A DNA stretch of 64,000 bases. Origin: Acidimicrobiaceae bacterium (GTDB lineage: Bacteria; Actinomycetota; Acidimicrobiia; Acidimicrobiales; Aldehydirespiratoraceae). Positions within the stretch are counted from its first letter, which is position 1. The number at the start of each line of letters is the position of its first letter. The stretch covers positions 4,927 to 68,926 of the forward strand of contig VYBO01000043.1 of NCBI GenBank assembly GCA_009844405.1. The letters are read 5' to 3'. The notes below the pieces were generated by a model. The model did not search any database, was not told where the DNA came from, and saw only the letters and a program-made list of their open reading frames with translations. A program made the position numbers and the translations under genes. Shown one piece after another: positions 1 to 64,000 of the stretch.

Positions 1-3000
1 AACGGGGACGGGTGCTGCTGACCGGGATCCAGGCGGTGGTGCGCCTGCCCATCGACCAGCACCGGGCCGACGCGGCCCGGGGGCTGCGCACGGCCACGTT
101 CATCTCCGGCTACCAGGGGTCGCCGCTGGGCACCGTCGACCTCACCATCGAGCGCAACCTGGACATGCTGACAGCCCACGACGTGGTGTGGGTGCCCGGC
201 GTCAACGAGGAGCTGGCCGCCACCGCGGTGTGGGGCAGCCAGGAGCCGCTGCTCGGGCCGCTCGCCCGGCACGACGGCGTGGTGGGCATGTGGTACGGCA
301 AGGGCCCGGGCGTGGACCGCTGCGGCGACGTGTTCAAGCACGGCAACTTCAAGGGCACCGCACCCAACGGCGGGGTGCTGGTGCTGGCCGGGGACGACCC
401 GATGGCCAAGTCGTCGACCCTGCCCACCCAGGTCGAGCCCGCCTTCTACGACGCCCAGATCCCCATCCTCTACCCCGGCTCGATGCAGGAGGTCATCGAC
501 CTGGGCCTGCACGGCATCGCCCTGTCGAGGTACTCGGGCCTGTGGGTGGCGTTCAAGGTCGTCACCACCGTCGCCGGCGGGTTCGGCATCGCCGAGGTGG
601 CCCCCGACCGGATCGTGCCCGTCGACCCCGAACTGGAGATCGACGGGAAGCCGTGGCACCACGTCCAGCGGCCCGGCCTGGTGACACCGCTGAGCCTCGA
701 GCAGGAGAAGGACATCGTCTACGGGCGCCTGGAGGCGGCGGCAGCCTACGCGGCGGCCAACGGCCTCAACGAGATCAGCGGGGCCACCGGAGCGGCCCGG
801 CTCGGTATCGCGGCCGCGGGCCGGACCTTCGGTGAGCTGCGCCAGGCCCTCAGCGACCTCGGCCTCGACGACGACGCCCTGCACCGCTTCGGGATCCGCC
901 TGCTGCGCATTGGCATGGTGTGGCCGCTCGAGCCCGGGATCGTCCGCCGCTTCGCCGCAGGCCTCAACGAGATCCTGGTGCTGGACGAGAAGCGGGCCTT
1001 CATCGAGCTGTTCGTGCGGGACATCCTCTACGGACGGGCGGGCGCACCCCGGGTGGTGGGCAAGACCGACGAACAGGGCCGCCGGCTGGTGCCCGCCGAC
1101 GGCGAACTCAGCGCCGACCGGATCGCGGTGGCTGTCGCCGACCGGCTCCGCTCAGGGGTGCTGGGAGGCGGGGTGGGCGCCCTGCCGATGGCGATGGAGG
1201 CCCGCCTGGCCCTCATCGAGGCGGCCTCGAAGGCCGGGGCCGCGGTCCTGTCCCGCGCGCCGTACTGGTGCAGCGGCTGCCCCCACAACCGCTCCACCGC
1301 GGTGCCCGAGGGCTCGTTCGCGGCGGCCGGGGTGGGCTGCCACGCCATGGCCCTGTGGATCGACGACCGGGCCCAGGTCGTCCATCAGATGGGAGGCGAG
1401 GGCGCCACCTGGATCGGCCGGGCGCCGTTCACCGACCGGACCCACATGTTCCAGAACGTCGGCGACGGCACGTTCTTCCACTCGGCCAGCCTGGCGGTGC
1501 GGGCCGCGGTGGCGGCCGGCGTCGACATCACCTACAAGATCCTCTACAACGGCGCGGTCGCCATGACCGGCGGCCAGGACGTGGCCGGTGCCATCGGCGT
1601 GCCGGAGCTGACCCAGTCGATGGCCGCCGAGGGCGTGAGCCGCACCATCGTGTGCAGCGACGACCCGGACCGTCACGCCGGCGGCGGGCCGCTGGCCCCC
1701 GGCGCCGAGGTCTGGGGCCGGGACCGCCTCGACGAGGCCCAGATCGCCCTGCGGGACACGCCGGGCGTGACCGTGCTCATCTACGACCAGCAGTGCGCGG
1801 CCACCAAGCGCCGGGAGCGCAAGCGGGGCCTGCGCCCCACCCCGACCAAACGCATCTTCATCAACGAGGCGGTGTGCGAGGGATGCGGCGACTGCGGGGC
1901 CAAGAGCCATTGCCTGTCGGTGCAGCCGGTCGACACCGAGCTGGGCACCAAGACCCGCATTCACCAGTCGTCGTGCAACTTCGACTACACCTGCATCGAG
2001 GGGGACTGCCCGTCGTTCATCCGGGTCAAGACGCGTCCAGCCAAGACCGGGCCGGCCGGGGCCAAGACGCCTCCAGCCGGTGCAGCAAGGACTATGCGGG
2101 CCCAGCCTCCCGCCGACATCGCCGAGCCGGACCGGCCCGTTCCCGGTCCCGACGGGTACGGGGTGTTCATGGCGGGCGTGGGCGGCACGGGCGTGGTGAC
2201 CGTCAGCCAGGTGCTGGCCACCGCGGCCCTGCTCGACGGCCTCGACATCCTGGGCCTCGACCAGACCGGGCTCAGCCAGAAGGGCGGGCCGGTGGTGTCG
2301 CACCTGCGCTTCTTCGGTGGCGTTGCCTCCGGCGCGAACCTGATCGGCGCAGGCGACGCCGACTGCTACCTGGGACTGGACCTGCTGGTGGCGGCCGACC
2401 CCAAGAACCTGGCCAAGGCCGACCCCGAACGCACCCTGGCGGTGACGTCGACCAGCAAGCTGCCCACCGGCCACATGGTGGCCCACGTGGACGAGACATA
2501 CCCCGAAATCGACGGGATGCTGGCCGCCATCGACGGCGCCACCCGGGCCAGCGCCAGCATCCGCCTCGACGCCGACCGGATGGCCGACGCCCTGCTGGGC
2601 ACGGCCATGCCGGCCAACGTGCTCGCTCTGGGGGCCGCCTACCAGGCCGGCGGCATCCCGGTGTCGGCCGCCTCCATCGAAGAGGCCATCAAGCTGAACG
2701 GGGTGGCGGTGGCAGCCAACATCGCCGCCTTCCGGTGGGGGCGGGTCTACGTGCGCGAGGGCGCCGACGGCCTGGTCAGCCTGGCCGGAGTGTCGCCTGC
2801 GGCAGCGCTGCCGGAGACAGCCGCAGCCGCGCCCGGCCTGGGCCTCGACTCGGTACCGGCCAGAGCCAAGGCGACGGCCCGGGCACTGCTGCAGAGGTCC
2901 GGGCTGGCCACGGTGCCAACAGACGGCGCCGCGGCCCTGGCCGAGATGGTGGAGCGGCGGGCCGCCGACCTTGCGGACTACCAGTCGGCCTCGCTCGCCT

Positions 3001-3584
3001 CGGAGTACGTGGACTTCGTGGACGCGGCCTCGGCCCGCGAGCGCGAGGTGATGGGCGAGCGGACCGAACTGGCCGAAGCGGTGGCACGCTACCTGCACAA
3101 GCTGATCGCCTACAAGGACGAGTACGAGGTGGCCCGGCTGCACCTGCGCCCCGGCCTGCACGAGGCGATGCGCGACGCGGTGGGCGACTACGCCGGCTAC
3201 CGCATCCTGCTGCACCCGCCAGCGCTGCGGGCCCTGGGACTGAAGCGCAAGATCTCGCTGGGACCGCTCCAGCGGCCCGCGCTGGCGGTGCTGAAGGCGA
3301 TGCGCAGGCTGCGGGGCACGCCCCTCGACCTGTTCGGCTACGCCAAGGTCCGCCGGGTCGAGCGGCAACTCGTCGCCGACTACCGGGCCCTGTTGGAAGC
3401 CGAGTTGAACTCCCTCACGCCGGGCACCTACGAGCGAGCGGTGAAGCTGGCCCAGCTCCCCGACGTGATCAGGGGCTACGAGGACGTGAAGCTGGCGGGA
3501 GTGGAGCGCTTCGGTGAGCAGGTGCGAGCCGTCCGCAGCCCCGACACCCGACCGGTGGCGCTCACGACGAAGCCAGCCGGCTAG
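1..3584 (+). CDS. Indolepyruvate/2-oxoacid:ferredoxin oxidoreductase family protein (fused alpha-beta form), 5' end outside window
   Basis: ORF 12..3584. N-terminus LTGIQAVVRLPIDQ...ISGYQGSPLG is typical of IorA-like TPP enzymes. There is a ferredoxin-type cluster, CEGCGDCGAKSHC. The frame stays open to base 3, so the true start lies upstream of the window. Confidence 0.85.
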   Translation, partial: RGRVLLTGIQAVVRLPIDQHRADAARGLRTATFISGYQGSPLGTVDLTIERNLDMLTAHDVVWVPGVNEELAATAVWGSQEPLLGPLARHDGVVGMWYGKGPGVDRCGDVFKHGNFKGTAPNGGVLVLAGDDPMAKSSTLPTQVEPAFYDAQIPILYPGSMQEVIDLGLHGIALSRYSGLWVAFKVVTTVAGGFGIAEVAPDRIVPVDPELEIDGKPWHHVQRPGLVTPLSLEQEKDIVYGRLEAAAAYAAANGLNEISGATGAARLGIAAAGRTFGELRQALSDLGLDDDALHRFGIRLLRIGMVWPLEPGIVRRFAAGLNEILVLDEKRAFIELFVRDILYGRAGAPRVVGKTDEQGRRLVPADGELSADRIAVAVADRLRSGVLGGGVGALPMAMEARLALIEAASKAGAAVLSRAPYWCSGCPHNRSTAVPEGSFAAAGVGCHAMALWIDDRAQVVHQMGGEGATWIGRAPFTDRTHMFQNVGDGTFFHSASLAVRAAVAAGVDITYKILYNGAVAMTGGQDVAGAIGVPELTQSMAAEGVSRTIVCSDDPDRHAGGGPLAPGAEVWGRDRLDEAQIALRDTPGVTVLIYDQQCAATKRRERKRGLRPTPTKRIFINEAVCEGCGDCGAKSHCLSVQPVDTELGTKTRIHQSSCNFDYTCIEGDCPSFIRVKTRPAKTGPAGAKTPPAGAARTMRAQPPADIAEPDRPVPGPDGYGVFMAGVGGTGVVTVSQVLATAALLDGLDILGLDQTGLSQKGGPVVSHLRFFGGVASGANLIGAGDADCYLGLDLLVAADPKNLAKADPERTLAVTSTSKLPTGHMVAHVDETYPEIDGMLAAIDGATRASASIRLDADRMADALLGTAMPANVLALGAAYQAGGIPVSAASIEEAIKLNGVAVAANIAAFRWGRVYVREGADGLVSLAGVSPAAALPETAAAAPGLGLDSVPARAKATARALLQRSGLATVPTDGAAALAEMVERRAADLADYQSASLASEYVDFVDAASAREREVMGERTELAEAVARYLHKLIAYKDEYEVARLHLRPGLHEAMRDAVGDYAGYRILLHPPALRALGLKRKISLGPLQRPALAVLKAMRRLRGTPLDLFGYAKVRRVERQLVADYRALLEAELNSLTPGTYERAVKLAQLPDVIRGYEDVKLAGVERFGEQVRAVRSPDTRPVALTTKPAG

Positions 3585-3592
3585 CGCAGGGC

Positions 3593-4009
3593 TTGTTCGA
3601 GGCCGACGCTGCACCCGCCGCGCCCGCGGCGTTGCCGCAGAACCCCGACGTCGGCACGGGTATCGATGTGGTCTTCCCGCCCGAGAACCGGCAGCTCATC
3701 GAGCGGATCGTCCGCAGCGGCGCGGTAGTGTCGCAGTTCCCGCCCGGCCTTCGCCCGTCCAAGACCAGCTTCCCGGTGCGCAACGCTGTGGTCGCCGGGC
3801 TGTCCAGTGCCAGTGTGATCATCGAGGCCGAGGAACTCAGCGGCACCCGCATCGAGATGGACTACAGCCTCGAGTTCGACCGGCCGGTTCTCCTGTGGGC
3901 GCCCGTGCTGGGCAGCAGACCCTGGGCGCGCAGCCTCGCCGCCGCTGAAGACAACGTCCACCTGGTGTGCTCAGCGTCGGAGATCCGGGAACTGGCCTTC
4001 CAGCATTGA
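3593..4009 (+). pseudogene. dprA: DprA/Smf (DNA-processing protein A) C-terminal fragment, N-terminal ~150+ aa missing
   Basis: GIDVVFPPENRQLIERIV...VSQFPPG..P....FPVRNAVVAGLS..SVIIEA...SG matches the conserved DprA Rossmann core from its second half onward. It is only 138 aa and begins 9 nt after the upstream stop. Confidence 0.6.
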
Positions 4010-4010
4010 G

Positions 4011-4262
4011 ATGAACCAGGCGCTCGCCGCTCTCGGAGATTCGCTCGCGCCCGACTGCGTCGCCGTGCCGATGCAGGGGCCCGATGTGTGCTCCATCTGC
4101 CGGGGACATCGCGAGGAGGCAGATGATCTCTGCGACAGTTGCACCGTCTGCCACCAGACTCTCGGGTCCCTCCGCCCGGTCGTGCCGATATCGCTGCGTG
4201 CGAAGCAATCAACAATGCGAGACCGACTGCGGGATTACAAGGACAGCGACGCGGCCAGCTGA
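4011..4262 (+). pseudogene. ComF-like (phosphoribosyltransferase family) N-terminal zinc-finger fragment, PRTase domain missing
   Basis: The 83-aa ORF carries CSICRG...CDSCTVC followed by ...DRLRDYKDS, resembling the ComF N-terminus (CxxC..CxxC then the Y..l...l..yK motif). It stops before any PRT domain. Confidence 0.4.
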
Positions 4263-4325
4263 TGCGGAGCGGCCACCAGAGTCCGGGCTACGGTACACCG
4301 GGCGGCCCGGCACCCGGGCCAGGTC

Positions 4326-5270
4326 TTGGCCCGGACGGGAGGGAGCGCGTTGCTTCGGTGGCTCGCGAGACGCATCATCGCCGCCGCGCTGGTGGTGTTC
4401 GTCGTCACCTCCCTGGTCTTCGTGGTCACCCACGTATTCACCGACCCGGCCACGGTGTCGCTGCCGCTGGAGGCCAGCGAGGAGCACCGGGCCCAGCGCC
4501 GGGCCGCCCTCGGGATCGACCGCCCGCTGGGAGTGCAGTACTGGGACTTCGTGTCGGGCCTGGTGGTCGGTGACCTCGGCGAATCCTTCTGGCAGAACCA
4601 GCCCGCCTCCAAACTCGTGCTGGAGCGGCTGCCGGCCACCCTCAAGCTCGTGGCGGGGGCCACCGCGGTCACGGTGCTGCTGGCCGCGCCCATGGGAATG
4701 CTGGCCGCCTGGTGGGAGCGCCGCTTCCCCGACCACGCCGTGCTCGGCTTCTCGATGGCGTCCATCAGCGCCCCGCCGTTCTGGATCGGCTACCTGCTCA
4801 TCATCGTCTTCGCGGTGCAGCTCGGATGGGTGCCGACCTTCGGCTCGCGGGGATTCGCATCGCTGATCCTCCCGTCGTTCGCGATAGGCCTCGCCAGCGC
4901 CGGCCGCCTCGCGCAGATGACCCGCCGGGGCATCGTGGAGGAGTTGCGCAAGCCATACGCGGTGACCGCCCTGTCGCGGGGCTTCTCCCGGTCGTACACG
5001 ATCGTGCACCACACGTTCCGCAACGTGGCCTCGGGCTTCGTGACGATGACCGGCTGGGAGCTGACCCGCATGTTCACCGGCTACACGGTGGTGATCGAAG
5101 TGGTGTTCGCCTGGCCCGGAGTGGGCCGCCTAGCCGTCCAAGCCATCGAGGGCCGGGACCTGATCCTGGTGCAGGCCGCAGTGGTGGTGCTGGCCACGCT
5201 GGTGGTGGTCACCAACCTGCTAGTGGACATAGCCCGCCGGATGATCGATCCCCGGGTGGAACTGGCATGA
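4326..5270 (+). CDS. ABC transporter permease, DppB/OppB (peptide/nickel) family
   Basis: 314 aa with multiple TM segments. N-terminal RRIIAAALVVFVVTSLVFV and the binding-protein-dependent transport signature region are present. TTG start. The stop overlaps the next ATG (ATGA at 5267-5270). Confidence 0.9.
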   Translation: MARTGGSALLRWLARRIIAAALVVFVVTSLVFVVTHVFTDPATVSLPLEASEEHRAQRRAALGIDRPLGVQYWDFVSGLVVGDLGESFWQNQPASKLVLERLPATLKLVAGATAVTVLLAAPMGMLAAWWERRFPDHAVLGFSMASISAPPFWIGYLLIIVFAVQLGWVPTFGSRGFASLILPSFAIGLASAGRLAQMTRRGIVEELRKPYAVTALSRGFSRSYTIVHHTFRNVASGFVTMTGWELTRMFTGYTVVIEVVFAWPGVGRLAVQAIEGRDLILVQAAVVVLATLVVVTNLLVDIARRMIDPRVELA

Positions 5271-6226
5271 CCGCCACAGACGACACGATGGCATCGGAAG
5301 CCGGCACCGGCGCCGCCGATGCGGCCCCGCCCGAGGGCGTCACCGTCCTTGCCGACCTGCGATCGCACCTGCGCAAGTCCAAGGCAGGCATCTCGGGCAT
5401 CATCATCTGCTCGCTGTTCGCGCTGGTGGCCATCCTCGGACCGTGGCTGCCACTCATCAAGGATCCCACCAAGCAGAGCCTGCCCGACAGGCTCACGCCC
5501 CCGGTGGGCTGGGGCGGAACTTGGGCCCATCCCCTCGGCACCGACCAACTCGGGCGCGACATCCTGGCCCGCCTCATCGACGGCGCCCGCATCTCGCTGC
5601 TGGTGAGCGTGACCGCGGTCATAATCGCGGCCATCCTGGGCACCGTCCTCGGACTCGTCGCGGGCTACATCGGCGGGAGGATCGACACCCTCATCGTCTC
5701 GGCCGCCGACGTGCAGATGGCCTTCCCGGGCGTGCTGGCCGGGCTGATCCTGGTGGCCGCGTTCGGCCCGAGCGTGTGGCTGGTCATCATCGTCGTCGCC
5801 ATCTCCAGCTGGATGGTGTTCACCAGGGTGGGCCGGAACCTGGTGCTCACCCTCAAGACCTCGCTGTTCGTGGAGGCCTCCGAGCTCAGCGGCACGCCGT
5901 CGAGCCGGGTCATGTGGCGTCACCTGCTGCCCAACCTGGTCAGCTCGCTGATCACGCTGTGCGTGCTGGAGCTGGCCGCGGCCATACTGGCGGAGTCGGC
6001 GTTCGCCTTCCTCGGCTTCGGAGTGCAGCCGCCCCGCTCGTCATGGGGGCTGATGATCCAGCAGGGCCGCAACTACGTCACCGGCGACGGGTGGTGGATC
6101 GTGACCTTCGCCGGCCTGGCCATCGCCATCGTGGTGCTGGGCGTCAACCTGCTGTCGCTGTGGCTCCAGTCGTTCAACGACGTGGCCGAGCGGGAGCAGA
6201 TCATCCTGGAGAGGCCGGGCGCCTGA
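5267..6226 (+). CDS. ABC transporter permease, DppC/OppC family
   Basis: In frame with track ORF 4712..6226. ATG at 5267 overlaps the upstream stop. Sequence LGTDQLGRDILARLIDGARISL is typical of DppC/OppC. Confidence 0.9.
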   Translation: MTATDDTMASEAGTGAADAAPPEGVTVLADLRSHLRKSKAGISGIIICSLFALVAILGPWLPLIKDPTKQSLPDRLTPPVGWGGTWAHPLGTDQLGRDILARLIDGARISLLVSVTAVIIAAILGTVLGLVAGYIGGRIDTLIVSAADVQMAFPGVLAGLILVAAFGPSVWLVIIVVAISSWMVFTRVGRNLVLTLKTSLFVEASELSGTPSSRVMWRHLLPNLVSSLITLCVLELAAAILAESAFAFLGFGVQPPRSSWGLMIQQGRNYVTGDGWWIVTFAGLAIAIVVLGVNLLSLWLQSFNDVAEREQIILERPGA

Positions 6227-6314
6227 GATGGGCCGACGCCGCTTCGCACCCGACTCTTGCGCGGGCTGGAAGAAGACGGGACTCACGACGACGAGCGCAG
6301 CCGAGAGGCCGGGG

Positions 6315-7319
6315 ATGAGCGGCGCGAGCCCGAACACCGGCGGTAGCACCGAGCGCCTGCTGGAGGTGAAGGACCTCACGGTGGGGTTCCCCACCCGGGA
6401 CGGGATCGTGCGGGGCGTGGACCGCCTGACCCTCAACGTCGGCTCGCACGAGCGCCTCGGCGTGGTGGGCGAGTCGGGCTCGGGCAAGAGCGTCATGGGG
6501 CTGGCCATCCTGGGCATGGTCCTGCCCCCGGGCCGGATCATGGGGGGCTCGGTGCGCTGGCGGGGCGAGGACGTGCTCGACCCAGCGGTGGCCGGCCGGG
6601 TGCGGGGCCGGGAGATAGCCATGATCTTCCAGGATCCGATGGTGTCGCTCAACCCGCTCAAGACAGTCGGCTCGCAGCTGCGCGAGCTGCTGAAGCGCAG
6701 GGTCGGCCTGCAGGGTCCCGCGATCAGGAGACGCTCGCTGGAGCTGCTCGACATGGTCGGCATAGCCAACGCAGGCGAGCGCCTGCGGGCCTACGCGTAC
6801 GAGCTGTCGGGCGGGATGCGCCAGCGGGTGATGATCGCCACCGCGCTGGCCTGCGAACCGACGCTGGTCATCGCGGACGAGCCGACCACGGGACTCGACG
6901 TGACCATCCAGGACCAGATCCTCGCCCTGCTGCACGACCTGTCCACCGAGCTCGGGATGTCGGTGCTGATGATCACCCACGACCTGGGAGTGGTGGCCCA
7001 GTTCTGTGACCGGGTGCAGGTGATGTACGCCGGCCGCATCGTGGAGCGGGCCCCGATCAACGAGATGTTCGCCGATCCCCAGCACCCCTACTCGCTCGGC
7101 CTGCTCCATTCGGTGCCCCGCGTCGACCGCGACGACGGCGAGTTGACCGGCATCCCGGGCGAGCCGCTGGACCGGGCCCGATTCCCGCCGGGCTGCGCGT
7201 TCGAGCCCCGATGCAGCGAGGCCCGCGGCGGCTGCCGCGACGCCCCGCCGCCGCTGCTGAAGACCGCCGACAGGCGCTGGGTGGCCTGCTACAACCGCCC
7301 CGCGGAGGGATCGGCGTGA
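6315..7319 (+). CDS. ABC transporter ATP-binding protein, DppD/OppD type
   Basis: Walker A GESGSGKS, signature LSGGMRQR and Walker [13 protein letters not shown] are present, plus the C-terminal oligopeptide-type extension. ATG at 6315 is preceded by GAGAGG. The track start at 6228 is an alternative. Confidence 0.9.
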
Positions 7320-7350
7320 ACGGATGCGACCCACCCCGAGAGGCACTGAC

Positions 7351-8316
7351 ATGAACGCGCCGGTGACACCGCTGGTGGAGAGCCGGGACGTCAGCGTCCA
7401 CTACACACGGTGGGTCGGCAGCCGCCGGCGGACCGTCTACGCGCTGGACGACTTCAGCATCGCGGTGGCGCCGGGCGAGACGGTGGGCCTGGTGGGCGAA
7501 TCGGGCTGCGGCAAGTCCACCGCGGGCCGGGCGCTGCTGGGAGCGGTGAAGCCGACCAAGGGCCAGGTGATCTTCGAGGGCAGGGACGTGACCGACCTGA
7601 GCCGGCGGAACTGGCGGGCCATGCGCAAGAACGTCCAGATGATCTTCCAGGACCCCTACTCGGCGCTCAACCCCAAGATCAAGATCCGCGACAGCATCGC
7701 CGAGCCGTTCCTGGTGCACACCCGCAAACGGGGCGCGGAGCTGGACGCGGCGGTGGGCGAGCTGCTGGAGACGGTGGGCATGACCGCCGGCGCGGCCGAC
7801 AAGTACCCGCACGCCTTCTCGGGCGGCCAGCGCCAGCGGATCGTGATCGCCCGGGCCCTGGCGCTGCATCCCTCCTTCGTGGTGGCCGACGAGGCCACCG
7901 CCGCCCTCGACGTGTCGATCCAGGCCCAGATCGTGAACCTGCTGGTCGAGCTCAAGGACACCGTGGGACTGTCGTACCTGTTCATCTCCCACAACCTGGC
8001 CGTGGTGCGCCACGTGTCGGACCGGGTGGCCATCATGTACCTGGGCCACCTGATGGAGATCGGCAGCCACCACGACATCTACGAGAACCCGACCCACCCC
8101 TACTCCAAGGCCCTGCTCTCGGCGGTGCCCGTGCCCGACCCGACTACCCGCGGCAACCACGAGCCCCTCAAGGGCGACCTGCCCAGCCCCATGGACCCGC
8201 CGAAGGGCTGCCGGTTCAACACCCGCTGCCCCCTAGCAGTGGACCAGTGCTTCCACGAGCGCCCCCCGCTGACGGAGCGCTCCAGCGGCCACCTGGTGGC
8301 CTGCTGGGTGAATTGA
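7351..8316 (+). CDS. ABC transporter ATP-binding protein, DppF/OppF type
   Basis: Walker A GESGCGKST, signature FSGGQRQR and Walker B FVVADEATAALD are present, plus the C-terminal PPKGCRFNTRCP motif. The track start at 7324 is an alternative. Confidence 0.9.
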   Translation: MNAPVTPLVESRDVSVHYTRWVGSRRRTVYALDDFSIAVAPGETVGLVGESGCGKSTAGRALLGAVKPTKGQVIFEGRDVTDLSRRNWRAMRKNVQMIFQDPYSALNPKIKIRDSIAEPFLVHTRKRGAELDAAVGELLETVGMTAGAADKYPHAFSGGQRQRIVIARALALHPSFVVADEATAALDVSIQAQIVNLLVELKDTVGLSYLFISHNLAVVRHVSDRVAIMYLGHLMEIGSHHDIYENPTHPYSKALLSAVPVPDPTTRGNHEPLKGDLPSPMDPPKGCRFNTRCPLAVDQCFHERPPLTERSSGHLVACWVN

Positions 8317-9494
8317 GCGAACCGGTCACCAGCGCCGCCGGCGGCACAGGCGACAGCGAGAGCGGCCTGACCGCCCGCTGGGTGACGTTCGGCTACCTGT
8401 TCACGCTGTACTTCATCCTCGGCGGGGCCGAGACCATGATGTCGCCGCTGTTCCCGCTGGTGGAGCCCGACCTGGACATCACCGAGAGCAACCTGGCCGC
8501 CATCCTGGCCTCGGTGTCGGCGGGCATCGCCGCGTTCAACATCCTCGGCGGCATCAGCAGCCGCTGGCTCAGCGACCGGTCGATGGTCCGGGCCTCAGCG
8601 ACGGCGCTGGCGGCAGGGATGGTGCTGTCGGCCGTGGCCCAGACCTTCTGGGTGCTGCTCATCGGCCAGACCCTGCTGGGCGTGGCCTTCGGGATCTACT
8701 TCCCGCCCGGTCTGGCCAGCGTGGCCCGGCTGTACCGGGGCGCGGAGGGCAAGGCCATCGCGGTGTGGGGCTAGGCGTACTCGTTCGGTCTTGCCGCGGC
8801 CGCGCTGAGCGTGTTCGCCGGAGAGAACTGGCGCTGGGTGTACGTCGGTTGCGCGGTTCCGTCGCTGCTGGCCATCGCCTACGTGCCCCGGTGGGTGGAG
8901 GCCGACCGGGGCACAGCCCCGGAGCCCTGGCTGGCCCAGCTCGTGCAGTACGCCCGCAAGCAGACGTACCGGCTGGCCGGCTACGCCAGCTTCGGCGGGG
9001 TGTCGATGCACTTCGTGGTGATCGGCTTCTCGCCGGTGTTCTTCGAGAGCCAGGGCGTGGACCTGAGGCTGGTGGGCGTGCTGCTGGCCGCAGGCCGCTT
9101 CCTGTCGGCCCCGGTCAAGCTGGTGGGCGGCGCCATGTACGACCGGCGGGGCGGACCGTGGACGGCCCGGTTGATGATGGTGAGCACCGCAGTGCTGGGA
9201 CTGCCGATGCTGCTGCTGCCGGCCCAGGTCGGCGTGTGGATGCTGGTGCCCTTCGTCGGGATGGCGGTGTCGGTGTTGCCGGTGTCCAACGCCATGCTGG
9301 TGGCGGCGCTGCCGGCCCAGTCGGGCTGGGGCATTGGCACGTTCCGGGCCGGGCTGCTGGGCTCGGCCGCCCTGCTGTCGGCCATCATGAGCGGCCTGCT
9401 GAGCCTGGGCGTGCCCCTGTCCGCGCTGATGCTGGCCGCTCTGGGCCTGCCCGCCCTAGTGGCCGTAGCCATGCATCGGGCCGCGGCGTGCTAG
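8313..9494 (+). pseudogene. MFS transporter interrupted by a single in-frame TAG (8772-8774)
   Basis: Track ORFs 7410..8774 (C-terminal part) and 8811..9494 are in the same frame (both coordinates are 0 mod 3). Reading through gives ...GKAIAVWG*AYSFGLAAAALSVFAGENWRWVYV, a continuous MFS helix pattern. A TTG at 8313 overlaps the dppF-like stop. Confidence 0.75.
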
Positions 9495-9524
9495 AGCAAT
9501 AAAGCACTCAGTGCCCGGGTTCGG

Positions 9525-11822
9525 TCACGCGGGCTCGACGGTGACAGTCACCTGGGGCTGCCCGTCGTCTGTGACGGTGCTGGCGGCGACGGAGATGCGG
9601 TGGCCGTGAATGGTCACTTCGGTGGCGTAGTAACACTCAATGGGCAGACCGTTGGGCCATGGACCTCTGATCGTTTCGTTGGCGAACTGTCCTACAGGCG
9701 CGTAGTGCTTGCCGATGAGGCCGGTGGGGCCGTAGACAGGGGTCAGCTGCTCAATTCTGGAGGACGACACGACAGCCACGGTGGGGCTCACCAGCAACTG
9801 CGGTCGGTGATGTGACATTAGATCCACGTCATAGACGATGATGTCGCCCACAGGCCGTGTGCTTCTTGTGGCAGCGTGCCCTGCGCCGTCATAATCGTCG
9901 GGAGCAGCGCATTGGTACGGGCTGTAGGGCAATTCGCCGATGAAACACTGGGGTACGCCGGGAGGGCCTCGCGCCGCGAAAGGATCCGCCTCGATGACCA
10001 CTGCGGTGGAGTCTGAGGTCGGGACGATGGCAATGGCAGGGTTTGGCGCAGCGGTCCCCCAATAGCTGCCGCCGGAGTCCTCCCAGTCGCGATCCCAGCA
10101 GCGTTGTTCGGTGCCGTATGGGCGCGCGTTGAGGGTCGTCAACTGGTGAGGGCGCACCACAACCGTCGTAGTCTCGTCGGGCGATACGCACACTGCCTCG
10201 GGGCCATCGAGCCATCCCAGCAGCCACTTGTTCCATCCGGTGAGGGGCTCATGAGGATACCGTGCAGACGGCTGGCTGAGAGTAACGCCGCCGCTACCGG
10301 GGCCGCCGTACGCGATCGACTCGGCACTGAGGCTGCCGAGGCCCCATCCGTAGCTTGACATGCCCATCATCGAGTCCTGGCCAGAATCTCGGTCAGGCGG
10401 TCCGCGGCCGTCGTCGCGTGTAGTCGGATAGAGATCCTCAAGGCCGAGATGGTGCAGCAACTCGTGAGCGGCCGTGCCCAACGCCCAACCAAATCGGGCG
10501 TGGGACCAGCTATAGGCGTCGATGTCTGCCCAGGCGTCGGCATCGAGGCCCACCCATTGCTGACCGGGGTAGGGGTTGTCATAGGGGTCATCTTCGGCTT
10601 CGATGCTGGTGACCGCCACCCCGCCGCGACCATAGAACCCGGCGTAGGGGAACTCTTGGGTGACGGTGTGCAGCGCGAGCAGCAACTCATCGTCGGGGAA
10701 CAAGGCGCGCACTTCACTGGAAACGCCGCTCAGAGTCTGTCGGCCCAAGCTGGCAGGCCGGGCGCGGCTGTGGGCCGATCCCGACAGAGTCACCTCGCCG
10801 CCGCGACGAAACACCCAGTCGGTGCGCCCGTGTGACAGCGCCTCTAGCTTGGTCTCGACCGCAGCGAGCAACTCATCGATAAAGCGCTGCTCCGGTTGGG
10901 CGCCCAGTTCGCGGATGTAGCGCTCTCCCGGAGCGGGCAGATCATCGAACGCGACGGTGACCGCGGTCACCTCCACCCGCTGCGGCGCGGCGCCAGGGTA
11001 TACGTAGCCGGAGAAGGTGCGCCTCAGGTTCTCGCATGGCGCGGCCCTAGCCCAGTCCTGCAGGCGCTGCTGGAAGCCGATCACCGAGAACGTGTCTCCC
11101 TCATCAAGCACCGTGCAGGGCACCACCGCCGTGCGGCTATTGTCGGTGAGGCTGTGAGCGAATGTCGCGGTGCATCCTTCGTCTGCGCGACCAGTGGACA
11201 ATACGCTCCAGGTTCCCCACGAGTACGCAGCGGCGCGTGCCAGGAACAGCGACATGTGCCAGCGCGACACCTCGGCGTCAGGCCGGTACGTACCGTCGGA
11301 ATAGCCCACAGTGACGCAAGCCGCGGCGAGCCGCCTGATCGCATACCTATAGTGGTGGTCTTCGGCGACATCGCCGAAAGCCCGAGGCTCGCCGAGAGGA
11401 TCGGGAAGGCCGACGGCCCGCACCAAGAACACCGCCATCTGGCCCCGCGTCACTGACCGGTCCGGACAGAATCTCGCATGCTCACGTGAGCAGCCATCGG
11501 TGATACCCAACGCAGCAAACGTCTCAATATGAGCTGCCCAGGGGTCTGTGACTTCAACGTCCTCGAACCGCCCAGCGTGGCCCGCCAACTCAGCTCGACC
11601 CGCGTCGATCAACACCTCCACGACCCAACCCGCCATCTCACGACGCGTGATCGGCTCCCTACAGCCCTCACCGGTGCAGCCATCAGCAATGGACAGCAGG
11701 TCAACTGTCGCCGCTGGCCGGTCGTCAGAGGCAGCCGCCGGCGCGGTAACTAGTAGCGCCACAGCCGAGCTCACAGCCGGCTGCTGACACCGAGGCTCAA
11801 CCCCAAAAGTCCACCACTCCAC
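9525..11822 (-). CDS. Secreted SLH-like-repeat protein with HExxH zinc metalloprotease domain (M6/immune-inhibitor-A-like)
   Basis: The N-terminus is signal-like. It has three repeats of the form F.DV....W.A.....A..GIT.GC....FCP...VTRGQMA.FL.RA. The motif HELLHHLGLEDLY resembles the M6 HExGHxxGLPDxY signature. Confidence 0.7.
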   Translation of the reverse strand: MEWWTFGVEPRCQQPAVSSAVALLVTAPAAASDDRPAATVDLLSIADGCTGEGCREPITRREMAGWVVEVLIDAGRAELAGHAGRFEDVEVTDPWAAHIETFAALGITDGCSREHARFCPDRSVTRGQMAVFLVRAVGLPDPLGEPRAFGDVAEDHHYRYAIRRLAAACVTVGYSDGTYRPDAEVSRWHMSLFLARAAAYSWGTWSVLSTGRADEGCTATFAHSLTDNSRTAVVPCTVLDEGDTFSVIGFQQRLQDWARAAPCENLRRTFSGYVYPGAAPQRVEVTAVTVAFDDLPAPGERYIRELGAQPEQRFIDELLAAVETKLEALSHGRTDWVFRRGGEVTLSGSAHSRARPASLGRQTLSGVSSEVRALFPDDELLLALHTVTQEFPYAGFYGRGGVAVTSIEAEDDPYDNPYPGQQWVGLDADAWADIDAYSWSHARFGWALGTAAHELLHHLGLEDLYPTTRDDGRGPPDRDSGQDSMMGMSSYGWGLGSLSAESIAYGGPGSGGVTLSQPSARYPHEPLTGWNKWLLGWLDGPEAVCVSPDETTTVVVRPHQLTTLNARPYGTEQRCWDRDWEDSGGSYWGTAAPNPAIAIVPTSDSTAVVIEADPFAARGPPGVPQCFIGELPYSPYQCAAPDDYDGAGHAATRSTRPVGDIIVYDVDLMSHHRPQLLVSPTVAVVSSSRIEQLTPVYGPTGLIGKHYAPVGQFANETIRGPWPNGLPIECYYATEVTIHGHRISVAASTVTDDGQPQVTVTVEPA

Positions 11823-12003
11823 GGGACGCTCCCAACCGCGACTCTAAAGGCAGTCAGCCATGGCTTGTCGAATCCGCTGATTAGCGCTACTTCAAAGGAT
11901 CTCGGCTGGTCAACTAGGGGTAAAATTTTGCGTTTACCTTATTGATTTGAGAATCAACTCAAACTATTGCGCATTTGCGCAGGGACAATCGAGCGCGACT
12001 GCT

Positions 12004-13037
12004 CTAGTCATCTGCGTCGTGCTTCATCACGTAGTAGGCAGACCGCTTCACTCCGTGCATCTCGAGCCTGCCTTCGTCTCGCAGGCGGCGCAGCAGGCGA
12101 CTAGCCCTCTCGGAGTCAATCCGACACAACTCGGTGGCCTCCCGTCGAGTGATCGATCCATTCCGGTCTACGAAGGTGAGAACCATCTGTTCCTGTTGGA
12201 TGTCATCGAAGCCACGGGCACGCACGTACTGGGACGGATCACCGAGACGCTCATATAGAGAGGCGGCTAGGTGGTAGGTCCTCCCCTTGCCGTCACCTCG
12301 GGCCTCAAGCAGCGAACGGTCGACCAGGCTATTCAGTGAGGCCCGTGCGTCGTGTTGGTCGACTTGGAACAGCTCGGCAGCACGAGCGGACGTAATGCGA
12401 AGCTCAAGACGGATCTCGTGCAAGGTCAGGAGGTCCTGGAGAGAGAACTCTTGACCGCCACGTCGCGCTTCCACGATGAAGCTGGCCAGTTCCCGGTCAG
12501 CCGGTCCTGACCTGACCCTCGCAATCACCGTTCCTGCGGTGCTTTGGCTGTAGTCAGGCGCAGGTCTACCAAGTGCCAGCTGACTGGCAAAGGCTCGATT
12601 GATGCCCCTGCCGGTGCGCTCCACTAGTCCCGCCCGCTTGAAAGCGTCAGCCAATGCCGGATTGCGCGCGCGAGGTGGCGTGATGAGCAGGTTGCGAGTG
12701 GTGATGCCCTCAGGCAACCCACCAGGATTGGACACGACGAGGGCGTCACGCGTGACCTCTACGATCGTTGGTCCCGGGAGTGTGAAGTCACGGCTGGCTC
12801 GGTCTTGTTGACGATCAGCGATTGCAGTCGATTCGGATGTGTCTCGCTGCCATGGCGCGGTTCGGCGCCGACCACGTTGCCTTCATCGTCGACGCCAACT
12901 AGAAGAACCCCACCGCTGCCGTTGGAGAGGCAAGCTACAGCTTCTACGAGGTCGGAATCGTTGATGGATCCGCCTTTGAACTCCGCGGTGAGCGTTTCTC
13001 CCCGAATCAGGAGGTCTCGCAAGTGGTCCGAATCCAT
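12004..13037 (-). pseudogene. Remnant of AlbA_2 / HATPase_c_4 / wHTH putative DNA-binding ATPase (RecG-like annotation family), internal deletion plus frameshift
   Basis: ORF 12759..13037 encodes an AlbA_2-like N-terminus (GETLTAEFKG...GGVLLVGVDDEGNVVG). ORF 12004..12735, in a different frame, starts at the very end of a HATPase_c_4-like domain (VSNPGGLPEGIT...RNPALADAFKRAGLVERTGRGI) followed by a wHTH. About 150-200 aa expected between the two pieces are absent. The region has locally lower GC. Confidence 0.65.
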
Positions 13038-13179
13038 ACTCCTGCTTTAATATGGTCTTTTACGTTTACCTACATCTTTGCGTATTCGCTCAAATCTATA
13101 CGTGTTTGGGTATGACAAGTTCGCTGGCGGTCATGCGCTGGTACACCATGCCTTCGGCGAATCGAGCAACGCGGGCGGG

Positions 13180-13288
13180 CCGCCTAGATCGTTGAGCTAG
13201 GCCGCGCGGTTCATCTCCGACCTCGCCGACAGCGGTGACCCGAGTCGGCACCCGCCTAGATCGTTGAGCTAGGCCGCGCGGTTCATCT
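13180..13288. repeat. Perfect 37-bp direct duplication (13180-13216, 13252-13288) separated by a 35-bp unrelated filler; 72-bp unit
   Basis: ccgcctagatcgttgagctaggccgcgcggttcatct occurs twice, read directly from the sequence. The second copy touches the stop codon of the 13287..13754 gene. Confidence 0.95.
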
Positions 13289-13754
13289 ACGCCAAGACCG
13301 GGCAGGCGGTGAGCTTGTAGGTGTTGAGGCGCTTGCGCAGGGTGTAGAGCAGCAGGGCCACCGCCAGCAGGCCCACGGAGGGCTGCACCGGCGCCCACCA
13401 CGACAGCGCTCCGCCCACACCGACCAGGGCGACCACCGCTTGGTTGCACACCGGGCAGCCCACGGCCAGGAACGACACGAACCCGCCCCAGATGGTGCGG
13501 GTGCCCTGGCGCTCGGCGGCCTCGGCCAACCCGCTGGACTCGGCCGGCTCGGGACGGATGGCGAAGATCAGCCCGATCAGGGCCGAAGTGACCGCCAGGA
13601 TCACATAGTCGATCCATCGCACGGGCACCGGCCGGCCGAAGATCGGGGTGTCGATCAGGTCGGACGGCACCGCGATCAGCACCGCCGCGACGGCCCCGAA
13701 CAGCACCGCCCGCGGCCACGTGGCTCGGGGCAGAGCCAGCAGATCCTTGATCAT
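13287..13754 (-). CDS. Integral membrane protein with CPVC motif, function unknown
   Basis: 155 aa with about 4 predicted hydrophobic helices and a GCPVCN motif in a helix. No family is confidently recognised. Confidence 0.6.
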   Translation of the reverse strand: MIKDLLALPRATWPRAVLFGAVAAVLIAVPSDLIDTPIFGRPVPVRWIDYVILAVTSALIGLIFAIRPEPAESSGLAEAAERQGTRTIWGGFVSFLAVGCPVCNQAVVALVGVGGALSWWAPVQPSVGLLAVALLLYTLRKRLNTYKLTACPVLA

Positions 13755-13760
13755 CTTTAG

Positions 13761-14177
13761 TCAGGTGACCTTGTCGATGACCCGGAAGGCGTAGTCGCGC
13801 TGCTCGGCGCCGAGGGTGGCCCTCACCCGGTAGCCGCCGGGCTTGGGGAACTGGACGATGCCGGTGACCACCAGCGGCGAGCGGCTGTCGGAGCCGGGAA
13901 CCTTGCCGGGCGGGCGACCGACCTCGATGTTGGCCTTGGCCTCCATCAGCTTGTGGTGGCCGTCCTCGTCCTCGACCCGGATCATCACCTCGTGGCGCTG
14001 GTTGTGCTCCAACCACGGGACCCGCACCGACAGCGCGATGGAGAAGTGCTGCGGCCGGGGCTTCTTGCCCTCCTTGTAGGCCCGGGTGACGGTGTCCCAT
14101 CCCGCGCCCATCAGGTACAGAAGTCCGTTCTGCACCTCGGCATGGTTGGCCAGGGTCAGCAACTCGATCTGGGCCAC
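13761..14177 (-). CDS. Hypothetical protein (beta-rich, ~138 aa)
   Basis: Clean ORF with a plausible ATG, located 6 nt upstream of the membrane protein gene. No recognisable motif. Confidence 0.5.
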   Translation of the reverse strand: MAQIELLTLANHAEVQNGLLYLMGAGWDTVTRAYKEGKKPRPQHFSIALSVRVPWLEHNQRHEVMIRVEDEDGHHKLMEAKANIEVGRPPGKVPGSDSRSPLVVTGIVQFPKPGGYRVRATLGAEQRDYAFRVIDKVT

Positions 14178-14231
14178 ACGCGGCAGTCTAAGAGTGAACG
14201 CCGGCGGGCGAGAGCCGGTCGGTTCGCCGCG

Positions 14232-15779
14232 CTACTCGCTCCCGGCCGGGGCGAGGCCCAGGCGCTCGGCCAGGCCGATGCGCTGGAGCTTGCCGGTGGG
14301 GCCCTTGGGCAGCTCGTCGAGCACCAGGATCCGGCGGGGAACCTTGAACGCGGCCAGCGACTGCGACAGGAACCGGCGAAGCTCCCGCTCGTCGACGGAA
14401 CTCCCGGAGACGGCCGCGACCGCCGCGGCCACCTCCTCGCCCAGCTTGGGGTGGGGCACGGCGAAGGTGACCGCCTGGGCCACCGACGGGTGGCCCAGCA
14501 GGGCCTCGTCCACCTCCAGCGGGGAGACCTTCTCGCCGCCGCGGTTGATCTGCTCCTTGAGGCGGCCGGTGAGGAACAGGTAGCCGTCGTCGTCGACGTA
14601 GCCCTCGTCGCCGGTGCGGAACCAGCCGTCGGTGAAAGCGGCCGCGTTGGCCTCGGGGTTGTTCTCGTAGCCGTCGATCACGGTCGGGCCCTTGATCGAC
14701 ACCTCTCCCCGTTCGCCGGGTGGCAGGGGCCGGTTCCGGCCGTCGAGCACGGCCAGCTCGATGCCGGCGGGGACCCCGACCGACCGGGGCTTGGCCACCG
14801 CCGGGGGCAGAGGGTTGGCGCACATCTGGTGAGTGGCCTCGGTCATGCCGTAGGCCTCGATCACGGGCGCGCCGAACAGCTCGCCCAGCTCGTGCAGCAC
14901 CGGGGCCGGAAGAGACGCGGAGGAAGACCTCACGAAGCGCAGGCCGGCGGAGCGGGCCGTGTCGCGGTGGCGGTCGGCGCGGGAGAGCACCATCTGATGC
15001 ATGGTCGGGACCGCGGTGTAGTAGCTGGGCTCCAGGGCTTCGAGCTGAGCGAAGAACCTGAAGGCGTCGAAGCCCTCGGTGCAGGCGACCGCGCCCCCCG
15101 CCGACAGCGGCGCCAGCAGCCCGGCCAGCAGCCCGTGGATATGGAACAGCGGCATCACCTGCAGCGACCGGTCTCCGGGAGTCAGGGCGAGCGACACGGC
15201 GATGCCCGCCGCCGAGCGGGCCAGGTGCCGTTGGCGCAGCGGGACGATCTTGGGCCGCGACGTGGTGCCGGAGGTGTGCAGGACCAGGGCCACGTCGTCG
15301 GCGACAGGATCGCCCGGAGCGGGCGCGCCGCCCTCCCCGGACCCGGCGACCAGATCGAGCGCACCGGCACTGCCGTCGACCGAGCCGGCCAGCGACACCG
15401 GCAGCACGGCGGCGCCCGCCTCGCGGGCCGCGGCCCGGGCGACGGCCCCGGAGTCGTCGGGCAGGGTGACCAGGGCCTTGGCGCCGAGGTCGTCGAAATA
15501 GAAGCGCAGTTCGTCGGTGCGGTACTTCGGGTTGAGCGGCGCGGCGCATCCGGTGCAGGCCGCGGCCAGGAAGGCGAGAGCCATCTCAGGCCCGTTGGGA
15601 ACGACGATGGCGATGCGGTCGGCCGGGCCCAGGCCGAGGCCTCGGAGCCGGCCCGCGAGCCGGTCCACCTCGGACCGCAGCTCGGCGTGGGTGAGCACCG
15701 ACCCGTCGGGCGAAACGATCGCCGGCGCGCCGTCGGCCCCGGTACCGAGCAGGCCTCGCAGCGTTTCGCCTGCCGTCAC
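14232..15779 (-). CDS. AMP-dependent acyl-CoA synthetase/ligase
   Basis: AMP-binding signature LVLHTSGTTSRPK, and later GWFRTGDEGYVDDDGYLFLTGRLKEQINRGGEKVSP. The GTG at 15779 overlaps the panE stop (GTGA). The track ORF 14232..16550 is over-extended. Confidence 0.85.
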   Translation of the reverse strand: MTAGETLRGLLGTGADGAPAIVSPDGSVLTHAELRSEVDRLAGRLRGLGLGPADRIAIVVPNGPEMALAFLAAACTGCAAPLNPKYRTDELRFYFDDLGAKALVTLPDDSGAVARAAAREAGAAVLPVSLAGSVDGSAGALDLVAGSGEGGAPAPGDPVADDVALVLHTSGTTSRPKIVPLRQRHLARSAAGIAVSLALTPGDRSLQVMPLFHIHGLLAGLLAPLSAGGAVACTEGFDAFRFFAQLEALEPSYYTAVPTMHQMVLSRADRHRDTARSAGLRFVRSSSASLPAPVLHELGELFGAPVIEAYGMTEATHQMCANPLPPAVAKPRSVGVPAGIELAVLDGRNRPLPPGERGEVSIKGPTVIDGYENNPEANAAAFTDGWFRTGDEGYVDDDGYLFLTGRLKEQINRGGEKVSPLEVDEALLGHPSVAQAVTFAVPHPKLGEEVAAAVAAVSGSSVDERELRRFLSQSLAAFKVPRRILVLDELPKGPTGKLQRIGLAERLGLAPAGSE

Positions 15780-16825
15780 CGGCCCGCCTCGGGTCTCCCG
15801 CTCTTGTTCGCTGCGCTCACGGGCCGCTCGGGCCACGGCCTCGCAAGCTCGGCCTCTAGGCGGCGGTTGAGCAGGGAGGCCAGCCCGTAGACGGTGCTGA
15901 TGGCCGGGGTGGGCACGCCGGTGATCCCGCCGAGTTCGACGAACACGCCGACCAGCGGGTCGAGCTCCAGCGGCCGGCCGGCCTCGGAGTCCTGGAGCAT
16001 CGAAGTCTTGTGCTCGCCGACCGCCTCGGCCCCCGCGATGCGCTGCTCGACGCTGACCCGGATGCGCACGCCGAGCGCCTCGGCGATCCTGCCGGCCTCG
16101 GTCATCATCTGCGCGGCCAGTTCCCGGGTGGCCGGCGTGCGGCAGATGCCGGCCAGCGTCGCCCCGGTGAGTGCGCTGATCGGGTTGAAGGCCAGGTTGC
16201 CCCAGGCCTTGACCCAAAGGTGCGAGCGGATGTCGGTGAGCACCCTCGACTTGAACCCGGCCGAGGTCAGGGCCCCGGCCAGCGCCTTGACCCTCTCCGA
16301 CTTGGTGCCGTCGAGCTCGCCCACCGGGAAGCGGTCGCCCTCGACATGGGTGACCACCCCGGGTGCGGTCTTCGCCGCGGCCGGGTAGGCGATGCAGGCC
16401 ACGATCCGCTCCGCGTCGATGGCTGCCGCGAGCACGCCGTCGGGATCCAGCGCCTCGAGCCGTCGACCGGCGTGGGGACCGCCGTGGCGCTGGAAGTACC
16501 ACCATCCGATGCCGTTCTGCACCGGCACGATCATGGTGCCGTCGTCGCACAGCCGTGCGAGCTCATGGGCCACAGCCGCGATCTGGTGGGCCTTGAGAGC
16601 GAGGATCACCGCGTCGTGGGTGCCGAGCGCCCCGAAGTCGTCGGATGCGTCCAGATCGGAGGCGACGGTCTCGGTGCCGTCAAGCTCAACCAGCCGCAAG
16701 CCATCGCGCCTGATGGCGTACAGGTGCTCGCCTCGTGCAATGACGCTCACGTCATGTCCGGCCACAGCCAGGCGGGCGGCCATCATCCCCCCGATCGCGC
16801 CCGCGCCAACGACACAAGTCCTCAC
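15776..16825 (-). CDS. panE: 2-dehydropantoate 2-reductase (ketopantoate reductase)
   Basis: N-terminal Rossmann VRTCVVGAGAIGG and the ApbA/PanE C-terminal domain are present. GTG at 16825. The last ~25 codons are encoded by the dispersed element. Confidence 0.8.
   Translation of the reverse strand: MRTCVVGAGAIGGMMAARLAVAGHDVSVIARGEHLYAIRRDGLRLVELDGTETVASDLDASDDFGALGTHDAVILALKAHQIAAVAHELARLCDDGTMIVPVQNGIGWWYFQRHGGPHAGRRLEALDPDGVLAAAIDAERIVACIAYPAAAKTAPGVVTHVEGDRFPVGELDGTKSERVKALAGALTSAGFKSRVLTDIRSHLWVKAWGNLAFNPISALTGATLAGICRTPATRELAAQMMTEAGRIAEALGVRIRVSVEQRIAGAEAVGEHKTSMLQDSEAGRPLELDPLVGVFVELGGITGVPTPAISTVYGLASLLNRRLEAELARPWPERPVSAANKSGRPEAGR
15794..15859 (-). repeat. MIRU/REP-like dispersed element, short form (copy 1)
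   Basis: The reverse complement reads ctagaggccgagcttgcgaggccgtggcccgagcggcccgtgagcgcagcgaacaagagcgggagac. The core is nearly identical to the copies at 24436, 24482 and 26578. Confidence 0.9.
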
Positions 16826-17024
16826 CGCGACAGTGTGCCAGCGGATTCGGGTCGTACGGTATACCGCCTCAGCGCGGCGGTGCCGAGACCCTGGGGGGAG
16901 GCCTCGGCACCGATTGGGGGCTGGAGAACCCAAGGATCGCACCCTCAAGTAAGAACTGCGCGAGAACGGTCTCAGCCGACGGCCGACCGCGTGACCTGTC
17001 GGGAGCGCCCCCAGACATGAGCTG

Positions 17025-17880
17025 CTAGACGCGGTTGAGTGCCCGCCAGACCCGCTCGGGAGTGAAAGGGATCTCGAACAGGCGAACGCCAGTGGCATTG
17101 ACGATCGCCGATCGAACTGCGGGGGCGATGCTGTCCACGCCGATCTCCGCCACCGCCTTCGCTCCATAGGGTCCGCTGTCCTCCATGGTCTGAACCAGGA
17201 TCACTTCGATCTCGGGCATGTCGTCAGCCCGGTAGATGCGGTACGGCCCGAACGCGGGGTTGATGCAGCGGCCATTGCCGTCGTAGACCATCTCCTCGCA
17301 GATGGCGTATCCGAGCGCTTGCATCATGGCGCCCTCACGCTGACCCGAGGCGGGTCGAGGGGGATGACCGCCTCGGGGCCGGCCTCCCCCCTTGCATCAT
17401 GGCGCCCTCACGCTGACCCGAGGCGGTGATGGGATTGATGGCAACGCCGCAGTCGATGGCCATCACCAGCTTCTTGGCGGTGACCTGCCCGGTCTCCACA
17501 TCGACCTCGATCTCGGCGAACTGTGCCGCCCAGGGCGGCGGAGACTCCGGCGACACGTAGGAGGCCTGGCCCATGATCTGGTGCTGCTCGTCCTGGTGAA
17601 GCGAGTTGAGGGCGACCTCCTCCAGCGACACCGACTCCCCGGACGGCGCCCAGGCACGCCGGTCGCGCAACTCGATGGTGCAGGGCACTTCGACGCCGAG
17701 CATCTTCGCGGCCCGCTCCTTGATCTGCCACCAAACTGCTTCGGCCGCCTTCTTGGTGGCGGTGCCCGAGATGTACGTCGTGCTCGAGGCGTAGGCGCCG
17801 GTATCGAAGGGCGTCACGTCGGTGTCGGACGAGTAGATCAAAATGTCCTCATCAGGGAACTGGTGAACATGCGCCAGAAA
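17025..17880 (-). pseudogene. Xanthine dehydrogenase/aldehyde oxidase family molybdopterin-binding subunit, C-terminal fragment only, frameshifted by a 73-bp insertion
   Basis: ORFs 17335..17841 and 17025..17327 together encode ...DTDVTPFDTGAYASS...AIDCGVAINPITASGQREGAMMQ|ALGYAICEEMVYD...YGAKAVAEIG. This is the last ~280 aa of a CoxL/XdhB-like protein. The N-terminal ~450 aa are absent. Confidence 0.75.
17318..17426. repeat. Perfect 36-bp direct duplication (17318-17353, 17391-17426) separated by a 37-bp filler; 73-bp unit
   Basis: cttgcatcatggcgccctcacgctgacccgaggcgg occurs twice. The filler is gtcgagggggatgaccgcctcggggccggcctccccc. Removing one copy plus the filler restores the xdh reading frame. 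Confidence 0.95.
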
Positions 17881-17892
17881 GGGAGGAGCCGC

Positions 17893-18249
17893 GTGGGCAC
17901 ATTCAACCGGCCGATCCGGCTCGACAGCATGGACGGTAAGCGGTCCTTGCGACTCGACGCGTTGGTGGACACCGGCAGCTTCTACACGATCGTGCCCGCC
18001 AGCATGCTGACGAGACTGGAGGTCGCTCGGACCGACGAAGCCTGGCTCGAACTAGCCGACGGGCGGCAGGTCCCCTACGACATGGGAGAGGCTCGAGCCA
18101 CGGTGGACGGGCGCAGCACCGCTACCTGGGTGGTCTTCGGCGAGGATGGCGTTCGTCCCTTGCTCGGGGCGTACACGCTCGAGGGACTCCGCCTGTCGGT
18201 CGATCCAGTCGAAGAGACTCTCGTGCCCATACCCTACGTACGGGCGTAA
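17893..18249 (+). CDS. Retropepsin-like (clan AA) aspartyl protease family protein
   Basis: 118 aa with LVDTGSFYTIVP (DTGS active-site motif). GTG at 17893 is preceded by GGGAGGA at 17881-17887. It lies in frame inside track ORF 17392..18249. Confidence 0.7.
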   Translation: MGTFNRPIRLDSMDGKRSLRLDALVDTGSFYTIVPASMLTRLEVARTDEAWLELADGRQVPYDMGEARATVDGRSTATWVVFGEDGVRPLLGAYTLEGLRLSVDPVEETLVPIPYVRA

Positions 18250-18273
18250 CGCCCGCTGTCACTGATCGCCACT

Positions 18274-19923
18274 GTGCCGGTGGGCATCGTCCGCGACGCC
18301 CACACCATGACCCCGCAAGGCCACTCCCCGACCGGATCCCGAGCTGCGGTGTCGGCTGGCCATGTAGAAGCCACTCGGGCCGCAGCAGTTCTGCTTCGCG
18401 CGGGCGGATCGGCGGTCGACGCGGCCATCGGGGCCGATGCGGTCATGGGGGTGGTGGAGCCTACCGGCGCCGGCGTCGCTGGAGATCTGATGGCTGTCTT
18501 GGCCACTCGCGAGGGAGTCTCAGTGCTCAACGGCAGCGGCCGCTCGGGGCGGGGCACGGACGCGGAGTCGGTGCCCGACAACGGCCACGGCTTCGTGCCG
18601 TCCGCCGGAGGATGGGCGGTGACCGTGCCGGGGGCGGTGACCGCATGGGAGGACCTGCACTGGCCCGTCTGCTGGCGCTGCCAGTTCGGGGACCCCCTGC
18701 CGGGGGCGGTGACCGCATGGGAGGACCTGCACGGCCGGTTCGGCCGGTTGCCATGGCCGTCGCTGTTCGAGCCGGCCATCGAGGCCGCCACCGAGGGCGC
18801 CGAGGTCGGCGCGACCGGGAGCCGGCTCTGGGAGGGTTCCCGAGGCCGGCTGGACGCCGCAGGCGAGGCGCTCTACTTCCCGAACGGCGCAGCCCCCGTG
18901 GCGGGCGACGTGTGGCGCAATCCACCCCTGGCCGAGGTGCTGACGCAGGTCGCAGCCGACGGTCCCGATGCCCTGTACCGCGGCCCGCTGGCCCGGGCCG
19001 TATGCGAGGCCGCCACCGCGGCGGGCGGGCGCATGCACATCGACGACCTGGCCGAGCACCGCAGCGAATGGGTCGACCCGCTGCGAGCGGGCCTGGGGGA
19101 GCACGAGCTCATCACGGCGCCGCCTCCGTGCCAGGGCGCGGTCACGGCTCTCGCTGCCGAATGGGTGCACGACCGGGGCCTGCTCGGCGCCACCCGGGAC
19201 GATGCCGGAGCCGAGGCCGCGGCATCCATGGTCGAGGCGCTCGACCGCGCCTTCGCGTTGGCCCTGGACTGCCTGGCCGACCCAGCCGTAGCCGAAGTGC
19301 CTGGTTACAACGAGATGAGGGCCCGGATGGCTGGCGCGCCGCGACGCGGACCGATGCCGCTGGGGCCGGGAACGGTGTTCACGGTGGTGTTCACGGCCGA
19401 GCAGGCAGTGGTGCTGACCTCCAGCGTGTGCGACCGGTTCGGGTCGGGAGTGACCGTGCCCGAGGGCGGCTTCGTGCTGCAGAGCAGGGGACGGGGCTTC
19501 TCCACCGATCTGAGCCACCCGAACGCGGTGGCACCCAACAAACGCCCCTACCACACGATCGTTCCCACGCTGGTGCTCGAGAACGGCCAACCCATGCTGG
19601 GCATGGGAGTAGTAGGCGGGATCATGCAGCCCCAGGGCCAACTGCAGATCCTGCACCGGGTACTCGGCGGCGCGGACCTGACCGCCGCCGTCGAAGCCGG
19701 CCGGTTCCGCCTGATCGGCGAAGGGCAGGTCACCACGGAAGCCAGCCTGGAGCCCGAATGGCGAGCCGCCATCGGCCGAGCCGGCTATGACCTCGTCGAC
19801 ACAGCCGACGTGATCGGCGGCTTCGGCGGCGCCCAAGCCGTCCTGAGTGCAGGCGACACCCTGACCGCGGCCAGCGATCCCCGCCGCGACGGCGCCTCAG
19901 CCCTTATCGGGATGACTGACTGA
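18274..19923 (+). CDS. ggt: Gamma-glutamyltransferase family protein carrying a 24-aa in-frame insertion
   Basis: GGT-family features are present, including the conserved T in PYHTIVPT (autoprocessing site region) and GGIMQPQGQLQ. The insertion WPVCWRCQFGDPLPGAVTAWEDLH is encoded by 18661-18732. Confidence 0.85.
   Translation: MPVGIVRDAHTMTPQGHSPTGSRAAVSAGHVEATRAAAVLLRAGGSAVDAAIGADAVMGVVEPTGAGVAGDLMAVLATREGVSVLNGSGRSGRGTDAESVPDNGHGFVPSAGGWAVTVPGAVTAWEDLHWPVCWRCQFGDPLPGAVTAWEDLHGRFGRLPWPSLFEPAIEAATEGAEVGATGSRLWEGSRGRLDAAGEALYFPNGAAPVAGDVWRNPPLAEVLTQVAADGPDALYRGPLARAVCEAATAAGGRMHIDDLAEHRSEWVDPLRAGLGEHELITAPPPCQGAVTALAAEWVHDRGLLGATRDDAGAEAAASMVEALDRAFALALDCLADPAVAEVPGYNEMRARMAGAPRRGPMPLGPGTVFTVVFTAEQAVVLTSSVCDRFGSGVTVPEGGFVLQSRGRGFSTDLSHPNAVAPNKRPYHTIVPTLVLENGQPMLGMGVVGGIMQPQGQLQILHRVLGGADLTAAVEAGRFRLIGEGQVTTEASLEPEWRAAIGRAGYDLVDTADVIGGFGGAQAVLSAGDTLTAASDPRRDGASALIGMTD
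18626..18732. repeat. Perfect 35-bp direct duplication (18626-18660, 18698-18732) separated by a 37-bp filler; 72-bp unit
   Basis: tgccgggggcggtgaccgcatgggaggacctgcac occurs twice. The filler is tggcccgtctgctggcgctgccagttcggggaccccc. Confidence 0.95.
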
Positions 19924-19964
19924 CCGGCCCGGCCGGCCGGAAGGCTCAATCGCGGTAGCTAGTT

Positions 19965-20690
19965 CTACAGACTGTTGAGCCAGTCGATGACGTGGTCGAG
20001 AGGGGCCACGTCGGCGTACTTCATGTGCAGGTCGAGCAGGTTGACCTTGTGGGAGATCTGGCTGCGGTCGGCCACGCACTCGAAGGGGATGACCACGTCG
20101 AAGTCGTACTGGAAGGCGTCAGCCGCGGTGGCCCGTACGCAGCCGCTGGTGGTCAGGCCGGTGACCACCACCGTGTCCACCCTGTCGTAGACCAGCAGCG
20201 CGGCCAGCTCGGTGCCGAAGAACCCGCTCGGCTTGTGGCTCTTGCAGATCACCAGCTCGTCGGGCCTGGGGGCCAGCTCGTCCACGATCACATCGCCGGG
20301 AGGCAGGTCGTCCCCGGGCGGGCGGCGGCCCACCGTCTTCCAGCGTCCCTTCTGGCCTGGGAAGGGAACGTGGCCCGGGTCGGCGTACAGCTTGGTGAAG
20401 TACACCGGATGGCCGAGCCGGCGCATCTCGTCCAGCAGCCGGGCATTGGCGTCGACTGCGGGCCGTGCCGTCTCGGGGCAGCCGGTGGGCCAGCGGCCGT
20501 CCACGAAGGCCAGCGTCATGTCGACCACGATCAGCGCCGGCGACGTGCCCGCGCTGATGGCCCGGAACTCGTCGCCGCTGAAGGTTGTCCCCCTATCCGG
20601 CGGCGAGATACCGGGCCGACGTCCTCGGGGGGTATGGCGCCCTGCCAGGGGTACACGGCGACCGTTAGGGAGAAGCCCGCGAGGGAGCAC
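19965..20690 (-). CDS. Isochorismatase-family cysteine hydrolase
   Basis: PALIVVDMTLAFVDG...VICKSHKPSGFFGTELAALL....VDTVVVTGLTTSGCVRATA is the classic isochorismatase fold signature with the catalytic Cys. The only in-frame start is the GTG at 20690. Confidence 0.8.
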   Translation of the reverse strand: MLPRGLLPNGRRVPLAGRHTPRGRRPGISPPDRGTTFSGDEFRAISAGTSPALIVVDMTLAFVDGRWPTGCPETARPAVDANARLLDEMRRLGHPVYFTKLYADPGHVPFPGQKGRWKTVGRRPPGDDLPPGDVIVDELAPRPDELVICKSHKPSGFFGTELAALLVYDRVDTVVVTGLTTSGCVRATAADAFQYDFDVVIPFECVADRSQISHKVNLLDLHMKYADVAPLDHVIDWLNSL

Positions 20691-20722
20691 GACCCTGTCC
20701 TCATCGGGTCGTGCTCCCTCGC
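20679..20722 (-). terminator. Perfect 17-bp stem / 10-nt loop hairpin downstream of the binding-protein gene (no U-tract)
   Basis: gcgagggagcacgaccc (20679-20695) and gggtcgtgctccctcgc (20706-20722) are exact reverse complements. The hairpin lies 30 nt after the stop at 20752 and covers the GTG start of the next gene. Confidence 0.5.
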
Positions 20723-20751
20723 AGGTGGAGGGGACCGTCAGGCCTCTGCGA

Positions 20752-22602
20752 TCAGCTCAGCGTCATGTCCTCCACGCGAGCCGTGTCGTCGTAGCGCGGG
20801 ATCCAGCTGAGGTTCTCGGCGCCGCCGTTCACGCTCAGGTAGGTGAGCAGCGGCAGGTTCGCAACCTCGTCGCAGTGCTCCTGCATGATCTCGTGGTACA
20901 TCCGCTCGCGGGCGGCAGCATCGAGCTCGCTGGCGGCCGCCTCCAGCCTGCCGACCAGGTCGGGGTCGTCGTAGGACGACGTCGAGCTGTCACGACCGAC
21001 GTACGAAGCCAGCCGGTCGCCGTCCTGGAGCTCGTTGGAGGCCGACGACAAGAACATGTCGGCGCCCACCTCGCCGACCGGCTTGAGGAACTCGTCGAAG
21101 AGCCAGACCTCCCAGGCCAGCCACTGGTAGTCGATGTTCAGGCCGACGGCTCGCAGGTCGGCCGCGACGGCCTCGGACAGCTCGTCGAACTTGACCCACC
21201 GGGGCCCGCCGGCGAGGAACGAGATCTCCTCGCCCGCGTAGCCGGAATCGGCGATGATCTGCCGGGCCAGATCGGGGTCGTAGGGCCGGTCGGCGAGGTC
21301 GGGGTTGTGCCCGAACACGCCCGAGCCGAAGAGGTTGCAGCCGGCTCGACTGGCCTGGCCCTGATAGATGAACTCGACGTAGTCGTCGATGTTGACGGCG
21401 TGGGCGATGGCCACCCGCAGGTCGGGATAGGCGGCCAGCGGGCCCTCGTAGTTCTTCATCCGGAGGTACGGGAACTCGATGCCCTCGTCGCGCACGAACA
21501 GCTTGGGCATCTGGCCGGCAGTATCGGCCGACAGGCCCACCGCGAGGTGGACCTCGCCGCTCTGGACCGCGGCCACCCGGCCCTGCTCGTCGGGCAGGAA
21601 CACGAACGTCACCTCGTCTATCTGCGGCTCGGGGCCCCAGTAGTCGGTGTTGCGGGTGAGGGTGAGCGAGTCACCCGGCACCCATTCCACGAACTTGTAG
21701 GGGCCGGTGCCGATGGCGTCGTTCGTCAGGTCGTCGACCGTGGTTCCGTCCGGGACCATCTGGATCATGTAGAGCCGGGCCGGCAGCACCGGATCGGGGC
21801 CGTCGGTGTTGATGCGGATGGTGTAGTCGTCCACGACGTCCACGCCGGTGATCTTCTCGACCTGCTCCCTGAGGTCGGAGTCGAGCTCGGGGTCGAACAC
21901 CCGCTCGATGGAGTGCTTGGCCGAGGCCGCGTTGAAGTGGGCGCCGTTGTGGAAGGTGATGCCCCGGCGCAGCTTGAGCTCCCAGGTGGTGTCGTCGACC
22001 AGCCTCGGCAGCGACGCCGCCAGCCTCGGCACGAAGATCGCCGGGTTCACGAGGTCGCGCTCGACGAGCCGCTCGTAGACGTTCTCCATGGTGCGGCGCA
22101 TCTCGCCGTCCTGGTAGTGCGGGTCGATCCTGCCGGGACCCGACGTGATCGCGATGGTGATGGACTCGGGCGCCTCGGCGGCCATCATGGCCGCTTCAGC
22201 CGCAGCCGCAGCTGCAGCGGCGTCGGCCGCGGCGGCGGCGGCGTCCGCCTCAGCCGTAGCCGCAGCCTCCTCGGCGGCATCCAGCTGGGCTTGGAGCTCG
22301 GCGAGCTCCTCGGCGCTGGCAGCCCCTTCAGCTGCGGCAGCCTCCAGCGCCGCCTCTGCCTGAGCCGCCGCATCGGCCGCAGCCTCAGCCTCAGCGGCGG
22401 CCTCGTCAGCCGCAGCCTGCGCGGTGGCGGCCTCAGCCTCGGCGGCGGCAGCCTCCGCCTCGGCCGCAGCCAGGGCAGCGGCATCCTGCGCGCTGGTATC
22501 CGGCGCCGCGGGCTCGTCGTCGTCGCCGCACGCGGCCGCGACGAGGGCAAGGACGAACAGCGCAGCCAACAGCCGCTGCATGAACGTGAACTTCGTCAAC
22601 AT
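20752..22602 (-). CDS. ABC transporter substrate-binding lipoprotein, family 5 (peptide/nickel), with ~130-aa Ala/Glu-rich linker
   Basis: Signal peptide plus lipobox LVAAAC, then an A/E-rich low-complexity stretch, then a typical SBP_bac_5 body (ITIAITSGPGRIDPH...YKFVEWVPGDSLTLTRNTDYWG). Confidence 0.85.
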   Translation of the reverse strand: MLTKFTFMQRLLAALFVLALVAAACGDDDEPAAPDTSAQDAAALAAAEAEAAAAEAEAATAQAAADEAAAEAEAAADAAAQAEAALEAAAAEGAASAEELAELQAQLDAAEEAAATAEADAAAAAADAAAAAAAAEAAMMAAEAPESITIAITSGPGRIDPHYQDGEMRRTMENVYERLVERDLVNPAIFVPRLAASLPRLVDDTTWELKLRRGITFHNGAHFNAASAKHSIERVFDPELDSDLREQVEKITGVDVVDDYTIRINTDGPDPVLPARLYMIQMVPDGTTVDDLTNDAIGTGPYKFVEWVPGDSLTLTRNTDYWGPEPQIDEVTFVFLPDEQGRVAAVQSGEVHLAVGLSADTAGQMPKLFVRDEGIEFPYLRMKNYEGPLAAYPDLRVAIAHAVNIDDYVEFIYQGQASRAGCNLFGSGVFGHNPDLADRPYDPDLARQIIADSGYAGEEISFLAGGPRWVKFDELSEAVAADLRAVGLNIDYQWLAWEVWLFDEFLKPVGEVGADMFLSSASNELQDGDRLASYVGRDSSTSSYDDPDLVGRLEAAASELDAAARERMYHEIMQEHCDEVANLPLLTYLSVNGGAENLSWIPRYDDTARVEDMTLS

Positions 22603-22798
22603 CTGGAGCTAAACCCCCCAAGTGAATCCGTGGTTGAGGACGGCTGTGGCATGCGTATCCGCAGTCGGGTCGCTCAAGGTATACCGCAAAACGCGGTCCT
22701 GCAAGTCGTTGTATACAGCTGCCGGAACTCCCCCATTCCCGCTCGACGTCGGTGTCGGAGAACCCGCAGACGTTGCGCAGCGGTTAGGTTGCGCCCGC

Positions 22799-24253
22799 TC
22801 AGGAGCGGACGAACACGGTCTTGGTGCGGGTGAAGAACTCGAGCGACGACTCCCCGCCCTCGGCCCAGCCCGCGCCGGAGTGCCCGTAGCCCTCGAAGGG
22901 CACATGGAAGGGGACGCCGGTGAGGGGCGAGTTGACCTTGACGGTGCCGGCGTGCGAGCCCTTCCAGAAGCGGCGGGCCACCGCGATGTCGCCGGTGACG
23001 ATGCCGGAGGTGAGGCCGTAGGCGGTGGCGTTGGCCATGGCGACGGCCTCATCGATGTCGCTCACCGGCTCGAAGGTGACCACGGGTCCGAAGATCTCCT
23101 CGGTGGTGAGCGGCCCGGCGGCCGGATTCACCAGCAGTGCGGGCGCCACCCGGCCGTCGCGCCAGCCGCCGGGCTCGGGGCGCACCACGTCGGAGGCCTG
23201 ATGCTCGGCCAGGGACACGTAGTCCTCGACCCGGCCCGCCTCGCCGTCGCTGACCAGGATCCCGAGCTCGTCGCGGCCGGACGTGTCGGTCATATCGCTC
23301 AACCGGGCCTTCAGCCGCGCCAGCAGGTCGTCGTAGACGTCGGTGTGCACGAGCAGCCGTCCCGCCGCGGTGCAGATCTGGCCGTTGTTGCGGAAGCTCG
23401 AGGCCACGATGACGTCGGCCGCCTTGGCGAGGTCGGCGTCGGCCCACACCACGATGGTGTTCTTGCCGCCCAGCTCGGCCTGGAACGGCACCTCCATCCG
23501 CAGCCGGCTCCTGATGTCCACCGCGGCCTCGTAGGAGCCGGTGAGGCTCACGCCGTCGAGTTCGGGGGCGGACAGCAGGGAGTCGGCGATCACCGAGCTC
23601 CGGCCGATCGTGGCGTGCAGCAGGCCGGCGGGCAGGCCGGCGTCGAGCAGGGTGGCCGCGGTCATCAGGCCGGTGACGCCGGCGTTGGTGGACGGCTTGA
23701 AGACGACTGCGTTGCCGGCGGCCAGGGCGGCCGACAGCTTGCGGATGGGGATCGTGAACGGGAAGTTCCAGGGGGTGATGAGGGCGACGGTTCCGAGGGG
23801 CTCGATGAGCGTGAAGACTTCCTCGTCGAAGTCGGTGGAGTAGGTGGCGCCCAAGCGCCGGTAGCCGAGCTCGGCGTAGTAGTCGAGCACGGCCGCCCCC
23901 TTGGCCACCTCGACGCTGGCCTCCGAGGCCGGCTTGCCCATGTCGGCCGAGATGATGGGGGCCAGCTCGTCGGCCCGCTCGAGAAACAGCCCGGCGGCAC
24001 GGTGCAGCACCTCGGCCCGGGCTGCGGGACCCGCCGCCGCCCAGTCCGGCGCGGCCCGGGCGGCTGCCTCGTATGCGGTGCGGACGTCTTCGGGGCCGGC
24101 GCTGCGCATCACGGCCAGCACCCGGCCGTCGCTCCGGCTGACCAGCTTCTGCTCGGGCCCCGAGCCGGGCCGGATGGCGCCGTCGATCAGGATGCCGACC
24201 TCGTCGGCGTCGCCGCTGCCGTCCACGGTGATCCGAGCGGGTACCAGCGTCAT
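22799..24253 (-). CDS. NAD(P)-dependent aldehyde dehydrogenase family protein
   Basis: 484 aa with FPFTIPIRKLSAALAAGNAVVFKPS, ELGGKN and NNGQICTAAGRLLVH (catalytic Cys region). Confidence 0.9.
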   Translation of the reverse strand: MTLVPARITVDGSGDADEVGILIDGAIRPGSGPEQKLVSRSDGRVLAVMRSAGPEDVRTAYEAAARAAPDWAAAGPAARAEVLHRAAGLFLERADELAPIISADMGKPASEASVEVAKGAAVLDYYAELGYRRLGATYSTDFDEEVFTLIEPLGTVALITPWNFPFTIPIRKLSAALAAGNAVVFKPSTNAGVTGLMTAATLLDAGLPAGLLHATIGRSSVIADSLLSAPELDGVSLTGSYEAAVDIRSRLRMEVPFQAELGGKNTIVVWADADLAKAADVIVASSFRNNGQICTAAGRLLVHTDVYDDLLARLKARLSDMTDTSGRDELGILVSDGEAGRVEDYVSLAEHQASDVVRPEPGGWRDGRVAPALLVNPAAGPLTTEEIFGPVVTFEPVSDIDEAVAMANATAYGLTSGIVTGDIAVARRFWKGSHAGTVKVNSPLTGVPFHVPFEGYGHSGAGWAEGGESSLEFFTRTKTVFVRS

Positions 24254-24376
24254 GGTGTGCCTCCACCAGCGTGCGCATCGCCCGCGAGGCGGGCGCGCCG
24301 CGCACGACCGCGCCTTGTATACAGGACGCCGTATACCCTAGGCCGACCGGTTCGAGACTTGCCAACGAGAGGACCC

Positions 24377-24520
24377 AGAGGCCGAGCGGGCGAGCGACAC
24401 TCCATGAGGAAATCGAGAGGCCTTCAGCGAGGCCCCGGGGCCGAGCGGCCCGTGAGCGAAGCGAACAAGAGCGGGAAGCACGGCCCGAGCGGCCCGTGAG
24501 CGCAGCGAACAAGAGCGGAG
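24377..24520 (+). repeat. MIRU/REP-like dispersed element, long form plus an extra tandem core (copy 2)
   Basis: agaggccgagcggg...gcgaggccccggggccgagcggcccgtgagcgaagcgaacaagagcggga is followed by a second core, ggcccgagcggcccgtgagcgcagcgaacaagagcgga. Confidence 0.9.
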
Positions 24521-24528
24521 AACACCAG

Positions 24529-25773
24529 GTGCACGATCGCTCCGGGCCGGGTCGAGGCAGCCTCGTGAGCAGTTCGGGACACGGCACCGGATTCGCCTCC
24601 CTGGTGACGGCCACCCTGGTGGTGACCGCCGCCGCCAACCTCAGCCCGATGCTGGTGAGCGCCCTGGCGGTCCAGATCCAGGACGACCTAGGCATCGGGG
24701 AGGCGGAGATCGGGATGACCGTCAGCGCGTTCTTCTTCGTGGGCGCCCTGACCTCGGCGCTCTCGGGGCGGATGGTGGAGCGCATCGGGCCCGCGGCAGG
24801 ACTGCGCCTCTCGACCGCGGTGGCCGGCGCCGTCCTGGTCGTCACCGGCGCGCTGGGCCGGTCCTGGCCGGCGCTGCCGGTCCTCGTGGGTCTGGCCGGC
24901 CTGGCCAACTCGCTGGGACAGCCGGCTGCCAACCTCTACGTGGCGAGGGGGATCTCCAGCCGGCGTCAGGGACTCGCGCTCGGCATCCAGAAGTCCGGAA
25001 ACCCGGCCGCCTCCCTGCTGGCCGGGCTGGCCATCCCGACGGTCGGGCTGACGATCGGCTGGAGTTGGGCCTTCGTGCTCGGCGGCCTGCTCGCTTTCGG
25101 GGTGACACTGGGCGTGCCGGCCGCGGGCCGGACGCCGCCGGGCGCGGGCCGCGGCGGTGCAGCCACCGACCGTCCGCCGGTCCGGCCCCGCCCCGACGTC
25201 GCCGTCCGGCTGCTGATCGCGGTGACCTGCTCCACCTGCCTGGCCGCCATGGGCTCGATGGCGCTCAGCTCGTTCTTCGTGCTGTCAAGCGTGGAGACCG
25301 GCGTCGACGAGGCCGCGGCCGGGATCCTGCTCATGGCGGGAAGCGTGGTCGGGATCGCTTCGAGGCTCGCGCTGGGCGCCGGCGCGGACCGGGCGTCGCT
25401 GAGCCCGCTCGACATGCTCACCGCGATGTTCGCGGCGGCGGCGCTGGCCTTCGTGGGACTGTCGACAGGGTCCGAGGCGATGCTGTACGCGGCCATGCCG
25501 TTCGCCTTCGCGACCTCGTTCGCGTGGCCGGGCCTGTTCCATCTGGCCATGGTGCGCCAGAACCCGTCGGCGCCGGGCGCGGCCACCGGCATCACCTTGA
25601 CGGGCAACCTCGCCGGAGCGGTGTGCGGCCCGCTGCTGTTCGGCCTGCTGGTGGAGGCGACCAGCTACGGCTGGGCCTGGAGCTTCGCGGCCATCACCTC
25701 GGGGGCGGCCGCGGCCCTGATGGCCGTGACCAGCCGCCTGATCGCACATCGCACGGCGAGCGGCCGCGGGTAG
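24529..25773 (+). CDS. MFS transporter
   Basis: About 12 hydrophobic segments. The start is placed at the GTG after the dispersed element (VHDRSGPG...). The track ORF start at 24271 reads through the repeat and is rejected. Confidence 0.75.
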   Translation: MHDRSGPGRGSLVSSSGHGTGFASLVTATLVVTAAANLSPMLVSALAVQIQDDLGIGEAEIGMTVSAFFFVGALTSALSGRMVERIGPAAGLRLSTAVAGAVLVVTGALGRSWPALPVLVGLAGLANSLGQPAANLYVARGISSRRQGLALGIQKSGNPAASLLAGLAIPTVGLTIGWSWAFVLGGLLAFGVTLGVPAAGRTPPGAGRGGAATDRPPVRPRPDVAVRLLIAVTCSTCLAAMGSMALSSFFVLSSVETGVDEAAAGILLMAGSVVGIASRLALGAGADRASLSPLDMLTAMFAAAALAFVGLSTGSEAMLYAAMPFAFATSFAWPGLFHLAMVRQNPSAPGAATGITLTGNLAGAVCGPLLFGLLVEATSYGWAWSFAAITSGAAAALMAVTSRLIAHRTASGRG

Positions 25774-25854
25774 GGGAGCGCGGGTCGGCGTCTCGGCTTC
25801 CTGTCGGGATGGGCCAGCCTGTAACATCGGCCAACCGCCCATGGAGGACTGATC

Positions 25855-26517
25855 TTGAGCGACAAGGACGGTGAGCAGCCTCTACGAGAAGTTGTCGCAG
25901 GCCAGCTTCGCTTGATGATCCTCGACGGAGAGCTGAAGCCGGGCCAGCGGCTGGTCGAGGGCCAGCTCGCGGAGCGGCTGGGGGTGAGCCGCAACCCGGT
26001 ACGCGAAGCCATGCGATCGCTGGAGGCCACCGGCCTGATCGAGGTGGTGCCCCGGCGGGGCGCCCACGTGTCCGCCATCGACAAGTGCGAGGTTCACCAC
26101 ATCCAGCAGATCCGGATCCTGGTGGAGGGATACGCCGTCGAGCAGGCCGCCATGCGCCAGGACCACGACAGCATCGAGCGGATCCGTCAGTGCATGGAGG
26201 AGGGCCGGCAGGCGACCGAACGGGGGGATGCGGTCACAGCCGCCCTGTGTCACCGGGACTTCCACATCGCGGTGGAGAAGGCGGCCGGGATCCCCTTCCT
26301 GCAGCAGGTGCTCGACCCGCTCCGCCAGCAGACCGAGCTGGTGTTCTCGGTGGTGACCGACAGCCGTGGCGACATCACCTGGGAGGAGCACGAGGACATC
26401 TGCAACGCCATCGCATCGGGCGACCCCTCGCAGGCCCGTGAGATGAGCCGCAGGCACATCATCAACGCGCTGGAGTCGTTCCAGACGGCCGTCGAGTCGA
26501 AACCGGCGACCCTCTAG
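25855..26517 (+). CDS. GntR-family transcriptional regulator, FadR/FCD subfamily
   Basis: N-terminal wHTH (LKPGQRLVEGQLAERLGVSRNPVREAMRSLEATGLIEV) plus a helical FCD C-terminal domain. TTG start is preceded by GGAGGA. Confidence 0.9.
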   Translation: MSDKDGEQPLREVVAGQLRLMILDGELKPGQRLVEGQLAERLGVSRNPVREAMRSLEATGLIEVVPRRGAHVSAIDKCEVHHIQQIRILVEGYAVEQAAMRQDHDSIERIRQCMEEGRQATERGDAVTAALCHRDFHIAVEKAAGIPFLQQVLDPLRQQTELVFSVVTDSRGDITWEEHEDICNAIASGDPSQAREMSRRHIINALESFQTAVESKPATL

Positions 26518-26624
26518 AGGCCGAGCGGACGAGCGGACGAGCGCGCACTCGTGAGGAACTTGACGACGCACTCAGCGAGGCCGTGGCCCGAGCGGCCCGT
26601 GAGCGCAGCGAACAAGAGCGGGAA
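26516..26624 (+). repeat. MIRU/REP-like dispersed element, long form (copy 3)
   Basis: It starts within the TAG stop of the GntR gene: ctAGAGGCCGAGCGG...gaggccgtggcccgagcggcccgtgagcgcagcgaacaagagcggga. Confidence 0.9.
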
Positions 26625-26675
26625 ACACACCGCTGCACGGCGAGGCGGCACCACCCGCCCAAGCCCATTCTGAGT

Positions 26676-28454
26676 TTGACACGACATCCGCCCACAGCCG
26701 GGAGTGACCCGGCAGGCGTGCGGGAAGAGGCCGAGCGGTGGCTGGCCGCCGATCCCGACCCCGGGACGCGGGCCGAGCTCCAAGGCCTGCTGGACGGCGA
26801 CCCCGCCGAACTCGAACACCGCTTCTCCGGGCGGCTCGCCTTCGGCACGGCCGGCATCCGGGGTCCGATGGGGGCCGGGCCGAGCCGCATGAACCGCGTC
26901 CTGGTGAGGATGGTGACCCGGGCCCTGACTGAGCGGCTGCTGCAGGACGGAACGCCCGATGGAGCGGTGATCGTCGGGCACGACGCCCGCCACAACAGCA
27001 AGGACTTCGCCACCGACACGGCCCGCGTGCTGGCCGGGCGGGGTATCGGCGTGAGGATGCTGCCACCCGAGCTGCCCACGCCGGTGCTGGCCTTCGCGGT
27101 CAAGAATCTCGACGCTCCGGCCGGGGTGATGGTCACCGCCAGCCACAACCCGCGCTCCGACAACGGCTACAAGGTCTACTGGCGAGGCGGCCGCCTGCTG
27201 GCCGCACCGATCGACGAGGAGGTCGGCCGGATCATCGACCGCACCGCCCCGCCGGCGGAGTCCGACCTGGCCCCCGGCGACGATCCGCTCATCACCACCG
27301 CCGGCGACGAAGCGGTGGAGGCCTACCTGGAGGCGGTGACGGCTCTACTGGCGCCGGGAGGGCCCCGCTCGGTGCGGATGGCCTACACACCGCTTCACGG
27401 CGTGGGCGCCGGCACGTTCCTGCGGGCCGTGGCCAAGGCGGGGTTCGACCCGCCGGCGCTGGTGGCCGACCAGGCCGAACCCGACCCCGAATTCGCCACC
27501 ACACCGTTCCCCAACCCCGAGGAGGCCGGCGCCCTCGACCGGCTGCTGCGGCTGGCCTCCGACACCGGCGCGGACGTGGCCCTGGCCCACGACCCCGACG
27601 CCGACCGGCTGGGGGTGGCTGTGCCCGACGGGGGGCGGTGGCGGCCGCTGACCGGCGACGAGACGGGCTGCCTGCTTGCCGAGCACCTGCTCCGCCGGTC
27701 CGCGCCCGGCGACGGCGGGGGGCTCCGACGTCCGAGGCTGGTCATCAACACGGTCGTGTCGTCGCGCCTGCTGCCCCGCATCGCGGACGGCCACGGCGCG
27801 GACTGGGCCGAGACGCCCACCGGCTTCAAGTGGATCATGAAGGCCCGCTCGCAGCTGCCCGGCCACGAGCTGGTGCTGGGCTACGAGGACGCTCTCGGTT
27901 ACGCGGTGGGCGACGTGGTCCCGGACAAGGACGGCATCGGCGCGGCGCTGGCCATGGCCGAGCTCGTGGCCCACCTCAAGACGGAGGGGCGAGCCCTTCC
28001 CGATCTGCTCGACGACCTCCACCGCCGCCATGGGGTGCACGCCACCGGGCAGCGCTCGGTCCGCTTCGAGGCGGCTCCCGGCGACGAGCCGCCGATGGCC
28101 CGCGCCATGGCTGCGCTGCGGGCCGACCCGCCGACGGAGCTGGCCGGAGCCGCAGTGACCGCGGTGCACGACCTGGCCGGCGGATCGGAGCACCTGCCGC
28201 CCGTGGACGTGGTCGTTCTCGAGCTCTACGGCGCCGAGGCCAGGGTAATCGTCAGGCCGAGCGGGACCGAGCCCAAGATGAAGGTCTACGCCGAGGCGGT
28301 CGTGGCCCCGCCCGCCGGCGCCGGCCGCGCCGACGACGAGTGGCTGCGCTCGGCCCGAGTCGAGGCCCGCACGACGATGGCGGCGGTGCTCGAAGCGGCC
28401 GTCGGCCATGTGGCCAGGCCCGAGTGCCCGCGCGCCGGCCGGGGTCAGCACTGA
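26676..28454 (+). CDS. Phospho-sugar mutase (phosphomannomutase/phosphoglucomutase family)
   Basis: Active-site MVTASHNP and the metal-binding region HDPDADRLGV, with four-domain PGM/PMM architecture. The start is ambiguous (TTG 26676 or GTG 26718). The track start at 26583 lies inside the repeat. Confidence 0.85.
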   Translation: MTRHPPTAGSDPAGVREEAERWLAADPDPGTRAELQGLLDGDPAELEHRFSGRLAFGTAGIRGPMGAGPSRMNRVLVRMVTRALTERLLQDGTPDGAVIVGHDARHNSKDFATDTARVLAGRGIGVRMLPPELPTPVLAFAVKNLDAPAGVMVTASHNPRSDNGYKVYWRGGRLLAAPIDEEVGRIIDRTAPPAESDLAPGDDPLITTAGDEAVEAYLEAVTALLAPGGPRSVRMAYTPLHGVGAGTFLRAVAKAGFDPPALVADQAEPDPEFATTPFPNPEEAGALDRLLRLASDTGADVALAHDPDADRLGVAVPDGGRWRPLTGDETGCLLAEHLLRRSAPGDGGGLRRPRLVINTVVSSRLLPRIADGHGADWAETPTGFKWIMKARSQLPGHELVLGYEDALGYAVGDVVPDKDGIGAALAMAELVAHLKTEGRALPDLLDDLHRRHGVHATGQRSVRFEAAPGDEPPMARAMAALRADPPTELAGAAVTAVHDLAGGSEHLPPVDVVVLELYGAEARVIVRPSGTEPKMKVYAEAVVAPPAGAGRADDEWLRSARVEARTTMAAVLEAAVGHVARPECPRAGRGQH

Positions 28455-28465
28455 CGGCGGGCTGA

Positions 28466-31400
28466 TCACACGGTGAGGGCCTGCCAGCAGACGAGGTGGA
28501 CGTCGGCGGCAGTGATCTCAGGGAGGGGCTCGGGCACCGGCTGGGGCTGCAGGCCCTGCTCGTCGATCACCCGCAGCACGGCCTCGGCCTGCGCGGCGGG
28601 CTGCTCCGCCGGCCTCAGGGCGGCTCGCACCAGGCGGGTGACGCGCTCGGTGTAGGGCGCCTGAAGGCTGTCGATGGCTCGGGCCACGTCGTGCTGGGTC
28701 ATCGACGGCGGAGGATTGGAACGCACGATCTCGGCCGCCTGTCGCAGGGCGGCAGGTATGCGGGGCTCGAGGTTGGCCTTGTCGGCGAAGTGGTTCCAGC
28801 GCGCCACGATGTCGGCGCGGGCCGCCTCCCATGCCGTGAAAGCCGTCTCCAAGGTCGCGTCGTCGAACTGGCGCGGCGTCTCGAACCCGTCGGCGGGCCG
28901 GGCGAGCCACAGGCATTCGAGCGTGTCGCTGCTGACCCGGCCCGATGCGCCCACGAACCTGAACTGCGGGTTCGGGTCGTCGCCCACCCTGGCGCAGAAC
29001 ACATGCCCGGACTCCCCGCCGGGGTGTGCCGCCATCCCCGAGCCGGTGCCCCAGGGCAGGCGCTGCAAGACGCGATGCATGTCGGGATCGTCGACGGCGC
29101 GCCGGAGCTCGGCCCTGAACTCCTCGCCGGACTGTGCGCCGAGATCGGTGCCCCCGCGCTCGAAGATCGCGGCGTCCTCGGCGCGGAGGCGCTCGATCTC
29201 GGCCCGGGTCTGGCTGAAGCTGCGATCGAGGCTGCGCTCCTGGTCGGGTATGACCTCACCGACTCCGATGGAGGCCGCAGCTTGGGCAATCTTGCGGTTC
29301 AGCCGCTCCTCGAGGCCCAGAAGCTCGTCAAGGCGCCTGTCGGGAAACACGCAGCTGATGAACACTTCGCGGTGCCTGGAGCCGATCCGGTCGATGCGAC
29401 CGTGGCGCTGCACGAGCCGCATCGGGTTCCACGGCAGGTCGTAGTTGACGATGTGGCGGGCCTGTTGGAGGTTCACGCCCTCGGCAAGCACGTCGGTGGT
29501 GACGAGAATGTCATAGAGGTCGGGATGGTCGAGCCCCGGCGCCGCGGTGCGGGGGGCGAAGCTCAGCGCCGGATCACGGGCATGCCCCGAGCCGCCGGTG
29601 TGCCAGGCGATCCTGCCTCGGTAGGCGGACAGTCGCTCGTCTCGCACCACGGCATCCTCGAGGAAACCGACGATCCATTCCACCGTGTCGGCGAAGTAGG
29701 TGAACACCAGCACTTTGCGGCGGTCGCGGGTGTCGTCGGCGCCTATGCCGTCGCGCTCGGCCTGCTGGACGACGCCGGCCAACTCATCGGCCAGCGCGGC
29801 CAGAGTGGGATCGTCGGAGCGCGTCACCGTCTGTGCCTGCCGGGCGAAGTCGCTCAGCAGTCGGTGGTCGCGGCGGGCGTGGGCCACCATCTTGCCGACG
29901 TCGAATCCGGCGGCATCCTCCAGATCCTCGTGGTGGGCGTCGAGGTACTTGTCGATCTGTTCCAGGTCGTCGGAGTCGGTGCTCGCCCAGTCGGCTATCG
30001 CGCCGCCGGTGGCGACTCGGCCGTGGAGCTCGGCGAGTTCCGCGAACGCCAGGCAACCCTCGGCCATCCGCCGGCAGGTCTTCGCGAACGCCCACGGGGA
30101 AGACTCGAAGCGCTTGAGCAGGCCCGAACGCAGCAGCCCGGCGAGCTGCAGCTCATATGCGTCCGGGTTGTCGCGGCCGAGCCGGTAGTTGGAGGGCACG
30201 TAGCGCGCCAGGGTCAGCACCGCGTCGTCGGTGTCGGGGGCTGCGTCCGGGTTGAGCGCGGCCGCAAGCCGCTCGAAGAAGCCGGGCAGCACGCCGTCCA
30301 GGTCGTAGGTGACCTTGTGGACTCTCGGGGTCGGGAACACGATCTGGTGGTCCGCGCCGTCGATGCGCACCGTGTCGTTGGCGTAGTGCTTCTTGACGAA
30401 CGAGCGCGTGCGCCGGACGGCCACCGCGTCGAGCACGTCGAACAGGTGCTGGGGTGACAGGTCGTTGGGATCCTGGCGCATGGCCTCCGCGAAGTGGTCG
30501 CGCAGCGAGCGGATCCCGTCAGCGGCGAAGGTGCCGTCGTTGCGCAGGAAGTATCCGAGCAGGTGGTAGAGGTCCCAGAGGCTGTTGTTGACCGGGGTAG
30601 CGGTCAGCAGCACCAGCTTCTTGGGCGGGAGTCCGGCCAGCAGCCTCCGCAGCGACTCGGCCCTCTGGGTGGACGGGTTGCGCAGATTGTGGGCCTCGTC
30701 CACCACGATGAGGGCGTAGTTGTGAAGGTCGGGCCCGAGCGGGCGCGACGGCTGGCGCCCGGCCTCTTCGGCATGTTCGGCCCTCTCGCGGTTGAGTCTC
30801 GGATCGTCGGCGAGCGCGTCGAACGACACCAGGGTCATCGGCAGGTTGTGCTGCTGCCTGAAGGCCTCCCAAGGGCCGTCGCGCAGCGTCGCCGGGCAGA
30901 TGACCAGCACTCGCTGGCGGCGTTCGACGGCGGCTTCCTCGATGAGCTTGCCCGCGAAGTAGGTCTTGCCCAAGCCGACCTCGTCCGCGACGAGCACGCC
31001 GTTGTAGGCGTCGAGCAGCTTTCGGGCGCGCCACAGGCCGTCCTTCTGGAACGAGGTGAGCTCGATCGTCGACCGCGGCAGGGCGGCCTCGTCGTCTTCG
31101 GCCAGTTCGCGGCCGTAGCGCTCCCACAGCATCCGCAGATAGATGAGCTGCGGAGGGTGCGGCTCGAAGCGGGGAGCGAAGATCGAGGCGAGGTCGTAAT
31201 CGGCGGCGGAGCCCCAGAGCCCGTCGAACCATTGGGCCACAGCCGTCACCGTGTGGGGGGTGTAGTTGCCGAGGTTCAGCTCGAGGTTCGTCGAGAGGCC
31301 GGCGCGGGTGAAGTTCGACGACCCCGAGACGACTCCGTGGGAGTGGGTGGCCACCAAGAACGCCTTGCCGTGAAGGAACCTGTCCTCTAGGCGGCGCACC

Positions 31401-31816
31401 TGCACTCGGCCGCTGCGCAGCCAGTCCAGCAGCCGGCGCGCCGTGCTGTCGGCCTCGACGGTGAACCCGAGCAGGTCGCGGTCGGCGGCGAGCGCCTCCT
31501 CGTGGGAGTCGAGCAGGTCGCCGACTCGGCGCAGTTCGGCGCGGTGCGAGTTGGCCGGCTCGCGCTTGAGCGCACGTCGTCGGCTCTCCGGCGGCGCGGG
31601 CTCAGCGCCGAGCAGCAGCCGCACGCCTGACAGCTTGTCGAGCGAGTCTGCGAGCAGCGAGTAGCCACCGACGTTGAAGTAGGCGGTGGCGACGTCGAGC
31701 CGAACGTCGTGGGCGAACCCGTCGGCGGCGTGGCCGATGAACCCGTTGAGTGCATCGGCCACCGTCGCGCCGTGCTGGTTGACAGCCAACTCGGGCTTGG
31801 CCTCCCCGCTACTCAT
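28466..31816 (-). CDS. PLD-family (HKD) nuclease domain fused to SNF2-family helicase
   Basis: N-terminal HGKAFLV...GSSNFTRAG is a single HKD motif. It is followed by SNF2 motifs LVADEVGLGKT, VVDEAHNLRN and LLTATPVNNSL, and a helicase-C region, LAEGVNLQQARHIVNYDLPWNPMRLVQRHGRIDRIG. Confidence 0.85.
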   Translation of the reverse strand: MSSGEAKPELAVNQHGATVADALNGFIGHAADGFAHDVRLDVATAYFNVGGYSLLADSLDKLSGVRLLLGAEPAPPESRRRALKREPANSHRAELRRVGDLLDSHEEALAADRDLLGFTVEADSTARRLLDWLRSGRVQVRRLEDRFLHGKAFLVATHSHGVVSGSSNFTRAGLSTNLELNLGNYTPHTVTAVAQWFDGLWGSAADYDLASIFAPRFEPHPPQLIYLRMLWERYGRELAEDDEAALPRSTIELTSFQKDGLWRARKLLDAYNGVLVADEVGLGKTYFAGKLIEEAAVERRQRVLVICPATLRDGPWEAFRQQHNLPMTLVSFDALADDPRLNRERAEHAEEAGRQPSRPLGPDLHNYALIVVDEAHNLRNPSTQRAESLRRLLAGLPPKKLVLLTATPVNNSLWDLYHLLGYFLRNDGTFAADGIRSLRDHFAEAMRQDPNDLSPQHLFDVLDAVAVRRTRSFVKKHYANDTVRIDGADHQIVFPTPRVHKVTYDLDGVLPGFFERLAAALNPDAAPDTDDAVLTLARYVPSNYRLGRDNPDAYELQLAGLLRSGLLKRFESSPWAFAKTCRRMAEGCLAFAELAELHGRVATGGAIADWASTDSDDLEQIDKYLDAHHEDLEDAAGFDVGKMVAHARRDHRLLSDFARQAQTVTRSDDPTLAALADELAGVVQQAERDGIGADDTRDRRKVLVFTYFADTVEWIVGFLEDAVVRDERLSAYRGRIAWHTGGSGHARDPALSFAPRTAAPGLDHPDLYDILVTTDVLAEGVNLQQARHIVNYDLPWNPMRLVQRHGRIDRIGSRHREVFISCVFPDRRLDELLGLEERLNRKIAQAAASIGVGEVIPDQERSLDRSFSQTRAEIERLRAEDAAIFERGGTDLGAQSGEEFRAELRRAVDDPDMHRVLQRLPWGTGSGMAAHPGGESGHVFCARVGDDPNPQFRFVGASGRVSSDTLECLWLARPADGFETPRQFDDATLETAFTAWEAARADIVARWNHFADKANLEPRIPAALRQAAEIVRSNPPPSMTQHDVARAIDSLQAPYTERVTRLVRAALRPAEQPAAQAEAVLRVIDEQGLQPQPVPEPLPEITAADVHLVCWQALTV

Positions 31817-32498
31817 CGGGCTCGATCACCTGCCAGCGCTGCTCTCTGAGCACACCGGCAGCTATGTCCGGGGACCGCCGCACCGCCGCTCGAAGCTGGC
31901 CGTCTCGAAATCGCTGCCGCGACTCGTTCAGAGCCTTCTCCCACCCAGGCCGCGGCTCCACGAGCCGCTCAAGGATGCAGAACTCGATCAAGTCCTCCAG
32001 ACAAGGGCGGTATCGCCGCCCACCGACGGGGAAGTGCAAGTCATCAGGCTTGTGCTTGGGGCGTCCACATCGCTCCAGCATGTCCTGCACCGCGACTGAC
32101 TCGCCATGGAGATGAAAGTGAGCCTCGGGGTACTCATTCGGAGGATCCCGGGTGTAGTCATAGGTCAAGATCGGCTCTGAATTGGTGGCGTGCATGAGCT
32201 TATAGCTGCTCTTGGTCGTGGTGAGAAACCGCTGCGATTCGTCGAGCGCGAGCGTGTGCAACAGGCGCAACGCCAACAGGGCCGGGGCCTGAGATAGGGT
32301 CAGCGCTACTGGGTCACCGCGTGGCTTCAGTCGGGAAATCTGGTTCCCAATCGCAGCGCGACCGCTTGCCTCCATCAGCACGGACAGGCAGAGACCGTGC
32401 GTGAGGGTGCGATTCAGCGCCTTAGTGAGTTCGCCAGCAAACTCCCGAGCTTGGCGATCGAGGTTAGGCTGGCGACGGCTCGGCGAAGGTCGAGACAA
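31809..32498 (-). CDS. Hypothetical protein, 229 aa, translationally coupled to the helicase
   Basis: The stop overlaps the helicase ATG by 8 nt (GATGAGTAG). No recognisable domain. The start is uncertain (TTG at 32498 or internal). Confidence 0.5.
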   Translation of the reverse strand: MSRPSPSRRQPNLDRQAREFAGELTKALNRTLTHGLCLSVLMEASGRAAIGNQISRLKPRGDPVALTLSQAPALLALRLLHTLALDESQRFLTTTKSSYKLMHATNSEPILTYDYTRDPPNEYPEAHFHLHGESVAVQDMLERCGRPKHKPDDLHFPVGGRRYRPCLEDLIEFCILERLVEPRPGWEKALNESRQRFRDGQLRAAVRRSPDIAAGVLREQRWQVIEPDE

Positions 32499-32673
32499 CG
32501 AACCAGGCCTCGCGGGCCGTCTCGTTCGTAAATCGTCCGGCTCGAGCCTGATCTTGCAGTGCCTCCCAGCTGTAGCCAGCTTCAGCCAACGCGTTGCTGA
32601 TCAGTTCCTCGATCCCCGCCTCGTCGAGGACTTCGACCTCAATGTCGGCGTAGGGATCTTCGTTGGCGCTCAT
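32464..32673 (-). CDS. Small acidic protein, 69 aa, unknown function
   Basis: ATG at 32673 is preceded by a strong GAGGAGGAG Shine-Dalgarno sequence. The protein MSANEDPYADIEVEVLDEAGIEELISNALAEAGY... is highly acidic. The track start at 32748 is less likely. Confidence 0.5.
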   Translation of the reverse strand: MSANEDPYADIEVEVLDEAGIEELISNALAEAGYSWEALQDQARAGRFTNETAREAWFVVSTFAEPSPA

Positions 32674-32935
32674 TGGCTCCTCCTCACTCAAGCCGTAGCG
32701 GCCACCCGGCCTCGGACTGACGTGCATCATCCTATGACGGTGTGACATCGACTGGAGCCAGCCTTCGTCGCACCCAAGCGAACGACACGATTATAGCCGT
32801 TCACGATCTCGGCCTCGCTCAACCTCAAAGTCGTCGTAGAGGTCATCAACGAGATCGGCGTCCTCGCAGGAGTTCATCGCCCCCTCCGCCTCGTTGGTCA
32901 TGGGGGTACGGGGTCGCACTACTTCGCGGCGCACC

Positions 32936-33778
32936 CTAACGGGAGATGGCAGCGGACCAGCGGCGAAAATGAACGAGGACCGCGGCATGGTGCTCGGCGT
33001 AGCGGTCGGGGCGCCTGGCATCGAAGGTGCTGTACAGCACGGCCAGATCGTCCTCGTCGAGGCCATAGAGATGCGCCACGCACGCATCGAGCTCGGCAAT
33101 CAGATCGTCCTTGGCCTTGCGATCGTTGACGGAGCCGACCGGCACTCCTACATTCCTGGCCCAGTCGGCGAAGCGATCGTCCACCGCAGCCAGCCGCCCC
33201 GCAATCTCGACGACGCGGTCGCGAACTGGGTGGCCCTCGCCCGGGTCGGGCACCGGCAGCGCATTGAGGACATGGAAGTTCAGGCTCATCTCGACGGTCC
33301 GCCGGGCACACCAGTCCATAATCATCCAAGCCAACAGCCCAAGCACGAACGCCTCGTCGCGACAACCACCACGGGTTTGGAGGAGGTATGGACCCTTGTT
33401 GGTGATGACGACCCGAGGCGGGATGAGCGCCGCGACGATGGTACGGGTGTTGGTCGGGTTAGTCACGTCTCGGAAGGCGATGCGCGGATTGCGACACGGC
33501 AGGGTCGCTGGGTCAAGGAGAACCGGCTGGCGTAGTTCAGCGAAGGCTGACCGGACAGTCCGGCTTTGCGACTGGCGCTTCTGCTGAAGGTTAGCCGTGA
33601 TGCTCACAGCATCAGCGCTGTCATAGAAGTCGCCGGTGTCGGGCTGCCAGAGGTTGAAGCTCTTGCCCGCGTAGACGGGCCAGACATCGCCAGTCCTCGG
33701 CTCGGACGGTTTGCTGTCATCGCTGCTGGGCCTCCCTGAGTTGCCGGTAGATCGCGAGGACCTCGTCCCGGCGGTCAT
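32936..33778 (-). CDS. Methyltransferase C-terminal cassette, paralog 2 (possibly non-functional: no start adjacent to conserved WPVY)
   Basis: ...VWPVYAGKSFNLWQPDTG...RIAFRDVTNPTNTRTIVAALIPP...LDACVAHLYGLDEDD is about 60-65% identical to the ORF at 33717..34478. The nearest in-frame ATGs are at 33778 and 33862, both overlapping the paralog-1 3' end. Confidence 0.5.
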   Translation of the reverse strand: MTAGTRSSRSTGNSGRPSSDDSKPSEPRTGDVWPVYAGKSFNLWQPDTGDFYDSADAVSITANLQQKRQSQSRTVRSAFAELRQPVLLDPATLPCRNPRIAFRDVTNPTNTRTIVAALIPPRVVITNKGPYLLQTRGGCRDEAFVLGLLAWMIMDWCARRTVEMSLNFHVLNALPVPDPGEGHPVRDRVVEIAGRLAAVDDRFADWARNVGVPVGSVNDRKAKDDLIAELDACVAHLYGLDEDDLAVLYSTFDARRPDRYAEHHAAVLVHFRRWSAAISR

Positions 33779-34478
33779 CCCACTGCCCCGGACGCCCGAA
33801 GGTGTCGTACACGACGGCGATGTCGTCCTCGTCGAGGCCGTAGAGGTATGCCACGCACGCATCGAGCTCGCACAGGGCCTCTACCCCCCCCCCGGTCGAT
33901 GTCGGGCCAGCTACTGCGCCCACGGGCACACCGACCTCGGCGGCCCAGCCCTCCAATCGCTCGTCGCGCGCGGCGAGGCCTCCCGCCAGTTCGATGATCC
34001 GGTCACGCACCGAATGGCCCTCTCCCGGATCAGGTATTGCCAGAAGATTCAGTTGATGAAAGTTGAGGTGGAGCTCGAGCGTCCGACGCGCTTGCCAATC
34101 GCAAGGCATCGAGCACAGCACTCCCAGCACGTATGCCTCATCCCTAGCGGATCCCGCTAGTCGAAGCAGGTAGGGGGCCTGGTTCGCCACGACGCGATCC
34201 GGCGGGATGAGAGCGGCCACGATCGTGCGGGTGTTGGTCGGGTTGGTCACGTCGCGGAACGCGATCCGGGCTTGGCGGCAGGGTAGCGTTGCTGAGTCAC
34301 GCAGTACCGTCTCGGGCAACTCCGCGAACGCCGACGATTTCGTACCGCTTTGCGATTGGCGCCTGTGCTGAAGGTGCTCTGTGATGGTCGCGGCGTCGAC
34401 GCTGTCGTAGTAGACGCCCGTGTCGGGCTCCCACAGGTTGAACGACGTGCCCTTGTACACCGGCCAAACCCGGCTCAT
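33717..34478 (-). CDS. Methyltransferase C-terminal cassette, paralog 1 (split off or translationally coupled)
   Basis: MSRVWPVYKGTSFNLWEPDTG...RIAFRDVTNPTNTRTIVAALIPP...LDACVAYLYGLDEDD. The ATG at 34478 sits in an ATGA overlap with the third-frame stop of the upstream methyltransferase reading. It contains a G10 tract. Confidence 0.6.
   Translation of the reverse strand: MSRVWPVYKGTSFNLWEPDTGVYYDSVDAATITEHLQHRRQSQSGTKSSAFAELPETVLRDSATLPCRQARIAFRDVTNPTNTRTIVAALIPPDRVVANQAPYLLRLAGSARDEAYVLGVLCSMPCDWQARRTLELHLNFHQLNLLAIPDPGEGHSVRDRIIELAGGLAARDERLEGWAAEVGVPVGAVAGPTSTGGGVEALCELDACVAYLYGLDEDDIAVVYDTFGRPGQWDDRRDEVLAIYRQLREAQQR
33884..33893 (-). repeat. Homopolymer C10 (G10 in gene sense) inside cassette paralog 1
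   Basis: cta + 10 c + ggtcgat, read directly. It encodes the GGG of ...PTSTGGGVEAL. Confidence 0.98.
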
Positions 34479-34503
34479 CGCTCAGTCTCCGCGCTGGAAG
34501 CCG

Positions 34504-34715
34504 CCGCGCCGTCGTCGTTCATGAACCTGTCCCGGTCGCCGGTGGCGTCGAGTTCGCGGACCGGGCGGAAGCGCCATCGTCGTTCACGAAGAGGCTCCGG
34601 TCGTGGGTCGCGTGGAGCTCTGCGACTGCTCGGAAGCGCCACGTCCGTCGTCCCGGAAGAACCGGTGGCGGTCGGTCGTTGCGTTGAGATCGCCTTGGAC
34701 CGGCCGGAATCTCCA
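34504..34715 (-). repeat. Three diverged tandem units (74, 65, 73 nt) each encoding the WRFR..EL.AT.DR..F..DDG motif in a different reading frame
   Basis: Units lie at 34715-34642, 34641-34577 and 34576-34504 in gene sense. Manual three-frame translation is given in the findings. Confidence 0.85.
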
Positions 34716-34724
34716 TCTCCGACG

Positions 34725-34735
34725 CCCCCCCCCCC
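34725..34735 (-). repeat. Homopolymer C11 (G11 in gene sense) inside the methyltransferase
   Basis: gacg + 11 c + gcagg, read directly from the sequence. Confidence 0.98.
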
Positions 34736-35206
34736 GCAGGCGCGTCGCGCTCATCGAGGTCGCTGCCGTCGAATCTTGGATGCTGCTTCATCTTGCGCCA
34801 GACTCGGAACGCGGCCCGGTTCGGCACCTGCGGGAAGGCGGCCGACTTCGACCAACTTCGGAACTCGGACACCGGCACCAGCTCCGGGCCAGCCTCAAGC
34901 ACTTCCCGATAGTGGACCTGCGAGGATGCTGGACCGGGATAGATGGCTACAAGCGGCTCCGAGGCTTCCGCTTCAAGGCCACCCCCTGGGATTGGTTCGG
35001 GCGTTGGCAGTGCAGATCGCGATGAGGGCAGTTGTGTACCGTCCGTCCAAGCCGTCGAAGGCCCATTGCCCTGTGTTGAGGCAGGTAGCGGCCGAGATGA
35101 CCGCGCGTGAGTGAGCAGCGCCACTGTGTAAGCGTTGTGGACTTCCTCGAAGACCCACCCCTTCTGATTGATGAGCGTGAGCACCGACACCTTGGGCTTT
35201 GCTTGC

Positions 35207-35230
35207 AGAGAGAGAGAGAGAGAGAGAGAG
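35207..35230 (-). repeat. (AG)12 on plus strand = (CT)12 in gene sense, inside the methyltransferase
   Basis: Read directly: gcttgc(ag)x12 atttattcgg. It is translated as SLSLSLSL in the track ORF. Confidence 0.98.
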
Positions 35231-38200
35231 ATTTATTCGGTGCCGCGACATCCGTGACCCGCAGCCGCCATTCTGACATGCCTTCGGAATTCAAGGCCGT
35301 TCGGGGGACAACCAGCCCAAGATGACCTCCGACCCGGATGAGTTCAAGGTTCGCCCACATGAAGGCTTGGTACAGATCTGTCCGGCCCGAGCCGAGACCA
35401 GGAAACGCGACTCTGAGAACAGCCCTCGTCTTCTCGGCCACCTCCGAATCATGTAGAAAAGCTTCCTCAAGGTCAGGCCTCTCCAGGCGCGTCCTAGTGA
35501 TGACTCGTCGCATGGCACCGACCGACAAGCCCCGCATACCCGGCTGGTGCATACCCCACCAGACATGTTCTTGGACGACCGCCTGCTCCCATGGTGGGTT
35601 GCCTATCAGGCAGTCGAAGCCGCTGAGGTCGCCTCGTCTGAACACCTCGGGGAAGCGGGCCGGGAAATGGACGGGGTTCAAGTCCGCTACCGCTCGCCGC
35701 ACGGCATCCGTGGCCGCCAGCGCCTCGAAGACGGCCGGGTCGTAGTGCTCGGGGAGGTCGCAGGCGCCGGCGCGCTGGGCCGCGACCACGTCGAAGATCG
35801 CCCGAGCGGGCGCGACTGCAGCGAAGGCCTCGCGGTGAGCCTCGCGGGCTTGGTCGATCTCGGCCTTGGTGGCGTCGGAGGTGCGGGCCAGCCGGCTCAG
35901 CGCCTCGCCGGCCTCGTCGAGCATCGCGACCAGCTGGTTGCGGAACAGGCTCGGCGCCGACGGGTCGGCGTCGGGCTCGAAGACACGCAGCACGTCGTCG
36001 AGCGTGCCAACGCCGGTGAGGCTGTTGCCCTCGATCAGGTTGTGGTCGAGGAAGCTCAGCGGCAGGCCAGGCACGAACGTGTGGACCCAGATCGACAGTC
36101 GGGCAAGCTCCACTGCGACCCGGTTGAGGTCCACGCCGTAGATGCAGTATCGGGCCACTTGGCGGCGCAGAAGCGAACTGGTCTCGATCTCGTCCTCGCC
36201 GCCGAGAGCCCCCGGGACCGCGACGGCGGCAGTCCTCAGGCGCCGCAGGGTTGCATGCACCCCGGCACCGGCAGAGGGGTTGCGGCTCAGCCAACCCGAC
36301 AGCCTCCGCTCGATACGGTCCACTGCCGCCACCAGGAAGTGCCCCGAACCCATCGCGATGTCGGCGCAGCGGAAGTCGAAGAAGGCCGTATCGACCCCGG
36401 CGACGTCGCCCGCGGTCGCCAGTGCGTCGAGACGGGCGAGATGCTCCTCAAGTGCGGGCTCCAGCGCATGGTCGAGCAGATGCTCCACGGCGAAGGGCTT
36501 CGTGAAGTAGCTGCCGGTGCTCTTGCGCACGCCCGAGCGGTTGTGGAAATAGACGCTCCCTGCGGCCACCTCCACCTCATCGTCGGCCTCCGCGGGAACG
36601 TAGGTGGGCTCACCCTTGAGGAGCTTGACGGTGAGATCCTGCTCGGCCAGCGACAGCTGCGACTCCAGCAGGCCCTCGTAGATCGTGCCGAACGCGCGGA
36701 CCGACAACGACCGGAAGTCCACCGGACCCTCGCCCTCGGGGCTGAGGTCGATCAGCATGGCCGACAGCGCGGGGCCGAGCTCGGCGTCGGTCAGCGGCGC
36801 CATCGCCTCGATGGCCGCGCCCGAGCCGCTCACATCCGGGTCGCGGGAGAACAGCCCGCCGTCGTATGCGGGCAGCGCCCAAGCAATATTGCCGGTGTCT
36901 ATGGCGCTCCAGAGTTGCTTGATGTCGGCCCACATCGAGGTGGCCGCCGCGTCGAAGACCACCGATCCGCGGCGGCGGTCCTCGGCGAGGCGTCTCGCCA
37001 GCCGCGTCAGCGAGTGGTCGGCGTAGCGGGCGTTCGTGCTGTAGGGGAAGCGGTCCATGGCCTCGGCGTAGGCGACGAACAGCAGCCGGAACAGGATCAC
37101 CATCACCTGCTCGTAGGCAGCCCTCAGGTCCTCCGGACCCGGCGCATCGGTGACACGCCTGGCCACCGCGTCGGCCAGTGCGGGCACGGTCTCGGCGTAC
37201 ACCCGCTCTCGCAGCCGGACCGCCAGGTCGGCGGCGAACCGGTCCGACGCCTCGAGCGCCTCCTCGATCTTGCCGCCGGCGTCGAGCGCCTCCGCGGAGA
37301 ACAGCAGCCTCAGGTATCCGGCGTGCTGCTCGCTCAGCAGCGCCAGGTTGGCCTCCACGTAGGTCTCGGCCCGGCCCTTGCGGCCCACGCCGGTGTCGGG
37401 GCGGGCCGCATACAGCCGGATCTCGCTGCCGCGGGTCAACAGCACCCAGTCAGCGCCGTGCGCATCCGCATGCGAGAGAGCCAGGGACACGGGGGTGATC
37501 CCGTCGAAGCGGGCAGCCGGAGCGTCGAAGGGCTCGTCTTCGGAGCAGAACACGGCCGCGGCGCGGCTGTGGCCGTTCACCTTCAGCAGATGGACGTGGT
37601 TGGCATGCTGCTCCAGCCGGAAGCCGAGCCCCTCCGCCAGTCGCCTGCCCCGCAGGCCCAGCAGGGACCGGCCCGACCGCACCGACGCGGCCCAGTCGGA
37701 CCGCTGCGGCAGACCCGAACGGAGTTCCTGGGTGGCGAGCAGGCCCACGTTGCGCAGGCCGGCCTCGAGCCTGGCGTGCTCCGGCGCATCGAGTCCGACC
37801 AGCGCCTTCTGGAGGACGCGCACGGCCGCGTGCAGATCGGGCTCGCCCAAGGCGCAGTCGGCGACCCGCTCGACCGGAGCGGCATCGAGGTCCCACACCA
37901 CTGCCGGGCTGTCCCCGACGGGGCCACACACGGCCACCTGAACCGAGTCCGACGAGGTCGTCGCATCCGCAGGCGCCGGATAGCCCACGATCATCAGAAC
38001 CGGGCTGGCTCGTCCGGCGCGGCGCTTTAGGTAGCCGTCGCGCATCTGGGACGCCTGGGGCCTGCGGGAAGCGGACGCCAGAACCACCTCAAGGCCGTTG
38101 GGCACGACCCGGCCGCGGCAACGCTGAAAGAACGCTCCGCACGGCGCCAACGCTTCAGGGAAGCCTTGCGGCCGGGACCAGCGGTCGGGGTCTCGCTCTG

Positions 38201-38420
38201 GCAGGAAGCGGTCAGCCCAGCTCACGCCCTCGCCCGGAGGTTCGTTTGCACTCCCGGCCCGGCGGGAGCGCATGGGAACGCCGTCCCGCCGTGCCGCTCA
38301 TGGCGACGCACGCTACTGAATCGCGAGCGGCCTTGCCAGGGTGGGTCAGTGGGGCGTCGGGGACGCCCAGCCGACGCCAGCGCGGCTGACCCCACGGCTC
38401 GAGTGCTAGCATTGTGCGAC

Positions 38421-38642
38421 ATGGCTGTCCTCTACCTCCGCAACGTCTCCGACGATCTGATGCGCCGGCTGAAGCTGCTCGCGTCCCGAGAGCAGACGTC
38501 GGTCTCGGCCGCCGCGCTCAGAGAACTCGATGAGGCGACCCGCTGGGTCGACGTCCCCGATCTCTTCGAGAACCTCCCGGACGTGCAGGTTCCCACCGCG
38601 GAGATCCTCGCCGCGCTCGACGAGGGGCGCTCGACGAGGTGA
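38421..38642 (+). CDS. vapB: VapB/FitA-like ribbon-helix-helix antitoxin
   Basis: MAVLYLRNVSDDLMRRLKLLASREQTSVSAAALRELDEA is typical of Arc/FitA-type antitoxins. The stop overlaps the start of the PIN gene. ATG at 38421 lies inside track ORF 38166..38642. Confidence 0.75.
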   Translation: MAVLYLRNVSDDLMRRLKLLASREQTSVSAAALRELDEATRWVDVPDLFENLPDVQVPTAEILAALDEGRSTR

Positions 38643-39040
38643 TCGTGGTCGATGCCTCGGCCGTGGTCGAAGCCCTGATCCACGGCGGCGAAGCGCGGCA
38701 GCGGCTGACGACTGAGCGAGTTGCGGCGCCCCACCTCGTCGACGCCGAGGTCATGCACGCTCTTCGCAGGCTGACTGCACGGGGCGCCTTGGACGACCTG
38801 TCCGCCCACCGCGCGGTGCGACGGTGGCGCGGCGCGCCCGTCCGACGGTTCGCGATGCACGCCCTGGTCGATCGAGTCTGGGCCATGCGGCACAACCTCT
38901 CCGCCTACGACGCCTGCTATGTCGCGCTTGCCGAGGCGCTGGACCGCCCCCTGCTGACCGCCGACCACCGGCTCGCGGCGGCGCCCACGCTGAAGTGTCC
39001 CGTCGTGCTGCTGGCAGGCAGAGAAAGTCACGATCAATAG
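38639..39040 (+). CDS. vapC: PIN-domain toxin VapC
   Basis: MIVVDASAVVEAL... provides the first acidic residue, with later DAEV and YDACYVALAEAL...LLTADHRL providing the other PIN acidic residues. Confidence 0.85.
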   Translation: MIVVDASAVVEALIHGGEARQRLTTERVAAPHLVDAEVMHALRRLTARGALDDLSAHRAVRRWRGAPVRRFAMHALVDRVWAMRHNLSAYDACYVALAEALDRPLLTADHRLAAAPTLKCPVVLLAGRESHDQ

Positions 39041-39151
39041 TGTTTCAATAACTGTCAGTAGCTTTCAGTGCTGGCGGGAGCTAGGGTGGGTCCTCAGGAA
39101 GAACTCGTACATCCCTATCGGGCCCGGTTGCGAATGGAGGTCGAAGAAGGC

Positions 39152-39595
39152 ATGAACGAGAACACCGGCGATGCCGGCGCCCCGGGCGGCACCGGTGCGC
39201 CCGAGAGCCCGTCGAACGGCGCGGAGGCCGCCTTCGTGGATGCTCGCGTCATGCACGCAATGGCTCTCGAACGCCTCGACGCGGCAGACATCCGAGACGC
39301 CGCGGAAAAGGCCTGGTGCGCCGCCAAGCGGGCTACCGACGGCCTGATCATCGCCCGCACGGGCCAAGAACCGAAGAAGTCTCCCGACACCACCCGGTTG
39401 CTGCGGCAGTTGTCCTTCGAGGACCCTCACGTGCGGCCGCTCAGCCACCTCTACTCCACGGCCAGGGACCATCTCCACGGCGACTGCTTCTACTCGGGGC
39501 TCTGCGAGCCTGTGGAGGAGACCCTCCGACTGATCCGCGAGACCGGCGACTACATCGCTGAGGCCGAGCGCCTGGCCACCCGCCGCGCCGGCTGA
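39152..39595 (+). CDS. PaREP1/HEPN-like helical protein
   Basis: AAEKAWCAAKRATDGLIIARTG......LL..L..........LYSTARDHLHGDCFYSG resembles the PaREP1 pattern (EK.W.A...A......G....H..L......L....W..A..LH.NFY). ATG at 39134 is an alternative start. Confidence 0.45.
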   Translation: MNENTGDAGAPGGTGAPESPSNGAEAAFVDARVMHAMALERLDAADIRDAAEKAWCAAKRATDGLIIARTGQEPKKSPDTTRLLRQLSFEDPHVRPLSHLYSTARDHLHGDCFYSGLCEPVEETLRLIRETGDYIAEAERLATRRAG

Positions 39596-39717
39596 TCCGG
39601 CGACGCCGGAGGCTCGCCGGCGACAGCCAGTGAGGGCAGCCGTAGCAGGCCGCGCCGGATCGAATCCTCAGCAGGCCCCAGCAGGCTCGGCAATAATGCC
39701 CGGTCGGGAGGGCCTGC

Positions 39718-40785
39718 ATGGCTGAGGAAGTCGCGGCGGTAGAGATCGAGGGCGTCACCAAGCGCTTCGGCGAGGTCGTCGCAGTGGACAACGTCGACCT
39801 GGCCATCGACGACGGCGAGTTCTTCGCCCTGCTGGGCCCGTCGGGCTGCGGCAAGACCACCACCCTGCGCATGATCGCCGGGCTCGACCTGCCGACCGAG
39901 GGCAGCCTTCGGATCTTCGGCGCCGAGGTGGGGATGGCGCCGCCCGACCTGAGGCCGGTCAACACCGTGTTCCAGGCCTACGCCCTGTTCCCGCACATGA
40001 CGGTCCGCCAGAACATCGAGTTCGGCCTGCGAATGCGGAGGGTCAAGGATCCCGAACTGTCGCAGCGGGTGGCCGAGGCCACCGGGATGGTGCGGCTGTC
40101 GGGGATGGAGGACCGCCGGCCCGACCAGCTCTCAGGAGGCCAGCAGCAGCGGGTGGCGCTGGCCCGGGCCCTGGTCAACCAGCCCAAGGTGCTGCTGCTC
40201 GACGAGCCGCTGGGGGCGCTGGACCTCAAACTGCGCCAGGAGATGCAGCAGGAGCTCAAGGCCCTGCAGCGCACCGTGGGCATCACGTTCGTGTTCGTCA
40301 CCCACGACCAGGAGGAGGCCCTCGCCATGAGCGAGCGGATCGGGGTGATGTCGGAGGGCAGGCTTCTGCAGGTCGGCACCCCCCGCGAGATCTACGAGCG
40401 GCCGGCCAGCCGCTTCGTGGCCGACTTCATAGGCCGGACCAACCTCCTCGACGCCACGGTGGAGCCGGCCGGGACGGTGCGCCTAGCCAACGGGGCGCGC
40501 ATCGAGGCCGAGACCTCGCTGCCGGCCGGCGCCGAGGTCTCGGTCAGCCTGCGTCCGGAGCGGGCCCGGCTGCAGCCGGGTGGCACGGCCGCCGCCGAGG
40601 GCTCCAGCCTCGACGGCCAAGTGCGCGACATCACCTACCTGGGCCACGCCGTGGTGTACGAGGTGGCGGTCGGGGAGATGTCGGTCGAGGTGCGGGTCGA
40701 GGGCGAGACCGGCCAGCCGTTCGCCCCCGGCGACGACGTGACCATCAGCTGGGATCACGGCGCCGCCGCCGTGGTCGCGGATTAG
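39718..40785 (+). CDS. potA: Spermidine/putrescine ABC transporter ATP-binding protein
   Basis: Walker A GPSGCGKTT, signature LSGGQQQRVALARAL, Walker B LLLDEPLGALD and a TOBE-like C-terminal domain. Confidence 0.9.
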   Translation: MAEEVAAVEIEGVTKRFGEVVAVDNVDLAIDDGEFFALLGPSGCGKTTTLRMIAGLDLPTEGSLRIFGAEVGMAPPDLRPVNTVFQAYALFPHMTVRQNIEFGLRMRRVKDPELSQRVAEATGMVRLSGMEDRRPDQLSGGQQQRVALARALVNQPKVLLLDEPLGALDLKLRQEMQQELKALQRTVGITFVFVTHDQEEALAMSERIGVMSEGRLLQVGTPREIYERPASRFVADFIGRTNLLDATVEPAGTVRLANGARIEAETSLPAGAEVSVSLRPERARLQPGGTAAAEGSSLDGQVRDITYLGHAVVYEVAVGEMSVEVRVEGETGQPFAPGDDVTISWDHGAAAVVAD

Positions 40786-40788
40786 AGG

Positions 40789-41751
40789 ATGCAGCCCGCG
40801 GGCCGGACCTCGGAGAGCACTGCGGCCTCCGGGGAGAAGGCGGCCGCCCAGGCCCAGCGACGCCAGGGGATGCTCCTGGCGTCGCCCGGAGCCCTATACC
40901 TGCTGATCTTCTTCGTCGCTCCGCTCGCCCTGATCACGGTCTACTCCTTCGCCACCCGCACCTCCACCGGCCGGACGTCGCTGAGCGACTGGAACGTCGA
41001 GTCGTACCGGGCCATCGGCGACGACATCATCGTGGGCATCGTCGGGCGGTCGGCGTGGCTGGCCACCCTCACCACCGCCCTTTGCCTCGCGGTCGGCTAC
41101 CCCTTCGCCTACTACCTGGCCACCCGGCCCCGCCACGTGCGGGCCATCCTGCTGGTGCTGGTGATGATCCCGTTCTGGACCAACGGGCTGGTGCGGGTCT
41201 TCGCCATCCGCTTCCTGCTCGGGTCGAACGGCCCCGCCTCGGCGCTCAGCGAGAATCTGGGCTTCGGGACGTTCCGGATCCTGTTCACCCCCACCGCGGT
41301 GACCATCGGCATGGTCTACAGCTTCCTGACCTTCATGGTCCTGCCGTTGTACGTCTCCCTCGAGCGCATGGACTGGAGCCTCACCGAGGCGGCCCGCGAC
41401 CTGTACGCCAGCGGCTCCAAGGCGTTCTGGAAGGTCACCCTGCCCCTCACCAAGTCGGGGATAGTGGCCGGCAGCGTGCTGGTTTTCGTTCCCAGCTTCG
41501 GCTCCTACGTGGTGCCCGACATCCTGGGCGGGGCCAAGACGCTGCTCATCGGCTCCTACATCGCACGACAGTTCCGAGACGCCCGCAACTACCCGCTCGG
41601 GGCGGCCCTGAGCGTGCTGCTGATCGTGGCCATGCTGGTGGCGGTCGCGCTCAATCAGCGCTCCGGCAGCGGCGCCGAAGGCGGCGACCGGCCCCGGCGC
41701 CGAAGGCGCGGGCGGGCCCGAGGCGGGCCCGAGCCGGCGGCTGTGTCATGA
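40789..41751 (+). CDS. potB: Spermidine/putrescine ABC transporter permease
   Basis: Six TM segments and the EAARDLYASGSKAFWKVTLPL EAA loop. The stop overlaps the next ATG. Confidence 0.85.
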   Translation: MQPAGRTSESTAASGEKAAAQAQRRQGMLLASPGALYLLIFFVAPLALITVYSFATRTSTGRTSLSDWNVESYRAIGDDIIVGIVGRSAWLATLTTALCLAVGYPFAYYLATRPRHVRAILLVLVMIPFWTNGLVRVFAIRFLLGSNGPASALSENLGFGTFRILFTPTAVTIGMVYSFLTFMVLPLYVSLERMDWSLTEAARDLYASGSKAFWKVTLPLTKSGIVAGSVLVFVPSFGSYVVPDILGGAKTLLIGSYIARQFRDARNYPLGAALSVLLIVAMLVAVALNQRSGSGAEGGDRPRRRRRGRARGGPEPAAVS

Positions 41752-42602
41752 GCGGCAACGTCGAGACCGGGCTGGGACCGCGCACCCGGCGGCTGCTGGC
41801 CGCGTGGGCATGGGTCGTCTTCGCCTTCCTGTACGTGCCCATCGCCGTGCTGGTGGTCTTCTCGTTCAACGCGTCGTCCCGGGTGAACATCTGGGGGGGC
41901 TTCTCCCTCCAGTGGTACGGCGAGGCCCTCAACAACGAGGTGATCACCTCGGCGATACGGGTGTCGCTCATAGTGGCGGCGGTCTCCACCGCCGTCTCGG
42001 TGGTGCTGGGCACCGCGGCAGCCCTCGCGCTCGACCGCTACCGGTTCAAGGGTCGCCGCGCCCTCGACGGCACCGTCTACCTGCCCATCGTCATCCCCGA
42101 CATCACCATGGCGGTGATGCTGCTGGTGTTCTTCGCCGAGGCGTTCAAGTTCATCGACTCGTTCGGCCCGCGGTTCACCCTCGGGATCTCGACCGTCGCC
42201 CTGTCCCACATCGCGTTCAACATCTCGTTCGTGTGCGTGGTGGTGAGGGCCCGGCTCGACCAGTTCGACCGCACCCTGGAGGAGGCCGCCCGCGACCTGT
42301 ACGCGACGGGGTGGCAGACGTTCCGGAGGGTCACCCTGCCGCTCATCATGCCCGGCATCGCGGCCGGAGGTCTGCTCGCCCTCACCCTGTCGCTCGACGA
42401 CGTGGTGATCTCCGCGTTCGTGGCCGGGCCGGGCTCGACGACCCTGCCCGTGTACGTGTTCAGCAGCATCCGGCGGGGCGTCACACCGGAGCTGAACGCC
42501 ATCTCCACCCTCATGCTCACCGCGTCGATCACGCTGGTGCTGGGAGCGCTCGCGCTGCAGCGTCGCCGTGCCAGCGCATCGCAGCGGACGCAGGTCCTAT
42601 AG
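41748..42602 (+). CDS. potC: Spermidine/putrescine ABC transporter permease
   Basis: ATG at 41748 (ATGA overlap). EAA loop EEAARDLYATGWQTFRRVTLPL. In frame inside track ORF 41055..42602. Confidence 0.85.
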   Translation: MSGNVETGLGPRTRRLLAAWAWVVFAFLYVPIAVLVVFSFNASSRVNIWGGFSLQWYGEALNNEVITSAIRVSLIVAAVSTAVSVVLGTAAALALDRYRFKGRRALDGTVYLPIVIPDITMAVMLLVFFAEAFKFIDSFGPRFTLGISTVALSHIAFNISFVCVVVRARLDQFDRTLEEAARDLYATGWQTFRRVTLPLIMPGIAAGGLLALTLSLDDVVISAFVAGPGSTTLPVYVFSSIRRGVTPELNAISTLMLTASITLVLGALALQRRRASASQRTQVL

Positions 42603-42641
42603 TTCTGTCGTTCTCTAGCGAACCCAGGAGGGAGACATTCG

Positions 42642-43928
42642 ATGAGTTCAATGACTAGGACGGGAACTGCGCGCCGGCGAGACCGGGGCCGCACCGGACG
42701 CGCCAGGCTGATCCTGCTCGGCGGGATCGTCGGCATCGGCAGCCTGCTGGCCGCGGCCTGCGGCGACGACGAGGCCGACGAACCAGCGGCGGCGCCTGAG
42801 ACGACCCAGGCTCCCGCACCCGCCGAGGAGGCCGCACCGGCCGAGGAGGCTGCACCCGCCGAGGAGGCCGCACCCGCCGAGGAGGCCGCACCGGCCGGAC
42901 CGGCAGGGCACTGCGCCGCCGGCGAGACCGACGGCGACCTGACCTTCTACAACTGGGCCGAGTACATCGACGAGGAACTTCTCGCCGCCTTCGAGGCCGA
43001 GACCGGCATCAATGTGGAGTACTCGACCTACGAGTCCAACGAGGAGATGCTCACCAAGGTCGAGTCGGGCGCAGCCATCTACGACTTGGTGGTGCCGTCG
43101 GACTACATGGTCGACACGATGCGCCGAGACGACCTGCTGCTCGAGCTGAACTTCGACGCCATACCCAACGCGGCCAACATCGGCCCCGAGTTCGCCAACC
43201 CGCCGTTCGACCCCGAGCACAAGTACAGCGTCGCCTACCAGTGGGGCACCACGGGCATCGGCATGTCCTACGAGGTGCTCGAACTTCTGGGCGGCGAGTC
43301 CACCTGGGCGGTGATCTTCGATCCGGCCACCGCCGCCCTGGTGCCGGGCAGCATCTCGATGCTCGACGACGCCCCCGAGACGGTGTCGGCCGCGCTCAAG
43401 TACCTCGGCTACAGCATCGAGGACGTGATCAACAACCGGAACGAGGACGCGGTGCGCGAGGCCGGCGAACTGCTGAGGGCCACCAACGACCGGCTGCTCA
43501 AGTACGACTCGGTCACCTTCGGCGACGACCTGGTCAACGGAGAGGTGGACGTGGCCCACGGCTGGAGCGGCGGGTTCTTCCTGTCGTTCTTCGAGGCCGA
43601 CGCCTACGAGGACTACGTCTACACCATCCCGGCCGAGGGCGGGGTCCGCTGGGTCGACAACATGGCGATCCCCCACAACGCCGACAACATCTGCTCGGCG
43701 CACGCCATGATCAACTTCCTGACCGACGCCGAGAACGGCGCCACGCTGACCAACTGGACCTACTACGGCAGCCCGAACGCGGCCTCCACGCCCTACATCC
43801 TGGACGAGATCCTGGAGGACCCGGGCATCTACCCGCCGCCCGAGGTCGACGCACGGCTCGAGCTGATCCCCCACGCGGGCGACATGGCCCTGCTGATCCA
43901 GGACATGCACAGCCAGGCCAAGAGCTAG
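42642..43928 (+). CDS. potD: Spermidine/putrescine-binding periplasmic lipoprotein (PotD/PotF family)
   Basis: Lipobox LLAAAC, a tandem AEEAAP linker, then a PotD-like body (LTFYNWAEYID...YDLVVPSDYMV...YQWGTTGI). Confidence 0.85.
   Translation: MSSMTRTGTARRRDRGRTGRARLILLGGIVGIGSLLAAACGDDEADEPAAAPETTQAPAPAEEAAPAEEAAPAEEAAPAEEAAPAGPAGHCAAGETDGDLTFYNWAEYIDEELLAAFEAETGINVEYSTYESNEEMLTKVESGAAIYDLVVPSDYMVDTMRRDDLLLELNFDAIPNAANIGPEFANPPFDPEHKYSVAYQWGTTGIGMSYEVLELLGGESTWAVIFDPATAALVPGSISMLDDAPETVSAALKYLGYSIEDVINNRNEDAVREAGELLRATNDRLLKYDSVTFGDDLVNGEVDVAHGWSGGFFLSFFEADAYEDYVYTIPAEGGVRWVDNMAIPHNADNICSAHAMINFLTDAENGATLTNWTYYGSPNAASTPYILDEILEDPGIYPPPEVDARLELIPHAGDMALLIQDMHSQAKS
42822..42893 (+). repeat. 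4 x 18-bp tandem repeat encoding (AEEAAP)4
   Basis: gccgaggaggc[ct]gcacc[gc] occurs four times, read directly from the sequence. Confidence 0.95.
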
Positions 43929-43943
43929 CTGTACTGATCCGCA

Positions 43944-43978
43944 CGGCCGGGGCGCCCCCGAGCGGGGCGTCCCGGCCG
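43944..43978 (+). terminator. GC-rich 15-bp stem hairpin after potD
   Basis: cggccggggcgcccc / cgagc loop / ggggcgtcccggccg with one G-U pair, 16 nt after the stop. There is no U-tract. Confidence 0.5.
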
Positions 43979-44059
43979 GCGCGCTAGCGGGCTTGCCGGT
44001 CTCGGGGGCGGCGTCGCACTGGACCGGCACCGATCGGGCTAGAGCCGTACCCTGGCGCC

Positions 44060-44503
44060 ATGACCACCATCACTGCCGACGTCAAGATCGAGCCCGGCGC
44101 CCAGTTCTCGGTGGAGCTGCGGTCCGGGTCGCACCTGTGGCACGCCGACGAGCCAACCGATGTGGGCGGGGCCGACACCGGCCCCAACCCGTACGAACTG
44201 CTGCTGTCGTCGGTGGCCGCCTGCACCTGCATCACCGTGTCGCTGTACTGCCGGCGCAAGGGCTGGAACCTGCACTCGGTGTCGGCCAGCTACACCCACG
44301 ACCGGGTCCACGCCAACGACTGCGACGACTGCGAGTCCGAGTCGTCGGGCTACATCGACCGGGTGCGAAGCCAGGTCTTCATCGAGGGCGACTTCGACGA
44401 CGACCAGCGCTCCCGCCTGGCCGACATCGCCCGCCGCTGCCCGGTGCACAAGACCCTCGAACGAGGCGTCACCTTCACCACCGAGACCGTCTTCGCGGGC
44501 TGA
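44060..44503 (+). CDS. OsmC/Ohr family protein
   Basis: GPNPYELLLSSVAACTCIT and ...ARRCPVHKTL carry the two conserved Cys regions of the OsmC family. Confidence 0.85.
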   Translation: MTTITADVKIEPGAQFSVELRSGSHLWHADEPTDVGGADTGPNPYELLLSSVAACTCITVSLYCRRKGWNLHSVSASYTHDRVHANDCDDCESESSGYIDRVRSQVFIEGDFDDDQRSRLADIARRCPVHKTLERGVTFTTETVFAG

Positions 44504-44545
44504 CGGGCACGACTAGTCTCGCGGCGACTACCGGAGGGGAGCAGG

Positions 44546-45685
44546 GTGATAGACGAGCCGGCATGGACCATGGGCGTCGAGGAGGAGTACCTGCTCGTGC
44601 ACCGCGAGACCGGGGCCCTCATCACCAAGCAGCCTCCCGGCGTGCTTGAGACCGTGTCCAACGTGCGCCACGGCCTGGTGGCCAGGGAGCTGTTCGACTC
44701 CCAGATCGAGATCGGCACGGACGTCTGCTCCAACCTGAAGGAGCTCCGCGCCGACGTCTGGGTGCTCCGCCAAGCGGTGGCCGACGCCGCCGCCGAGTAC
44801 GGGATGGCGCCCATCGCGGCCTCGTCCCACCCGTTCGCGCGGTGGCACCAGCAGCAGTACACCGACAAGGAGCGCTACCAGGCCATCGCCGCCGACCTGC
44901 AGGGCGTCATCCGGCGGCTGGTCATCTCCGGGATGCACGTCCACGTCGGCATCGAGGACCAGGAGCTGCGCATCGATCTGATGGAGCAGGCCTCGTACTT
45001 CCTGCCCCATCTCCTGGCTCTGTCGACCTCGTCACCGTTCTGGGAGGCCCGCAACACCGGCCTCAGGAGCTACCGCATGGCGGTGGGCGAGGCGATCCCC
45101 CGCAGCGGGATCCCCGAGAAGTTCGGCTCCTGGTCGGAGTTCAGGCGGCACATCGACGTGCTGGTCCGGGCGGGGATCATCGAGGACTCGACCATGGTGT
45201 GGTGGTACATCCGCCCGTCGGAGCGCTACCCCACCTTGGAGATGCGGGTCACCGACCTGCCCACGAGAATGGAGGACTCGGTCGCCATCGCGGCCATGTA
45301 CGTCTGCCTGCTGAGGATGCTGTGGCGGCTCAGGCTGGAGAACCGCCGCTGGCGGAGCTACGCCAACTTCCTGCTGTCGGAGAACCTGTGGCGGGCCCAG
45401 CGCTACGGGGTCGGCGGCGAGCTGATGGACTTCGGCAAGGGGGTGCTGGTGCCGTTCGGCGACCTGCTGGAGGAGTTGATCGAGATGGTCCTGCCCGACG
45501 CCGAGGCCTTGGACTGCGTGGCGGAGATCGAGCACACCCGCACAATCTGCCGGCGGGGCACCTCGGCGGACCGCCAGCTCGCCACCTACCACGGTGCGCT
45601 CGAGGAGGGCGCCACCGAGGACGAGGCTCTCAAGGCCGTCGTCGACGTGCTGGTCGCCGACACGGTGGCGCCGGCCGAGTTCTAG
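44546..45685 (+). CDS. Carboxylate-amine ligase (glutamate-cysteine ligase family 2, YbdK-like)
   Basis: TMGVEEEYLLV...ELFDSQIEIGT...SGMHVHVGI is the GCS2 hallmark. Confidence 0.85.
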   Translation: MIDEPAWTMGVEEEYLLVHRETGALITKQPPGVLETVSNVRHGLVARELFDSQIEIGTDVCSNLKELRADVWVLRQAVADAAAEYGMAPIAASSHPFARWHQQQYTDKERYQAIAADLQGVIRRLVISGMHVHVGIEDQELRIDLMEQASYFLPHLLALSTSSPFWEARNTGLRSYRMAVGEAIPRSGIPEKFGSWSEFRRHIDVLVRAGIIEDSTMVWWYIRPSERYPTLEMRVTDLPTRMEDSVAIAAMYVCLLRMLWRLRLENRRWRSYANFLLSENLWRAQRYGVGGELMDFGKGVLVPFGDLLEELIEMVLPDAEALDCVAEIEHTRTICRRGTSADRQLATYHGALEEGATEDEALKAVVDVLVADTVAPAEF

Positions 45686-45893
45686 ACCGGGGGCGGCCCC
45701 GCCGGTGCGGGGAGGTCGCGCCGACCGGCGTCAAGGAGGCCGCCAATGGACGCCGGAGAGGCACTCCACGCCTGCGACACGAAGCCCTGGGCGTGAGTGG
45801 CTGGAGGACAACTTCGACACGGCCGCAGAGACCTGGCTGATCTATCCCAACCAGGTGAACAACTGCCGGTGTCTGGGGGTGTATACTCCCTCT

Positions 45894-46118
45894 ATGAGGC
45901 GTATACAGCTATACCTGGACGAAGACGTCGACGACGCTTTATCGGCTGCGGCTGCTCGACTCGGGGTCTCGCGATCAGCGCTGGTGAGAAACGCCGTCAG
46001 GTCGGCTCTCGACGATGGGCCCGAGGCACTCACGGATCCTTTTGACGCTCTCGTGGGCAGCGTGGATGTTGAGCCGGACGACGATCTCGACACGGTGATT
46101 TACGGGACCGAACGGTGA
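45894..46118 (+). CDS. vapB: CopG/ribbon-helix-helix antitoxin (VapB-type)
   Basis: MRRIQLYLDEDVDDALSAAAARLGVSRSALVRNAV. A TATACT box ends 6 nt before the ATG, so the transcript may be leaderless. The stop overlaps the PIN gene start. Confidence 0.8.
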   Translation: MRRIQLYLDEDVDDALSAAAARLGVSRSALVRNAVRSALDDGPEALTDPFDALVGSVDVEPDDDLDTVIYGTER

Positions 46119-46510
46119 GGTTCGTCGACACGTCCTTCTGGATCGGTCTGCTCGTTCCCGCAGATCGCCGTCACCCCGATGCCGTGCGATTGTGGCGCGA
46201 CGGGCGCGGACCCCTCCGGACCTCCAACCTGGTGACAGGAGAGACTTGGACATGGTTGAAGCGTCGCGCCGGCCATACGCACTCCCTCAGCTTCATCACC
46301 ATGCTCCGCCAGGCGCCGCGTGTGTCGGTAGCAGTCGTCGACTCGGCCATAGACGAGCGGGCATGGGAGTGGCTTGCTCGCCATGACGAGCGGCACTACT
46401 CCTACGTCGATGCCACCAGCTTCGAGATCATGCGGCGCGAGCGGATCACCGAAGCGCTCGCGTTCGACGGCGGCTTCAGCGCGGCCGGCTTCATAGAAGT
46501 CCGGCCCTGA
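46115..46510 (+). CDS. vapC: PIN-domain toxin VapC
   Basis: VRFVDTSFWIGLL...ETWTWL....SYVDATSFEIM...EALAFDGGF carries the PIN acidic residues. Confidence 0.85.
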   Translation: MRFVDTSFWIGLLVPADRRHPDAVRLWRDGRGPLRTSNLVTGETWTWLKRRAGHTHSLSFITMLRQAPRVSVAVVDSAIDERAWEWLARHDERHYSYVDATSFEIMRRERITEALAFDGGFSAAGFIEVRP

Positions 46511-46531
46511 CCCGATCGGTATGCTGGCGAC

Positions 46532-46786
46532 ATGGCCGGAGCGGTGGTGATGGTGATCGTGCTGGTGGTGGTGTTCCCGGTGGTGGTGCTGGTCGGCTGC
46601 GGGATCCTGGCCGCGGCACTGGGCAGCTTCCTGAAGGTCGACTCCGACGCGGCCAACCGGGGCGACGACGGCCCCAACGAGTACCTGGAGCTGGCCCGCA
46701 AGGAAGCCGAGACCGGCTACCCGCAGCGGCCCGAGACGCCGTCGCTGCGTTCTAGGCTCGAGTCGAGGATCCGGTCGGCCAGGTAG
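46532..46786 (+). CDS. Possible small membrane protein (84 aa)
   Basis: It has one strongly hydrophobic N-terminal helix and a charged tail. It overlaps a convergent gene end by 35 nt. No homology is recognised. Confidence 0.3.
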   Translation: MAGAVVMVIVLVVVFPVVVLVGCGILAAALGSFLKVDSDAANRGDDGPNEYLELARKEAETGYPQRPETPSLRSRLESRIRSAR

Positions 46787-48389
46787 ACGGGCAGCCACGG
46801 TCGATCCACACTGCGGCGGCCACCGCGGCGAACACGGCGTCGCTGCCGTTGACGGGCTCCGAACCGTCGTCGATGATCTCAACCTCGACGGCGGGCATGT
46901 CGGCCGCGCCGACGATGCCGAAGGATCGGACGGTCAGGTCGTGAACGTGTCCGTCGGGATCCACCCCGAGCGACTCGCTGGTCACCCATGAATAGGCCAT
47001 GTGGGCCGCACCGGTGCAATAGGAGCGCAGCACGGTCTCGTCGAGGGTCCGGCCGGCCCGCACCTCCACGCAGATCGTGCCGTCGGGCGCTACCGCTGCG
47101 GTAGCAGATCCGCCATCGGGTCCGGCGATCCAGCCCGGCTCGCCCCGGGCTGCGGCCAGAAGCACCGCCGCCTCGGCCCAGCCTGCCCCCCTCACCTGCG
47201 ACGAGGTGGGCGGCCCCGGCACGTCGACCTCGGTGACGACCAGGCCGGGCGCCCATTCCTGGATCACGGCAGCAATGCCCGGCGTTCGTGCCACGACGAT
47301 CCCACCGGTTCCGTCGGGCCGCAACCCCGCCGCGATCGGCGGGCGTTTGGGGCCGAGTTCGACCGTGTCGGGGCGGGACCACAGCACCCGCACCGGCCGA
47401 CCGTGACGGGCGGCCAGCAAGCGGGCGGCCTCCACCACCGGCGAGTGGAGCTTCCCCCCGAACGCGCCGCCGTTGCCGAGCGCGGATGCGGGCTCGCCGC
47501 CGGGCCGGCACCAGGCCGCGTCGGTCTCCAGGTAGCCGGGCTCCACCCAGCTCGTGCGCAGGGTGACGGCCCAGTCGCCGGGCGGCACCTCCAACGGCGG
47601 CGCCCAACGGGCCGTGGTGCGCCGGCCCGGAACCTGCCCGGCCAGGCTTCGCGCCTCAGCGGCGGTCTCAGCGACCACCCAGCCGTGCTCGTCAGCAGCC
47701 TCGCAGTCCGGCCCGGCCCGCACAGCCACGAGGGCGCCTGCCGGAGCCGTGTCGTCCGCGAAACCGCCAGCTCCGAGGGACACATGGGGGCCGGTGGACT
47801 GACGAGTATGCCCCTCGATCGTCGCCCGGAGGTCGGCCGCGGCCCTCTGGTCGGTGTCCGGGGCACTCGCGGCGTCGGCGGCTGTCGCTGCGAGCCCGGG
47901 ATAGGCCTGCCAAGCGTCGAGAATGGGCTGCCAACCGGTGCACCGGCACAGATGGGCGGCCAGAGTCCGGGCCGCGACGCGGCGATCACGGTGATCGGCG
48001 CCCCTGCCGTGCAGCCCCGCGAAGCGGCAGATGATCCCCGGCGTGCAGAACCCGCACTGGCTGGCGCCGGTGGCGGCGAAGGCCCGGGCCCAGCCGTCCC
48101 GCACCTCGGCGCCGAGCCCTTCCAGGGTGGTGATGGTCCGTCCCTGCACCCGGCGGGCCGGGGTCACGCACGCCACCCTGGGCTGGCCGTCCACCAGCAC
48201 GGTGCAGCAGCCGCACTGACCCTGGGGGCTGCACCCGTCCTTCACCGAGCGCACCCCGAGTTGCTCGCGCAGCACGTCAAGCAGCGTCAAGCTCCCGTCC
48301 GCGACAACCACCGCCGCGCCATCCACAACGATCTCGAAGCTCTCCCGAAACTGATGCGGATCCTGGGCCTCAGAGGGCTGGAGCGTCAT
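46752..48389 (-). CDS. (2Fe-2S)-binding domain fused to a degenerate xanthine-dehydrogenase-family domain
   Basis: ATG at 48389 (MTLQPSEAQ...). CoxS-like clusters are present: GCSPQGQCGCCTV and SQCGFCTPGI...HLCRCTGW. The C-terminal half resembles the XDH Mo-binding C-terminal region. The track ORF start at 48668 is over-extended. Confidence 0.7.
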   Translation of the reverse strand: MTLQPSEAQDPHQFRESFEIVVDGAAVVVADGSLTLLDVLREQLGVRSVKDGCSPQGQCGCCTVLVDGQPRVACVTPARRVQGRTITTLEGLGAEVRDGWARAFAATGASQCGFCTPGIICRFAGLHGRGADHRDRRVAARTLAAHLCRCTGWQPILDAWQAYPGLAATAADAASAPDTDQRAAADLRATIEGHTRQSTGPHVSLGAGGFADDTAPAGALVAVRAGPDCEAADEHGWVVAETAAEARSLAGQVPGRRTTARWAPPLEVPPGDWAVTLRTSWVEPGYLETDAAWCRPGGEPASALGNGGAFGGKLHSPVVEAARLLAARHGRPVRVLWSRPDTVELGPKRPPIAAGLRPDGTGGIVVARTPGIAAVIQEWAPGLVVTEVDVPGPPTSSQVRGAGWAEAAVLLAAARGEPGWIAGPDGGSATAAVAPDGTICVEVRAGRTLDETVLRSYCTGAAHMAYSWVTSESLGVDPDGHVHDLTVRSFGIVGAADMPAVEVEIIDDGSEPVNGSDAVFAAVAAAVWIDRGCPSTWPTGSSTRA

Positions 48390-48426
48390 CAATTTCGGGC
48401 CCGGACCCACTGGCCCGAGCGGCCGG

Positions 48427-48747
48427 TTAGCTGAAGCTCTGGCCGCAGCCGCAGGTGCGCTGAGCGTTGGGGTTGTCGATCGAGAACCCGGCCGACTGCA
48501 GGCTGTCGGAGTAGTCGAGCGTGGCCCCCTCGAGCAGCATCGCCGAGGACGGGTCCACCACCACCTGCACCGCGCCGAACGTGGCGGTGGTGTCGCTGTC
48601 GGCCACATCGGTGTCGAAGTACATCTCGTAGGAGAAGCCCGAGCAGCCTCCCGGACGGACGGCCACACGAAGCGACAGCCCCTCCTCGTTCTCGGCCTCG
48701 ATGAGTTCCGACACCTTGTCGGACGCCTTATCGGTGAGTGTGATCAC
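48427..48747 (-). CDS. erpA: HesB/IscA/ErpA-family iron-sulfur cluster insertion protein
   Basis: ITLTDKASDKVSELI...LRVAVRPGGCSGFSYEMYFD...NPNAQRTCGCGQSF is the canonical IscA C..CGC motif. The GTG at 48747 lies within track ORF 48427..49350. Confidence 0.85.
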   Translation of the reverse strand: MITLTDKASDKVSELIEAENEEGLSLRVAVRPGGCSGFSYEMYFDTDVADSDTTATFGAVQVVVDPSSAMLLEGATLDYSDSLQSAGFSIDNPNAQRTCGCGQSFS

Positions 48748-48892
48748 GACGGCTCTCCGTGAGTGGTTGCCCAACGCTTGCTGTGACGACAAACCTAGCG
48801 CCCGGATCCGGGCGAGGCTACTGATGCAGAAACCGGCCGGATCGGCAACCGGCCGGATCGGCGCTGCAGGCGGCGCCGGTAGCATCGGACCT

Positions 48893-50056
48893 GTGACCAC
48901 GACCGTACCGACGGCCGAGGCCGTGATGGACATGATGCGGGGCGTGGTCGATCCTGAGCTCGGCAGCAACCTGGTGGAGTTGGGCATGGCCCGGGGCGCG
49001 CAGGTGTGCGACGACGGCGTGATCCGCATCGAGATCGCCCTCACCACCTCGGGCTGCCCCCTGAGGGCACAGATCCAAAAGGACGTCAAGGCGCGGCTGG
49101 AGTCCCTTCCCGGCGTGACCAAGGTTCGTATCGTCTGGGCCGAGCTCAGCGCCGACGAGAAGGCCGCGGCCATGGCCAAGGCCCGCTTCAACGTCGCACA
49201 GCGGGCGCCGGACACCGCCATCCCGCCCACCACCAAGGTGCTGATGGTGGCCAGCGGCAAGGGCGGCGTGGGCAAGTCCACGGTCACCACCAACGTGGCC
49301 GCCGCGCTGGCCTCGCAGGGGTTCAACGTCGGCGTGATGGACGCCGACATCTGGGGCTACTCGGTGCCCCGGATGCTGGGCGTCGACGGCGATCTGCGCT
49401 CCCTCGACGGCAAGATCGTCCCGCTCACCCGGACCGTCGGCGAGGGTCGCCTCGACGTCGTGTCGATGGGATTCCTGGTGGACCGCGAGGACTCGGCGCT
49501 GATGTGGCGGGGGCTGATGCTCAACCGGGCCGTGCAGCACTTCTGCGAGGACGTCCGCTGGAGCGACGACCTCGACTACCTGCTGATCGACATGCCGCCC
49601 GGCACCGGCGACGTGCAGATGGGCCTGGCCAGGATGCTGCCGCGAGCCGAGATGATCATCGTGACCACCCCGGCGACGGCCGCCCAGAAGGTGGCGGCCA
49701 GGGTGGTGGACATGGGCCGCAAGAACTACCTGCGCATCGTGGGAGTGATCGAGAACATGAGCTACCTGGCCACCGGCGACGGCGAGCATCACGCCGTGTT
49801 CGGCTCGGGCGGCGGCGAGGCCCTCGCCGCGGAGGTCGGGGTGCCGCTGCTGGGCCGCATACCCCTCGAGGCTGCCGTGGCCGACGGCGCGGACCGGGGC
49901 GAGCCGGCCGTGCTGGGCGACGGCCTGGCGGCCGAGGCCTTCAAAGCGGCGGCCCAAGCCCTGTCGGAGGAGCACGTGCCCCCGGTGGAGATGGCCGGCT
50001 GCAGCGCCCGCATGCTGGAAGCCGCCGCCGCCGCGCTCGACGCGGCCGAAGCCTGA
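48893..50056 (+). CDS. apbC: Mrp/ApbC/NBP35-family Fe-S cluster carrier ATPase with N-terminal DUF59 (MIP18) domain
   Basis: The DUF59 region is VVDPELGSNLVELGM. The deviant Walker A is ASGKGGVGKSTVT, and DYLLIDMPPGTGD is also present. GTG at 48893. Confidence 0.9.
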   Translation: MTTTVPTAEAVMDMMRGVVDPELGSNLVELGMARGAQVCDDGVIRIEIALTTSGCPLRAQIQKDVKARLESLPGVTKVRIVWAELSADEKAAAMAKARFNVAQRAPDTAIPPTTKVLMVASGKGGVGKSTVTTNVAAALASQGFNVGVMDADIWGYSVPRMLGVDGDLRSLDGKIVPLTRTVGEGRLDVVSMGFLVDREDSALMWRGLMLNRAVQHFCEDVRWSDDLDYLLIDMPPGTGDVQMGLARMLPRAEMIIVTTPATAAQKVAARVVDMGRKNYLRIVGVIENMSYLATGDGEHHAVFGSGGGEALAAEVGVPLLGRIPLEAAVADGADRGEPAVLGDGLAAEAFKAAAQALSEEHVPPVEMAGCSARMLEAAAAALDAAEA

Positions 50057-50104
50057 CCGGCTACGCCTGCGAACTCCTGTCGAGGAGGCGCGGTCAGCCC
50101 GGCA

Positions 50105-51418
50105 CTAGTCGCAGAGGCCTTCTTCGCTTACGCCCCGGTGGCTGTCGCAGATCGTTGTGCTCTCGACGGACTTGAGGACGAACGAACCGGAACCGGGGTC
50201 CTGCTGGGCGAAGACTTGCAGCCGGAAGCCGCGGACGGCGTCGTCGGGCAGACCCAACACGTCGACCGTGATCTCGCCGAGATCGCCGATGACGGGAGCG
50301 CCCGAGACGACGATGCGAGACGGCGGACCGTCAGAGGCCACCGCTCCAGCGACGATCCGTGCCAGCTCGGCCAGCGTCTCAGCGGCGGGCGTCTCGCCCA
50401 GGGTGGCGACGATGTCGGCGGTGGCGTCCGAGGTGTCGCCCAGCGGCGACAGGAAAGCGCTGCTGGCCCATCCCACCGCGTCGGCCATGCGGATCTCATG
50501 CCAGATGGTGGTGGGGAGCCTGCGGGTGTTGCCGGTGGCGATCACGCCCCGGTTGAGATCGAGGGTGGCAAGGAGTGCGTCGGAGTCGGCCTCGCGGACG
50601 TAGACGACCGGCTCGCTGCCCACGTTCATCACGTTGTCGAGCCGGGCGACGATCTCCCCCGCGGGCACGTCGCGCACGTTCAGGACGCTGTCGTGGGAGA
50701 CGCCGACCACCGCGAGCGCGGCGCCTTCGGGGGGGCCGAACTCGTGAGGCTCGCCGGGAAGGGACGCGGCCGGCTCGGGCGCGCCGTCCGGCGTGCCGCC
50801 GGCTCCGTCCGTCGACGCTTCCCCGGACTCGTCGCCGCCCGTGTCGGCGGCGGCGGTGGCGTCGGTGTCCGTGGCCGCGTCCGTGTCGCCGGCATCCGTC
50901 TCGCCGGCGGGCGCCGGCGTCTCCACGGCCTCCTCGGTGGCGGCGGCTGGGCCGGACCCCGTGGCGGCCATCGTCTCAGCCTCGGTCTCCTCTTCCGATG
51001 CCTCCGCCGGCCGCGCATCACCCCCGGCCGCCGCCTCCTGGCCCGCGGCGAGGGCCTCCGCCGCCGCGGCAGCCTGGGCAGCCGCCGCCTCGGCTACGGC
51101 CGCGGCCTGCTGGGCCATCACGACCGCCTCCTGAGCCACGACAGCCGCCTCGTCGGCGGCGGCAGCCGACGAGGCGGACTTGATGGCGGCATCCTCGGCA
51201 CTGGCCTGCGCGGCGGCGGCAGCCGCTCGCGCCTCCGCAAGGTCGGCGCTGCCGGAGTCGTCGGCCGCGCCGTCACTGCCGGGGTCGGCAACGAACGCGG
51301 CCACCAGCGCCACCAAGGCGACCAGCAGCGCCACCAGGGCCAGCAGCAGCGCCCGCCTGGCTACCGCCAGGCCGAGCGACATCCCCATCGGGGGCTTCGA
51401 ACCTCGATCAGCTTCCAT
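50105..51418 (-). CDS. Membrane-anchored Ala-rich protein with C-terminal globular domain (envelope cluster)
   Basis: TM segment LLLALVALLVALVALVAAFV, a long A/E/Q-rich segment, an acidic T/D/A-rich linker, then a ~200-aa domain ending ...ICDSHRGVSEEGLCD. The start is chosen downstream of the dispersed element; 51388 and 51382 are alternatives. Confidence 0.55.
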   Translation of the reverse strand: MEADRGSKPPMGMSLGLAVARRALLLALVALLVALVALVAAFVADPGSDGAADDSGSADLAEARAAAAAAQASAEDAAIKSASSAAAADEAAVVAQEAVVMAQQAAAVAEAAAAQAAAAAEALAAGQEAAAGGDARPAEASEEETEAETMAATGSGPAAATEEAVETPAPAGETDAGDTDAATDTDATAAADTGGDESGEASTDGAGGTPDGAPEPAASLPGEPHEFGPPEGAALAVVGVSHDSVLNVRDVPAGEIVARLDNVMNVGSEPVVYVREADSDALLATLDLNRGVIATGNTRRLPTTIWHEIRMADAVGWASSAFLSPLGDTSDATADIVATLGETPAAETLAELARIVAGAVASDGPPSRIVVSGAPVIGDLGEITVDVLGLPDDAVRGFRLQVFAQQDPGSGSFVLKSVESTTICDSHRGVSEEGLCD

Positions 51419-51506
51419 CTCGCACCGGACCCAGTATGCCAGCGCACCGATCCACGTCCGGGCACCCCCTCCCCCGGGAGGATGTCCGACCTCCAGAAGC
51501 GAGCGA

Positions 51507-51628
51507 GGATCCGCCCGCCTACCCGCTCGGCCCCGGCTCCCGCTCATGTTCGCTGGCGCTCACGGGCCGCTCGGGCCACGGCCTCGCCCGCACGAACTGG
51601 ATCCGCCCGCCTACCCGCTCGGCCTCTG
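51507..51628 (-). repeat. MIRU/REP-like dispersed element, long form with duplicated 26-bp flank (copy 4)
   Basis: ggatccgcccgcctacccgctcggcc occurs at 51507-51532 and 51599-51624, flanking the core tcccgctcatgttcgctggcgctcacgggccgctcgggccacggcctcgc. Confidence 0.9.
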
Positions 51629-53254
51629 GGGCTGGGCCAGGCCGATCGATGGCCGGAAGGTCGAACTCACCTCGTCGGCGAGGAGGCGGGCCACTTCGGC
51701 ATGGCCCGCGTTGTTCAAGTGGAAGCTCCGATACCAGCCGTTGAGCGGGTCGCGACCCACGTGGGTGATGCCGTGCAGGAAGTCCGGGCCCCGCCCGCAC
51801 ACCTCATGGCCCCCCTCACGGAAGGGCGTGTACGTGTCGACGTAGTGGACCCGCACCTTGCCGAGCTCATCATTGGCCTGCCGCACCGCCGCGGCGAGCT
51901 GCCGGTTGAGATGCCCGGCCAGCAGGCCCAGCATGTCGACCGTCTCGGGCTTGTACACCACCCGGCACGGATCGAACAGCCTCCACTCACTCGACGGCGC
52001 GATCAGGCTGGGATAGCCGATCACATACAGGCGGCCCCTCTCAGTGAGCCGCTCAGACACGATCTCGCGGTAGAAGTCGGCGATCGACCCGTGGCGGTTC
52101 CCGGCGATGCGGAGGGCACACCGGTAGTCGGGCCGCGAACCGGTCCGGCTGGCGCCGGGGCAGGTTCTCGCCGGCGCGACGAGGTTGTCGATCCTGGCCT
52201 TCAACCCGTCCTCCGACGGGCATCCCAGGAACAGCTCGGTCACCCGGGTGAACGGCACGCAGGCCAGCACCACGTCCTCGAAGCCGATGTCGTTGCCTCC
52301 CAGCGACAGGGCGACGATGTCCACCCGCCGGGGACCGCCGAGCACCTCCGTGTGTTCCGCCCACATCGACACCCGGCCCGGATCCTGCGGCCGGGAGTTG
52401 AACATGTCCTCGACCAGACCGCCCTCGCAGGCCGTGTGGGTATGGGCTATGGCCCATCCCCGCTGCCTGAGCGCATCCGATGCGGCCGGGCCGGCCGAGC
52501 GCGGGCTCCGCCGGCAGGACCCCCGGGCGTGGGGGTCGGTCCCGACGCCCGAGGAATACGAGTCGCCGGCGGACAGCCAGGTGATGGCGGCATTGAACCG
52601 CAGCGCACGAGTCAGCAGCGACGCCATCTCGGCCCGGGTCACAGGCGCATCCGGGCAGAAACGGGCCGGGGAGGTCGAGCAGCCCGTCGTGACGCCCGCC
52701 ACGGCGAGCGCGTCGATCGCCGACTCGTGGATGTTGCCCCCCGTATCGACGAACCCCGCGATCTCCGCGGGATCGGCCGGGCTGAGCCGGAACGCCCGCC
52801 TCAGGAAGCTGGCCGTCTCGCCTCGGGACACCGGCTGGTACGGGCAGAAGCGGGCCGGGTGGGCGCCGCACCCGTAGGTGACACGCAGGTCGAAGAGACG
52901 CTCCACATGCGGCGCCCACCATCGCCGGGACGCGACATCGACGAAGCGTGAGTCTCTTGTGCTGGGAGGATCCCGGCCGTCGAGTGCGCGCACCAGCCAG
53001 ACCGCCATCGCCCATCGGGGCAGGTGCTGCTGCGGGCACAGGCGGTCGGGCGTGCATCCCGTGCCGCTCAGGACCCCAGCGGCGCCGAGCGCCTCGACCG
53101 CGTCGCGGTGCACGCCGGCTTGATCAGTGTCCGACGGTTGTGCCCATGCGGGCGCCGCGGCCAGTGCAGCGCACGACGCGGCGAACAGTGCCAGTGCCGT
53201 CCCGGCCAGCGTCCACAGCCGCATGCGCGGCCTTGCACACCGCTCTCTCGACAT
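51611..53254 (-). CDS. Secreted SLH-like-repeat protein with SGNH/GDSL hydrolase domain
   Basis: Signal peptide, then three repeats of the same GC....FCP...V(T/S)R.E.A..L.RA type as in 9525..11822. These are followed by WLSAGDSYSSG (GDS block I) and SLGGNDIGF (block III). ATG at 53224 is an alternative start. Confidence 0.75.
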   Translation of the reverse strand: MSRERCARPRMRLWTLAGTALALFAASCAALAAAPAWAQPSDTDQAGVHRDAVEALGAAGVLSGTGCTPDRLCPQQHLPRWAMAVWLVRALDGRDPPSTRDSRFVDVASRRWWAPHVERLFDLRVTYGCGAHPARFCPYQPVSRGETASFLRRAFRLSPADPAEIAGFVDTGGNIHESAIDALAVAGVTTGCSTSPARFCPDAPVTRAEMASLLTRALRFNAAITWLSAGDSYSSGVGTDPHARGSCRRSPRSAGPAASDALRQRGWAIAHTHTACEGGLVEDMFNSRPQDPGRVSMWAEHTEVLGGPRRVDIVALSLGGNDIGFEDVVLACVPFTRVTELFLGCPSEDGLKARIDNLVAPARTCPGASRTGSRPDYRCALRIAGNRHGSIADFYREIVSERLTERGRLYVIGYPSLIAPSSEWRLFDPCRVVYKPETVDMLGLLAGHLNRQLAAAVRQANDELGKVRVHYVDTYTPFREGGHEVCGRGPDFLHGITHVGRDPLNGWYRSFHLNNAGHAEVARLLADEVSSTFRPSIGLAQPQRPSG

Positions 53255-53276
53255 CCGCGTGCCTGGTTTCAGCCGG

Positions 53277-53792
53277 CTAGAGACAGAGGCCCTCCCCGCT
53301 TGCGCCTCGGCGGCAGATCGCGGCGCGCTGCACGGCGGACGCGTCCGGAGCCGCGGTCGGATCCTCGGCTCTGTCCTGCGAGCCCGCAGCCACCACAGCG
53401 TCGGCCGCGAGCTTCCGGACGTCCTCCAGTTGGGCTTCAAGACACACAATGGCGTCGGAGGTCACCGGATCGCCGGGATCGGACAAATCAGCGGCCCTCG
53501 CCTCCTCCGACTGCGCTGTCTGCGCGGCGGCGCCCTCTGCAACGGCCTTGGCCGAGACGGCCGTGGCGATGGCCGCGTCTGAGGCGGCCCTTGCCTCGGC
53601 GACTTCGTTGCGGAGCCGATCGATGTCCGCTCCCTCGGTCCGGCCGCCCGGCGAATCCACCAGAAGCGCAGCCACGACCGCCACCGCGGCGACAACCGTC
53701 GAGGCCGCCGCGACGACCATCACCCGCCTGGCCGGCGCCACGGCAGGCGGGACGGGCCGCCAGGGCGCCTGCCGCTCACTCATATCCGACAC
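53277..53792 (-). CDS. Membrane-anchored Ala-rich protein (envelope cluster)
   Basis: TM segment VMVVAAASTVVAAVAVVAALLV, then an Ala-rich helical segment. The C-terminus ...ICRRGASGEGLCL resembles that of 50105..51418. Confidence 0.5.
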   Translation of the reverse strand: MSDMSERQAPWRPVPPAVAPARRVMVVAAASTVVAAVAVVAALLVDSPGGRTEGADIDRLRNEVAEARAASDAAIATAVSAKAVAEGAAAQTAQSEEARAADLSDPGDPVTSDAIVCLEAQLEDVRKLAADAVVAAGSQDRAEDPTAAPDASAVQRAAICRRGASGEGLCL

Positions 53793-53924
53793 GCCTCCCA
53801 GTATTGCATTGCGGCCCCGGCGCGGGCCGACGACCTGGGCCGGTGGTCGGGGGCGACTCGGCCGGCATCGCGGTCCAGGCCACGCGCCGCACCCGCAGTG
53901 AGCTGGACCGAGGTCCTCATACGG

Positions 53925-55094
53925 TCAGGGGCCCGCGGTGGCCTGCTCGATGTGGGCCTTGATCCCCTCCACCACCCGCTGCATGTTGCTCCGGTGCTCG
54001 GCCATTCGACGGTCGATGATGCGGGGCTCCAGGTCGGGGCGGGCTGAGATGATCTCGTCGAGCCCGGAGGGGCCGGGACCGAGGATGCCCCGGAAGCGCA
54101 GCCGGGTGCCGCCCACAACGGGCTCGAGCTCGAAGCGCCAGCGGGCGCCGGGGTTGCCGACGTCGCTGGTGCACCAGCCGAACGCGACCTGCTCGGTGAA
54201 CACGTCCACGAAGCACCGGGCCTCCCAGTCCCCCCGGCCCGGGTGATGATTGCGGCCCACGAAACAGGCGCCCAGAGACGGGCCGTCGTGGCCGCCGGTC
54301 CATTCGGCCCCCTGGAACTCCTCGGAGAACCGCGCTGGCAGGTTGATGTCGGTCACCTCGGCCCACACTGCGGCCGGCTCGGCCCGGACGTCCGCCTCCA
54401 CGACCGTGCCGGGACCGTCGGCGATGCGCACCGGGTCGCTGGGCCCTCGCTCGTAGGTGCGGGCGTAGCCGTCGAAGTAGGCGATCTCGCGGGCCGGATG
54501 CCGCCGAGCCGGCTTGAAGTCGGTGCCGACGGTCCAGGCCACCGGGAACATGGCGATCTCGGTCACATCGTCGGGGATGCCGAGAAGTTCCTTGATCTCG
54601 GCGGCCTTGGCCAGACCGGCAGTGGTCCAGGCCGTGCCCAGGCCCCTGGCTCGCAGGGCCAGGCAGAAGCTCCACGCACTCTGGATCACCGAGTCGAACA
54701 GGCCGGGACGCCCGCTGCCGTCGTGACGGCCGAGGATCACCGGTATGACGATTGCGGGCACCTCGCCGAGGTGCTCGGCCAGATGACCCGCGGAGAGCAT
54801 GGCCCGCTCCCGGGGGTCCCCGGTGCCGGCCAGGCGGTCGCGGGCCTCGATCATGCGGTTGCCGATCACGTCGCGGTAGAGGTCGGCCAGCCGCTGCTTG
54901 AGCTCCGGATCACGCACGATGAGCCAGCGCCGGCTGCCCTGGTTGCCCCCGGTGGGGGCCTGCTCGGCGACTTCGATGCAGTCCAGGATGATCTCGTCGT
55001 CCACATCGCGCTCAAGGTCGAGGCGCCGTCGCACGGCGCGGGTGGTGGTGAGCACCTCGTCCACGGCCGCAGTCGTGCTCGGGTCAATCTCCAT
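53925..55094 (-). CDS. Nitroreductase-family domain fused to SRPBCC (START/polyketide-cyclase-like) domain
   Basis: N-terminal TTRAVRRRL....V.DEIILDCIEVAEQAPTGGNQGSRRWLIV is the nitroreductase signature. The C-terminal ~150 aa are SRPBCC-like. The track start at 55133 is an alternative. Confidence 0.75.
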   Translation of the reverse strand: MEIDPSTTAAVDEVLTTTRAVRRRLDLERDVDDEIILDCIEVAEQAPTGGNQGSRRWLIVRDPELKQRLADLYRDVIGNRMIEARDRLAGTGDPRERAMLSAGHLAEHLGEVPAIVIPVILGRHDGSGRPGLFDSVIQSAWSFCLALRARGLGTAWTTAGLAKAAEIKELLGIPDDVTEIAMFPVAWTVGTDFKPARRHPAREIAYFDGYARTYERGPSDPVRIADGPGTVVEADVRAEPAAVWAEVTDINLPARFSEEFQGAEWTGGHDGPSLGACFVGRNHHPGRGDWEARCFVDVFTEQVAFGWCTSDVGNPGARWRFELEPVVGGTRLRFRGILGPGPSGLDEIISARPDLEPRIIDRRMAEHRSNMQRVVEGIKAHIEQATAGP

Positions 55095-55614
55095 CTGAGT
55101 CCTCACTGCTCTGCCGGCTGTCGCGGATCTCACGCACCTCGTTCACGTCCCGGACATCGGGACCGCCCGGGTGGAACCCACCGGCACCGCCCGAGCTGTA
55201 GCCGAAGCCGAACCCGCCTCGACCGCCGGGGCCAGCAGACCATCCCCCGACGGTGACCTTCTTCGAGAAGTGACGCATCAGCAGCGACCTGACCAGCACA
55301 CGGGTGGGAAAGAACAGCAACAGCAGCCCGACCGCGTCGGTGATGAAACCGGGCGTGAGCATCAACGCGCCCGCCACGAGGATCAGCAACCCGTCCACCA
55401 ACTCGGCGGCAGGCAGCTCGCCACGGCTCAGGCGGGCCCGGATCTGGTTGAGCACACCCAGCCCGGAGCGGCGCACCATCCACGCGCCCACCACCGAGAC
55501 CCCGACCAGCAGCACGATGGTCTGGCCGGTCCCCATCCCGCCGGCCACACCGATGATCACATACAGCTCCAGCAGCGGCACGCAGAGCAGCGCCAGGAGC
55601 AGCAGGCCGAACAC
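55084..55614 (-). CDS. fxsA: FxsA-family cytoplasmic membrane protein
   Basis: LLELYVIIGVAG..G..QTI.L......G........G...L..........P..E..DG.LILVAGALMLTPGFITD is the FxsA hallmark. GTG at 55614. Confidence 0.8.
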   Translation of the reverse strand: MFGLLLLALLCVPLLELYVIIGVAGGMGTGQTIVLLVGVSVVGAWMVRRSGLGVLNQIRARLSRGELPAAELVDGLLILVAGALMLTPGFITDAVGLLLLFFPTRVLVRSLLMRHFSKKVTVGGWSAGPGGRGGFGFGYSSGGAGGFHPGGPDVRDVNEVREIRDSRQSSEDSDGD

Positions 55615-55646
55615 GCCCCCAGCGTATGGGCGCAATCCCCCGCTGG

Positions 55647-55735
55647 ATTCTCGGGTCGGTTGTAGGCGCTGTACGCGAAGAACCAACCCGAGAATCCGCC
55701 GACACAATCTCGGGTCGGTTGTACGCGCTGTACGC
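55647..55735 (+). promoter_or_regulatory. L1-R-L2 alternative-pairing element in the fxsA/selA divergent region
   Basis: L1 attctcgggtcggtt (55647-55661) and R aaccaacccgagaat (55681-55695) are complementary at 14 of 15 positions. A 28-nt copy of L1 plus its loop recurs at 55708-55735 with 1 mismatch. Confidence 0.5.
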
Positions 55736-55760
55736 CCCCACTCGCGGCGTGCCTAGCCTT

Positions 55761-57050
55761 GTGGCCGACGTGCCGACCCAGGATCGACCGCCCTCCGTCG
55801 ACCGGCTAGCCCGCTCACTGGCCGGGACCGGACTGCCCCATGCGCTTCTGGTCGACGCGGCCCGGGCCGCGGTGGCGGCCGGGGACCCCGGCTCGGCCGG
55901 AGCCCGGGCCGAGCGCATCCGCCGGCGGCTGCTGTCGCCGGTGATCAACGGGACCGGCGTGCTGCTGCACACCAACCTCGGCCGGGCGCCGCTGGCCTGG
56001 AGCCAGAGCGCCGGCTACTCGAACCTGGAGCTGGATCTCGAGACCGGCGAACGCGGCGACCGGCAGGCCGGCGCGCCCGCGCTGCTGGCCCGGGCCTGCG
56101 GGGCCGAGGCCGCGATGGCGGTGAACAACTGCGCCTCGGCGGTGATGCTGGTGCTGGCCGCGCTGGCCGAGGGCCGCGACGCGGTGGTCTCCCGGGGCGA
56201 GCTGGTGGAGATCGGCGGCGGGTTCAGGGTTCCCGACGTGATGGCATGGTCGGGTGCCCGGCTGGTGGAGGTCGGGACCACCAACCGCACCCGCCGGGCC
56301 GACTTCGCGGCCGCCGTCGCCGACGGTGCCAACGATGTGGCCGTGGTGGTGCAGGTGCACCAGTCGAACTTCCGGGTGGTGGGCTACACCGAGGCGCCCC
56401 GTACCGCGGAGCTGGCCGGCCTGGGGCCGCCGCTGGTGGCCGACATCGGCTCGGGGCTGCTCGACAGCCGCTGCCCGTGGCTGGACCGCGGGCCGCCGCC
56501 GTGGCTGGACCGGGAGCCGGCCGCCCGCCAGACGCTCGAGGCCGGCGCCGCGCTGGTGACGTTCTCCGGCGACAAGCTACTGGGCGGGCCTCAGGCCGGC
56601 ATCATCGCCGGGCGGGCCGATCTGGTCGAAGCCTGCCGCCGCCACCGGCTGGCTCGGGCCCTGCGGCCCGGGTCACTGGTGCTGGCCGCGCTGCAGCAAA
56701 CCGCGCTGGCCTACCTGCGCCAGGACGGCCAGGCCATCGACTTCTGGCGCATGGCCGCGCCAACACCGGCCCAGCTTCGAGAGCGTCTCGGCGCCTACGA
56801 GGGCCTGCAGGAGGTGAGCACCGCGGCCACGCCCGGAGGGGGCACTCTGCCCGGTGTCGAGATCGAGTCGGTGGGCGTGGCCGTGCCCGGCGACCATGTG
56901 AGCCGGCTGAGGTCGCGGCCCCGTCCGATCATCGCCCGGGTCGCCGACGGCGCCACCGTGGTCGACCTCCGCACCGTCCACCCCGACGACGACGCCGAGG
57001 TGGCCGCGGCCCTGCGCGAGGCTGCCGACGTCACCGAACCACCCGCCTGA
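55761..57050 (+). CDS. selA: L-seryl-tRNA(Sec) selenium transferase
   Basis: VINGTGVLLHTNLGRAPL, GGGFRVPDV, and FSGDKLLGGPQAGII with the PLP lysine. The start is a GTG at 55761 or 55770. Confidence 0.85.
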   Translation: MADVPTQDRPPSVDRLARSLAGTGLPHALLVDAARAAVAAGDPGSAGARAERIRRRLLSPVINGTGVLLHTNLGRAPLAWSQSAGYSNLELDLETGERGDRQAGAPALLARACGAEAAMAVNNCASAVMLVLAALAEGRDAVVSRGELVEIGGGFRVPDVMAWSGARLVEVGTTNRTRRADFAAAVADGANDVAVVVQVHQSNFRVVGYTEAPRTAELAGLGPPLVADIGSGLLDSRCPWLDRGPPPWLDREPAARQTLEAGAALVTFSGDKLLGGPQAGIIAGRADLVEACRRHRLARALRPGSLVLAALQQTALAYLRQDGQAIDFWRMAAPTPAQLRERLGAYEGLQEVSTAATPGGGTLPGVEIESVGVAVPGDHVSRLRSRPRPIIARVADGATVVDLRTVHPDDDAEVAAALREAADVTEPPA

Positions 57051-57052
57051 CC

Positions 57053-57100
57053 GAATTGGCAGCAGAATGCCCCCTATACGGCGCATAATGCTGCCAATTC
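57053..57100 (+). promoter_or_regulatory. Perfect 12-bp stem hairpin (24-nt structured loop) in the selA-selB spacer, locally AT-richer
   Basis: gaattggcagca (57053-57064) and tgctgccaattc (57089-57100) are exact complements. An inner atgc/gcat pair can extend the stem. Confidence 0.5.
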
Positions 57101-57131
57101 CGATTCCCGCCGCCGAGACGGCCGACCGTCC

Positions 57132-58850
57132 ATGCACGTAGTCGCCACCGCGGGCCACGTAGACCACGGCAAGAGCACGCTGGTGCGGGCTCTCACCGGC
57201 ACCGACCCCGACCGCCTGGCCGAGGAGAAGGAGCGGGGCCTCACCATCGACCTGGGCTTCGCGTCGATGCCGCTGCCGTCGGGACGGCAGATCGCCTTCA
57301 TCGACGTGCCCGGCCATGTCCGCTTCCTCAAGAACATGCTGGCCGGGGTGAGCGGGGTGGACGCCTGCGTGTTCGTGGTCGACGTCACCGAGGGATGGAA
57401 GCCGCAGTCCGAGGAGCACCTGCGGATCCTGCAACTGCTCGGCCTCGGCCACGGGCTGGTGGCCCTCACGAAGATGGACGAGGCCGACGACGACCTGGTG
57501 GAGCTGGCCCGCCTCGACGTGGCCGAGCACGTGGCGGGCACGTTCCTGGCCGACGCGCCGATCGTGGCCACCGACGCGGTGACCGGGACCGGCATCGACG
57601 CGCTCGTCGACGCGCTGGACGGCCTGCTGGCCCTGACCCCCACCTCAGCCGACCGCCACCGGCCCCGGCTCTGGGTGGACCGGGCCTTCGCCATAAAGGG
57701 CTCGGGAACGGTGGTGACCGGCACGCTGACCGGCGGCGCGCTCACCGCCGACGACGCCCTGACCCTGCTTCCTTCCGGGCGCGGCGTGCGGGTGCGGGCC
57801 CTCCAGAGCCTTTACCGGCGGTGCGACCGGATCGGTCCCGGCAACCGGGTGGCGGTCAACCTCGTCGGGGCGGGTCACCGCGACGTGGATCGGGGAGATG
57901 CCGTAGTGCGGGCCGAGCAGTGGCACACCACCGACACCATCGATGCCGAGCTGTCGGTGCTGGCCTCGCTCGACCATCCGGTCACGCGGCGGGGCGCCTA
58001 TGCGGCCTACATCGGGTCGGGCGAGCATCCGGTGCGGCTGCGGGTGCTGGGGCCGGCGGCCATCGAGCCGGGGAGGACCGGGCTCGTCCGCCTGCACCTG
58101 CCGCTGCGTCTGCCGCTCTGCATGGGCGACCGGTTCATCCTGCGCGAGTCGGGCCGGTCCGAGACGGTCGGGGGTGGCGAGGTTCTCGATGTGGAGCCGG
58201 TGCTGCCCGCGTCCAGGGCACGCCCCGACCGCTCAGTGGACCGGATCATCGCGGAGCGGGGCCGCATCGACGCGGCCCGCTTGGAGCGGATGACCGGTAT
58301 CGCCCGCCCAGCCGACCTGGAGCGGTGGGCGGTGGCGCCCGAGCACCTTGAGCAGACCAGCCGGCGGCTGACCGGGGCCGTGGAAGCGGCCGGGCCGCTC
58401 GGTCTCGATCTGGCCGGCCTCGACGACTTCGAGCGGGCTGTGATCGACGCCACCGAAGGCATCGACTCGGTCGAGGGGCGGGCCCGGCCCGCCGGGGGCA
58501 CCGATCCACTGGCCGGCCACCCGTTCGTGAAGGCGGCCGAGGCCGCCCCGTTCGCACCGCCCGCTCCCGACGGCGTCGGCGGCGACGAGCTGCGCCTGCT
58601 GGTGCGGCAGGGTCGGCTGGTCGAGAGCGGCGGCATCCACTTCGGGGCGGACGCGGTCGCCGAGGCGGCGCGGGTGGTGGCCCGGCTGCTGGCCGGCAAG
58701 CCCGAAGGGGTGACGGTGGCCGAGGTCCGCGACGCCTGGGGCACGACCCGCAAGTACGCCCTGGCCCTGCTGGCCCGGCTGGACGGCACGGGCGTCACTC
58801 GCAGGCGGGGGGACCTGCGCATCGCCGGGTCGCGGCTGCCTCAGGTGTAG
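57132..58850 (+). CDS. selB: Selenocysteine-specific translation elongation factor
   Basis: GTPase motifs VATAGHVDHGKSTL, DVPGH and LTKMD, followed by EF-Tu-like domains II/III and C-terminal winged-helix repeats. Confidence 0.9.
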   Translation: MHVVATAGHVDHGKSTLVRALTGTDPDRLAEEKERGLTIDLGFASMPLPSGRQIAFIDVPGHVRFLKNMLAGVSGVDACVFVVDVTEGWKPQSEEHLRILQLLGLGHGLVALTKMDEADDDLVELARLDVAEHVAGTFLADAPIVATDAVTGTGIDALVDALDGLLALTPTSADRHRPRLWVDRAFAIKGSGTVVTGTLTGGALTADDALTLLPSGRGVRVRALQSLYRRCDRIGPGNRVAVNLVGAGHRDVDRGDAVVRAEQWHTTDTIDAELSVLASLDHPVTRRGAYAAYIGSGEHPVRLRVLGPAAIEPGRTGLVRLHLPLRLPLCMGDRFILRESGRSETVGGGEVLDVEPVLPASRARPDRSVDRIIAERGRIDAARLERMTGIARPADLERWAVAPEHLEQTSRRLTGAVEAAGPLGLDLAGLDDFERAVIDATEGIDSVEGRARPAGGTDPLAGHPFVKAAEAAPFAPPAPDGVGGDELRLLVRQGRLVESGGIHFGADAVAEAARVVARLLAGKPEGVTVAEVRDAWGTTRKYALALLARLDGTGVTRRRGDLRIAGSRLPQV

Positions 58851-58879
58851 GTCGGGTACTCCAGACCGGGACCCGCAGA

Positions 58880-59149
58880 TCAGGTGCGGGCCATGCGCAG
58901 CAGGAGGTCGCGCCGCTCGATCTCGTTGAGGCCGCCCCATATGCCGTGCTGCTCGCCGATGTCGAGCGCGTACGTCAGGCAGTCGGGCTGCACCGAGCAT
59001 GAGGCGCAGATGTCCTTGGCCCGGAGCTCGCGGCGCCGCTTCTCGTCGCGCTTCTCGACGTAGGGAGGCGGGAAGAAAACCGAGGCGTGCGGCCCCCGGC
59101 AAGCAGCCCGCAGCTGCCATTCGACTTCCTCGCGCGAAGCGAACCTCAT
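58880..59149 (-). CDS. whiB: WhiB-family transcription factor
   Basis: The four Cys (C..C....C..CSVQPDC) and the GIWGGL turn are canonical WhiB-like features. Confidence 0.9.
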   Translation of the reverse strand: MRFASREEVEWQLRAACRGPHASVFFPPPYVEKRDEKRRRELRAKDICASCSVQPDCLTYALDIGEQHGIWGGLNEIERRDLLLRMART

Positions 59150-59251
59150 AGGTGTGCGCCTCCTCCGACTGAGGAACTAGCACACGCACCTGCAGAGATA
59201 CAAGCCGCCGGAGAGCCTTTTTCGGACTTCGGCCGCGGCTGCCGTCGGGTC

Positions 59252-60607
59252 TCAGGGGGCGTTCGCAGCCTCAGGATCCTCAGGCGGGCCGTCCTCAGGG
59301 TCGACCGGTTCCACCGTGAGGATCAGTCCTTCCAGCGCCATGACGCGCACCGGGTCGCCACCGGAGATGGGGGTGGCCCGCTGGGTTCGGGCCCTCCACG
59401 GGGCGCCGTCGATCACCACCACCCCTTCGGGGTCGACGTCGTCGCGGGCCACGCCGAGCGACCCGATCATCCAGTCGCGTCCGATCGTCGGGGTGCCGTA
59501 GCGGGTTCGCACCATGGCGGGCATGCCGGCCACCATCCCGGCGAACACCCCGACGATCCCCGCCACCAGCGTGATCCACGACAGCAGCAGGCCGGCGAAC
59601 AGGGTCAGCGACCCGGCCACCAGGCACACGGTGGCGATCACCGTCCACACCCTGGGCACGCCGATCTGTATGTCCACCGCATAGCCGAACATGGCCACCA
59701 GCAGCAGCGCGACGGCCCAGCCCCGGACCGGCAGCGCCGCCAGCCCGTAGCAGCCGAGCAGGAAGGTGATGGCGCCGATCCCGCCGGCGATGCCCACGCC
59801 CGCGGTGTAGAGCTCGAAGACGAGCAGCCCGCCGCCCACTAGGAACAGCAGGTAGGCGACCGCGGGGCTGGCCGCGACGTGCATGAACTGGTCGAGCAGC
59901 GCCAGCTTGGCGAACCGGACCCGGCTCACCGGGACCCGCAGCGGCTCGCCGCCCGATTCGTCGATCTCCGTCTCGAAGCCGGGCAGGTCGAGCACGAAGA
60001 AGGGCAGGGTCGGCGCCTCCCGGGCCACGCCGAGTTCGATGGCCTCCGCGAAGGAGACGGTGGAGGAGCGCATGCTCGGGTAGGCCCGGGCGAAGGTCTC
60101 CGTCAGGTGCCCGGCCGGCAGTACCGGTGGACCGAGGTCACCCAGTTCGGAGCCGGGAGCGAGGGCCAGGTCGGTGACCACCCCGGCGAGCTGTCCCACC
60201 CCGCCGCGGGCCTCGGCGCCGGACGGACCGACCCACATCGTGACCGGCACTCCCGCACCGGCGATGCGGTCGGCCAGCTCACGAAGCCGCTGGTCGTCGA
60301 CGGTGGCCCGGGAGCTGTTCACCTGCAGCACCAGGCTCAGCGAGCCGTCGGCCTCGGCCTTGTCGATGGACCGCTCGATGAAGTCGGCCATTATCGGGTC
60401 GAGATAGCCAGAGACTTCTACGACGTCCACCACTCCCGGCGCTGCCTGGGCGGCACGGTCGCCTGCCTGCGCGACGGCGCCGCCTGACTGCGCGGCAACG
60501 CCGGTCGTGTTCGAGGCGGCAGCCGCCGCCGGCAAGCCCAGTGCCAGTGCCGCCGCCAGCAGAACGCCCGCGAGCGAGAGCACGCGGACCCGCCGGGTGA
60601 GCCTCAT
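59252..60607 (-). CDS. nfeD: NfeD-family membrane-bound serine protease (ClpP-class) with C-terminal OB domain
   Basis: Signal peptide, a ClpP-like domain (VVEVSGYLDPIMADFIERSI), 4-5 TM segments, and an NfeD OB-fold C-terminus (GVARDDVDPEGVVVIDGAPWRART). ATG at 60607. The track ORF start reads through the dispersed element. Confidence 0.8.
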   Translation of the reverse strand: MRLTRRVRVLSLAGVLLAAALALGLPAAAAASNTTGVAAQSGGAVAQAGDRAAQAAPGVVDVVEVSGYLDPIMADFIERSIDKAEADGSLSLVLQVNSSRATVDDQRLRELADRIAGAGVPVTMWVGPSGAEARGGVGQLAGVVTDLALAPGSELGDLGPPVLPAGHLTETFARAYPSMRSSTVSFAEAIELGVAREAPTLPFFVLDLPGFETEIDESGGEPLRVPVSRVRFAKLALLDQFMHVAASPAVAYLLFLVGGGLLVFELYTAGVGIAGGIGAITFLLGCYGLAALPVRGWAVALLLVAMFGYAVDIQIGVPRVWTVIATVCLVAGSLTLFAGLLLSWITLVAGIVGVFAGMVAGMPAMVRTRYGTPTIGRDWMIGSLGVARDDVDPEGVVVIDGAPWRARTQRATPISGGDPVRVMALEGLILTVEPVDPEDGPPEDPEAANAP

Positions 60608-60645
60608 CGGACGACGCAGTATGGAGCGGTGCCGCCGTCGGAGTA

Positions 60646-60738
60646 TCTCCCGCTCTTGTTCGCTCCGCTCACCGGCCGCTCGGGCCACGGTCTCGCCAGT
60701 ATGAACCGGAATCGCTCGCCTGCCCGCTCGGCCGCTAG
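60646..60738 (-). repeat. MIRU/REP-like dispersed element, long form (copy 5)
   Basis: The reverse complement reads ctagcggccgagcgggcaggcgagcg...gcgagaccgtggcccgagcggccggtgagcggagcgaacaagagcgggaga. Its CTAG supplies the TAG stop of the STAS gene. Confidence 0.9.
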
Positions 60739-61088
60739 GCGTCCGGATCGCGGTCGAGGGCTCCGACGGCGGCATCGAGGGTCTCTTCCACCGGCACGAT
60801 GCGGTCGAAGCCGGTGGTGTGCAGCAGGCGGAGCAGCGTGGTGCCGTTGCAGTACACCACTACCCTGCCCTCGTTCTCGCGGACGCGGCGGATCCCGCCG
60901 ATGAGCGCGCCGAGACCGGCCGAGTCGATGAAGGGCACGCCGCAGAGATCGACCACGAGGCGGCCCGAGGTGGCGTGCTCGGCCAGCGCCTCGCGGAACT
61001 GGGCGACGGTGTAGGCATCGAGTTCCCCGGTGGGGCGAAGCAGGTGGTACGACGCTGCCTCGTTGTGGAGAGACTCGATGTCCAGCAC
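60735..61088 (-). CDS. STAS-domain anti-sigma-factor antagonist (SpoIIAA-like)
   Basis: LRPTGELDAYTVAQFREAL......LVVDLCGVPFIDSAGLGALIGG is the STAS signature with the DS(A/S)G phosphorylatable serine region. Confidence 0.85.
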   Translation of the reverse strand: MLDIESLHNEAASYHLLRPTGELDAYTVAQFREALAEHATSGRLVVDLCGVPFIDSAGLGALIGGIRRVRENEGRVVVYCNGTTLLRLLHTTGFDRIVPVEETLDAAVGALDRDPDA

Positions 61089-61153
61089 GGGCAGGAGGAT
61101 ATACCGCCGCTGCGGACATCGGGGGCAGCCGGCAGGCCGGTACTATCTGCGCC

Positions 61154-61534
61154 GTGGCCGACGTGTTGCTGGTTACCGACGCCGACTGGATCGCGGAGCA
61201 GTGCGAGGCGGCACTGAGCGGCGACCACCGCCTTCACCGGGTGAGGCAGGGCGCGGACACCCTCGAGGCGATCGAGCTTGTCGAACCCCATCTGGTGCTG
61301 CTCGACCTGCAGGTCGGCAACATGGGCGGCATGGCGGCATGCCTTGCCGTCCGCCAGGAGGAGGACATGGGCCGGCTGGAGCCCCGGCCGGTGATCATGC
61401 TGCTCGACCGCGACGCCGACGAGTTCCTGGCCCGCCGCAGCTCTGCCGACGCCTGGCTGGTGAAGCCGATCAACCCGATGGCGCTGGCCCGCCTGGTGGC
61501 GTCCACCCTGGCCGAAGCGGCCGCTCCGGCCTGA
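61154..61534 (+). CDS. Single-domain response regulator (receiver domain only)
   Basis: LLVTDAD...PHLVLLDLQVGNMGG...LVKP is a CheY-like receiver with the phospho-acceptor Asp in LLDLQ. GTG start. Confidence 0.8.
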   Translation: MADVLLVTDADWIAEQCEAALSGDHRLHRVRQGADTLEAIELVEPHLVLLDLQVGNMGGMAACLAVRQEEDMGRLEPRPVIMLLDRDADEFLARRSSADAWLVKPINPMALARLVASTLAEAAAPA

Positions 61535-61555
61535 GAGCGTGGCCGGCGAGCGGTT

Positions 61556-61608
61556 CCCCGCTCGTGTTCGCTTCGACCAGAGGGCCGCTCGGGCCCGGCC
61601 TCGGCTAG
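61556..61608 (-). repeat. MIRU/REP-like dispersed element, degenerate short form (copy 6, antisense to neighbours)
   Basis: ccccgctcgtgttcgcttcgaccagagggccgctcgggcccggcctcggctag aligns to the minus-orientation consensus with several substitutions. Confidence 0.7.
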
Positions 61609-61626
61609 CATCTCCGGCGCTGCACA

Positions 61627-61700
61627 CGGGCAGTGGCGCAGCTTGGTAGCGCGCCTCGTTCGGGACGAGGAGGTCGTGGGTTCAAATCCCGCCTGCCCGA
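61627..61700 (+). tRNA. tRNA-Pro (anticodon CGG)
   Basis: Manual cloverleaf: acceptor CGGGCAG/CTGCCCG, D-arm GCGC-AGCTTGGTA-GCGC, anticodon stem CCTCG/CGAGG with loop TTCGGGA, variable AGGTC, T-arm GTGGG-TTCAAAT-CCCGC (G-U closing pair), discriminator A. CCA is not encoded. Confidence 0.9.
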
Positions 61701-61736
61701 CTCTTGTGATGTGTCGCGGGACGCGACGCGAGGCGG

Positions 61737-62786
61737 TCAGGGGCCCAGGAGGGTGACGGGCACGACGGCGATGTCGTCAACGGTCTCGAATGCTCGTCCC
61801 GCCGCGGTCAGCACGATCAGGCGCGAGGGCTCGCCGGCCTGCTGGGTGTCCACCCTGCTGCGGACACGGCGCAGGGACTCGACGGCCGAGGCGACGGCGT
61901 CAGCGCCGCCGAGCTTGATCTCCACAGCCGCCCAGTCGCCGGCGCCGCGAGTGATTATGGCGTCGGCCTCGAGGTTCTTGGAGTCGAGGTAGTAGCGAAC
62001 CTCGGCTCTCGCCGCCTGTGCGTAGACCCGCAGGTCGCGCAGGGCCAGAGACTCGAACAGCAGCCCGAGGGCGGCGAGGTCGGCCCGAAGGCCCGCAGGC
62101 GAGGCCCGCAGCGCGGCCGCGGCCAGCGACGGGTCGGCGAAGTAGCGCTTGGGAGTCGACCGCAGCGTCGTGCTGCTGCGCAGATGGGTGGCCCACGCGG
62201 GCAGCGGCTCGACGACGAACGCCTCCTCCAGGCGGTCGAGGTACCTTCTCACGGTGTCGCGGTCCGACGGTCCGCCCGTGTTGGCGGAGTCGGCGATCAG
62301 GGTCCTCGCCGAGGCCGAAGTGCCCTCATTGCGGGCCAGTGACGTGATCAGGGCCAGCATCTTCAGCGGATCGTGGGTGACCTCGCCACCCCGGAGGTCC
62401 ACCATTGCGACGTCCCGGAGGTAGTCGCCTAGGCGGGCGCCGGCATCGGCAGGCTCCAGCGCGGTAAAGCGAGGGAACCCGCCCCGGCACACCAGTTCGG
62501 ACACTCGCAGCAGATCGGACTCTGGAGGATCGGCGCGGCACGGCCCGCCGGCCAGGAGACCGCTGAGCGAGATGCGGCCGGTCGAGTCTCCCGACTCGTA
62601 CAGCGACATCGGGCGCAGCCGCAGCCGCGCCACCCGGCCCGCGCCGCTGTGGTCGGTGATGGTGTAGGTGGGCCGGATCGATCCGGCCAGGATGAACTGC
62701 CCACAGGCGGCCCGGTCGTCGCAGGCGTGACGCATCGCGTTCCAGACCCCGTCACCTAGCAATACCGCAAAAAATACCCAGGCCAT
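61737..62786 (-). pseudogene. AAA+ ATPase with DUF4143 domain, N-terminally truncated (Walker A region missing)
   Basis: ...GQFILAGS...RLRLRPMSL.E...... and the C-terminal region PKRYFADPSLAAAAL...GLLFESLALRDLRVYA are typical of the AAA_14/DUF4143 family. Homology begins near the degenerate Walker B (VLLGDGVW). The upstream sequence is AT-richer. Confidence 0.6.
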
Positions 62787-62828
62787 ACCGCAGAATGCAC
62801 CTCGCCTGGGCGAACTACCTACGGGACG

Positions 62829-62862
62829 GAAGAACCCGTCCCGGTGGTGGGACGGGTTCTTC
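62829..62862. other. Perfect 14-bp stem / 6-nt loop hairpin with an overlapping alternative 7-bp stem
   Basis: gaagaacccgtccc (62829-62842) and gggacgggttcttc (62849-62862) are exact complements. gggacgg (62823-62829) can alternatively pair with ccgtccc (62836-62842). Confidence 0.6.
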
Positions 62863-63199
62863 AGCGGCGCCGGCATGACCGACGCACCCCGGCATCGCTG
62901 CTCCGGGGGTGCCGGGTTGGGTGATGGGCGCAGGCGCACGATCCTTGCGCCTTGCTCGGCGCTGCCCGGAAAGGAGATCATCAACAGGCAGGACGCCCAA
63001 CGGGGTGCCAATGGCCAGACACCCCCCAATCCCGGCGATGTTCCTGTCACTGCGGCACGGCGCTGCCTCCTCTGAACCTCACATGCCATTGTCCCGCGGA
63101 GGTGTGACACCGCTGCCGTCAGCCGCACGGTCCGGCGGCCCGCAGGACTGCGGACGGCCGGCGCTGCGCAAGCGACGCTCGGCAGTTACGGTCCGGCGT

Positions 63200-63679
63200 G
63201 TGGGAGCGGACTCGGGGAACGAGTCGTGGGCCTCGTCGCCGGCGACCCGCAAGTCGATGCAGGGCAACCGCAGCCGCGACACCAAGCCCGAGATGGCGGT
63301 GCGCTCCGCCGTGCATCGCCGAGGCATCAGGTTCCGGGTGTCCGCGCGGCCCCAGCCCGAGATTGCCCGCACCGCCGACCTGGTCCTGCGCAAGACCCGC
63401 ATCGCCGTGTTCGTCGACGGCTGCTACTGGCACGGATGCCCCGACCACCACACCCAGCCAGCCACAAACGCGCAGTACTGGGCGGACAAGATCGCCCGCA
63501 ACGTCGAGCGCGACAGCGAGACCACCGCATACCTGCAGCAGGCCGGGTGGACGGTGCTGCGCTTCTGGGAGCACGAGGATCCCGAGGCCGTCGCCGACCG
63601 AGTGCAGAAAGCCGTGCAGTCGGCCCTTGGATATCCCGGCACGACGGGTACCGACGAACAGACGTTTCCCTCGGTTTGA
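63200..63679 (+). CDS. vsr: Very-short-patch repair endonuclease
   Basis: SRDTKPEMAVRSAVHRRGIRFRV....P...RTADLVL...RIAVFVDGCYWHGCP is the Vsr hallmark (DT.PE, FV.GCFWH.C). The GTG at 63200 lies inside track ORF 62909..63679. Confidence 0.85.
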   Translation: MGADSGNESWASSPATRKSMQGNRSRDTKPEMAVRSAVHRRGIRFRVSARPQPEIARTADLVLRKTRIAVFVDGCYWHGCPDHHTQPATNAQYWADKIARNVERDSETTAYLQQAGWTVLRFWEHEDPEAVADRVQKAVQSALGYPGTTGTDEQTFPSV

Positions 63680-63712
63680 GACCCCTTGCCGGCCCTGGAC
63701 CGTGGCGGTTGA

Positions 63713-64000
63713 CTACCCAAGAGGTGGCGGGTCGGGCGTGTGGTAGTCGTGCTTAGCTCCATCGAAGTCGGACCCGGTGAGGACTGTTCTAGAGAGATCG
63801 GCACCGGTGAGGTCGGCACCGCGGAAGTCCGCCCCATAGAGGTCAGCACCAGCGAGATCAGCACCAGCGAGGTTCGCCCCGGTAAGGCGCGCACCGGTCA
63901 GGTCGGCGCCAGCGAGACTCGCCCCGGCTAGATTCGCGTCGCAGAGATCGGCGTCGCAGAGGTCAGCGTCGGTGAGGATGGCACCGGAAAGTTGCGAGCC
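63713..64000 (-). CDS. Pentapeptide-repeat protein, 5' end outside window
   Basis: Not in the ORF track because no start lies in the window. Manual translation of the minus strand from 64000 gives [95 protein letters not shown], with stop TAG at 63715-63713. Confidence 0.8.

Follow-up and report, generated by a model that had tools for sequence, protein, structure and literature searches.

Repeat-length duplications around spacer-like inserts point to ectopic spacer integration by a type I-G Cas4/Cas1-Cas2 module in a sponge-associated acidimicrobial genome

In the genome of a sponge-associated member of the Acidimicrobiia, short units consisting of a duplicated host sequence around a spacer-sized insert very probably arose when the resident type I-G Cas4/Cas1-Cas2 integrated spacers off target (ectopically). 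The window, that is, the whole stretch of 64,000 nucleotides that was analysed, corresponds to C1:4927-68926 of a draft MAG of 150 contigs, 3.35 Mb and 69% GC. A sequence-only reading of the window had described three exact direct duplications of 35–37 bp around unrelated fillers of 35–37 bp with periods of 72, 73 and 72, and had proposed integration by Cas1-Cas2 as their possible source. We reproduced all coordinates of these units. The integration idea is supported by a resident I-G module, by the geometry of its array, by a motif at the insertion sites, by foreign fillers and, for units 2 and 3, by empty sites in relatives. From these features we infer both the catalysis by the resident Cas4/Cas1-Cas2 and the timing of the events. 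The three units are made up as follows.

13180-13216, no strand assigned: unit 1, target copy 1 (CCGCCTAGATCGTTGAGCTAGGCCGCGCGGTTCATCT, 37 nt, a perfect match to copy 2)
13217-13251, no strand assigned: unit 1, filler (35 nt, spacer-like, unrelated to the flanking copies)
13252-13288, no strand assigned: unit 1, target copy 2 (CCGCCTAGATCGTTGAGCTAGGCCGCGCGGTTCATCT again, 100% identical, period 72)
17318-17353, plus strand: unit 2, target copy 1 (36 nt, with ...CCGAGCG directly before it)
17354-17390, plus strand: unit 2, filler (37 nt, unrelated)
17391-17426, plus strand: unit 2, target copy 2 (36 nt, period 73)
18626-18660, minus strand: unit 3, target copy 1 (35 nt, within the gamma-glutamyltranspeptidase gene, 18274-19923, plus strand)
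18661-18697, minus strand: unit 3, filler (37 nt, unrelated)
18698-18732, minus strand: unit 3, target copy 2 (35 nt, period 72)

Unit 1 had been noticed to adjoin the stop of a gene, and its copy 2 indeed reaches into the stop codon of gene 13287-13754 on the minus strand. The unit is intergenic and lies just past the stop of the 155-aa gene. Its real duplication is probably 36 nt, with 1 nt of chance identity. The ...CCGAGCG before unit 2 shares its last four bases (AGCG) with the CRISPR leader, and therefore the leader-like side of this unit is on the plus strand. Unit 3 has a weak leader-like junction, GGCC|GTGC, on the minus strand.

To see these units at the scale of the genome, perfect 34-nt direct repeats were counted over the whole 3.35-Mb assembly. 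There are 42 of them at period 72, 17 at period 73, 10 at period 74, 12 at period 71 and 7 at period 70, and only 0–4 at each of nearly all other periods from 50 to 99. The abundance of repeats with a period of 72–74 bp is far above chance. The sole other enriched period is 65, with 21 exact 55-nt duplications that flank 10-N scaffold gaps. The period-65 repeats are a scaffolding artefact produced by 55-nt overlaps beside these gaps. By manual curation we left out the true CRISPR array, the GCTGCCAATTC-type hairpin repeat family and coding tandem repeats. After this curation, 51 orphan loci with perfect duplications and 53 spacer-like fillers remained, three of the loci holding 2–3 spacers. 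The orphan periods are 72 (29), 73 (11), 74 (6), 71 (4), 70 (2) and 75 (1). About 28 further loci at periods 70–75 have unique fillers and 1–4 mismatches between the copies, which indicates older (decayed) events. Counting unit 1, this genome of a sponge symbiont has ~50 fresh scars and roughly 28 older ones, and the units have a density of about one per 40–65 kb. Thus, the three similar events of the sequence-only reading are all real, but the scale it gave was too low, since about 50–80 such events are present genome-wide. The duplicated sequence at C3:64043 is tRNA-like; a search with ARAGORN found no tRNA gene there.

The units could have been made by the assembler, for instance where k-mer overlaps led to chimeric joins. 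In this draft MAG, the 21 exact 55-nt duplications at 10-N gaps (period 65) show that real scaffolding artefacts do occur. However, the units are free of Ns, and the length of their duplication is 36, against 55 for the assembler overlap. They carry a specific 8-nt junction motif, as at the CRISPR leader-repeat junction, and their size matches that of the resident array. An assembler cannot create unique foreign inserts of 35–37 nt. Similar units are also found in a congener, G023, which is an independently assembled, complete, single-contig genome. An assembly or scaffolding origin of the units is therefore highly improbable.

If Cas1-Cas2 had produced the units, their dimensions would fit a CRISPR system with ~36-nt repeats and ~36-nt spacers, as the sequence-only reading pointed out. 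The genome has one Cas1 match, on contig C17, and it lies within a complete type I-G operon.

C17:400-1647, Cas7g/Csb1 (NCBIfam profile match)
C17:1651-3381, Csb2 (NCBIfam profile match)
C17:3378-6332, Cas3g (TIGR02621, 682 bits)
C17:6329-7255, Cas3-extension protein
C17:7262-8956, Cas4g/Cas1g fusion (NF049935, 750 bits)
C17:8961-9260, Cas2

All signature genes of type I-G are present, namely Cas7g/Csb1, Csb2, Cas3g and the Cas4/Cas1 fusion (NCBIfam TIGR02570, TIGR02165, TIGR02621, NF049934 and NF049935). A leader of 171 nt, ending in ...CACGCGAGCG, is followed at the end of contig C17 by the 36-nt repeat GTTTGGCCGGGCACGTGCCCGGCCCTCCATTGAAGG. The array goes on, reversed, on contig C139, where it has 11 repeats of 36 nt. 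Its canonical spacers are 35–38 nt long, which gives periods of 71–74: 72 (4), 73 (3), 74 (2) and 71 (1). The period distributions of the orphan units and of the canonical array agree. The array has the expected dimensions, and thus the lengths predicted from the window are those of the genome's only adaptation module.

Two possible causes of the large number of units were rejected. An altered Cas4/Cas1 was ruled out: the protein is unremarkable and shows no departures at 224 conserved columns. The high load of units is thus left without explanation by an obvious change of the enzyme. A broken interference gene was rejected as well. One orphan unit does lie inside the cas operon, at C17:250, between the stop of the upstream gene and the start of cas7g. 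This unit is outside any coding frame, and the 190-aa ORF found there is a high-GC artefact.

The sites of the units share a short motif. In 30 of the 51 orphan loci, AGC begins 3–4 nt ahead of the duplication, on either side, whereas random genomic sites have AGC at such a position in 7.7 ± 2.5 cases (maximum 16, 300 trials). Using an EM alignment in which the orientation of each locus was free, we obtained the logo A(-4) G(-3) C(-2) N | G(+1) Y Y G(+4). The seven positions of this motif hold 3.67 bits, compared to 0.80 ± 0.22 (maximum 1.38) in 100 null runs on random sites. At the other positions in the 36 bp, the EM alignment of the 51 loci gave information no higher than random. The site motif AGCN|GYYG matches the genome's own leader-repeat junction, AGCG|GTTTGG. 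As a yardstick for the leader, 80 loci encoding relatives of Cas4/Cas1 were fetched, and the junction was readable in 73 of them. These 80 loci come from sponge-associated Acidimicrobiia MAGs, the closest of which are named Candidatus Aldehydirespirator. In the related I-G loci the leader ends with G-C-G-A-G-C-G and the repeat opens with G-T-Y-Y-G-G; AGC occupies positions -4 to -2 in 52 of the 73.

When counted from AGCN|, the duplication is 36 nt long in 16 loci, 37 in 8, 38 in 3, 39 in 2 and 40 in 1. No locus falls below 36 nt, which is the pattern of an exact 36-bp duplication together with chance identity with the end of the spacer. If the duplication is taken as 36, spacer length genome-wide has a mode of 36 and a range of 34–39. 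This suggests that a short motif resembling the leader junction sets the first cut; the second would follow from a 36-bp ruler, for which no sequence requirement was detected. The individual units of the window match the motif to different degrees: the match is full in unit 2, partial in unit 3 and poor in unit 1. The best junction reading of unit 1 is CGTA|GATG, in which about 4 of 7 positions match, and this unit belongs to the about 40% of loci without a clear AGC motif. The repeat of each unit is a unique host sequence that has no likeness to the CRISPR repeat past its first ~4 nt. A bona fide array has a conserved repeat family, typically in at least 3 copies; the units of the window have two copies each.

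According to the proposed mechanism, the Cas4/Cas1-Cas2 complex would carry a processed prespacer of about 36 bp. The first strand transfer would take place at a chromosomal site that is like the leader-repeat junction (...AGCN|GYYG...). The second would take place on the opposite strand 36 bp off, and this distance would come from the ruler of the enzyme and not from the sequence. Gap repair would then duplicate the 36-bp target on either side of the spacer. The order of attack (leader-side, then spacer-side) and the roles of Cas4/Cas1 are taken from work on type I-G (PMC10274657, PMC6547450) and are presumed to apply here.

The sequence-only reading had called the fillers foreign and had pointed to local templates as an alternative. 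The 53 fillers proved to be all different, and 51 of them are found nowhere else in the genome. The remaining two have a counterpart: C59:22990-23024 is a perfect 35-nt match to one, and C146:25249 matches the other at 33 of 36 positions. This bears on the possibility that a replication error (template switching, fold-back synthesis or slippage) gave rise to a tandem duplication with a templated filler. Such errors are known to yield short tandem duplications, and the genome is rich in ordinary tandem repeats at other periods. However, 51 of the 53 fillers are neither copies nor reverse complements of near or distant sequence of the genome. Replication errors do not predict a fixed 36-bp duplication, a filler of 34–39 bp or the preference for AGCN|GYYG, and they leave the clustering of units beside the CRISPR array unexplained. 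We consider it very unlikely that the units arose in this way.

A few of the fillers trace to phage- or plasmid-type genes. At 71%, the fillers have the GC content of the canonical spacers. One conserved 19-mer, present in 27 IMG/VR contigs within the C-terminal domain of a DnaB-like helicase, is overlapped by two orphan spacers that belong to separate loci (C28:24287 and C46:7167). When the 63 orphan and canonical spacers were concatenated and compared by blastn with 50,697 cultured phage records, only insignificant hits were obtained (E-values 0.07–0.9). The filler of unit 2 has a 23-nt exact match in the tape-measure gene of an IMG/VR viral contig and weak matches of 86–89% in two cultured phages; a phage origin of this filler is suggestive only. 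Exact scans of IMG/VR gave no match for the fillers of units 1 and 3. For the unit 1 filler, which is single-copy in the genome, there is one outside match, 27 of 28 nt in a LysM-protein gene on a single metagenome contig, and by a rough estimate this match may be due to chance. Within the unit 3 filler, GCGCTGCCAGTTCGGGGAC is similar to the genome's GCTGCCA(A/G)TTCG hairpin-repeat family; the assembly has no full copy of this filler. As to a PAM, the two protospacer-like matches within the genome show no consistent TTN-type flank.

We compared the loci of the units with the orthologous loci of relatives, in which the sequence-only reading expected the units to be missing. In about 20–24 congeners, neither unit 2 nor unit 3 is present and the target occurs once. 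Unit 2 is absent from all congeners that have the gene (about 24 genomes, 71–76% DNA identity). At this locus the alignments of the congeners, and of a paralogue on contig C58, fall into two parts that share one target copy, leaving a clean 73-bp gap. For unit 3, about 20 congeners, up to 86–89% identical, show a clean 72-bp gap and one target copy. Unit 1 sits in intergenic DNA that cannot be aligned with relatives, and its support is a geometry identical to that of the other ~50 units.

These alignments also bear on the possibility that mobile elements imported the units as true mini-CRISPR arrays or as solitary repeat units, in which case they would not be insertions into host sequence. Mini-arrays of the form repeat-spacer-repeat are known in viruses and proviruses (PMC8616872). 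In the present genome, however, the "repeats" consist of host coding sequence, of which relatives have one unbroken copy. The repeat is different at every locus, and its likeness to the CRISPR repeat is limited to the first 4 nt. We therefore regard import as extremely improbable.

Ectopic integration would have affected genes in different ways. Unit 2 is a 73-bp insertion in a minus-strand molybdopterin-binding gene (MoCoBD_2, xanthine dehydrogenase/CoxL-type), whose ORFs are now 17335-17841 and 17025-17327. Profile positions 95–249 and 246–283 of MoCoBD_2 fall on these two separate ORFs. Since the domain is split over two ORFs, the insertion of unit 2 shifts the frame of a xanthine-dehydrogenase/CoxL-type gene and knocks out this molybdo-enzyme paralogue. 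Unit 3 adds 72 bp, that is, 24 codons in frame, to gamma-glutamyltranspeptidase. On contig C139, a HipA-like kinase gene has a neo-array of four repeats and three spacers in its catalytic motif. Excision of the units in silico as a test of ORF restoration was uninformative, because a genome of 69% GC has long spurious open frames. In annotation, unrecognised units lead to mis-called genes, such as the gamma-glutamyltranspeptidase and the split molybdo-enzyme gene.

The orphan units are clustered. Five orphan loci with 8 spacers follow the trailer end of the array on C139 at a distance of no more than 3 kb, and the neo-array in the HipA-like kinase gene is one of them. An orphan neighbour within 6 kb was found for 21 of the 51 loci, compared to 7.3 ± 3.4 expected. 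The three units of the window, which lie within 5.5 kb, are an example of this clustering.

We also assessed the occurrence of clean units in three relatives without Cas1 and three with the I-G module.

G018, no cas1: 0 clean units in 400 kb sampled
G051, no cas1: 0 clean units in 400 kb sampled
G041 (closest relative), no cas1: 0 clean units in 214 kb sampled
G005, I-G: 2 clean units in 400 kb sampled
G006, I-G: 0 clean units in 400 kb sampled
G023 (the complete congener), I-G: about 12 clean units in 180 kb sampled

In total, the Cas1-less relatives have 0 units in 1.0 Mb versus about 14 in 1.0 Mb of the I-G-positive ones, in six genomes that were each sampled in part and in which events within one genome are not independent. 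For this small sample, the counts agree with a dependence of the units on the I-G module. In the sampled part of G023 the units are denser than in the present genome.

The same comparison can be set against a non-Cas machinery with a long staggered cut, such as an integrase or transposase of an unknown kind, a casposase-like enzyme or a Cas1 homologue since lost, so that the match with type I-G would be coincidental or historical. About 40% of the sites have no AGC motif, and one I-G-positive relative sample (G006) has 0 units, as could be expected in this case. However, the inserts are all different, and thus no mobile element is being copied. The genome has one Cas1-family gene only, and it offers no positive support for another machinery. 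The site motif is the conserved leader-repeat junction of the I-G clade, and within the same genus the Cas1-less samples have no units, in contrast to the carriers of I-G. We know of no transposase that gives 36-bp target duplications. It is unlikely that such a machinery made the units.

Integration by the resident Cas4/Cas1-Cas2 can be compared with several known systems. Neo-CRISPR formation by off-target integration was described in E. coli over-producing type I-E Cas1-Cas2, with a 28-nt repeat and a 33-nt spacer (Nivala, Shipman and Church, Nat Microbiol 2018, as cited in PMC7054753 and bioRxiv 10.1101/148544). According to the latter, wild cases are circumstantial and come from two species. 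As in neo-CRISPR formation, a target duplication of repeat length here flanks an insert of spacer length at non-CRISPR sites, the sites resemble the leader-repeat junction, and some units gain further spacers. In contrast to the events in E. coli, the present ones are natural and are attributed to a type I-G Cas4/Cas1-Cas2 (36+36). They also number about 50–80 per genome, are fixed in the assembled population, and break genes or add to them in frame. The units thus look like a natural, large-scale instance of the known neo-CRISPR off-target integration.

Canonical adaptation in type I-G (formerly I-U) uses a Cas4/Cas1 fusion and Cas2 (Almendros et al. 2019, PMC6547450; Cas4/1 dual-nuclease study, PMC10274657). 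The gene set and the 36-nt repeats are the same here, as is the leader-side and then spacer-side transfer that duplicates the repeat. Canonical integration happens only at the array's leader-repeat junction, whereas the sites described here imitate only ~8 nt of this junction, the remainder of the "repeat" being arbitrary host sequence. Repeat-spacer-repeat units distant from cas genes are likewise known as viral and proviral mini-CRISPR arrays and solitary repeat units (Faure 2019; Medvedeva 2019; reviewed in PMC8616872). Their repeats copy host CRISPR repeats and are carried on mobile elements, whereas each unit here has its own repeat, derived from the interrupted host sequence. A database-wide survey of orphan arrays shares with our reading the idea that orphan mini-arrays come from spurious insertion of spacers into random sequence. 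To our knowledge, this survey contains no report of dozens of events in a single genome that are linked to the leader motif of that genome.

In the literature searched, off-target integration is experimentally shown only in E. coli over-producing type I-E Cas1-Cas2, and natural examples are called circumstantial. The present genome is a natural data set of about 50–80 events for another subtype (I-G, with a Cas4/Cas1 fusion). The specificity of integration can be read from it: a junction motif of 8 nt and a ruler of exactly 36 bp, with nothing required inside the repeat. CRISPR adaptation would then carry a measurable mutational cost in the form of disrupted genes or added in-frame peptides. 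New CRISPR arrays may also arise by stray integration, and the orphan loci with 2–3 spacers are concrete intermediates.

We lean, by a narrow balance, towards a broader view, in which stray integration is a quantitatively important and continuing mutational process in I-G-carrying sponge-symbiont Acidimicrobiia. The integrase would need only the ~8-nt junction AGCN|GYYG and the 36-bp ruler, and it would knock out genes, write in-frame peptides and seed arrays. Under such a process, the gene knockouts would be those of the molybdo-enzyme paralogue and the HipA toxin kinase, and the in-frame additions would be 24-residue peptides in enzymes. In one multi-spacer orphan locus, the oldest repeat has begun to decay like a trailer repeat.

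Orphan units, the direct duplications of about 36 bp that enclose a spacer-like filler of similar length away from any CRISPR array, are not evenly spread. Genome-wide, 21 of the 51 curated loci have a neighbour within 6 kb, as against about 7 expected; the group at 13180-18732 is an example from the window. Local tolerance, island DNA and scanning by the integrase are all possible reasons for this clustering. Several orphan loci lie close to the CRISPR-Cas machinery itself, on the contigs carrying the true type I-G array (C139) and the cas operon (C17) and in a related I-G locus (L141):

C139:13020-13310, outside the window: neo-array of 4 repeats and 3 spacers
C139:10931, 11784, 12260 (2 spacers) and 12645: four further orphan loci in the same 3 kb as the neo-array
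C17:250-357: 71-bp orphan unit within the type I-G cas operon
L141:4110-4218 (MAG OZ220727.1, the congener G023): orphan unit of 36+37 geometry at the 3' end of that genome's own cas4/cas1 gene

The neo-array lies about 470 bp past the true array, on its trailer side, and interrupts a HipA_C kinase (toxin) gene in the catalytic motif DAKNYSLLLEAD. Of its four repeats, the one most distant from the pseudo-leader has two mismatches, as a decaying trailer repeat would. The unit in the cas operon lies within the 220 nt that separate the start codon of cas7g, at 400, from the stop codon of the gene before it, which is probably cas8g/csx17.

The congener G023 also has an I-G system. A 180-kb sample of its genome (G023:C1:1000001-1180000) holds about 12 orphan units, a higher density than in the genome of the window. 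In another related I-G locus (L174:4611-6100, MAG OZ241331.1), the entire array of more than 20 repeats, which adjoins a normal Cas4/Cas1-Cas2, is built on the repeat GTTTGGCCGAGTGTTAACTCGGCCAAACGGCTCGGC. This repeat agrees with the family consensus in no more than its first 8-9 nt, and the conserved 3' end ...CCATTGAAGC is missing from it. Possibly a replacement repeat, or one of neo-array origin, has taken over here.

Only one filler proved to be self-derived, that of C92:6577-6685, which is identical at 35/35 positions to contig C59 (C59:22990-23029). The match continues for a further 5 nt (AGTAG), which are the first bases of the duplicated target. These extra bases may reflect microhomology of the off-target site with the end of the prespacer, or they may match by chance (about 1 in 500). 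Two unrelated orphan units, C28:24287 and C46:7167, hold different spacers from one conserved site, offset by 1 nt, in the IAKNRHG region of DnaB-like helicase genes (viral loci L018-L044). Sharing this site suggests that one PAM-proximal position was sampled repeatedly across diverged mobile elements.

Some repeats can be mistaken for spacer units, and therefore two hairpin-type dispersed families found on many contigs, GAATTGGCAGC...GCTGCCAATTC and AATCTCGGG...CCCGAGA, were left out of the count. Their members frequently lie in tandem, as pairs whose period is 59-72 bp (for example C109:4240, C116:12763, C64:26063 and, in the window, 55634-55735). At C3:64043-64185, a 75-bp unit with one mismatch between its copies duplicates a sequence resembling a tRNA 3' end (GGGAGTTCAAATCTCCCC, other strand). 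ARAGORN found no tRNA gene there, and thus the unit may be an att-site remnant. At about 21 places (e.g., C105:18932 and C94:22082), runs of 10 N are bordered by exact 55-nt duplications. These are assembler scaffolding overlaps, and they account for a spurious peak at period 65. A nearly pure G tract of more than 100 nt at C112:17545-17660 is likely to be an artefact of sequencing or assembly.

Follow-up and report, generated by a model that had tools for sequence, protein, structure and literature searches.

A 73-bp duplication-and-filler unit in an Acidimicrobiaceae genome, a probable scar of off-target type I-G CRISPR spacer integration

The 73-bp unit, its host gene fragment and its alleles

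The window, by which we refer to the whole stretch of 64,000 nucleotides under analysis, carries on its minus strand a molybdoenzyme large-subunit gene of which only a C-terminal fragment of ~270 aa is present. Antisense to this gene lies a unit of 73 nt (36 + 37), in which the 36-nt segment CTTGCATCATGGCGCCCTCACGCTGACCCGAGGCGG at 17318-17353 recurs at 17391-17426 with 100% identity and both copies enclose the 37-nt filler GTCGAGGGGGATGACCGCCTCGGGGCCGGCCTCCCCC. An earlier note on this DNA had described an exact 36-nt duplication around a 37-nt filler, and this description was confirmed. The features of the locus are listed below; the terms neo-repeat and ectopic spacer anticipate the interpretation that we propose further down.

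17025-17327, minus strand: downstream piece of the molybdoenzyme gene fragment, an ORF matching MoCoBD_2 profile positions 246-283, out of frame with the upstream piece
17313-17317, plus strand: leader-like anchor GAGCG, abutting the duplicated segment upstream and the same as the final 5 nt of the CRISPR leader
17318-17353, plus strand: first neo-repeat copy, a 36-nt segment of the host gene, putatively duplicated by staggered integration and present as one copy in seven empty sister alleles
17335-17841, minus strand: upstream piece of the molybdoenzyme (XdhB/CoxL-type) gene fragment, which is truncated at its 5' end, an ORF matching MoCoBD_2 profile positions 95-249
17354-17390, plus strand: candidate ectopic spacer, 37 nt, unique in its own genome, with GEAGPEAVIPLD encoded by its reverse complement
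17391-17426, plus strand: second neo-repeat copy, with 100% identity to the first

The upstream minus-strand ORF runs into the filler at 17354-17390 and reaches its stop at 17335. Since the two ORFs cover positions 95-249 and 246-283 of the same Pfam profile, the two pieces of the gene abut across the 73-bp insert. A scripted deletion of one copy together with the filler restored ...ITASGQREGAMMQALGYAICEEMVYD... on the minus strand and with it the reading frame, and four homologues from the same genus (~76% identity) aligned to the locus with one clean 73-nt gap. The unit is an insertion, as the note had proposed. The further claim that this insertion is disruptive needs qualifying. The frame of the xanthine-dehydrogenase-type fragment is shifted, but the gene had already been reduced to its C-terminal part, and another contig, C58, contains an uninterrupted paralogous match.

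Within window positions 17025-18249, the molybdoenzyme fragment ends at the start of a divergent 118-aa retropepsin-like gene (17893-18249), for which we found identities of 67-79% in related Acidimicrobiia MAGs and of 38-49% in some Chloroflexota MAGs. We used this neighbouring gene to locate sister loci; it was found on 21 contigs of other assemblies, ten of which were fetched with their flanks. All ten sister assemblies were >98% identical to the window overall, and most were >99% identical. Three of them contained the identical 73-bp unit, namely a metagenome scaffold from sample SAMN12347672, a contig from SAMN12347683 and the MAG GCA_009836165.1. The other seven showed the exact empty site in two haplotypes; here the 36-nt segment occurs once, the filler is absent and GAGCG is intact. 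Because the copies are free of mismatches and the insertion is polymorphic among strains that are nearly identical otherwise, the insertion is recent, and the earlier note was right on this point.

Scars of the same size across the genome

We scanned the whole genome (3.35 Mb in 150 contigs) for direct repeats of at least 28 nt that enclose a filler of at least 15 nt. Exact or near-exact duplications numbered 4, 8, 46, 16, 9 and 7 at spacings of 70, 71, 72, 73, 74 and 75 nt, respectively, compared to approximately one event at each of all other spacings between 40 and 110 nt. Curation left 74 isolated events, 50 of which had perfectly identical copies. Among the 74 events the modes were 36-37 nt for the duplication, 35-36 nt for the filler and 72 nt for the unit, and each event duplicated a different host sequence. 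The unit at 17318 belongs to this class of ~75 scars, and two further members lie in the same window:

13180-13288, no strand assigned: sister event with a 37-nt duplication and a 35-nt filler (72 nt), just past a gene end
18626-18732, minus strand: sister event with a 35/36-nt duplication and a 36/37-nt filler (72 nt), within a gamma-glutamyltransferase gene

The event at 18626-18732 adds 24 aa in frame to the gamma-glutamyltransferase, and in the minus-strand view its junction reads GGC-C|GTGC. It was found in all ten sister assemblies, four of which carried one T/C SNP in the filler, and the in-frame insertion is apparently tolerated. The event at 13180 was present in the same three sister contigs as the one at 17318 and was absent in six others covering the locus. 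Given its occurrence in all ten assemblies the 18626 event is older than the other two, and the presence patterns of the three place them as nested in time.

Selection for reading frame was sought across the scars by way of unit lengths that are multiples of three, and no evidence for it was found, since such lengths were equally common among the units at coding-like sites (55%) and at other sites (59%). The preference for 72 nt is intrinsic to the unit (36 + 36). By a crude GC3-minus-GC2 measure, strongly coding-like sites accounted for 27% of events versus 72% of random sites. This deficit could reflect either the loss of harmful insertions through selection or a preference of the process for certain sites.

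Other repeats and gaps were also encountered in this genome. A dispersed REP/MITE-like element with the core ...GGCCCGAGCGGCCCGTGAGCGAAGCGAACAAGAGCGG is present in the window (24438-24525 and 51533-51598) and elsewhere in the genome (C27:5437 and C30:41803). One 20-mer of its core region occurs ~48 times in the genome, and the element often forms a tandem of 43-44 nt. Its sequence includes GAGCG-G, and two or more ectopic spacers are situated inside its copies. A second family is palindromic (GGAATTGGCAGC...GCTGCCAATTC, at C30:3436, C33:8957, C116:12763 and C140:19135) and is also found in a Cas1-free relative (L193:11365). Its tandem period of 71-72 nt falls into the same spacing bins as the CRISPR-like scars, to which it is unrelated, so that it must be filtered from any census of scars. 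Runs of 10 or 100 N flanked by duplicated 55-mers (e.g. C2:53078, C3:6465 and C27:7288) are scaffolding scars of the assembler and not biology.

The type I-G CRISPR-Cas system and the origin of the fillers

The genome encodes one complete type I-G CRISPR-Cas system, and its single Cas1 gene is located on contig C17. The operon on this contig comprises genes for Csb1/Cas7g, Csb2, Cas3g, a Cas3 extension, a Cas4g/Cas1g fusion (750 bits versus an NCBIfam cut-off of 560) and Cas2. It is followed by a 171-nt leader that ends in ...CACGCGAGCG and is succeeded by GTTTGG, with the first repeat at the contig end, and the genome therefore possesses a Cas4g/Cas1g and Cas2 adaptation module that adjoins a leader and a first repeat. 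The canonical repeat GTTTGGCCGGGCACGTGCCCGGCCCTCCATTGAAGG has 36 nt and was found in an array at the end of contig C139, in which spacers measure 33-38 nt and units 71-74 nt. The 36-nt duplication at 17318 has the length of this repeat, and the 37-nt filler lies within the range of these spacers; likewise, the modal scar unit of 72 nt falls inside the 71-74 nt of the canonical units. Both the cas and the array contig are part of a binned metagenome genome, and they are tied to the remainder of it by the binning, by ectopic events on both contigs and by close Cas4/1 homologues within the genus.

An ectopic unit of 37 + 34 nt is also present in the 5' region of the cas operon itself (C17:250-357, locus L002), where it is intergenic and lies 43 nt upstream of the csb1 start codon. 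The idea that this insert breaks a cas8 gene, which might explain tolerance, was rejected because the insert is intergenic and the upstream ORF is unrelated.

Among 39 genomes of the genus, 15 encoded a Cas4g/Cas1g above the cut-off. Of two I-G-positive relatives, one (G005) showed two to three units of 71-73 nt with 36-nt duplications in a 400-kb sample, and the other (G006) showed zero to one scars in a 420-kb sample; two relatives without any Cas1 match (G018 and G027) had no scars in 780 kb. These samples are small, and the association between scars and Cas1 is a supporting trend, not proof. With ~25 scars per Mb the present genome is the extreme among the genomes that we compared.

No full-length copy of the filler at 17354-17390 was found elsewhere in its own genome. 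A core covering 23 of its 37 nt is identical to part of the tail tape-measure gene of the viral contig IMGVR_UViG_3300005077_000175 in the IMG/VR database, and the reverse complement of the filler encodes the conserved phage tail tape-measure motif GEAGPEAVIPLD in the frame of the tape-measure gene. A search with degenerate back-translations of this 12-aa peptide matched >120 viral contigs, and in four out of four viral contigs sampled the ORF bearing the motif encoded a tape-measure protein. An exact protospacer of the whole filler was found neither among GenBank phages nor in IMG/VR. By its viral identity and its conserved motif the filler is foreign DNA from a phage tape-measure gene, in line with the foreign origin weighed in the earlier note.

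Near-full-length matches elsewhere in the genome were absent for 72 of the 74 fillers. The exceptions were a copy of a host SDR gene (35/35 nt) and a match to a TrpB-like gene (33/36). The former is the spacer at C92:6577, whose 35 nt exactly reproduce a stretch of this genome's short-chain dehydrogenase gene (C59:22990-23024), so that it is self-derived. The 5 nt after the C59 protospacer (AGTAG) are also the first 5 nt of the duplicated target, be it by chance or through microhomology. A clear TTN PAM was not found at these two sole near-full-length protospacers, the exact one in the SDR gene and the 33/36 one in the TrpB-like gene, and the boundaries of the duplications are ambiguous. Two other ectopic spacers overlap by 19 nt, and the shared 19-mer is present in 27 viral contigs. 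Both of them encode (I/V)AKNRHG, which we take to be a motif of DnaB-type helicases. A blastn search of all fillers and canonical spacers, concatenated, against GenBank phages gave no match, and an exact search of IMG/VR with cores from the 13217 and 18661 fillers was likewise negative.

Target sites and off-target spacer integration

Among the 50 clean events, 29 had AGC next to the duplication on one side versus ~3.9 expected, the expectation being ~2 per position as derived from 20,000 random genomic sites. Counting either side, 18 events had AGC ending one base short of the duplication, and in 11 it ended right at the edge. All 11 edge events had duplications of at least 37 nt, as would be expected if a chance match had lengthened them by one base. 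When the 27 uniquely oriented events were anchored on AGC, the duplicated core measured 36 nt in every one. The aligned consensus GAGC-N-G-Y-Y is to be compared with GAGC-G-GTTT at the canonical leader/repeat junction, and the 17318 site reads GAGCG|CTTGC on the plus strand, in which GAGCG represents the last five bases of the leader. The AGC motif is a preference and not a rule, as 21 of the 50 clean events were without it, many of these with GGC or TGC in the same place. No resemblance to the CRISPR repeat was found in the remaining duplicated sequence, which suggests that the second cut is set by a 36-bp ruler and not by the sequence of the repeat.

We consider it very probable that the type I-G adaptation proteins of this genome, a fused Cas4/Cas1 and Cas2, integrated a spacer off target (ectopically) and that the 73-bp unit is the scar of this event. 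The adaptation complex would have carried a 37-nt prespacer taken from the tape-measure gene of a phage and would have docked at the chromosomal site GAGCG|C.., a mimic of the junction GAGCG|GTTT between leader and first repeat. By analogy with characterised Cas1-Cas2 integrases, two strand-transfer attacks, presumably catalyzed by Cas1-Cas2, would then have taken place 36 bp apart on opposite strands, as they would on a real 36-bp repeat, and gap repair would have duplicated the 36-bp host segment, so that the spacer has one copy at either end. The resulting neo-repeat is host coding sequence without a hairpin, as its folding energy of -7.2 kcal/mol (z = +0.7) is no better than that of shuffled sequences; the canonical repeat has an 8-bp GC hairpin stem and folds with -19.1 kcal/mol. 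As crRNA processing requires such a hairpin, it is unlikely at this locus, and the 17318 unit probably provides no immunity.

A different integrase or mobile element, such as a MITE, a casposase-like or a so far undescribed enzyme making target duplications of ~36 bp, might be suspected in a genome rich in small dispersed REP/MITE-like repeats. We regard this as very improbable, since the fillers are all different, with no repeated element sequence and no terminal inverted repeats, and each of them occurs once in the genome apart from the one that copies a host gene. Moreover, filler lengths equal spacer lengths, and the Cas4/1 of the I-G operon is the sole Cas1-family gene in the genome. To our knowledge, known transposases and casposases generate target duplications of at most 15 bp.

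The earlier note had raised a fold-back template switch, a replication error in which the filler is copied from nearby inverted sequence during the slip that duplicates the 36 nt; we rate it as slightly less probable still. The filler does contain CCGCCTCGGG, an inverted counterpart of the duplication's end, and a 13/14 inverted match runs past the duplication. This inverted match, noted as 10 nt and computed as 11 nt, is real but at chance level, and nearby inverted sequence accounts for no more than these 10-11 of the 37 filler nt. Over the 74 events, the stretches that fillers share with their own flanks did not exceed in length those shared with unrelated flanks. An inverted own-flank match of at least 10 nt was seen in one of 74 events versus ~6 expected by shuffled pairing, and the model is thus not supported. 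It also leaves the CRISPR-sized unit and the leader-like flanking motif unexplained, and the conserved phage tape-measure motif encoded by the filler argues against it.

An artefact of short-read metagenome assembly or scaffolding, as might be feared for a binned assembly of 150 contigs with N-gaps flanked by duplicated 55-mers, is practically ruled out, since independent assemblies reproduce both alleles (the identical insert in deposited MAGs and in assemblies of two or more different samples, the exact empty site from other samples), since a graph of 55-mers should resolve a duplication of 36 nt unambiguously, and since an artefact would not reproduce the unit length of the host CRISPR array or the leader-like motif.

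The off-target integration that we favour for the 17318 unit is known as a mechanism already, and it is the natural scale that is very high here. As summarised in 10.1101/148544 and PMC7054753, off-target integration by Cas1-Cas2 generated 'neo-CRISPR' loci in E. coli (Nivala, Shipman & Church, Nat Microbiol 2018). According to these summaries, that case concerned a type I-E system with a 28-bp repeat and over-produced Cas1-Cas2, natural examples being circumstantial and from two species, and the frequency of off-target integration in nature is called unclear in 10.1101/148544. Judged by these accounts, both cases share a spacer-sized insert at a non-CRISPR site, a target duplicated by one repeat length, a resemblance of the target to the leader/repeat junction, and the repeated targeting of sites that leads to mini-arrays, here on contig C139. 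In contrast to the E. coli case as described there, the present one concerns a natural uncultured bacterium in which the Cas4/1 fusion is of type I-G and the ruler measures 36 bp, with ~74 scars in a 3.35-Mb consensus that are polymorphic in wild strains and with one in-frame protein insertion in 10/10 sister assemblies. Almendros et al. 2019 (PMC6547450) described adaptation by the type I-G (formerly I-U) Cas4/1 fusion in Geobacter sulfurreducens, with selection for a TTN PAM and with the CRISPR array as the place of integration. The adaptation module is of the same subtype here, with Cas4g/Cas1g above the NCBIfam cut-off and Cas2 adjacent, but the targets are chromosomal and lie outside arrays, unlike the array integration of that study. 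The term 'ectopic spacer acquisition' has been used for Streptococcus type II-A, where a spacer is inserted at a non-leader repeat inside the array (e.g. PMC7999890). There as here the integrase misplaces a spacer, whereas the targets in the present genome are unrelated chromosomal sequences and not array repeats. Otherwise, 'ectopic spacer' denoted misplacement within arrays in the papers searched.

The 17318 event stands out by the scale of the class to which it belongs and because it is still polymorphic. We lean towards the view that off-target CRISPR adaptation is a major and ongoing mutational process in this Acidimicrobiia lineage, with scars that number ~25 per Mb and are still segregating among strains of >99% identity. 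If so, the type I-G integrase would need little beyond a GAGC-N anchor and a sequence-independent 36-bp ruler, and the scars would amount to an in vivo specificity map for type I-G Cas4/1-Cas2, with GAGC-N on the leader side followed by the ruler irrespective of repeat sequence. The outcomes would include broken genes, 24-aa in-frame additions to conserved enzymes and mini-arrays seeded beside the real array. The host cost of CRISPR adaptation would be visible as frameshifts and in-frame insertions, and the scars would document both this genomic cost and array birth in a natural and datable form. As far as the summaries cited above describe it, previous evidence came from laboratory over-production, with natural evidence being circumstantial, and the present genome provides a case from the wild with dozens of events. 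The scars might further serve as strain markers that can be ordered in time, and they explain several genes annotated as "frameshifted" or oddly extended in these MAGs. Some of them are possibly early stages of new CRISPR arrays in the genome.

Contig C139 holds a local concentration of such units. Five neo-loci with nine ectopic spacers are located at C139:10931-13270 (locus L003), on the trailer side of the canonical array and within ~3 kb of it, and two of the five (12260-12440 and 13020-13270) are mini-arrays with three to four identical non-canonical 'repeats'. Collapsing these mini-arrays in search of the underlying genes yielded no clear coding frame. The density near the array is roughly 100x the genome average, and this clustering suggests either local re-targeting or relaxed selection beside the array.

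Follow-up and report, generated by a model that had tools for sequence, protein, structure and literature searches.

The window, by which we mean the whole 64-kb stretch of DNA that was analysed, comes from an uncultured Acidimicrobiaceae bacterium and contains three short insertions of closely similar anatomy, here called events A, B and C. Event C lies within an open reading frame of 549 aa (18274..19923, plus strand), which carries PF01019 and remains open despite an insertion of 72 nt. On sequence grounds this gene belongs to the gamma-glutamyltransferase (GGT) family, with a PF01019 core and an Ntn-hydrolase fold: PF01019 was present in all GGT homologs, there were matches to GGT and cephalosporin-acylase structures in the PDB, and PDB entry 2nlz matched at E = 1.6e-56. 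The event consists of an exact 35-nt direct repeat at 18626-18660 and 18698-18732, with a start-to-start spacing of 72 nt, around a filler of 37 nt at 18661-18697 with the sequence TGGCCCGTCTGCTGGCGCTGCCAGTTCGGGGACCCCC, all given on the plus strand. The repeated 35-mer, TGCCGGGGGCGGTGACCGCATGGGAGGACCTGCAC, occurs exactly twice within the 64-kb window, and had no matches in 100 dinucleotide-shuffled versions of the window with up to three mismatches permitted. The first copy encodes PGAVTAWEDLH (residues 119-129 of the GGT ORF), the spacer-like filler encodes WPVCWRCQFGDP(L), and the second copy sits at the native helix position, so that the protein reads ...VTVPGAVTAWEDLHWPVCWRCQFGDPLPGAVTAWEDLHGRFGRLPWPSLFEPAIE... 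across the event. The original prediction of an exact 35-bp duplication around a 37-bp filler thus held, down to the letters of the filler, and the ORF translation bears out a 72-bp unit that adds 24 codons in frame to the GGT gene.

The same prediction placed the insertion in a conserved segment of a protein family that normally has a single copy of it, and the alignments agree on both counts. The columns flanking event C (V118, P143, G144, W149 and L152) are invariant across 49 homologs, 13 aligned orthologs and the 88%-identical ortholog L002 have a clean gap of 24 columns or 72 nt at this position, with L002 providing an empty site, and both copies align with the same residues 119-129 of 2nlz. 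In an AlphaFold2 model of the GGT protein with the insertion (pTM 0.86), the first copy is located in a low-confidence loop and the second in helix H145-156. The protein presumably tolerates the 24-aa loop. All sampled strains carry the insertion, a fixation that would be expected of an ancient loop specific to the lineage, or of a tandem duplication of 72 nt with a diverged middle. We consider this hardly credible, since the insertion is missing from all 14 orthologs (59-88% identity), the repeat copies are identical at 35/35 positions, and the filler is no closer to the flanks than are shuffled sequences. Event C is limited to a species-level population in which the GGT genes are 99.9-100% identical, and is therefore recent; whether homologs share the insertion was a check put forward with the original prediction, and its outcome is a recent rather than an old event.

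The two further events of the same geometry that had been announced for the window are also present, at 13180-13288 and 17318-17426. Event A is intergenic and consists of a first target copy of 37 nt (13180..13216; exact over 37 nt, but maybe 36 nt plus one chance match), a filler of 35 nt which is unlike its flanks and has no other local copy (13217..13251), and a second target copy (13252..13288), all on the plus strand and with a spacing of 72 nt. The second copy overlaps by 2 nt with the stop codon of a 155-aa minus-strand gene (13287-13754), which remains intact despite the event. Event B has an exact repeat of 36 nt (17318..17353 and 17391..17426, plus strand), which is present as a single copy at the empty site of strain contig L001, around a 37-nt filler (17354..17390, read on the minus strand) with a spacing of 73 nt. 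It lies in what ORFs, gene calls and Pfam indicate to be the C-terminal remnant of a molybdenum hydroxylase gene, containing only the MoCoBD_2 domain (17025..17841, minus strand). In strains without event B the remnant is 259 aa long (gene calls and Pfam examined for L001, L003 and L011), and the 73-nt insertion divides it into ORFs of 168 and 100 aa.

All three events are real and not assembly artefacts. They were found in at least 12 contigs from different samples, comprising both NCBI MAGs and ENA per-sample assemblies, with event C present in every assembly record of the population and events A and B linked and polymorphic among strains. Assemblies lacking A and B, which are L001 and four others, have exact empty sites with one repeat copy and no filler, and these strains are approximately 99% identical to those with occupied sites. 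The shape of repeat, junk and repeat does recall a bad gap closure in which overlapping contig ends are joined around junk, and the source is metagenomic, but such an assembly or scaffolding artefact is next to impossible given identical events in at least 12 contigs from two sources, the consistent strain-specific presence and absence, a single T/C polymorphism (Trp/Arg) among strains within filler C, seen in L001 and related loci, and the phage-type coding DNA that makes up filler B. The concern about read evidence raised with the original prediction is answered in the same way, by reproduction of the events across many assembly records. A recombination tract tied to A and B was also considered and rejected, as the SNP clusters form small mosaic patches which vary by assembly and are not bounded by the two events.

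Event A has a duplication of 37 nt, an insert of 35 nt and a unit of 72 nt; for event B these figures are 36, 37 and 73 nt, and for event C 35, 37 and 72 nt. The inserts are uniform in length and spacer-sized, since CRISPR systems whose repeats measure 36-37 nt have spacers in a range that includes 35-37 nt. These are the sole exact short-range repeats of such geometry in the 64 kb, and no decayed further copies of the repeat-filler-repeat arrangement were found in the window. Each repeat is local sequence, specific to its site and present in two copies only, and no motif common to the three target sites was found above shuffled expectation (n=3, compared with each other). When fillers and targets were compared with shuffles for hairpin potential, only filler A was mildly raised (z = -2.9). 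A fourth short-range repeat at 51507-51624 is of another class (26 nt, spacing 92), and was rejected as a further event because a copy of a dispersed element of about 50 nt serves as its filler.

With regard to the origin of the fillers, no second copy of A, B or C was found in the window or in the fetched loci, the three are unrelated to one another and unlike the repeats, and their similarity to the flanks mostly scored as in shuffles (highest z 2.2, uncorrected over 18 comparisons). Given these shuffle-like scores and the missing local copy, we rejected the possibility that the fillers are diverged flank copies arising by tandem duplication, slippage or local template switching. Filler B is a piece of phage DNA, taken from a gene for the tail tape-measure protein. 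In frame 2 of the minus strand it encodes GEAGPEAVIPLD with a GC3 of 1.00, which is a conserved phage tape-measure motif, found as an exact 12-mer in 23 of 79 tail-protein fragments. IMG/VR contig L022 matches it over 28 nt exactly (31/37) inside a PHROG-confirmed tape-measure ORF, and BLASTN against 50,697 phage records gave 29/37 near-full-length matches in genes annotated as tape measure protein; the control fillers C and A had one and three matches in the same search, all heterogeneous.

No exact protospacer for full or near-full fillers was present in IMG/VR, nor one for fillers B and C in JGI metagenome contigs or GTDB genome contigs, and the PLSDB plasmid search with the fillers gave no match. 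Scans of IMG/VR with half-fillers returned chance matches which did not extend (L020, L021 and L023), with the L022 match to B as the exception. Searches of viral, genome, metagenome, phage and plasmid sequences revealed no source for filler C, and for filler A those of viral and phage sequences gave matches at chance level only.

Fillers B and C both start with GGGGG on the minus strand. We rejected tailing or a common element end as the reason, since in B the run mostly corresponds to codons of the form xxG-GGG-GAG in the tape-measure motif: at least four of the five leading G's belong to the Gly-Glu codons GGG GAG. This does not account for the preceding base of filler B, the consensus residue before the motif Gly being Ile, whose codon does not end in G, nor for the run in filler C. 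The shared start is nonetheless what could be said for an excised insertion sequence (IS) with long target duplications (IS1549/IS1634-like) of which about 36 nt of the ends were left behind, and long, variable duplications are indeed made by some IS4-family elements. This explanation is very improbable, as the three fillers are unrelated and single-copy, the sequence of filler B is part of the tape-measure motif and in frame with it, and there are neither terminal inverted repeats nor a transposase nearby.

The original prediction had offered no mechanism; the phage origin of one filler, the exact empty sites and the constant unit length now suggest one. The combination of a duplication of about 36 bp, a foreign insert of about 36 bp and a constant unit of 72-73 bp suggests off-target integration of the Cas1-Cas2 type, and we consider it somewhat more probable than not (with a probability of nearly 0.6) that all three units were left behind when a CRISPR adaptation integrase of this kind inserted spacers at ectopic sites. 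Under such a mechanism, a prespacer of about 36 bp, in at least one case cut from phage DNA, would be linked through two transesterification reactions to the two strands of ordinary chromosomal DNA, at points about 36 bp apart. This distance corresponds to the ruler by which the integrase normally measures out one CRISPR repeat. Gap filling would then duplicate the 35-37 bp between the attack points, and the product would be a target copy, the insert and a second target copy in a unit of 72-73 bp, which matches a single repeat and its spacer in CRISPR systems whose repeats are 36-37 nt long. The surviving events would be those placed where they do little damage, with A in an intergenic region, B in an already truncated gene and C as an in-frame loop in GGT, for which staying in frame would have had a chance of one in three.

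Several observations count against the Cas1-Cas2 reading: all events lie inside 5.5 kb with none in the remaining 58 kb, the duplication length is not constant but ranges from 35 to 37 nt, no motif common to the three target sites was detected although published off-target integration sites usually resemble the CRISPR repeat, and the searches yielded an exact protospacer for none of the fillers and a source for neither A nor C. Furthermore, neither cas genes nor CRISPR arrays turned up in the 64-kb window or in the fetched loci, including about 10 kb of strain contigs at the right end of the window (L024, with six genes beyond the window), and no Rfam families were detected at E<=1 in 13000-19000, with the Rfam library containing models of CRISPR direct repeats. 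The events were thus rejected as a bona fide CRISPR array, as the repeat differs per site and is present in two copies each, and there are no cas genes and no Rfam match. Because the window has no cas gene or CRISPR array, the assignment of the enzyme as Cas1-Cas2 is one that we infer, and it would imply a CRISPR-Cas system with repeats of about 36 nt, present in this genome now or in the past.

The same target-insert-target anatomy would also be accounted for by a non-Cas integrase or transposase-like enzyme of host or phage, for instance a solo Cas1 or casposase relative, which makes staggered cuts of about 36 bp and integrates short inserts. The lack of visible cas genes in the window and of a repeat-like motif shared by the target sites would fit such an enzyme, but no candidate gene is located near the events, and we know of no enzyme besides Cas1-Cas2 which combines a target duplication of about 36 bp with an insert of about 36 bp; overall we regard it as unlikely. 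Still less likely is error-prone break repair or template switching (NHEJ filler capture, MMBIR/FoSTeS), in which foreign DNA is captured and the flank is re-copied locally. Ku/LigD-dependent NHEJ is common in Actinobacteria and is able to capture filler DNA, and the fillers are indeed non-local, but repair has no ruler, so that three independent events with duplications of 35-37 nt, inserts of 35-37 nt and units of 72-73 nt would not be expected, and a spread of other sizes is not seen in the window.

If the units are scars of Cas1-Cas2-type integration, they would represent a natural case resolved at the level of the population, in which strains that occur together carry either occupied or empty alleles, one insert can be traced back to a phage tail gene and one event is fixed inside a conserved enzyme with the reading frame kept. 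Such events would show that adaptive immunity has a cost where genes are disrupted, and that it may also be creative by giving rise to new protein loops and proto-CRISPR units. A broader possibility, which we put forward as doubtful, is that natural spacer integration outside arrays is recurrent in this lineage, writing pieces of phage genes of about 36 bp into genes, at times as fixed in-frame insertions such as the GGT loop, and seeding new CRISPR loci, or else that an undescribed integrase with a ruler of about 36 bp is at work. For surveys of other genomes we suggest as signature an exact duplication of about R nt around a foreign insert of about S nt, with R+S equal to the array unit.

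Finally, the three events can be set beside known systems that leave short duplications. Filler capture by NHEJ or alternative end joining resembles them in leaving short foreign or ectopic DNA at a chromosomal site, but predicts neither a ruler nor a regular target duplication. The IS1549 and IS1634 group also has direct repeats of tens of bp around inserted DNA, but there the insert is a kilobase IS with a transposase and the duplications vary widely, whereas at this locus no IS is present, the length is constant and the fillers do not resemble one another. Casposons share with the mechanism proposed here a Cas1-family integrase making target-site duplications; their duplications are 14-15 bp and the element is multi-kilobase with terminal inverted repeats, as opposed to the duplication and insert of about 36 bp each at this locus. 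In canonical CRISPR adaptation, repeats of 36-37 nt with spacers of about 35-40 nt are known from the M. tuberculosis DR locus and from type I-G, I-D and III arrays. The events match canonical adaptation in unit size, in the presumed staggered attack one repeat length apart with gap-fill duplication, and in the phage-derived insert of event B, but differ in that the duplicated sequence is local gene sequence which varies by site without a shared repeat, and that a leader, array growth and an adjoining cas operon are all absent.

Off-target integration itself, together with 'neo-CRISPR' seeds, was reportedly described by Nivala, Shipman and Church in 2018 (Nat Microbiol 3:310). Papers citing that work describe off-target Cas1-Cas2 integration in vivo into non-CRISPR DNA with repeat-length spacing (Nivala et al. 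2018, via 10.1101/148544, PMC7054753, PMC11788318), which is known mostly from overexpressed Cas1-Cas2 in E. coli and from in vitro work; natural evidence is, according to these citing papers, circumstantial and limited to two species. Off-target integration in vitro has also been reported for Cas1-Cas2 of P. furiosus (PMC6698737), and sponge symbionts, Actinobacteriota included, are enriched in CRISPR-Cas genes (PMC8163846, PMC11706023). The events described here differ from the E. coli and Pyrococcus cases in their dimensions (36+36 nt, versus 28+33 nt in E. coli and a 30-bp spacing in Pyrococcus), and from the Nivala case in being natural events in an uncultured bacterium without overexpression of Cas1-Cas2, in having one event fixed in the population and in frame within a conserved enzyme, and in sites which show no repeat-like motif, with no cas genes seen in the window or fetched flanks. 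What they have in common with off-target Cas1-Cas2 integration is a spacer-sized insert between repeat-length duplications of ordinary non-CRISPR DNA, with one unit per site, an insert derived from DNA elsewhere and a constant, ruler-like spacing.

The 35-mer TGCCGGGGGCGGTGACCGCATGGGAGGACCTGCAC occurs exactly twice in the window, at 18626-18660 and 18698-18732 (event C), and 100 dinucleotide-preserving shuffles of the window gave zero matches with up to three mismatches allowed. The 37 nt between the copies have no counterpart elsewhere and complete a unit of 72 nt, in agreement with the original prediction of an exact 35-bp duplication around a 37-bp filler. A window-wide scan for exact short-range repeats also recovered the two other events said to share this geometry: event A, a 37-nt repeat (13180-13216 and 13252-13288) around a 35-nt filler with a spacing of 72 nt, and event B, a 36-nt repeat (17318-17353 and 17391-17426) around a 37-nt filler with a spacing of 73 nt. 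No more such events, decayed ones included, were found in a sliding comparison of the window that covered every spacing between 40 and 130 nt; the three are clustered in 5.5 kb of the 64-kb window, and slippage duplication was rejected for all of them. Event A lies just beyond a stop codon, which is kept, event B further splits by 73 nt the molybdenum-hydroxylase gene at 17025-17841 (minus strand), probably a gene remnant, which even without the event is a 259-aa C-terminal fragment with MoCoBD_2 only, and the length of event C is divisible by three; the surviving insertions are located where selection would permit them.

Event C lies within an open 549-aa ORF (18274-19923, plus strand) of the gamma-glutamyltransferase (GGT) family (PF01019 in all homologs; closest solved structure 2nlz, E = 1.6e-56), the product of which reads ...VTV-PGAVTAWEDLH-WPVCWRCQFGDPL-PGAVTAWEDLH-GRFG... 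and thus has the 24-aa in-frame insertion that had been predicted. That the family normally has one copy was borne out by 13 orthologs (59-88% identity), which align with a clean 24-column gap precisely at the first copy plus filler, and the insertion is shared by only one homolog, P0001 (99% identical). Residues V118, P143, G144, W149 and L152 beside the insertion are invariant in a 49-sequence alignment, and HMMER placed both copies on identical residues (119-129) of 2nlz. In an AlphaFold2 model built from 49 aligned sequences (pTM 0.86), the second copy occupies the native helix H145-156 and residues 103-141, including the first copy and the filler, form a low-confidence loop, hence the modelled insertion is plausibly tolerated as a loop.

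The P0001 homolog is encoded on contig VYCJ01000172.1 of MAG GCA_009843995.1 ('Acidimicrobiaceae bacterium'), which is ~99% identical to window positions 8240-29929. Event C is present on it, its filler differing by a single T-to-C substitution (Trp to Arg), while sites A and B each have exactly one repeat copy and zero filler. Two neighbouring proteins, used for look-ups, led to seven NCBI MAGs and to nine per-sample assemblies from ENA (ENGE20-1_SAMN123476xx) that contain the locus; the label and the literature (PMC8163846) suggest marine-sponge microbiomes as the sample type. The scanned assemblies represent three haplotypes: A+B+C+ (the type of the window), A-B-C+ with the filler SNP, and A-B-C+ without it. 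Every haplotype contains event C, which is therefore fixed in the population sampled here (GGT gene identity 99.9-100%). Events A and B vary among strains as a linked pair, with exact empty sites. For event C, an empty site is present in L002, an ortholog with 88% nucleotide identity. An assembly artefact is excluded, since the same events recur in several samples and in two data sources independent of each other, and their presence or absence depends on the strain; artefacts, an old loop and IS footprints are, even when taken together, a very improbable source of the units. Between A and B, the SNP patches form small mosaics, which differ by assembly and are not delimited by the events. Strain differences in 14000-16100 (versus related locus L001 and strain loci L010, L013, L016 and L019) are concentrated in short patches of this kind (e.g. 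14023-14223, 14371-14454, 14897-15081 and 15988-16070) in combinations differing by assembly, which suggests that co-existing strains often recombine over short tracts or that the consensus switches among them.

No second copy of any filler was found in the window or related loci, and alignments of the fillers with flanks and repeat were no better than shuffled, except for one uncorrected z of 2.2 in 18 comparisons; local duplications and local template switches are therefore ruled out. Searches for exact full or near-full fillers gave zero matches in IMG/VR, JGI metagenome contigs, GTDB genome contigs and PLSDB. Half-filler scanning gave one informative match in all, for filler B (17354-17390), with 28 consecutive nt (31/37) matched in IMG/VR contig UViG_3300015263_000638, inside a 642-aa ORF for a tail length tape-measure protein (PHROGs, E ~1e-31). 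BLASTN of the filler B 37-mer against 50,697 GenBank phage records, counting those with at least 80% of the 37-mer covered, found 37 records, 29 of these in genes annotated as tape measure protein and spanning diverse hosts (Halorubrum, Microbacterium, Escherichia, Bordetella). On the minus strand filler B reads G GGG GAG GCC GGC CCC GAG GCG GTC ATC CCC CTC GAC (translation GEAGPEAVIPLD, GC3 = 1.00), and a protein search for this motif in tape-measure context gave 79 tail-protein fragments, with the exact 12-mer in 23. The PHROGs assignment, BLASTN annotations and tail-protein matches identify filler B, by sequence similarity, as a fragment of a tape-measure gene from a high-GC phage (or prophage). 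The equivalent BLASTN gave only one record with such coverage for filler C (18661-18697) and three for filler A, with mixed annotations. Fillers B and C both start with GGGGG on the minus strand; in filler B most of this run comes from GGG GAG, the Gly and Glu codons in the tape-measure motif, and in filler C it could hint at a preference in the acquisition step.

Event A is located at the edge of a variable island (9500-13040) of lower GC (64%) with an AlbA_2 plus HATPase_c_4 gene pair and a 765-aa SLH-like ORF, the size of which differs by strain assembly (637-765 aa). After the molybdenum-hydroxylase fragment comes an unrelated ORF of 118 aa (plus strand, approx. 17893-18249) with a retropepsin-like DTG motif by eye and no Pfam match recorded. 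A defence island at 28466-38273 contains, on the minus strand, a DrmD-like HKD/PLD plus SNF2 helicase (28466-31816) and a type IIG restriction-modification/DrmMI-like enzyme (34947-38273); two additional minus-strand ORFs (32936-33862 and 33717-34478) are similar to this type IIG profile only in its target-recognition part at the C-terminus and may be spare specificity modules. A tRNA-Pro(CGG) followed by a DUF4143 ATPase and a Vsr very-short-patch endonuclease (61627-63679) may mark a tRNA-associated island, and related contigs around the right end of the window have an additional HNH protein and another AlbA_2/HATPase_c_4 gene after this tRNA. There is also a ~50-nt GC-rich dispersed element, TCCCGCTCTTGTTCGCTGCGCTCACGGGCCGCTCGGGCCACGGCCTCGC, with a GGGCCG..CGGCCC palindrome, which looks like a REP/MITE-type intergenic element and is found at 15795-15844, 24441-24518, 26575-26623 (minus strand), 51537-51587 and 60647-60697, and at 7484-7579 in L001. 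It is at times arranged in 44-nt tandem units, the number of which varies by strain (two in L001 at a place with one in the window). The copy at 51537-51587 is bracketed by a 26-nt exact direct repeat (51507-51532 and 51599-51624, spacing 92), the second copy of which resembles sequence that lies at 60698-60733, after another copy of the dispersed element; this repeat belongs to a class other than the 72-nt events. An imperfect 43-nt direct repeat (55634-55676 and 55693-55735, 84% identity, spacing 59) sits where the selA-selB (selenocysteine) gene pair (55557-58850) begins.

In all three events 35-37 bp of the target site are duplicated exactly, the inserts (35-37 bp) are foreign to their surroundings and in at least one case come from a phage, and the unit is nearly constant at 72-73 bp. 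The only reaction known to have all these properties, exact empty sister-strain alleles included, is spacer integration by Cas1-Cas2, which attacks both strands one repeat length apart, after which gap repair duplicates the repeat. Repeats of 36-37 nt are found in the M. tuberculosis DR locus and in many type I-G, I-D and III arrays, and the ~36+36 nt unit fits such systems. The CRISPR adaptation integrase would have inserted ~36-bp spacer-like DNA ectopically, outside any array, with strand attacks ~36 bp apart on a chromosomal target and gap repair duplicating the target between the attack points. Such off-target integration is the favoured mechanism, inferred with a probability of roughly 0.58. 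An unknown integrase with a ruler of its own is an unlikely maker of the units, and ruler-less repair accidents are slightly less likely again. Insertion at repeat-length spacing into DNA outside CRISPR loci has been documented in E. coli in vivo (Nivala et al. 2018, as covered in 10.1101/148544, PMC7054753 and PMC11788318) and in vitro with Cas1-Cas2 of P. furiosus (PMC6698737). In sponge symbionts, Actinobacteriota among them, CRISPR-Cas genes are reportedly enriched (PMC8163846, PMC11706023). The estimate is kept at this level because neither a cas gene nor a CRISPR array was found in the window or near its right end, or in the flanking sequence of related contigs, because the three target sites, few as they are, share no motif above chance, and because the events are clustered. 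Rfam families gave zero matches in the event region.

Compared with known systems, the events are not a CRISPR array, in that the 'repeat' of each is local sequence present in just two copies, and IS or MITE insertion is rejected by fillers that are mutually unrelated, without inverted repeats and without a transposase. In how they work, the three events resemble off-target spacer integration ('neo-CRISPR' seeds). Should this mechanism be correct, they add a natural case to a process already known, and are unusual in having occupied and empty alleles at the population level, an insert derived from a phage tape-measure gene, and a fixed in-frame 24-aa insertion in a conserved enzyme.

Follow-up and report, generated by a model that had tools for sequence, protein, structure and literature searches.

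A probable modular MITE family in Candidatus Aldehydirespirator, with apparently orientation-dependent retention of its copies

The 64,000-nt stretch of DNA analysed (the window) carried six copies of a dispersed repeat, all of them at or near the positions given in the original prediction. A 47-mer of the repeat was exact at 15796-15842 (minus strand) and 26577-26623 (plus strand), had 3 mismatches at 60648-60694 (minus), and was matched in 0 of 100 shuffles; the six loci are confirmed as real, the chance expectation for such matches being zero. As predicted, five of the six were in sense orientation to the downstream gene, the exception being 61556-61608. Sites were compared among relatives labelled G009, G011, G014, G015 and G027, this genome being G000.

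The copy at 15793-15859 (minus strand) had a short arm, its left end GAGGCCGAGCTTGC being followed directly by the core (15796-15842). It formed the last 27 codons (ending in RLEAELARPWPERPVSAANKSGRPEAGR and the stop) of the upstream 2-dehydropantoate reductase-like gene, whose TGA overlapped, as GTGA, the initiating GTG of the acyl-CoA ligase gene. The orthologous site held two cores in G014 and a remnant (CTAGAGGCC, then TAG) in G011, and was empty in G009. The copy at 24377-24523 (plus) combined a long (~40-nt) left arm with two tandem cores, and the extra core that had been predicted was confirmed, with 37-nt inner cores at 24438-24474 and 24482-24518 (period 44). This copy lay in a divergent spacer in sense orientation to an MFS-transporter gene, with 5 nt between it and the earliest possible start of that gene (GTG 24529). 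Its site was empty in G009 and filled in five of the six syntenic genomes, with one or two tandem cores depending on the species.

The insertion at 26518-26675 (plus strand; 158 nt) was old and complete, and consisted of the left end, a long arm, the core (26577-26623, with the motif GCGCAGC at 26603-26609) and a diverged right arm (26624-26675). On one side it abutted exactly the native TAG of a GntR gene (26515-26517), and on the other the TTG (26676) with which a phosphohexomutase gene begins. Precise empty sites (TAG or TAA joined directly to TTGAC) were present in G011, G014 and G015, and an orthologous copy in G027. The extent first proposed (26516-26624) thus captured the copy but stopped short of its end, which the empty sites of the three relatives set at 26675. 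In the copy at 51497-51628 (minus), the left arm was short (29 nt), the core (51538-51585) was lengthened by a 1-nt insertion, only a remnant of the right end was present, and left end and arm recurred as a 26-nt direct repeat (51507-51532 and 51599-51624). The arm of this copy provided the TAG (51611-51613) that terminated the upstream SGNH hydrolase gene, so that the stop lay inside the element as predicted, and the native tail was replaced: the gene ended in PSIGPPR in G027, which lacked the element, versus PSIGLAQPQRPSG here.

At 60645-60738 (minus strand; core 60648-60694), a copy without a right arm was inserted directly after the native TAG (60735-60737) of an anti-sigma-factor antagonist (STAS) gene. 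Among the syntenic genomes this site was filled only here; the exact site in G011, G014, G015 and G027 read CCTAG followed by 0-6 nt, and G027 carried an independent insertion in the same spacer. The last copy (61556-61608, minus) was degenerate, core-only and antisense, and was flanked by a receiver-domain gene (61154-61534, plus) and tRNA-Pro(CGG) (61627-61701, plus). It was common to this genome and G011, where the core was intact, and the site was empty in the four other relatives.

These comparisons changed the reading of the stop codons that the element had been thought to donate. The leading arm (C)TAG(A/C)GGCCGAGCGG was seen at 26514, 60739 and 15859, but its CTA was flanking target DNA. 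The TAGs of the GntR and STAS genes (26515-26517 and 60737-60735) overlapped the element junction and were already present at the orthologous empty sites, and so were native, whereas the elements at 51611-51613 and 15776-15860 did supply new C-terminal codons and a stop. The apparent donation probably arose because the target, CTWAG, contains TAG; in a genome of 70% G+C, sites of this type would survive mainly at gene ends. The compatibility of the element with open reading frames was real and did lengthen ORFs.

The census of the 3.35-Mb draft genome (Candidatus Aldehydirespirator) bore out a dispersed intergenic repeat family, with ~280 cores in 248 loci and a density of ~1 copy per 12 kb in the genomes of these uncultured sponge symbionts. 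Modules were ordered as a left end, GAGGCC(G/C)(A/C)GCGG, a left arm of variable sequence (~29 or ~40 nt, or absent), a core of 44-47 nt in 1 to at least 5 tandem units per copy, and an optional right arm with the terminus CCGCGCTCGCTC. The sense strand of the element had 62.8% purine and a GC skew of +0.17, compared with 50.2% and 0.00 for coding strands. The family had not been recognised when it was first noticed, and it was absent from the searchable literature; at gathering thresholds the sole Rfam match was tRNA-Pro, and the region 24300-26750 gave zero matches at E ≤ 1.

Full-length copies (~136 nt) were near-identical to one another and had imperfect terminal inverted repeats (GAGGCCCCGCGGATAGG versus the reverse complement of the right end GAGCGAGCGCGGATTGA), with ~11-13 of 17-21 positions matching, GAG and GCGGAT among them. 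They resided in the palindromic pentamer CTWAG with TWA, and possibly the whole pentamer, duplicated; their flanks were C (78%), T (69%), W and A (75%) ahead of the terminal G...C of the element, and T (67%), W, A (67%) and G (79%) behind it. Perfect flank repeats of 3 bp were present in 60/93 full copies and of 5 bp in 44/93, and the 3-bp duplications differed by copy (TTA 14, TAA 9, TAT 8, and others). Precise empty sites were found for 26518-26675, 60645-60738 and ~15 further loci. Full copies broke the assembly, with ~45 right ends located at contig ends. The inverted repeats and target-site duplications of full copies identify the element as a miniature inverted-repeat transposable element (MITE), and the window repeats are probably copies of one family of such non-autonomous, modular, non-coding mobile elements, a judgement that covers jointly the orientation-dependent retention and the conserved left end and core described below.

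Copies without a right arm showed no duplication in a fixed-offset search; a floating search gave a weak signal, with 18 repeats in the flanks where 11.1 were expected (p = 0.02). A similarity search for right arms in such copies recovered only 15/165, and synteny revealed that some of them do carry right arms, diverged beyond recognition, so that the class without a right arm is mixed. Armless forms could have inserted independently, or could have arisen by deletion after an insertion.

Neither this genome nor the fetched loci (draft data, 12 IS loci) yielded an autonomous element whose ends matched. All pairs of MITE ends separated by 0.2-5 kb proved to be false or to belong to separate copies, and one such candidate (contig C103, 1153-2926) was an ISL3 element between two copies. 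The ends of an IS5-type element on contig C98 (CTAGACGAGTAGTTCC) and those of the IS1380 and ISL3 elements were unrelated; IS1380, which shares a CTNAG duplication, is a weak parent candidate. DDE_Tnp_4 (PF13359) was absent from the whole genus, and DDE_Tnp_1 from some of the element-rich complete genomes.

The predicted orientation bias held genome-wide, with 112 sense and 41 antisense copies (p = 8e-9), a ratio that the core-seeded census, in which decayed copies are invisible, could inflate; it was replicated in other genomes. The bias was confined to part of the family. The full form was unbiased (21 sense, 22 antisense; 14 divergent, 17 convergent), whereas all other forms together numbered 91 sense and 19 antisense (31 divergent, 14 convergent; sense versus antisense, full versus other forms, Fisher p = 7e-5). 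Among 116 loci in other genomes, copies without a canonical right arm were 53:19 sense to antisense (p = 8e-5) and those with one 7:7. Full copies thus insert regardless of gene orientation.

Orientation tracked the flanking genes and not the strand of the neighbourhood (15:5), and within the 64-kb window copies on either strand each followed the local genes. Replication was rejected for now as the source of the orientation, as the bias followed flanking genes even within one window. On one complete chromosome, copies were mostly on the plus strand at 0-1.1 Mb and mostly on the minus strand at 1.13-3.25 Mb, a pattern that exceeded the expectation from gene bias alone. That switch, together with a strand-specific hairpin motif, would be in line with an element of the REP/RAYT or IS200/IS605 type (PATE), moving as single-stranded DNA and oriented by replication. 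Such an origin is nevertheless scarcely credible: the Y1 transposase (PF01797) had 0 matches in the 17 genomes of the genus (this one included; 27 genomes searched), the duplications of full copies vary by site, the element is not palindromic, and its orientation follows adjacent genes even against the neighbourhood strand.

The sense bias and the variable number of tandem cores would also suit a MIRU-type cassette that bridges two cistrons and keeps their translation coupled, by means of a small ORF. The start of this ORF would lie within the arm (GGAG-N6-ATG/GTG, RTGAGG motif) or at the GTGA of the core, and it would be read across the core in the RPVSAANKSG frame to finish on the start codon of the following gene. 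In the window, this frame overlapped the following start codon as GTGA at 15779 and as ATGA near 60607, stopped 2 nt ahead of TTG 26676, and at 24529 was in frame with the downstream gene. The genome-wide figures make coupling very unlikely, however. Relative to the core, downstream genes were split 46:39:28 among the three reading frames (p = 0.11), and their starts lay anywhere from 3 to >60 nt away from it, with genes called by a crude GC3-based caller whose start codons are uncurated and unreliable. The count of -4 overlaps, a test confounded by xTG-A codons, was alike between frames when these codons were allowed for (30/46 vs 14/28). Core variation was not biased towards synonymous changes, position 30 yielding A, E, G or V; stop-start junctions already existed at the empty sites; and full copies had inverted repeats and duplications, which MIRUs lack.

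Across six syntenic genomes, 35 locus rows represented ~21-25 distinct sites, mostly filled in one or two genomes, and element sites thus turned over rapidly among the species of this genus. Private insertions in any context were 6 sense, 1 divergent, 2 antisense and 4 convergent, and shared sites, counted by row, were 14 sense, 5 divergent, 0 antisense and 0 convergent. By distinct loci, the contrast in retention was ~8:0 vs 7:6 (one-sided Fisher ~0.03, calculated by hand on ~21 loci of a single 65-kb region).

These counts are consistent with a filter acting after insertion, whereby copies antisense to their neighbours or between convergent genes would vanish, and sense copies upstream of a gene or in an operon spacer would stay, losing or scrambling their arms, with the left end and positions 9-46 of the core preserved intact. 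In sense orientation, the transcript would gain a purine-rich, stop-poor and weakly structured spacer. Ribosomes could read through this spacer, which could then serve as a C-terminal extension, as the source of a new stop codon or as a bridging frame. In antisense orientation, it would gain a C-rich, G-poor untranslated stretch, which is suspected of being polar (Rho-type).

Retained copies were constrained at the left end and core. In the orthologues at G027:14274 and G011:71116, the left end (12/12) and core (47/47) were identical, and ~28 of 90 arm positions differed (~30%). Core positions 9-29, 31-38 and 40-46 were each ≥90% conserved in the per-position profile, a census seeded on the core being skewed towards a conserved core, and position 30 was the sole free site (C64/A26/G8/T3). 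Positions 27-33 read exactly GCGNAGC, N being position 30. For any N, this sequence forms an extraordinarily stable DNA mini-hairpin (Hirao; PMC13037366), and natural examples occur in single-stranded DNA replication origins and in a phage promoter (PMC13037366); here, the candidate hairpin lies in a dispersed repeat.

The 27:33 pair covaried (GC 40, AU 14, GU 1, other 6), the observed level being reached in 0 of 500 shuffles; the hairpin was proposed only after this covarying pair had been noticed. The compensatory change G27A/C33T was present in a sister lineage, and the A/T form, which dominates a subfamily in another order, may be a single event inherited by one subfamily. The conserved block holds GT-GA-GCGNAGC-GA-AC, a strand-specific candidate mini-hairpin with the N of the loop as its only free position. 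Apart from this pair, folding of the copies gave neither excess stability nor covariation: the core and whole element were not unusually stable in ViennaRNA (z -1.6 to +1.4), neither the full consensus nor the core, folded as RNA or as DNA, exceeded its shuffles in stability, and RNAalifold on 62 long-arm copies detected neither arm structure nor covariation. An identical 37-mer was present in two orders, which places the core in a second order of the class and points to horizontal spread between orders. The block would most likely be a protein or nucleic-acid interaction site, for the transposase or a host factor.

Invariance of the core could instead reflect homogenisation, by gene conversion among ~250 copies or reinsertion at hot spots, with the orientation bias produced by the way armless forms insert. 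Several observations agree with this: orthologues at locus C differed in core variant (CCCTCAGGTCGC vs CCCGTGAG-CGA), the A and C variants at position 30 were swapped at the 24377 locus between G000 and G014, the same spacers were struck repeatedly (e.g., 60645 in this genome and separately in G027), and core-only units inserted or amplified independently. Conversion would homogenise position 30 too, yet that position is free, and the arms on either side of the core have diverged too far to sustain conversion tracts. Private insertions, like full copies, had no sense bias, which argues against an oriented insertion mechanism. Homogenisation in place of selection is accordingly considered improbable.

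A further possibility, somewhat unlikely though not negligible, is that left end and core act as a sense-strand regulatory signal, belonging to the host or borne by the element, in leaders and operon spacers, the MITE being merely its vehicle, and that this protein- or RNA-binding site, or single-stranded DNA or RNA mini-hairpin, is under purifying selection. The identity of left end and core in orthologues with arms ~30% diverged would fit, as would the position-specific constraint (one free loop base and a compensatory pair), the restriction of old copies to sense positions or positions upstream of genes, the preference for divergent over convergent spacers (31:14 vs 14:17 for young copies) and the identical 37-mer in two orders. 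However, the distance to starts or promoters was not fixed, the 61556 copy had decayed here with an intact orthologue in G011, the genes downstream of window copies (CoA ligase, MFS transporter, phosphohexomutase and two unknowns) had no common function, and ascertainment by the core exaggerates its conservation. In a more specific version, left end and core (two GGCC(C)GAGCGG boxes and the mini-hairpin) would form a strand-specific cis-signal exapted genome-wide, a conserved factor would read it on the non-template DNA strand or the transcript, selection would keep it upstream of >100 genes per genome, and the MITE would carry it horizontally between two orders of sponge symbionts; with these elements taken jointly, that version is judged unlikely.

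The probable reading remains that of a MITE family subject to orientation-dependent retention. The original prediction was sound as to the repeat family, its orientation bias and its tandem variation, and failed as to MIRU/REP kinship and most of the stop-codon donation. In practice, the element breaks assemblies, lengthens predicted ORFs, rewrites gene tails and fills operon spacers, so that annotation of these genomes needs a model of it. It also offers a natural experiment, in which insertion is apparently orientation-neutral, retention is orientation-dependent and an invariant 38-nt block is left. If this block is functional, it would be an instance of a regulatory or structural motif carried through a guild of symbionts by a mobile element, and the GCGNAGC mini-hairpin would gain a role in a cellular genome.

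Among known systems, MIRUs insert at start codons with a -4 coupled ORF (PMC12548453). The present family resembles them in being actinobacterial, in occupying operon spacers in sense orientation, and in having strain-variable tandem arrays and ORFs that touch gene ends (PMC12548453). The Acidimicrobiia family differs in its inverted repeats and duplications, in having neither the fixed -4 geometry nor a frame bias, and in occurring also in divergent promoter regions; lacking in addition a palindrome and a Y1/RAYT transposase, it does not bear the MIRU/REP-like label it was first given.

The modular A-B(n)-C build, with a ~45-nt centre in variable number, is like that of BOX in Streptococcus pneumoniae (boxA-boxB(n)-boxC), which is mobile, intergenic and co-transcribed with its neighbours. 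The likeness is one of build only and not of sequence; BOX conserves pairing outer modules, whereas here the arms vary and the centre is invariant, and the host is unrelated. Correia elements of Neisseria and ERIC/IRU are MITEs as well, co-transcribed with the genes next to them and acting on their expression, some copies being fixed. Those elements form long hairpins that RNase III or IHF recognises, and here neither a long hairpin nor an orientation-independent structure was seen. Rickettsia palindromic elements are likewise tolerated in reading frames, as is the 27-residue tail from 15793-15859, but the present copies are mostly intergenic and not palindromic.

IS5-superfamily MITEs (IS1031/IS427 group) and the Tourist-like PIF/Harbinger MITEs, of which PIF/mPIF prefer CWCTTAGWG and duplicate TTA, differ from the present family in that no parent IS with matching ends was found here and DDE_Tnp_4 is absent from the genus, and in that the internal core rather than the termini is most conserved, with tandem cores and many one-ended copies. 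They share with it a small size (~136 nt here), non-coding sequence, many copies, imperfect inverted repeats that start with GAG, a 3-bp TWA duplication in CTWAG, and sites that are filled in some and empty in other related genomes.

The six repeat loci claimed for the window in the original prediction were all real. The 47-mer core was matched exactly at 15796-15842 (minus strand) and 26577-26623 (plus strand), and with three mismatches at 60648-60694 (minus strand). The inner 37-mer formed two tandem units (24438-24474 and 24482-24518), the copy near 51560 had a core with a 1-nt insertion, and the degenerate copy at 61558-61578 was found with a looser probe. No 47-mer match occurred in 100 shuffled sequences; the G+C content of the window was approximately 70%. 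Genome-wide, blastn-short returned about 285 core matches in the source genome, a 3.35-Mb draft in 150 contigs with the window at C1:4927-68926, and the census kept 279 matches of at least 28 nt, equivalent to 248 loci.

Alignment of all cores and their flanks resolved a left end, GAGGCC(G/C)(A/C)GCGG, a left arm of about 29 nt, about 40 nt or none, the core, and an optional 48-nt right arm (ATGACCACCC..CAATCCGCGCTCGCTC). The left end started 41, 52 or 14 nt ahead of the core, depending on arm length. The 41-nt arm occurred with the right arm in 94 copies (full copies, the young subfamily) and without it in 38; the 52-nt arm was present in 72 copies, with the right arm not recognisable; 20 copies had the 14-nt form and 28 the core only. 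The 94 full copies were near-identical to one another, and about 45 more right ends lay at contig ends, so that the assembly breaks inside this subfamily. Two to four tandem cores were present at 23 loci with a period of 43-45 nt, and one array on contig C147 had at least five core units. In a relative (G011, region L141-L144, local 24027-24255), three tandem arm-plus-core units had a period of 91 nt, hence amplification is possible for whole arm-core blocks as well as for cores. The window copy at 51507-51628 had a perfect 26-nt direct repeat of left end and arm flanking its core (51507-51532 and 51599-51624), the second left-end piece occupying the expected place of the right arm.

Full copies had imperfect terminal inverted repeats (GAG..GCGGAT / ATCCGC..CTC). 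The flank preceding the first G was C (78%), T (69%), W, A (75%), and that following the last C was T (67%), W, A (67%), G (79%). A perfect 3-bp flank repeat (TTA, TAA, TAT, TTG, ATA and others) was found in 60 of 93 full copies, and a perfect 5-bp repeat in 44 of 93 with the terminal G and C counted as flank. Flank profile and repeats together indicated the pentamer CTWAG as target. Duplication of TWA within CTTAG-like sites is characteristic of the IS5 / PIF-Harbinger superfamily. Apart from the missing parent IS, the element fits the MITE definition.

A search for the parent in the draft genome found no long element with these MITE ends. An IS5-type IS of 1060 bp in the source genome (C98:6604-7663) was ruled out because its ends differed; it had 23-bp inverted repeats (CTAGACGAGTAGTTCCAAGGGGT), with near-identical ends in a relative (L160). 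The ORF adjoining a copy on contig C103 was rejected as parent transposase, as it belongs to an ISL3 element. That ISL3-family element (C103:1245-2650; 449-aa ORF; ends GGCTCTCCGCGTTTTAGGGTG) abutted one element copy, and a full MITE lay 150 nt beyond its other end. DDE_Tnp_4 was absent from 27 genomes, and DDE_Tnp_1 was missing from several element-rich genomes, one of them complete. An IS1380-family element (transposase NF033539, 279 bits, 440 aa; L165:1107-2738 in G015; ends CCTGGATCCACCGG) lay directly beside MITE copies, had 12 copies in one relative, and produced 5-bp duplications, CTTAG or CTCAG, at the same pentamer as the MITE target. Its ends were present at two places in the source genome (C27:50782 and C111:197), one of them a contig end, with only the ends assembled. 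As its termini do not resemble the MITE ends, it is a weak candidate for the mobiliser. An insertion of the same IS1380 type also split a near-perfect palindrome (AGCGAGAGCCCCTCAGGGGCCCTCGCT; L166:972-1000 and 2588-2616) at its midpoint; the palindrome may be another repeat family.

The orientation bias claimed from five of the six window loci extended genome-wide, with a sense to antisense ratio of 112:41 between co-oriented genes (p = 8e-9) and a divergent to convergent ratio of 45:31, based on crude gene calls from our own GC3-based caller on the element-masked draft. Full copies were unbiased (sense to antisense 21:22; divergent to convergent 14:17), whereas all other classes were strongly biased (91:19 and 31:14); the difference was significant for sense against antisense (Fisher p = 7e-5) and not for divergent against convergent (Fisher p = 0.057). 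The sense bias was equally strong in well and poorly preserved cores. Among the 116 loci listed from other genomes, copies without the canonical right arm were likewise biased (53:19; p = 8e-5), and those with it were not (7:7). The bias tracked the two flanking genes even against the surrounding strand majority (15:5), and window elements on both strands each matched local gene direction (5 of 6); transcription direction was therefore a better correlate than replication. On one complete chromosome (G002; OZ220727.1), cores were mostly on the plus strand at 0-1.1 Mb and mostly on the minus strand at 1.13-3.25 Mb, a replichore-like pattern that seemed stronger than gene-strand bias alone would give and was only partly separated from transcription direction.

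The syntenic region was compared in five relatives with 80-92% nucleotide identity. The six genomes had 2-12 cores each at about 21-25 distinct sites, and most sites were filled in no more than one or two of the six. Two kinds of insertion were seen: clean ones of about 149 nt, which had a diverged right arm and flank repeats of the form NNAG, and ones of 68-102 nt that lacked the right arm. Insertions private to one genome comprised 6 sense, 1 divergent, 2 antisense and 4 convergent, and shared sites 14 sense and 5 divergent rows with no other context. Counted by locus and by hand, this small sample gave about 8 vs. 0 for shared and 7 vs. 6 for private sites (one-sided Fisher p of about 0.03). 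Taken with the lack of bias in the young subfamily, this contrast indicated that insertion was orientation-neutral and persistence was not. Window positions 10000-12000 and 30000-38000, the latter with lower G+C (0.64), had no counterpart in the five relatives and are likely islands.

Donation of stop codons by the element, as originally proposed, stood for one of three genes. The upstream gene was co-oriented for 105 non-full copies; its stop was nTA|G at the junction in 16, T|GA in 5 and inside the element in 26. In orthologues that lack the insertion, the GntR gene has its own TAG or TAA immediately ahead of the TTG of the next gene, and the STAS gene already ends in CCTAG, so the element landed on native stops at both. 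At the SGNH hydrolase gene the stop (51611-51613) did lie inside the element, the arm TAG standing in place of the gene's own tail, which in G027 reads ..PSIGPPR*. The element at 15776-15860 was translated in full as a 27-residue tail ending in GTGA on the next start. The RPVSAANKSG frame often ended at the next start in the window. Genome-wide, the downstream frame relative to the core was 46:39:28 (p = 0.11) and core-start spacing was broad; translational coupling is accordingly regarded as incidental, and the test by -4 overlap was confounded. At the empty orthologue of the 26517 site in G012 (L122), three tandem 17-nt units (TTTCGGCGACCTCATAG) repeated the last codons and stop of the GntR gene.

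One orthologous pair (G027:14274 and G011:71116) was identical in the left end (12/12) and core (47/47) and differed at about 28 of 90 arm positions; the 24377 locus had a like pattern over five genomes. In 155 non-young copies of the source genome, core positions 9-29, 31-38 and 40-46 were at least 90% conserved, and position 30 took all four bases (C 64, A 26, G 8 and T 3%). One free site within an otherwise invariant block speaks for constraint on particular positions and against blanket homogenisation, albeit in copies ascertained through the core. Positions 27-33 read GCGNAGC, which with any N forms an extraordinarily stable DNA mini-hairpin of two G-C pairs and a sheared G·A pair (Tm 70-76 °C), missed by nearest-neighbour rules and occurring at ssDNA replication origins (Kimoto and Hirao review, PMC13037366). 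The core flanks could extend it (G23:C37, T24:A36, tandem G·A). In the folding and covariation tests suggested at the outset, ViennaRNA showed nothing special for the core or whole element and the arms had no covariation, but pair 27:33 covaried. Over 61 distinct cores this pair was GC in 40, AU in 14, GU in 1 and other in 6, a covariation reached by none of 500 shuffles, for a structure proposed after seeing these sequences. The subfamily of another order had G27A and C33T together, again with all four loop bases; this is a compensatory change, though the A/T form may go back to a single event passed on by descent.

An exact core scan of public genomes gave at least 116 loci; the matches listed were all in Acidimicrobiia MAGs, many of them from sponges, with the names Ca. 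Aldehydirespirator or Ca. Poriferisodalis, which NCBI places in different families. A class-wide sample of 401 genomes was scanned with up to 3 mismatches allowed. Two genera from the family of the window carried the core, as did six genomes of one genus in a different order, with 1-22 copies per genome; another family had a single copy. More than 100 other genomes from the window's order lacked it. Such patchiness is as expected from horizontal spread of a mobile element.

The sense strand of persisting forms was 62.8% purine with a GC skew of +0.17, vs. 50.2% and 0.00 for coding strands. An antisense copy would place a C-rich, G-poor, untranslated stretch in the transcript, probably polar in operons (Rho-type), and the stop-poor sense form would be harmless or useful; such polarity would explain the loss of antisense copies. 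Polarity leaves two features unexplained, the invariance of the core and the scarcity of copies in convergent spacers; a use of left end and core on the sense strand would explain both better.

In the Rfam comparison suggested at the outset, tRNA-Pro was the sole match within the window, and the elements at 24300-26750 drew no hit even when the cut-off was relaxed to E ≤ 1; no description of the family was found in the searchable literature. New here are the differing orientation of young and persisting copies, which recurred in other genomes, the dependence of context on insertion age, the profile of the CTWAG target, the GCGNAGC reading with its free position 30, and the distribution over two orders. 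The original likeness to MIRU and REP families was retained in part, as the element failed the REP/RAYT test and the MIRU coupling test but resembled MIRUs in orientation and tandem variation; its modular build resembled that of BOX elements.
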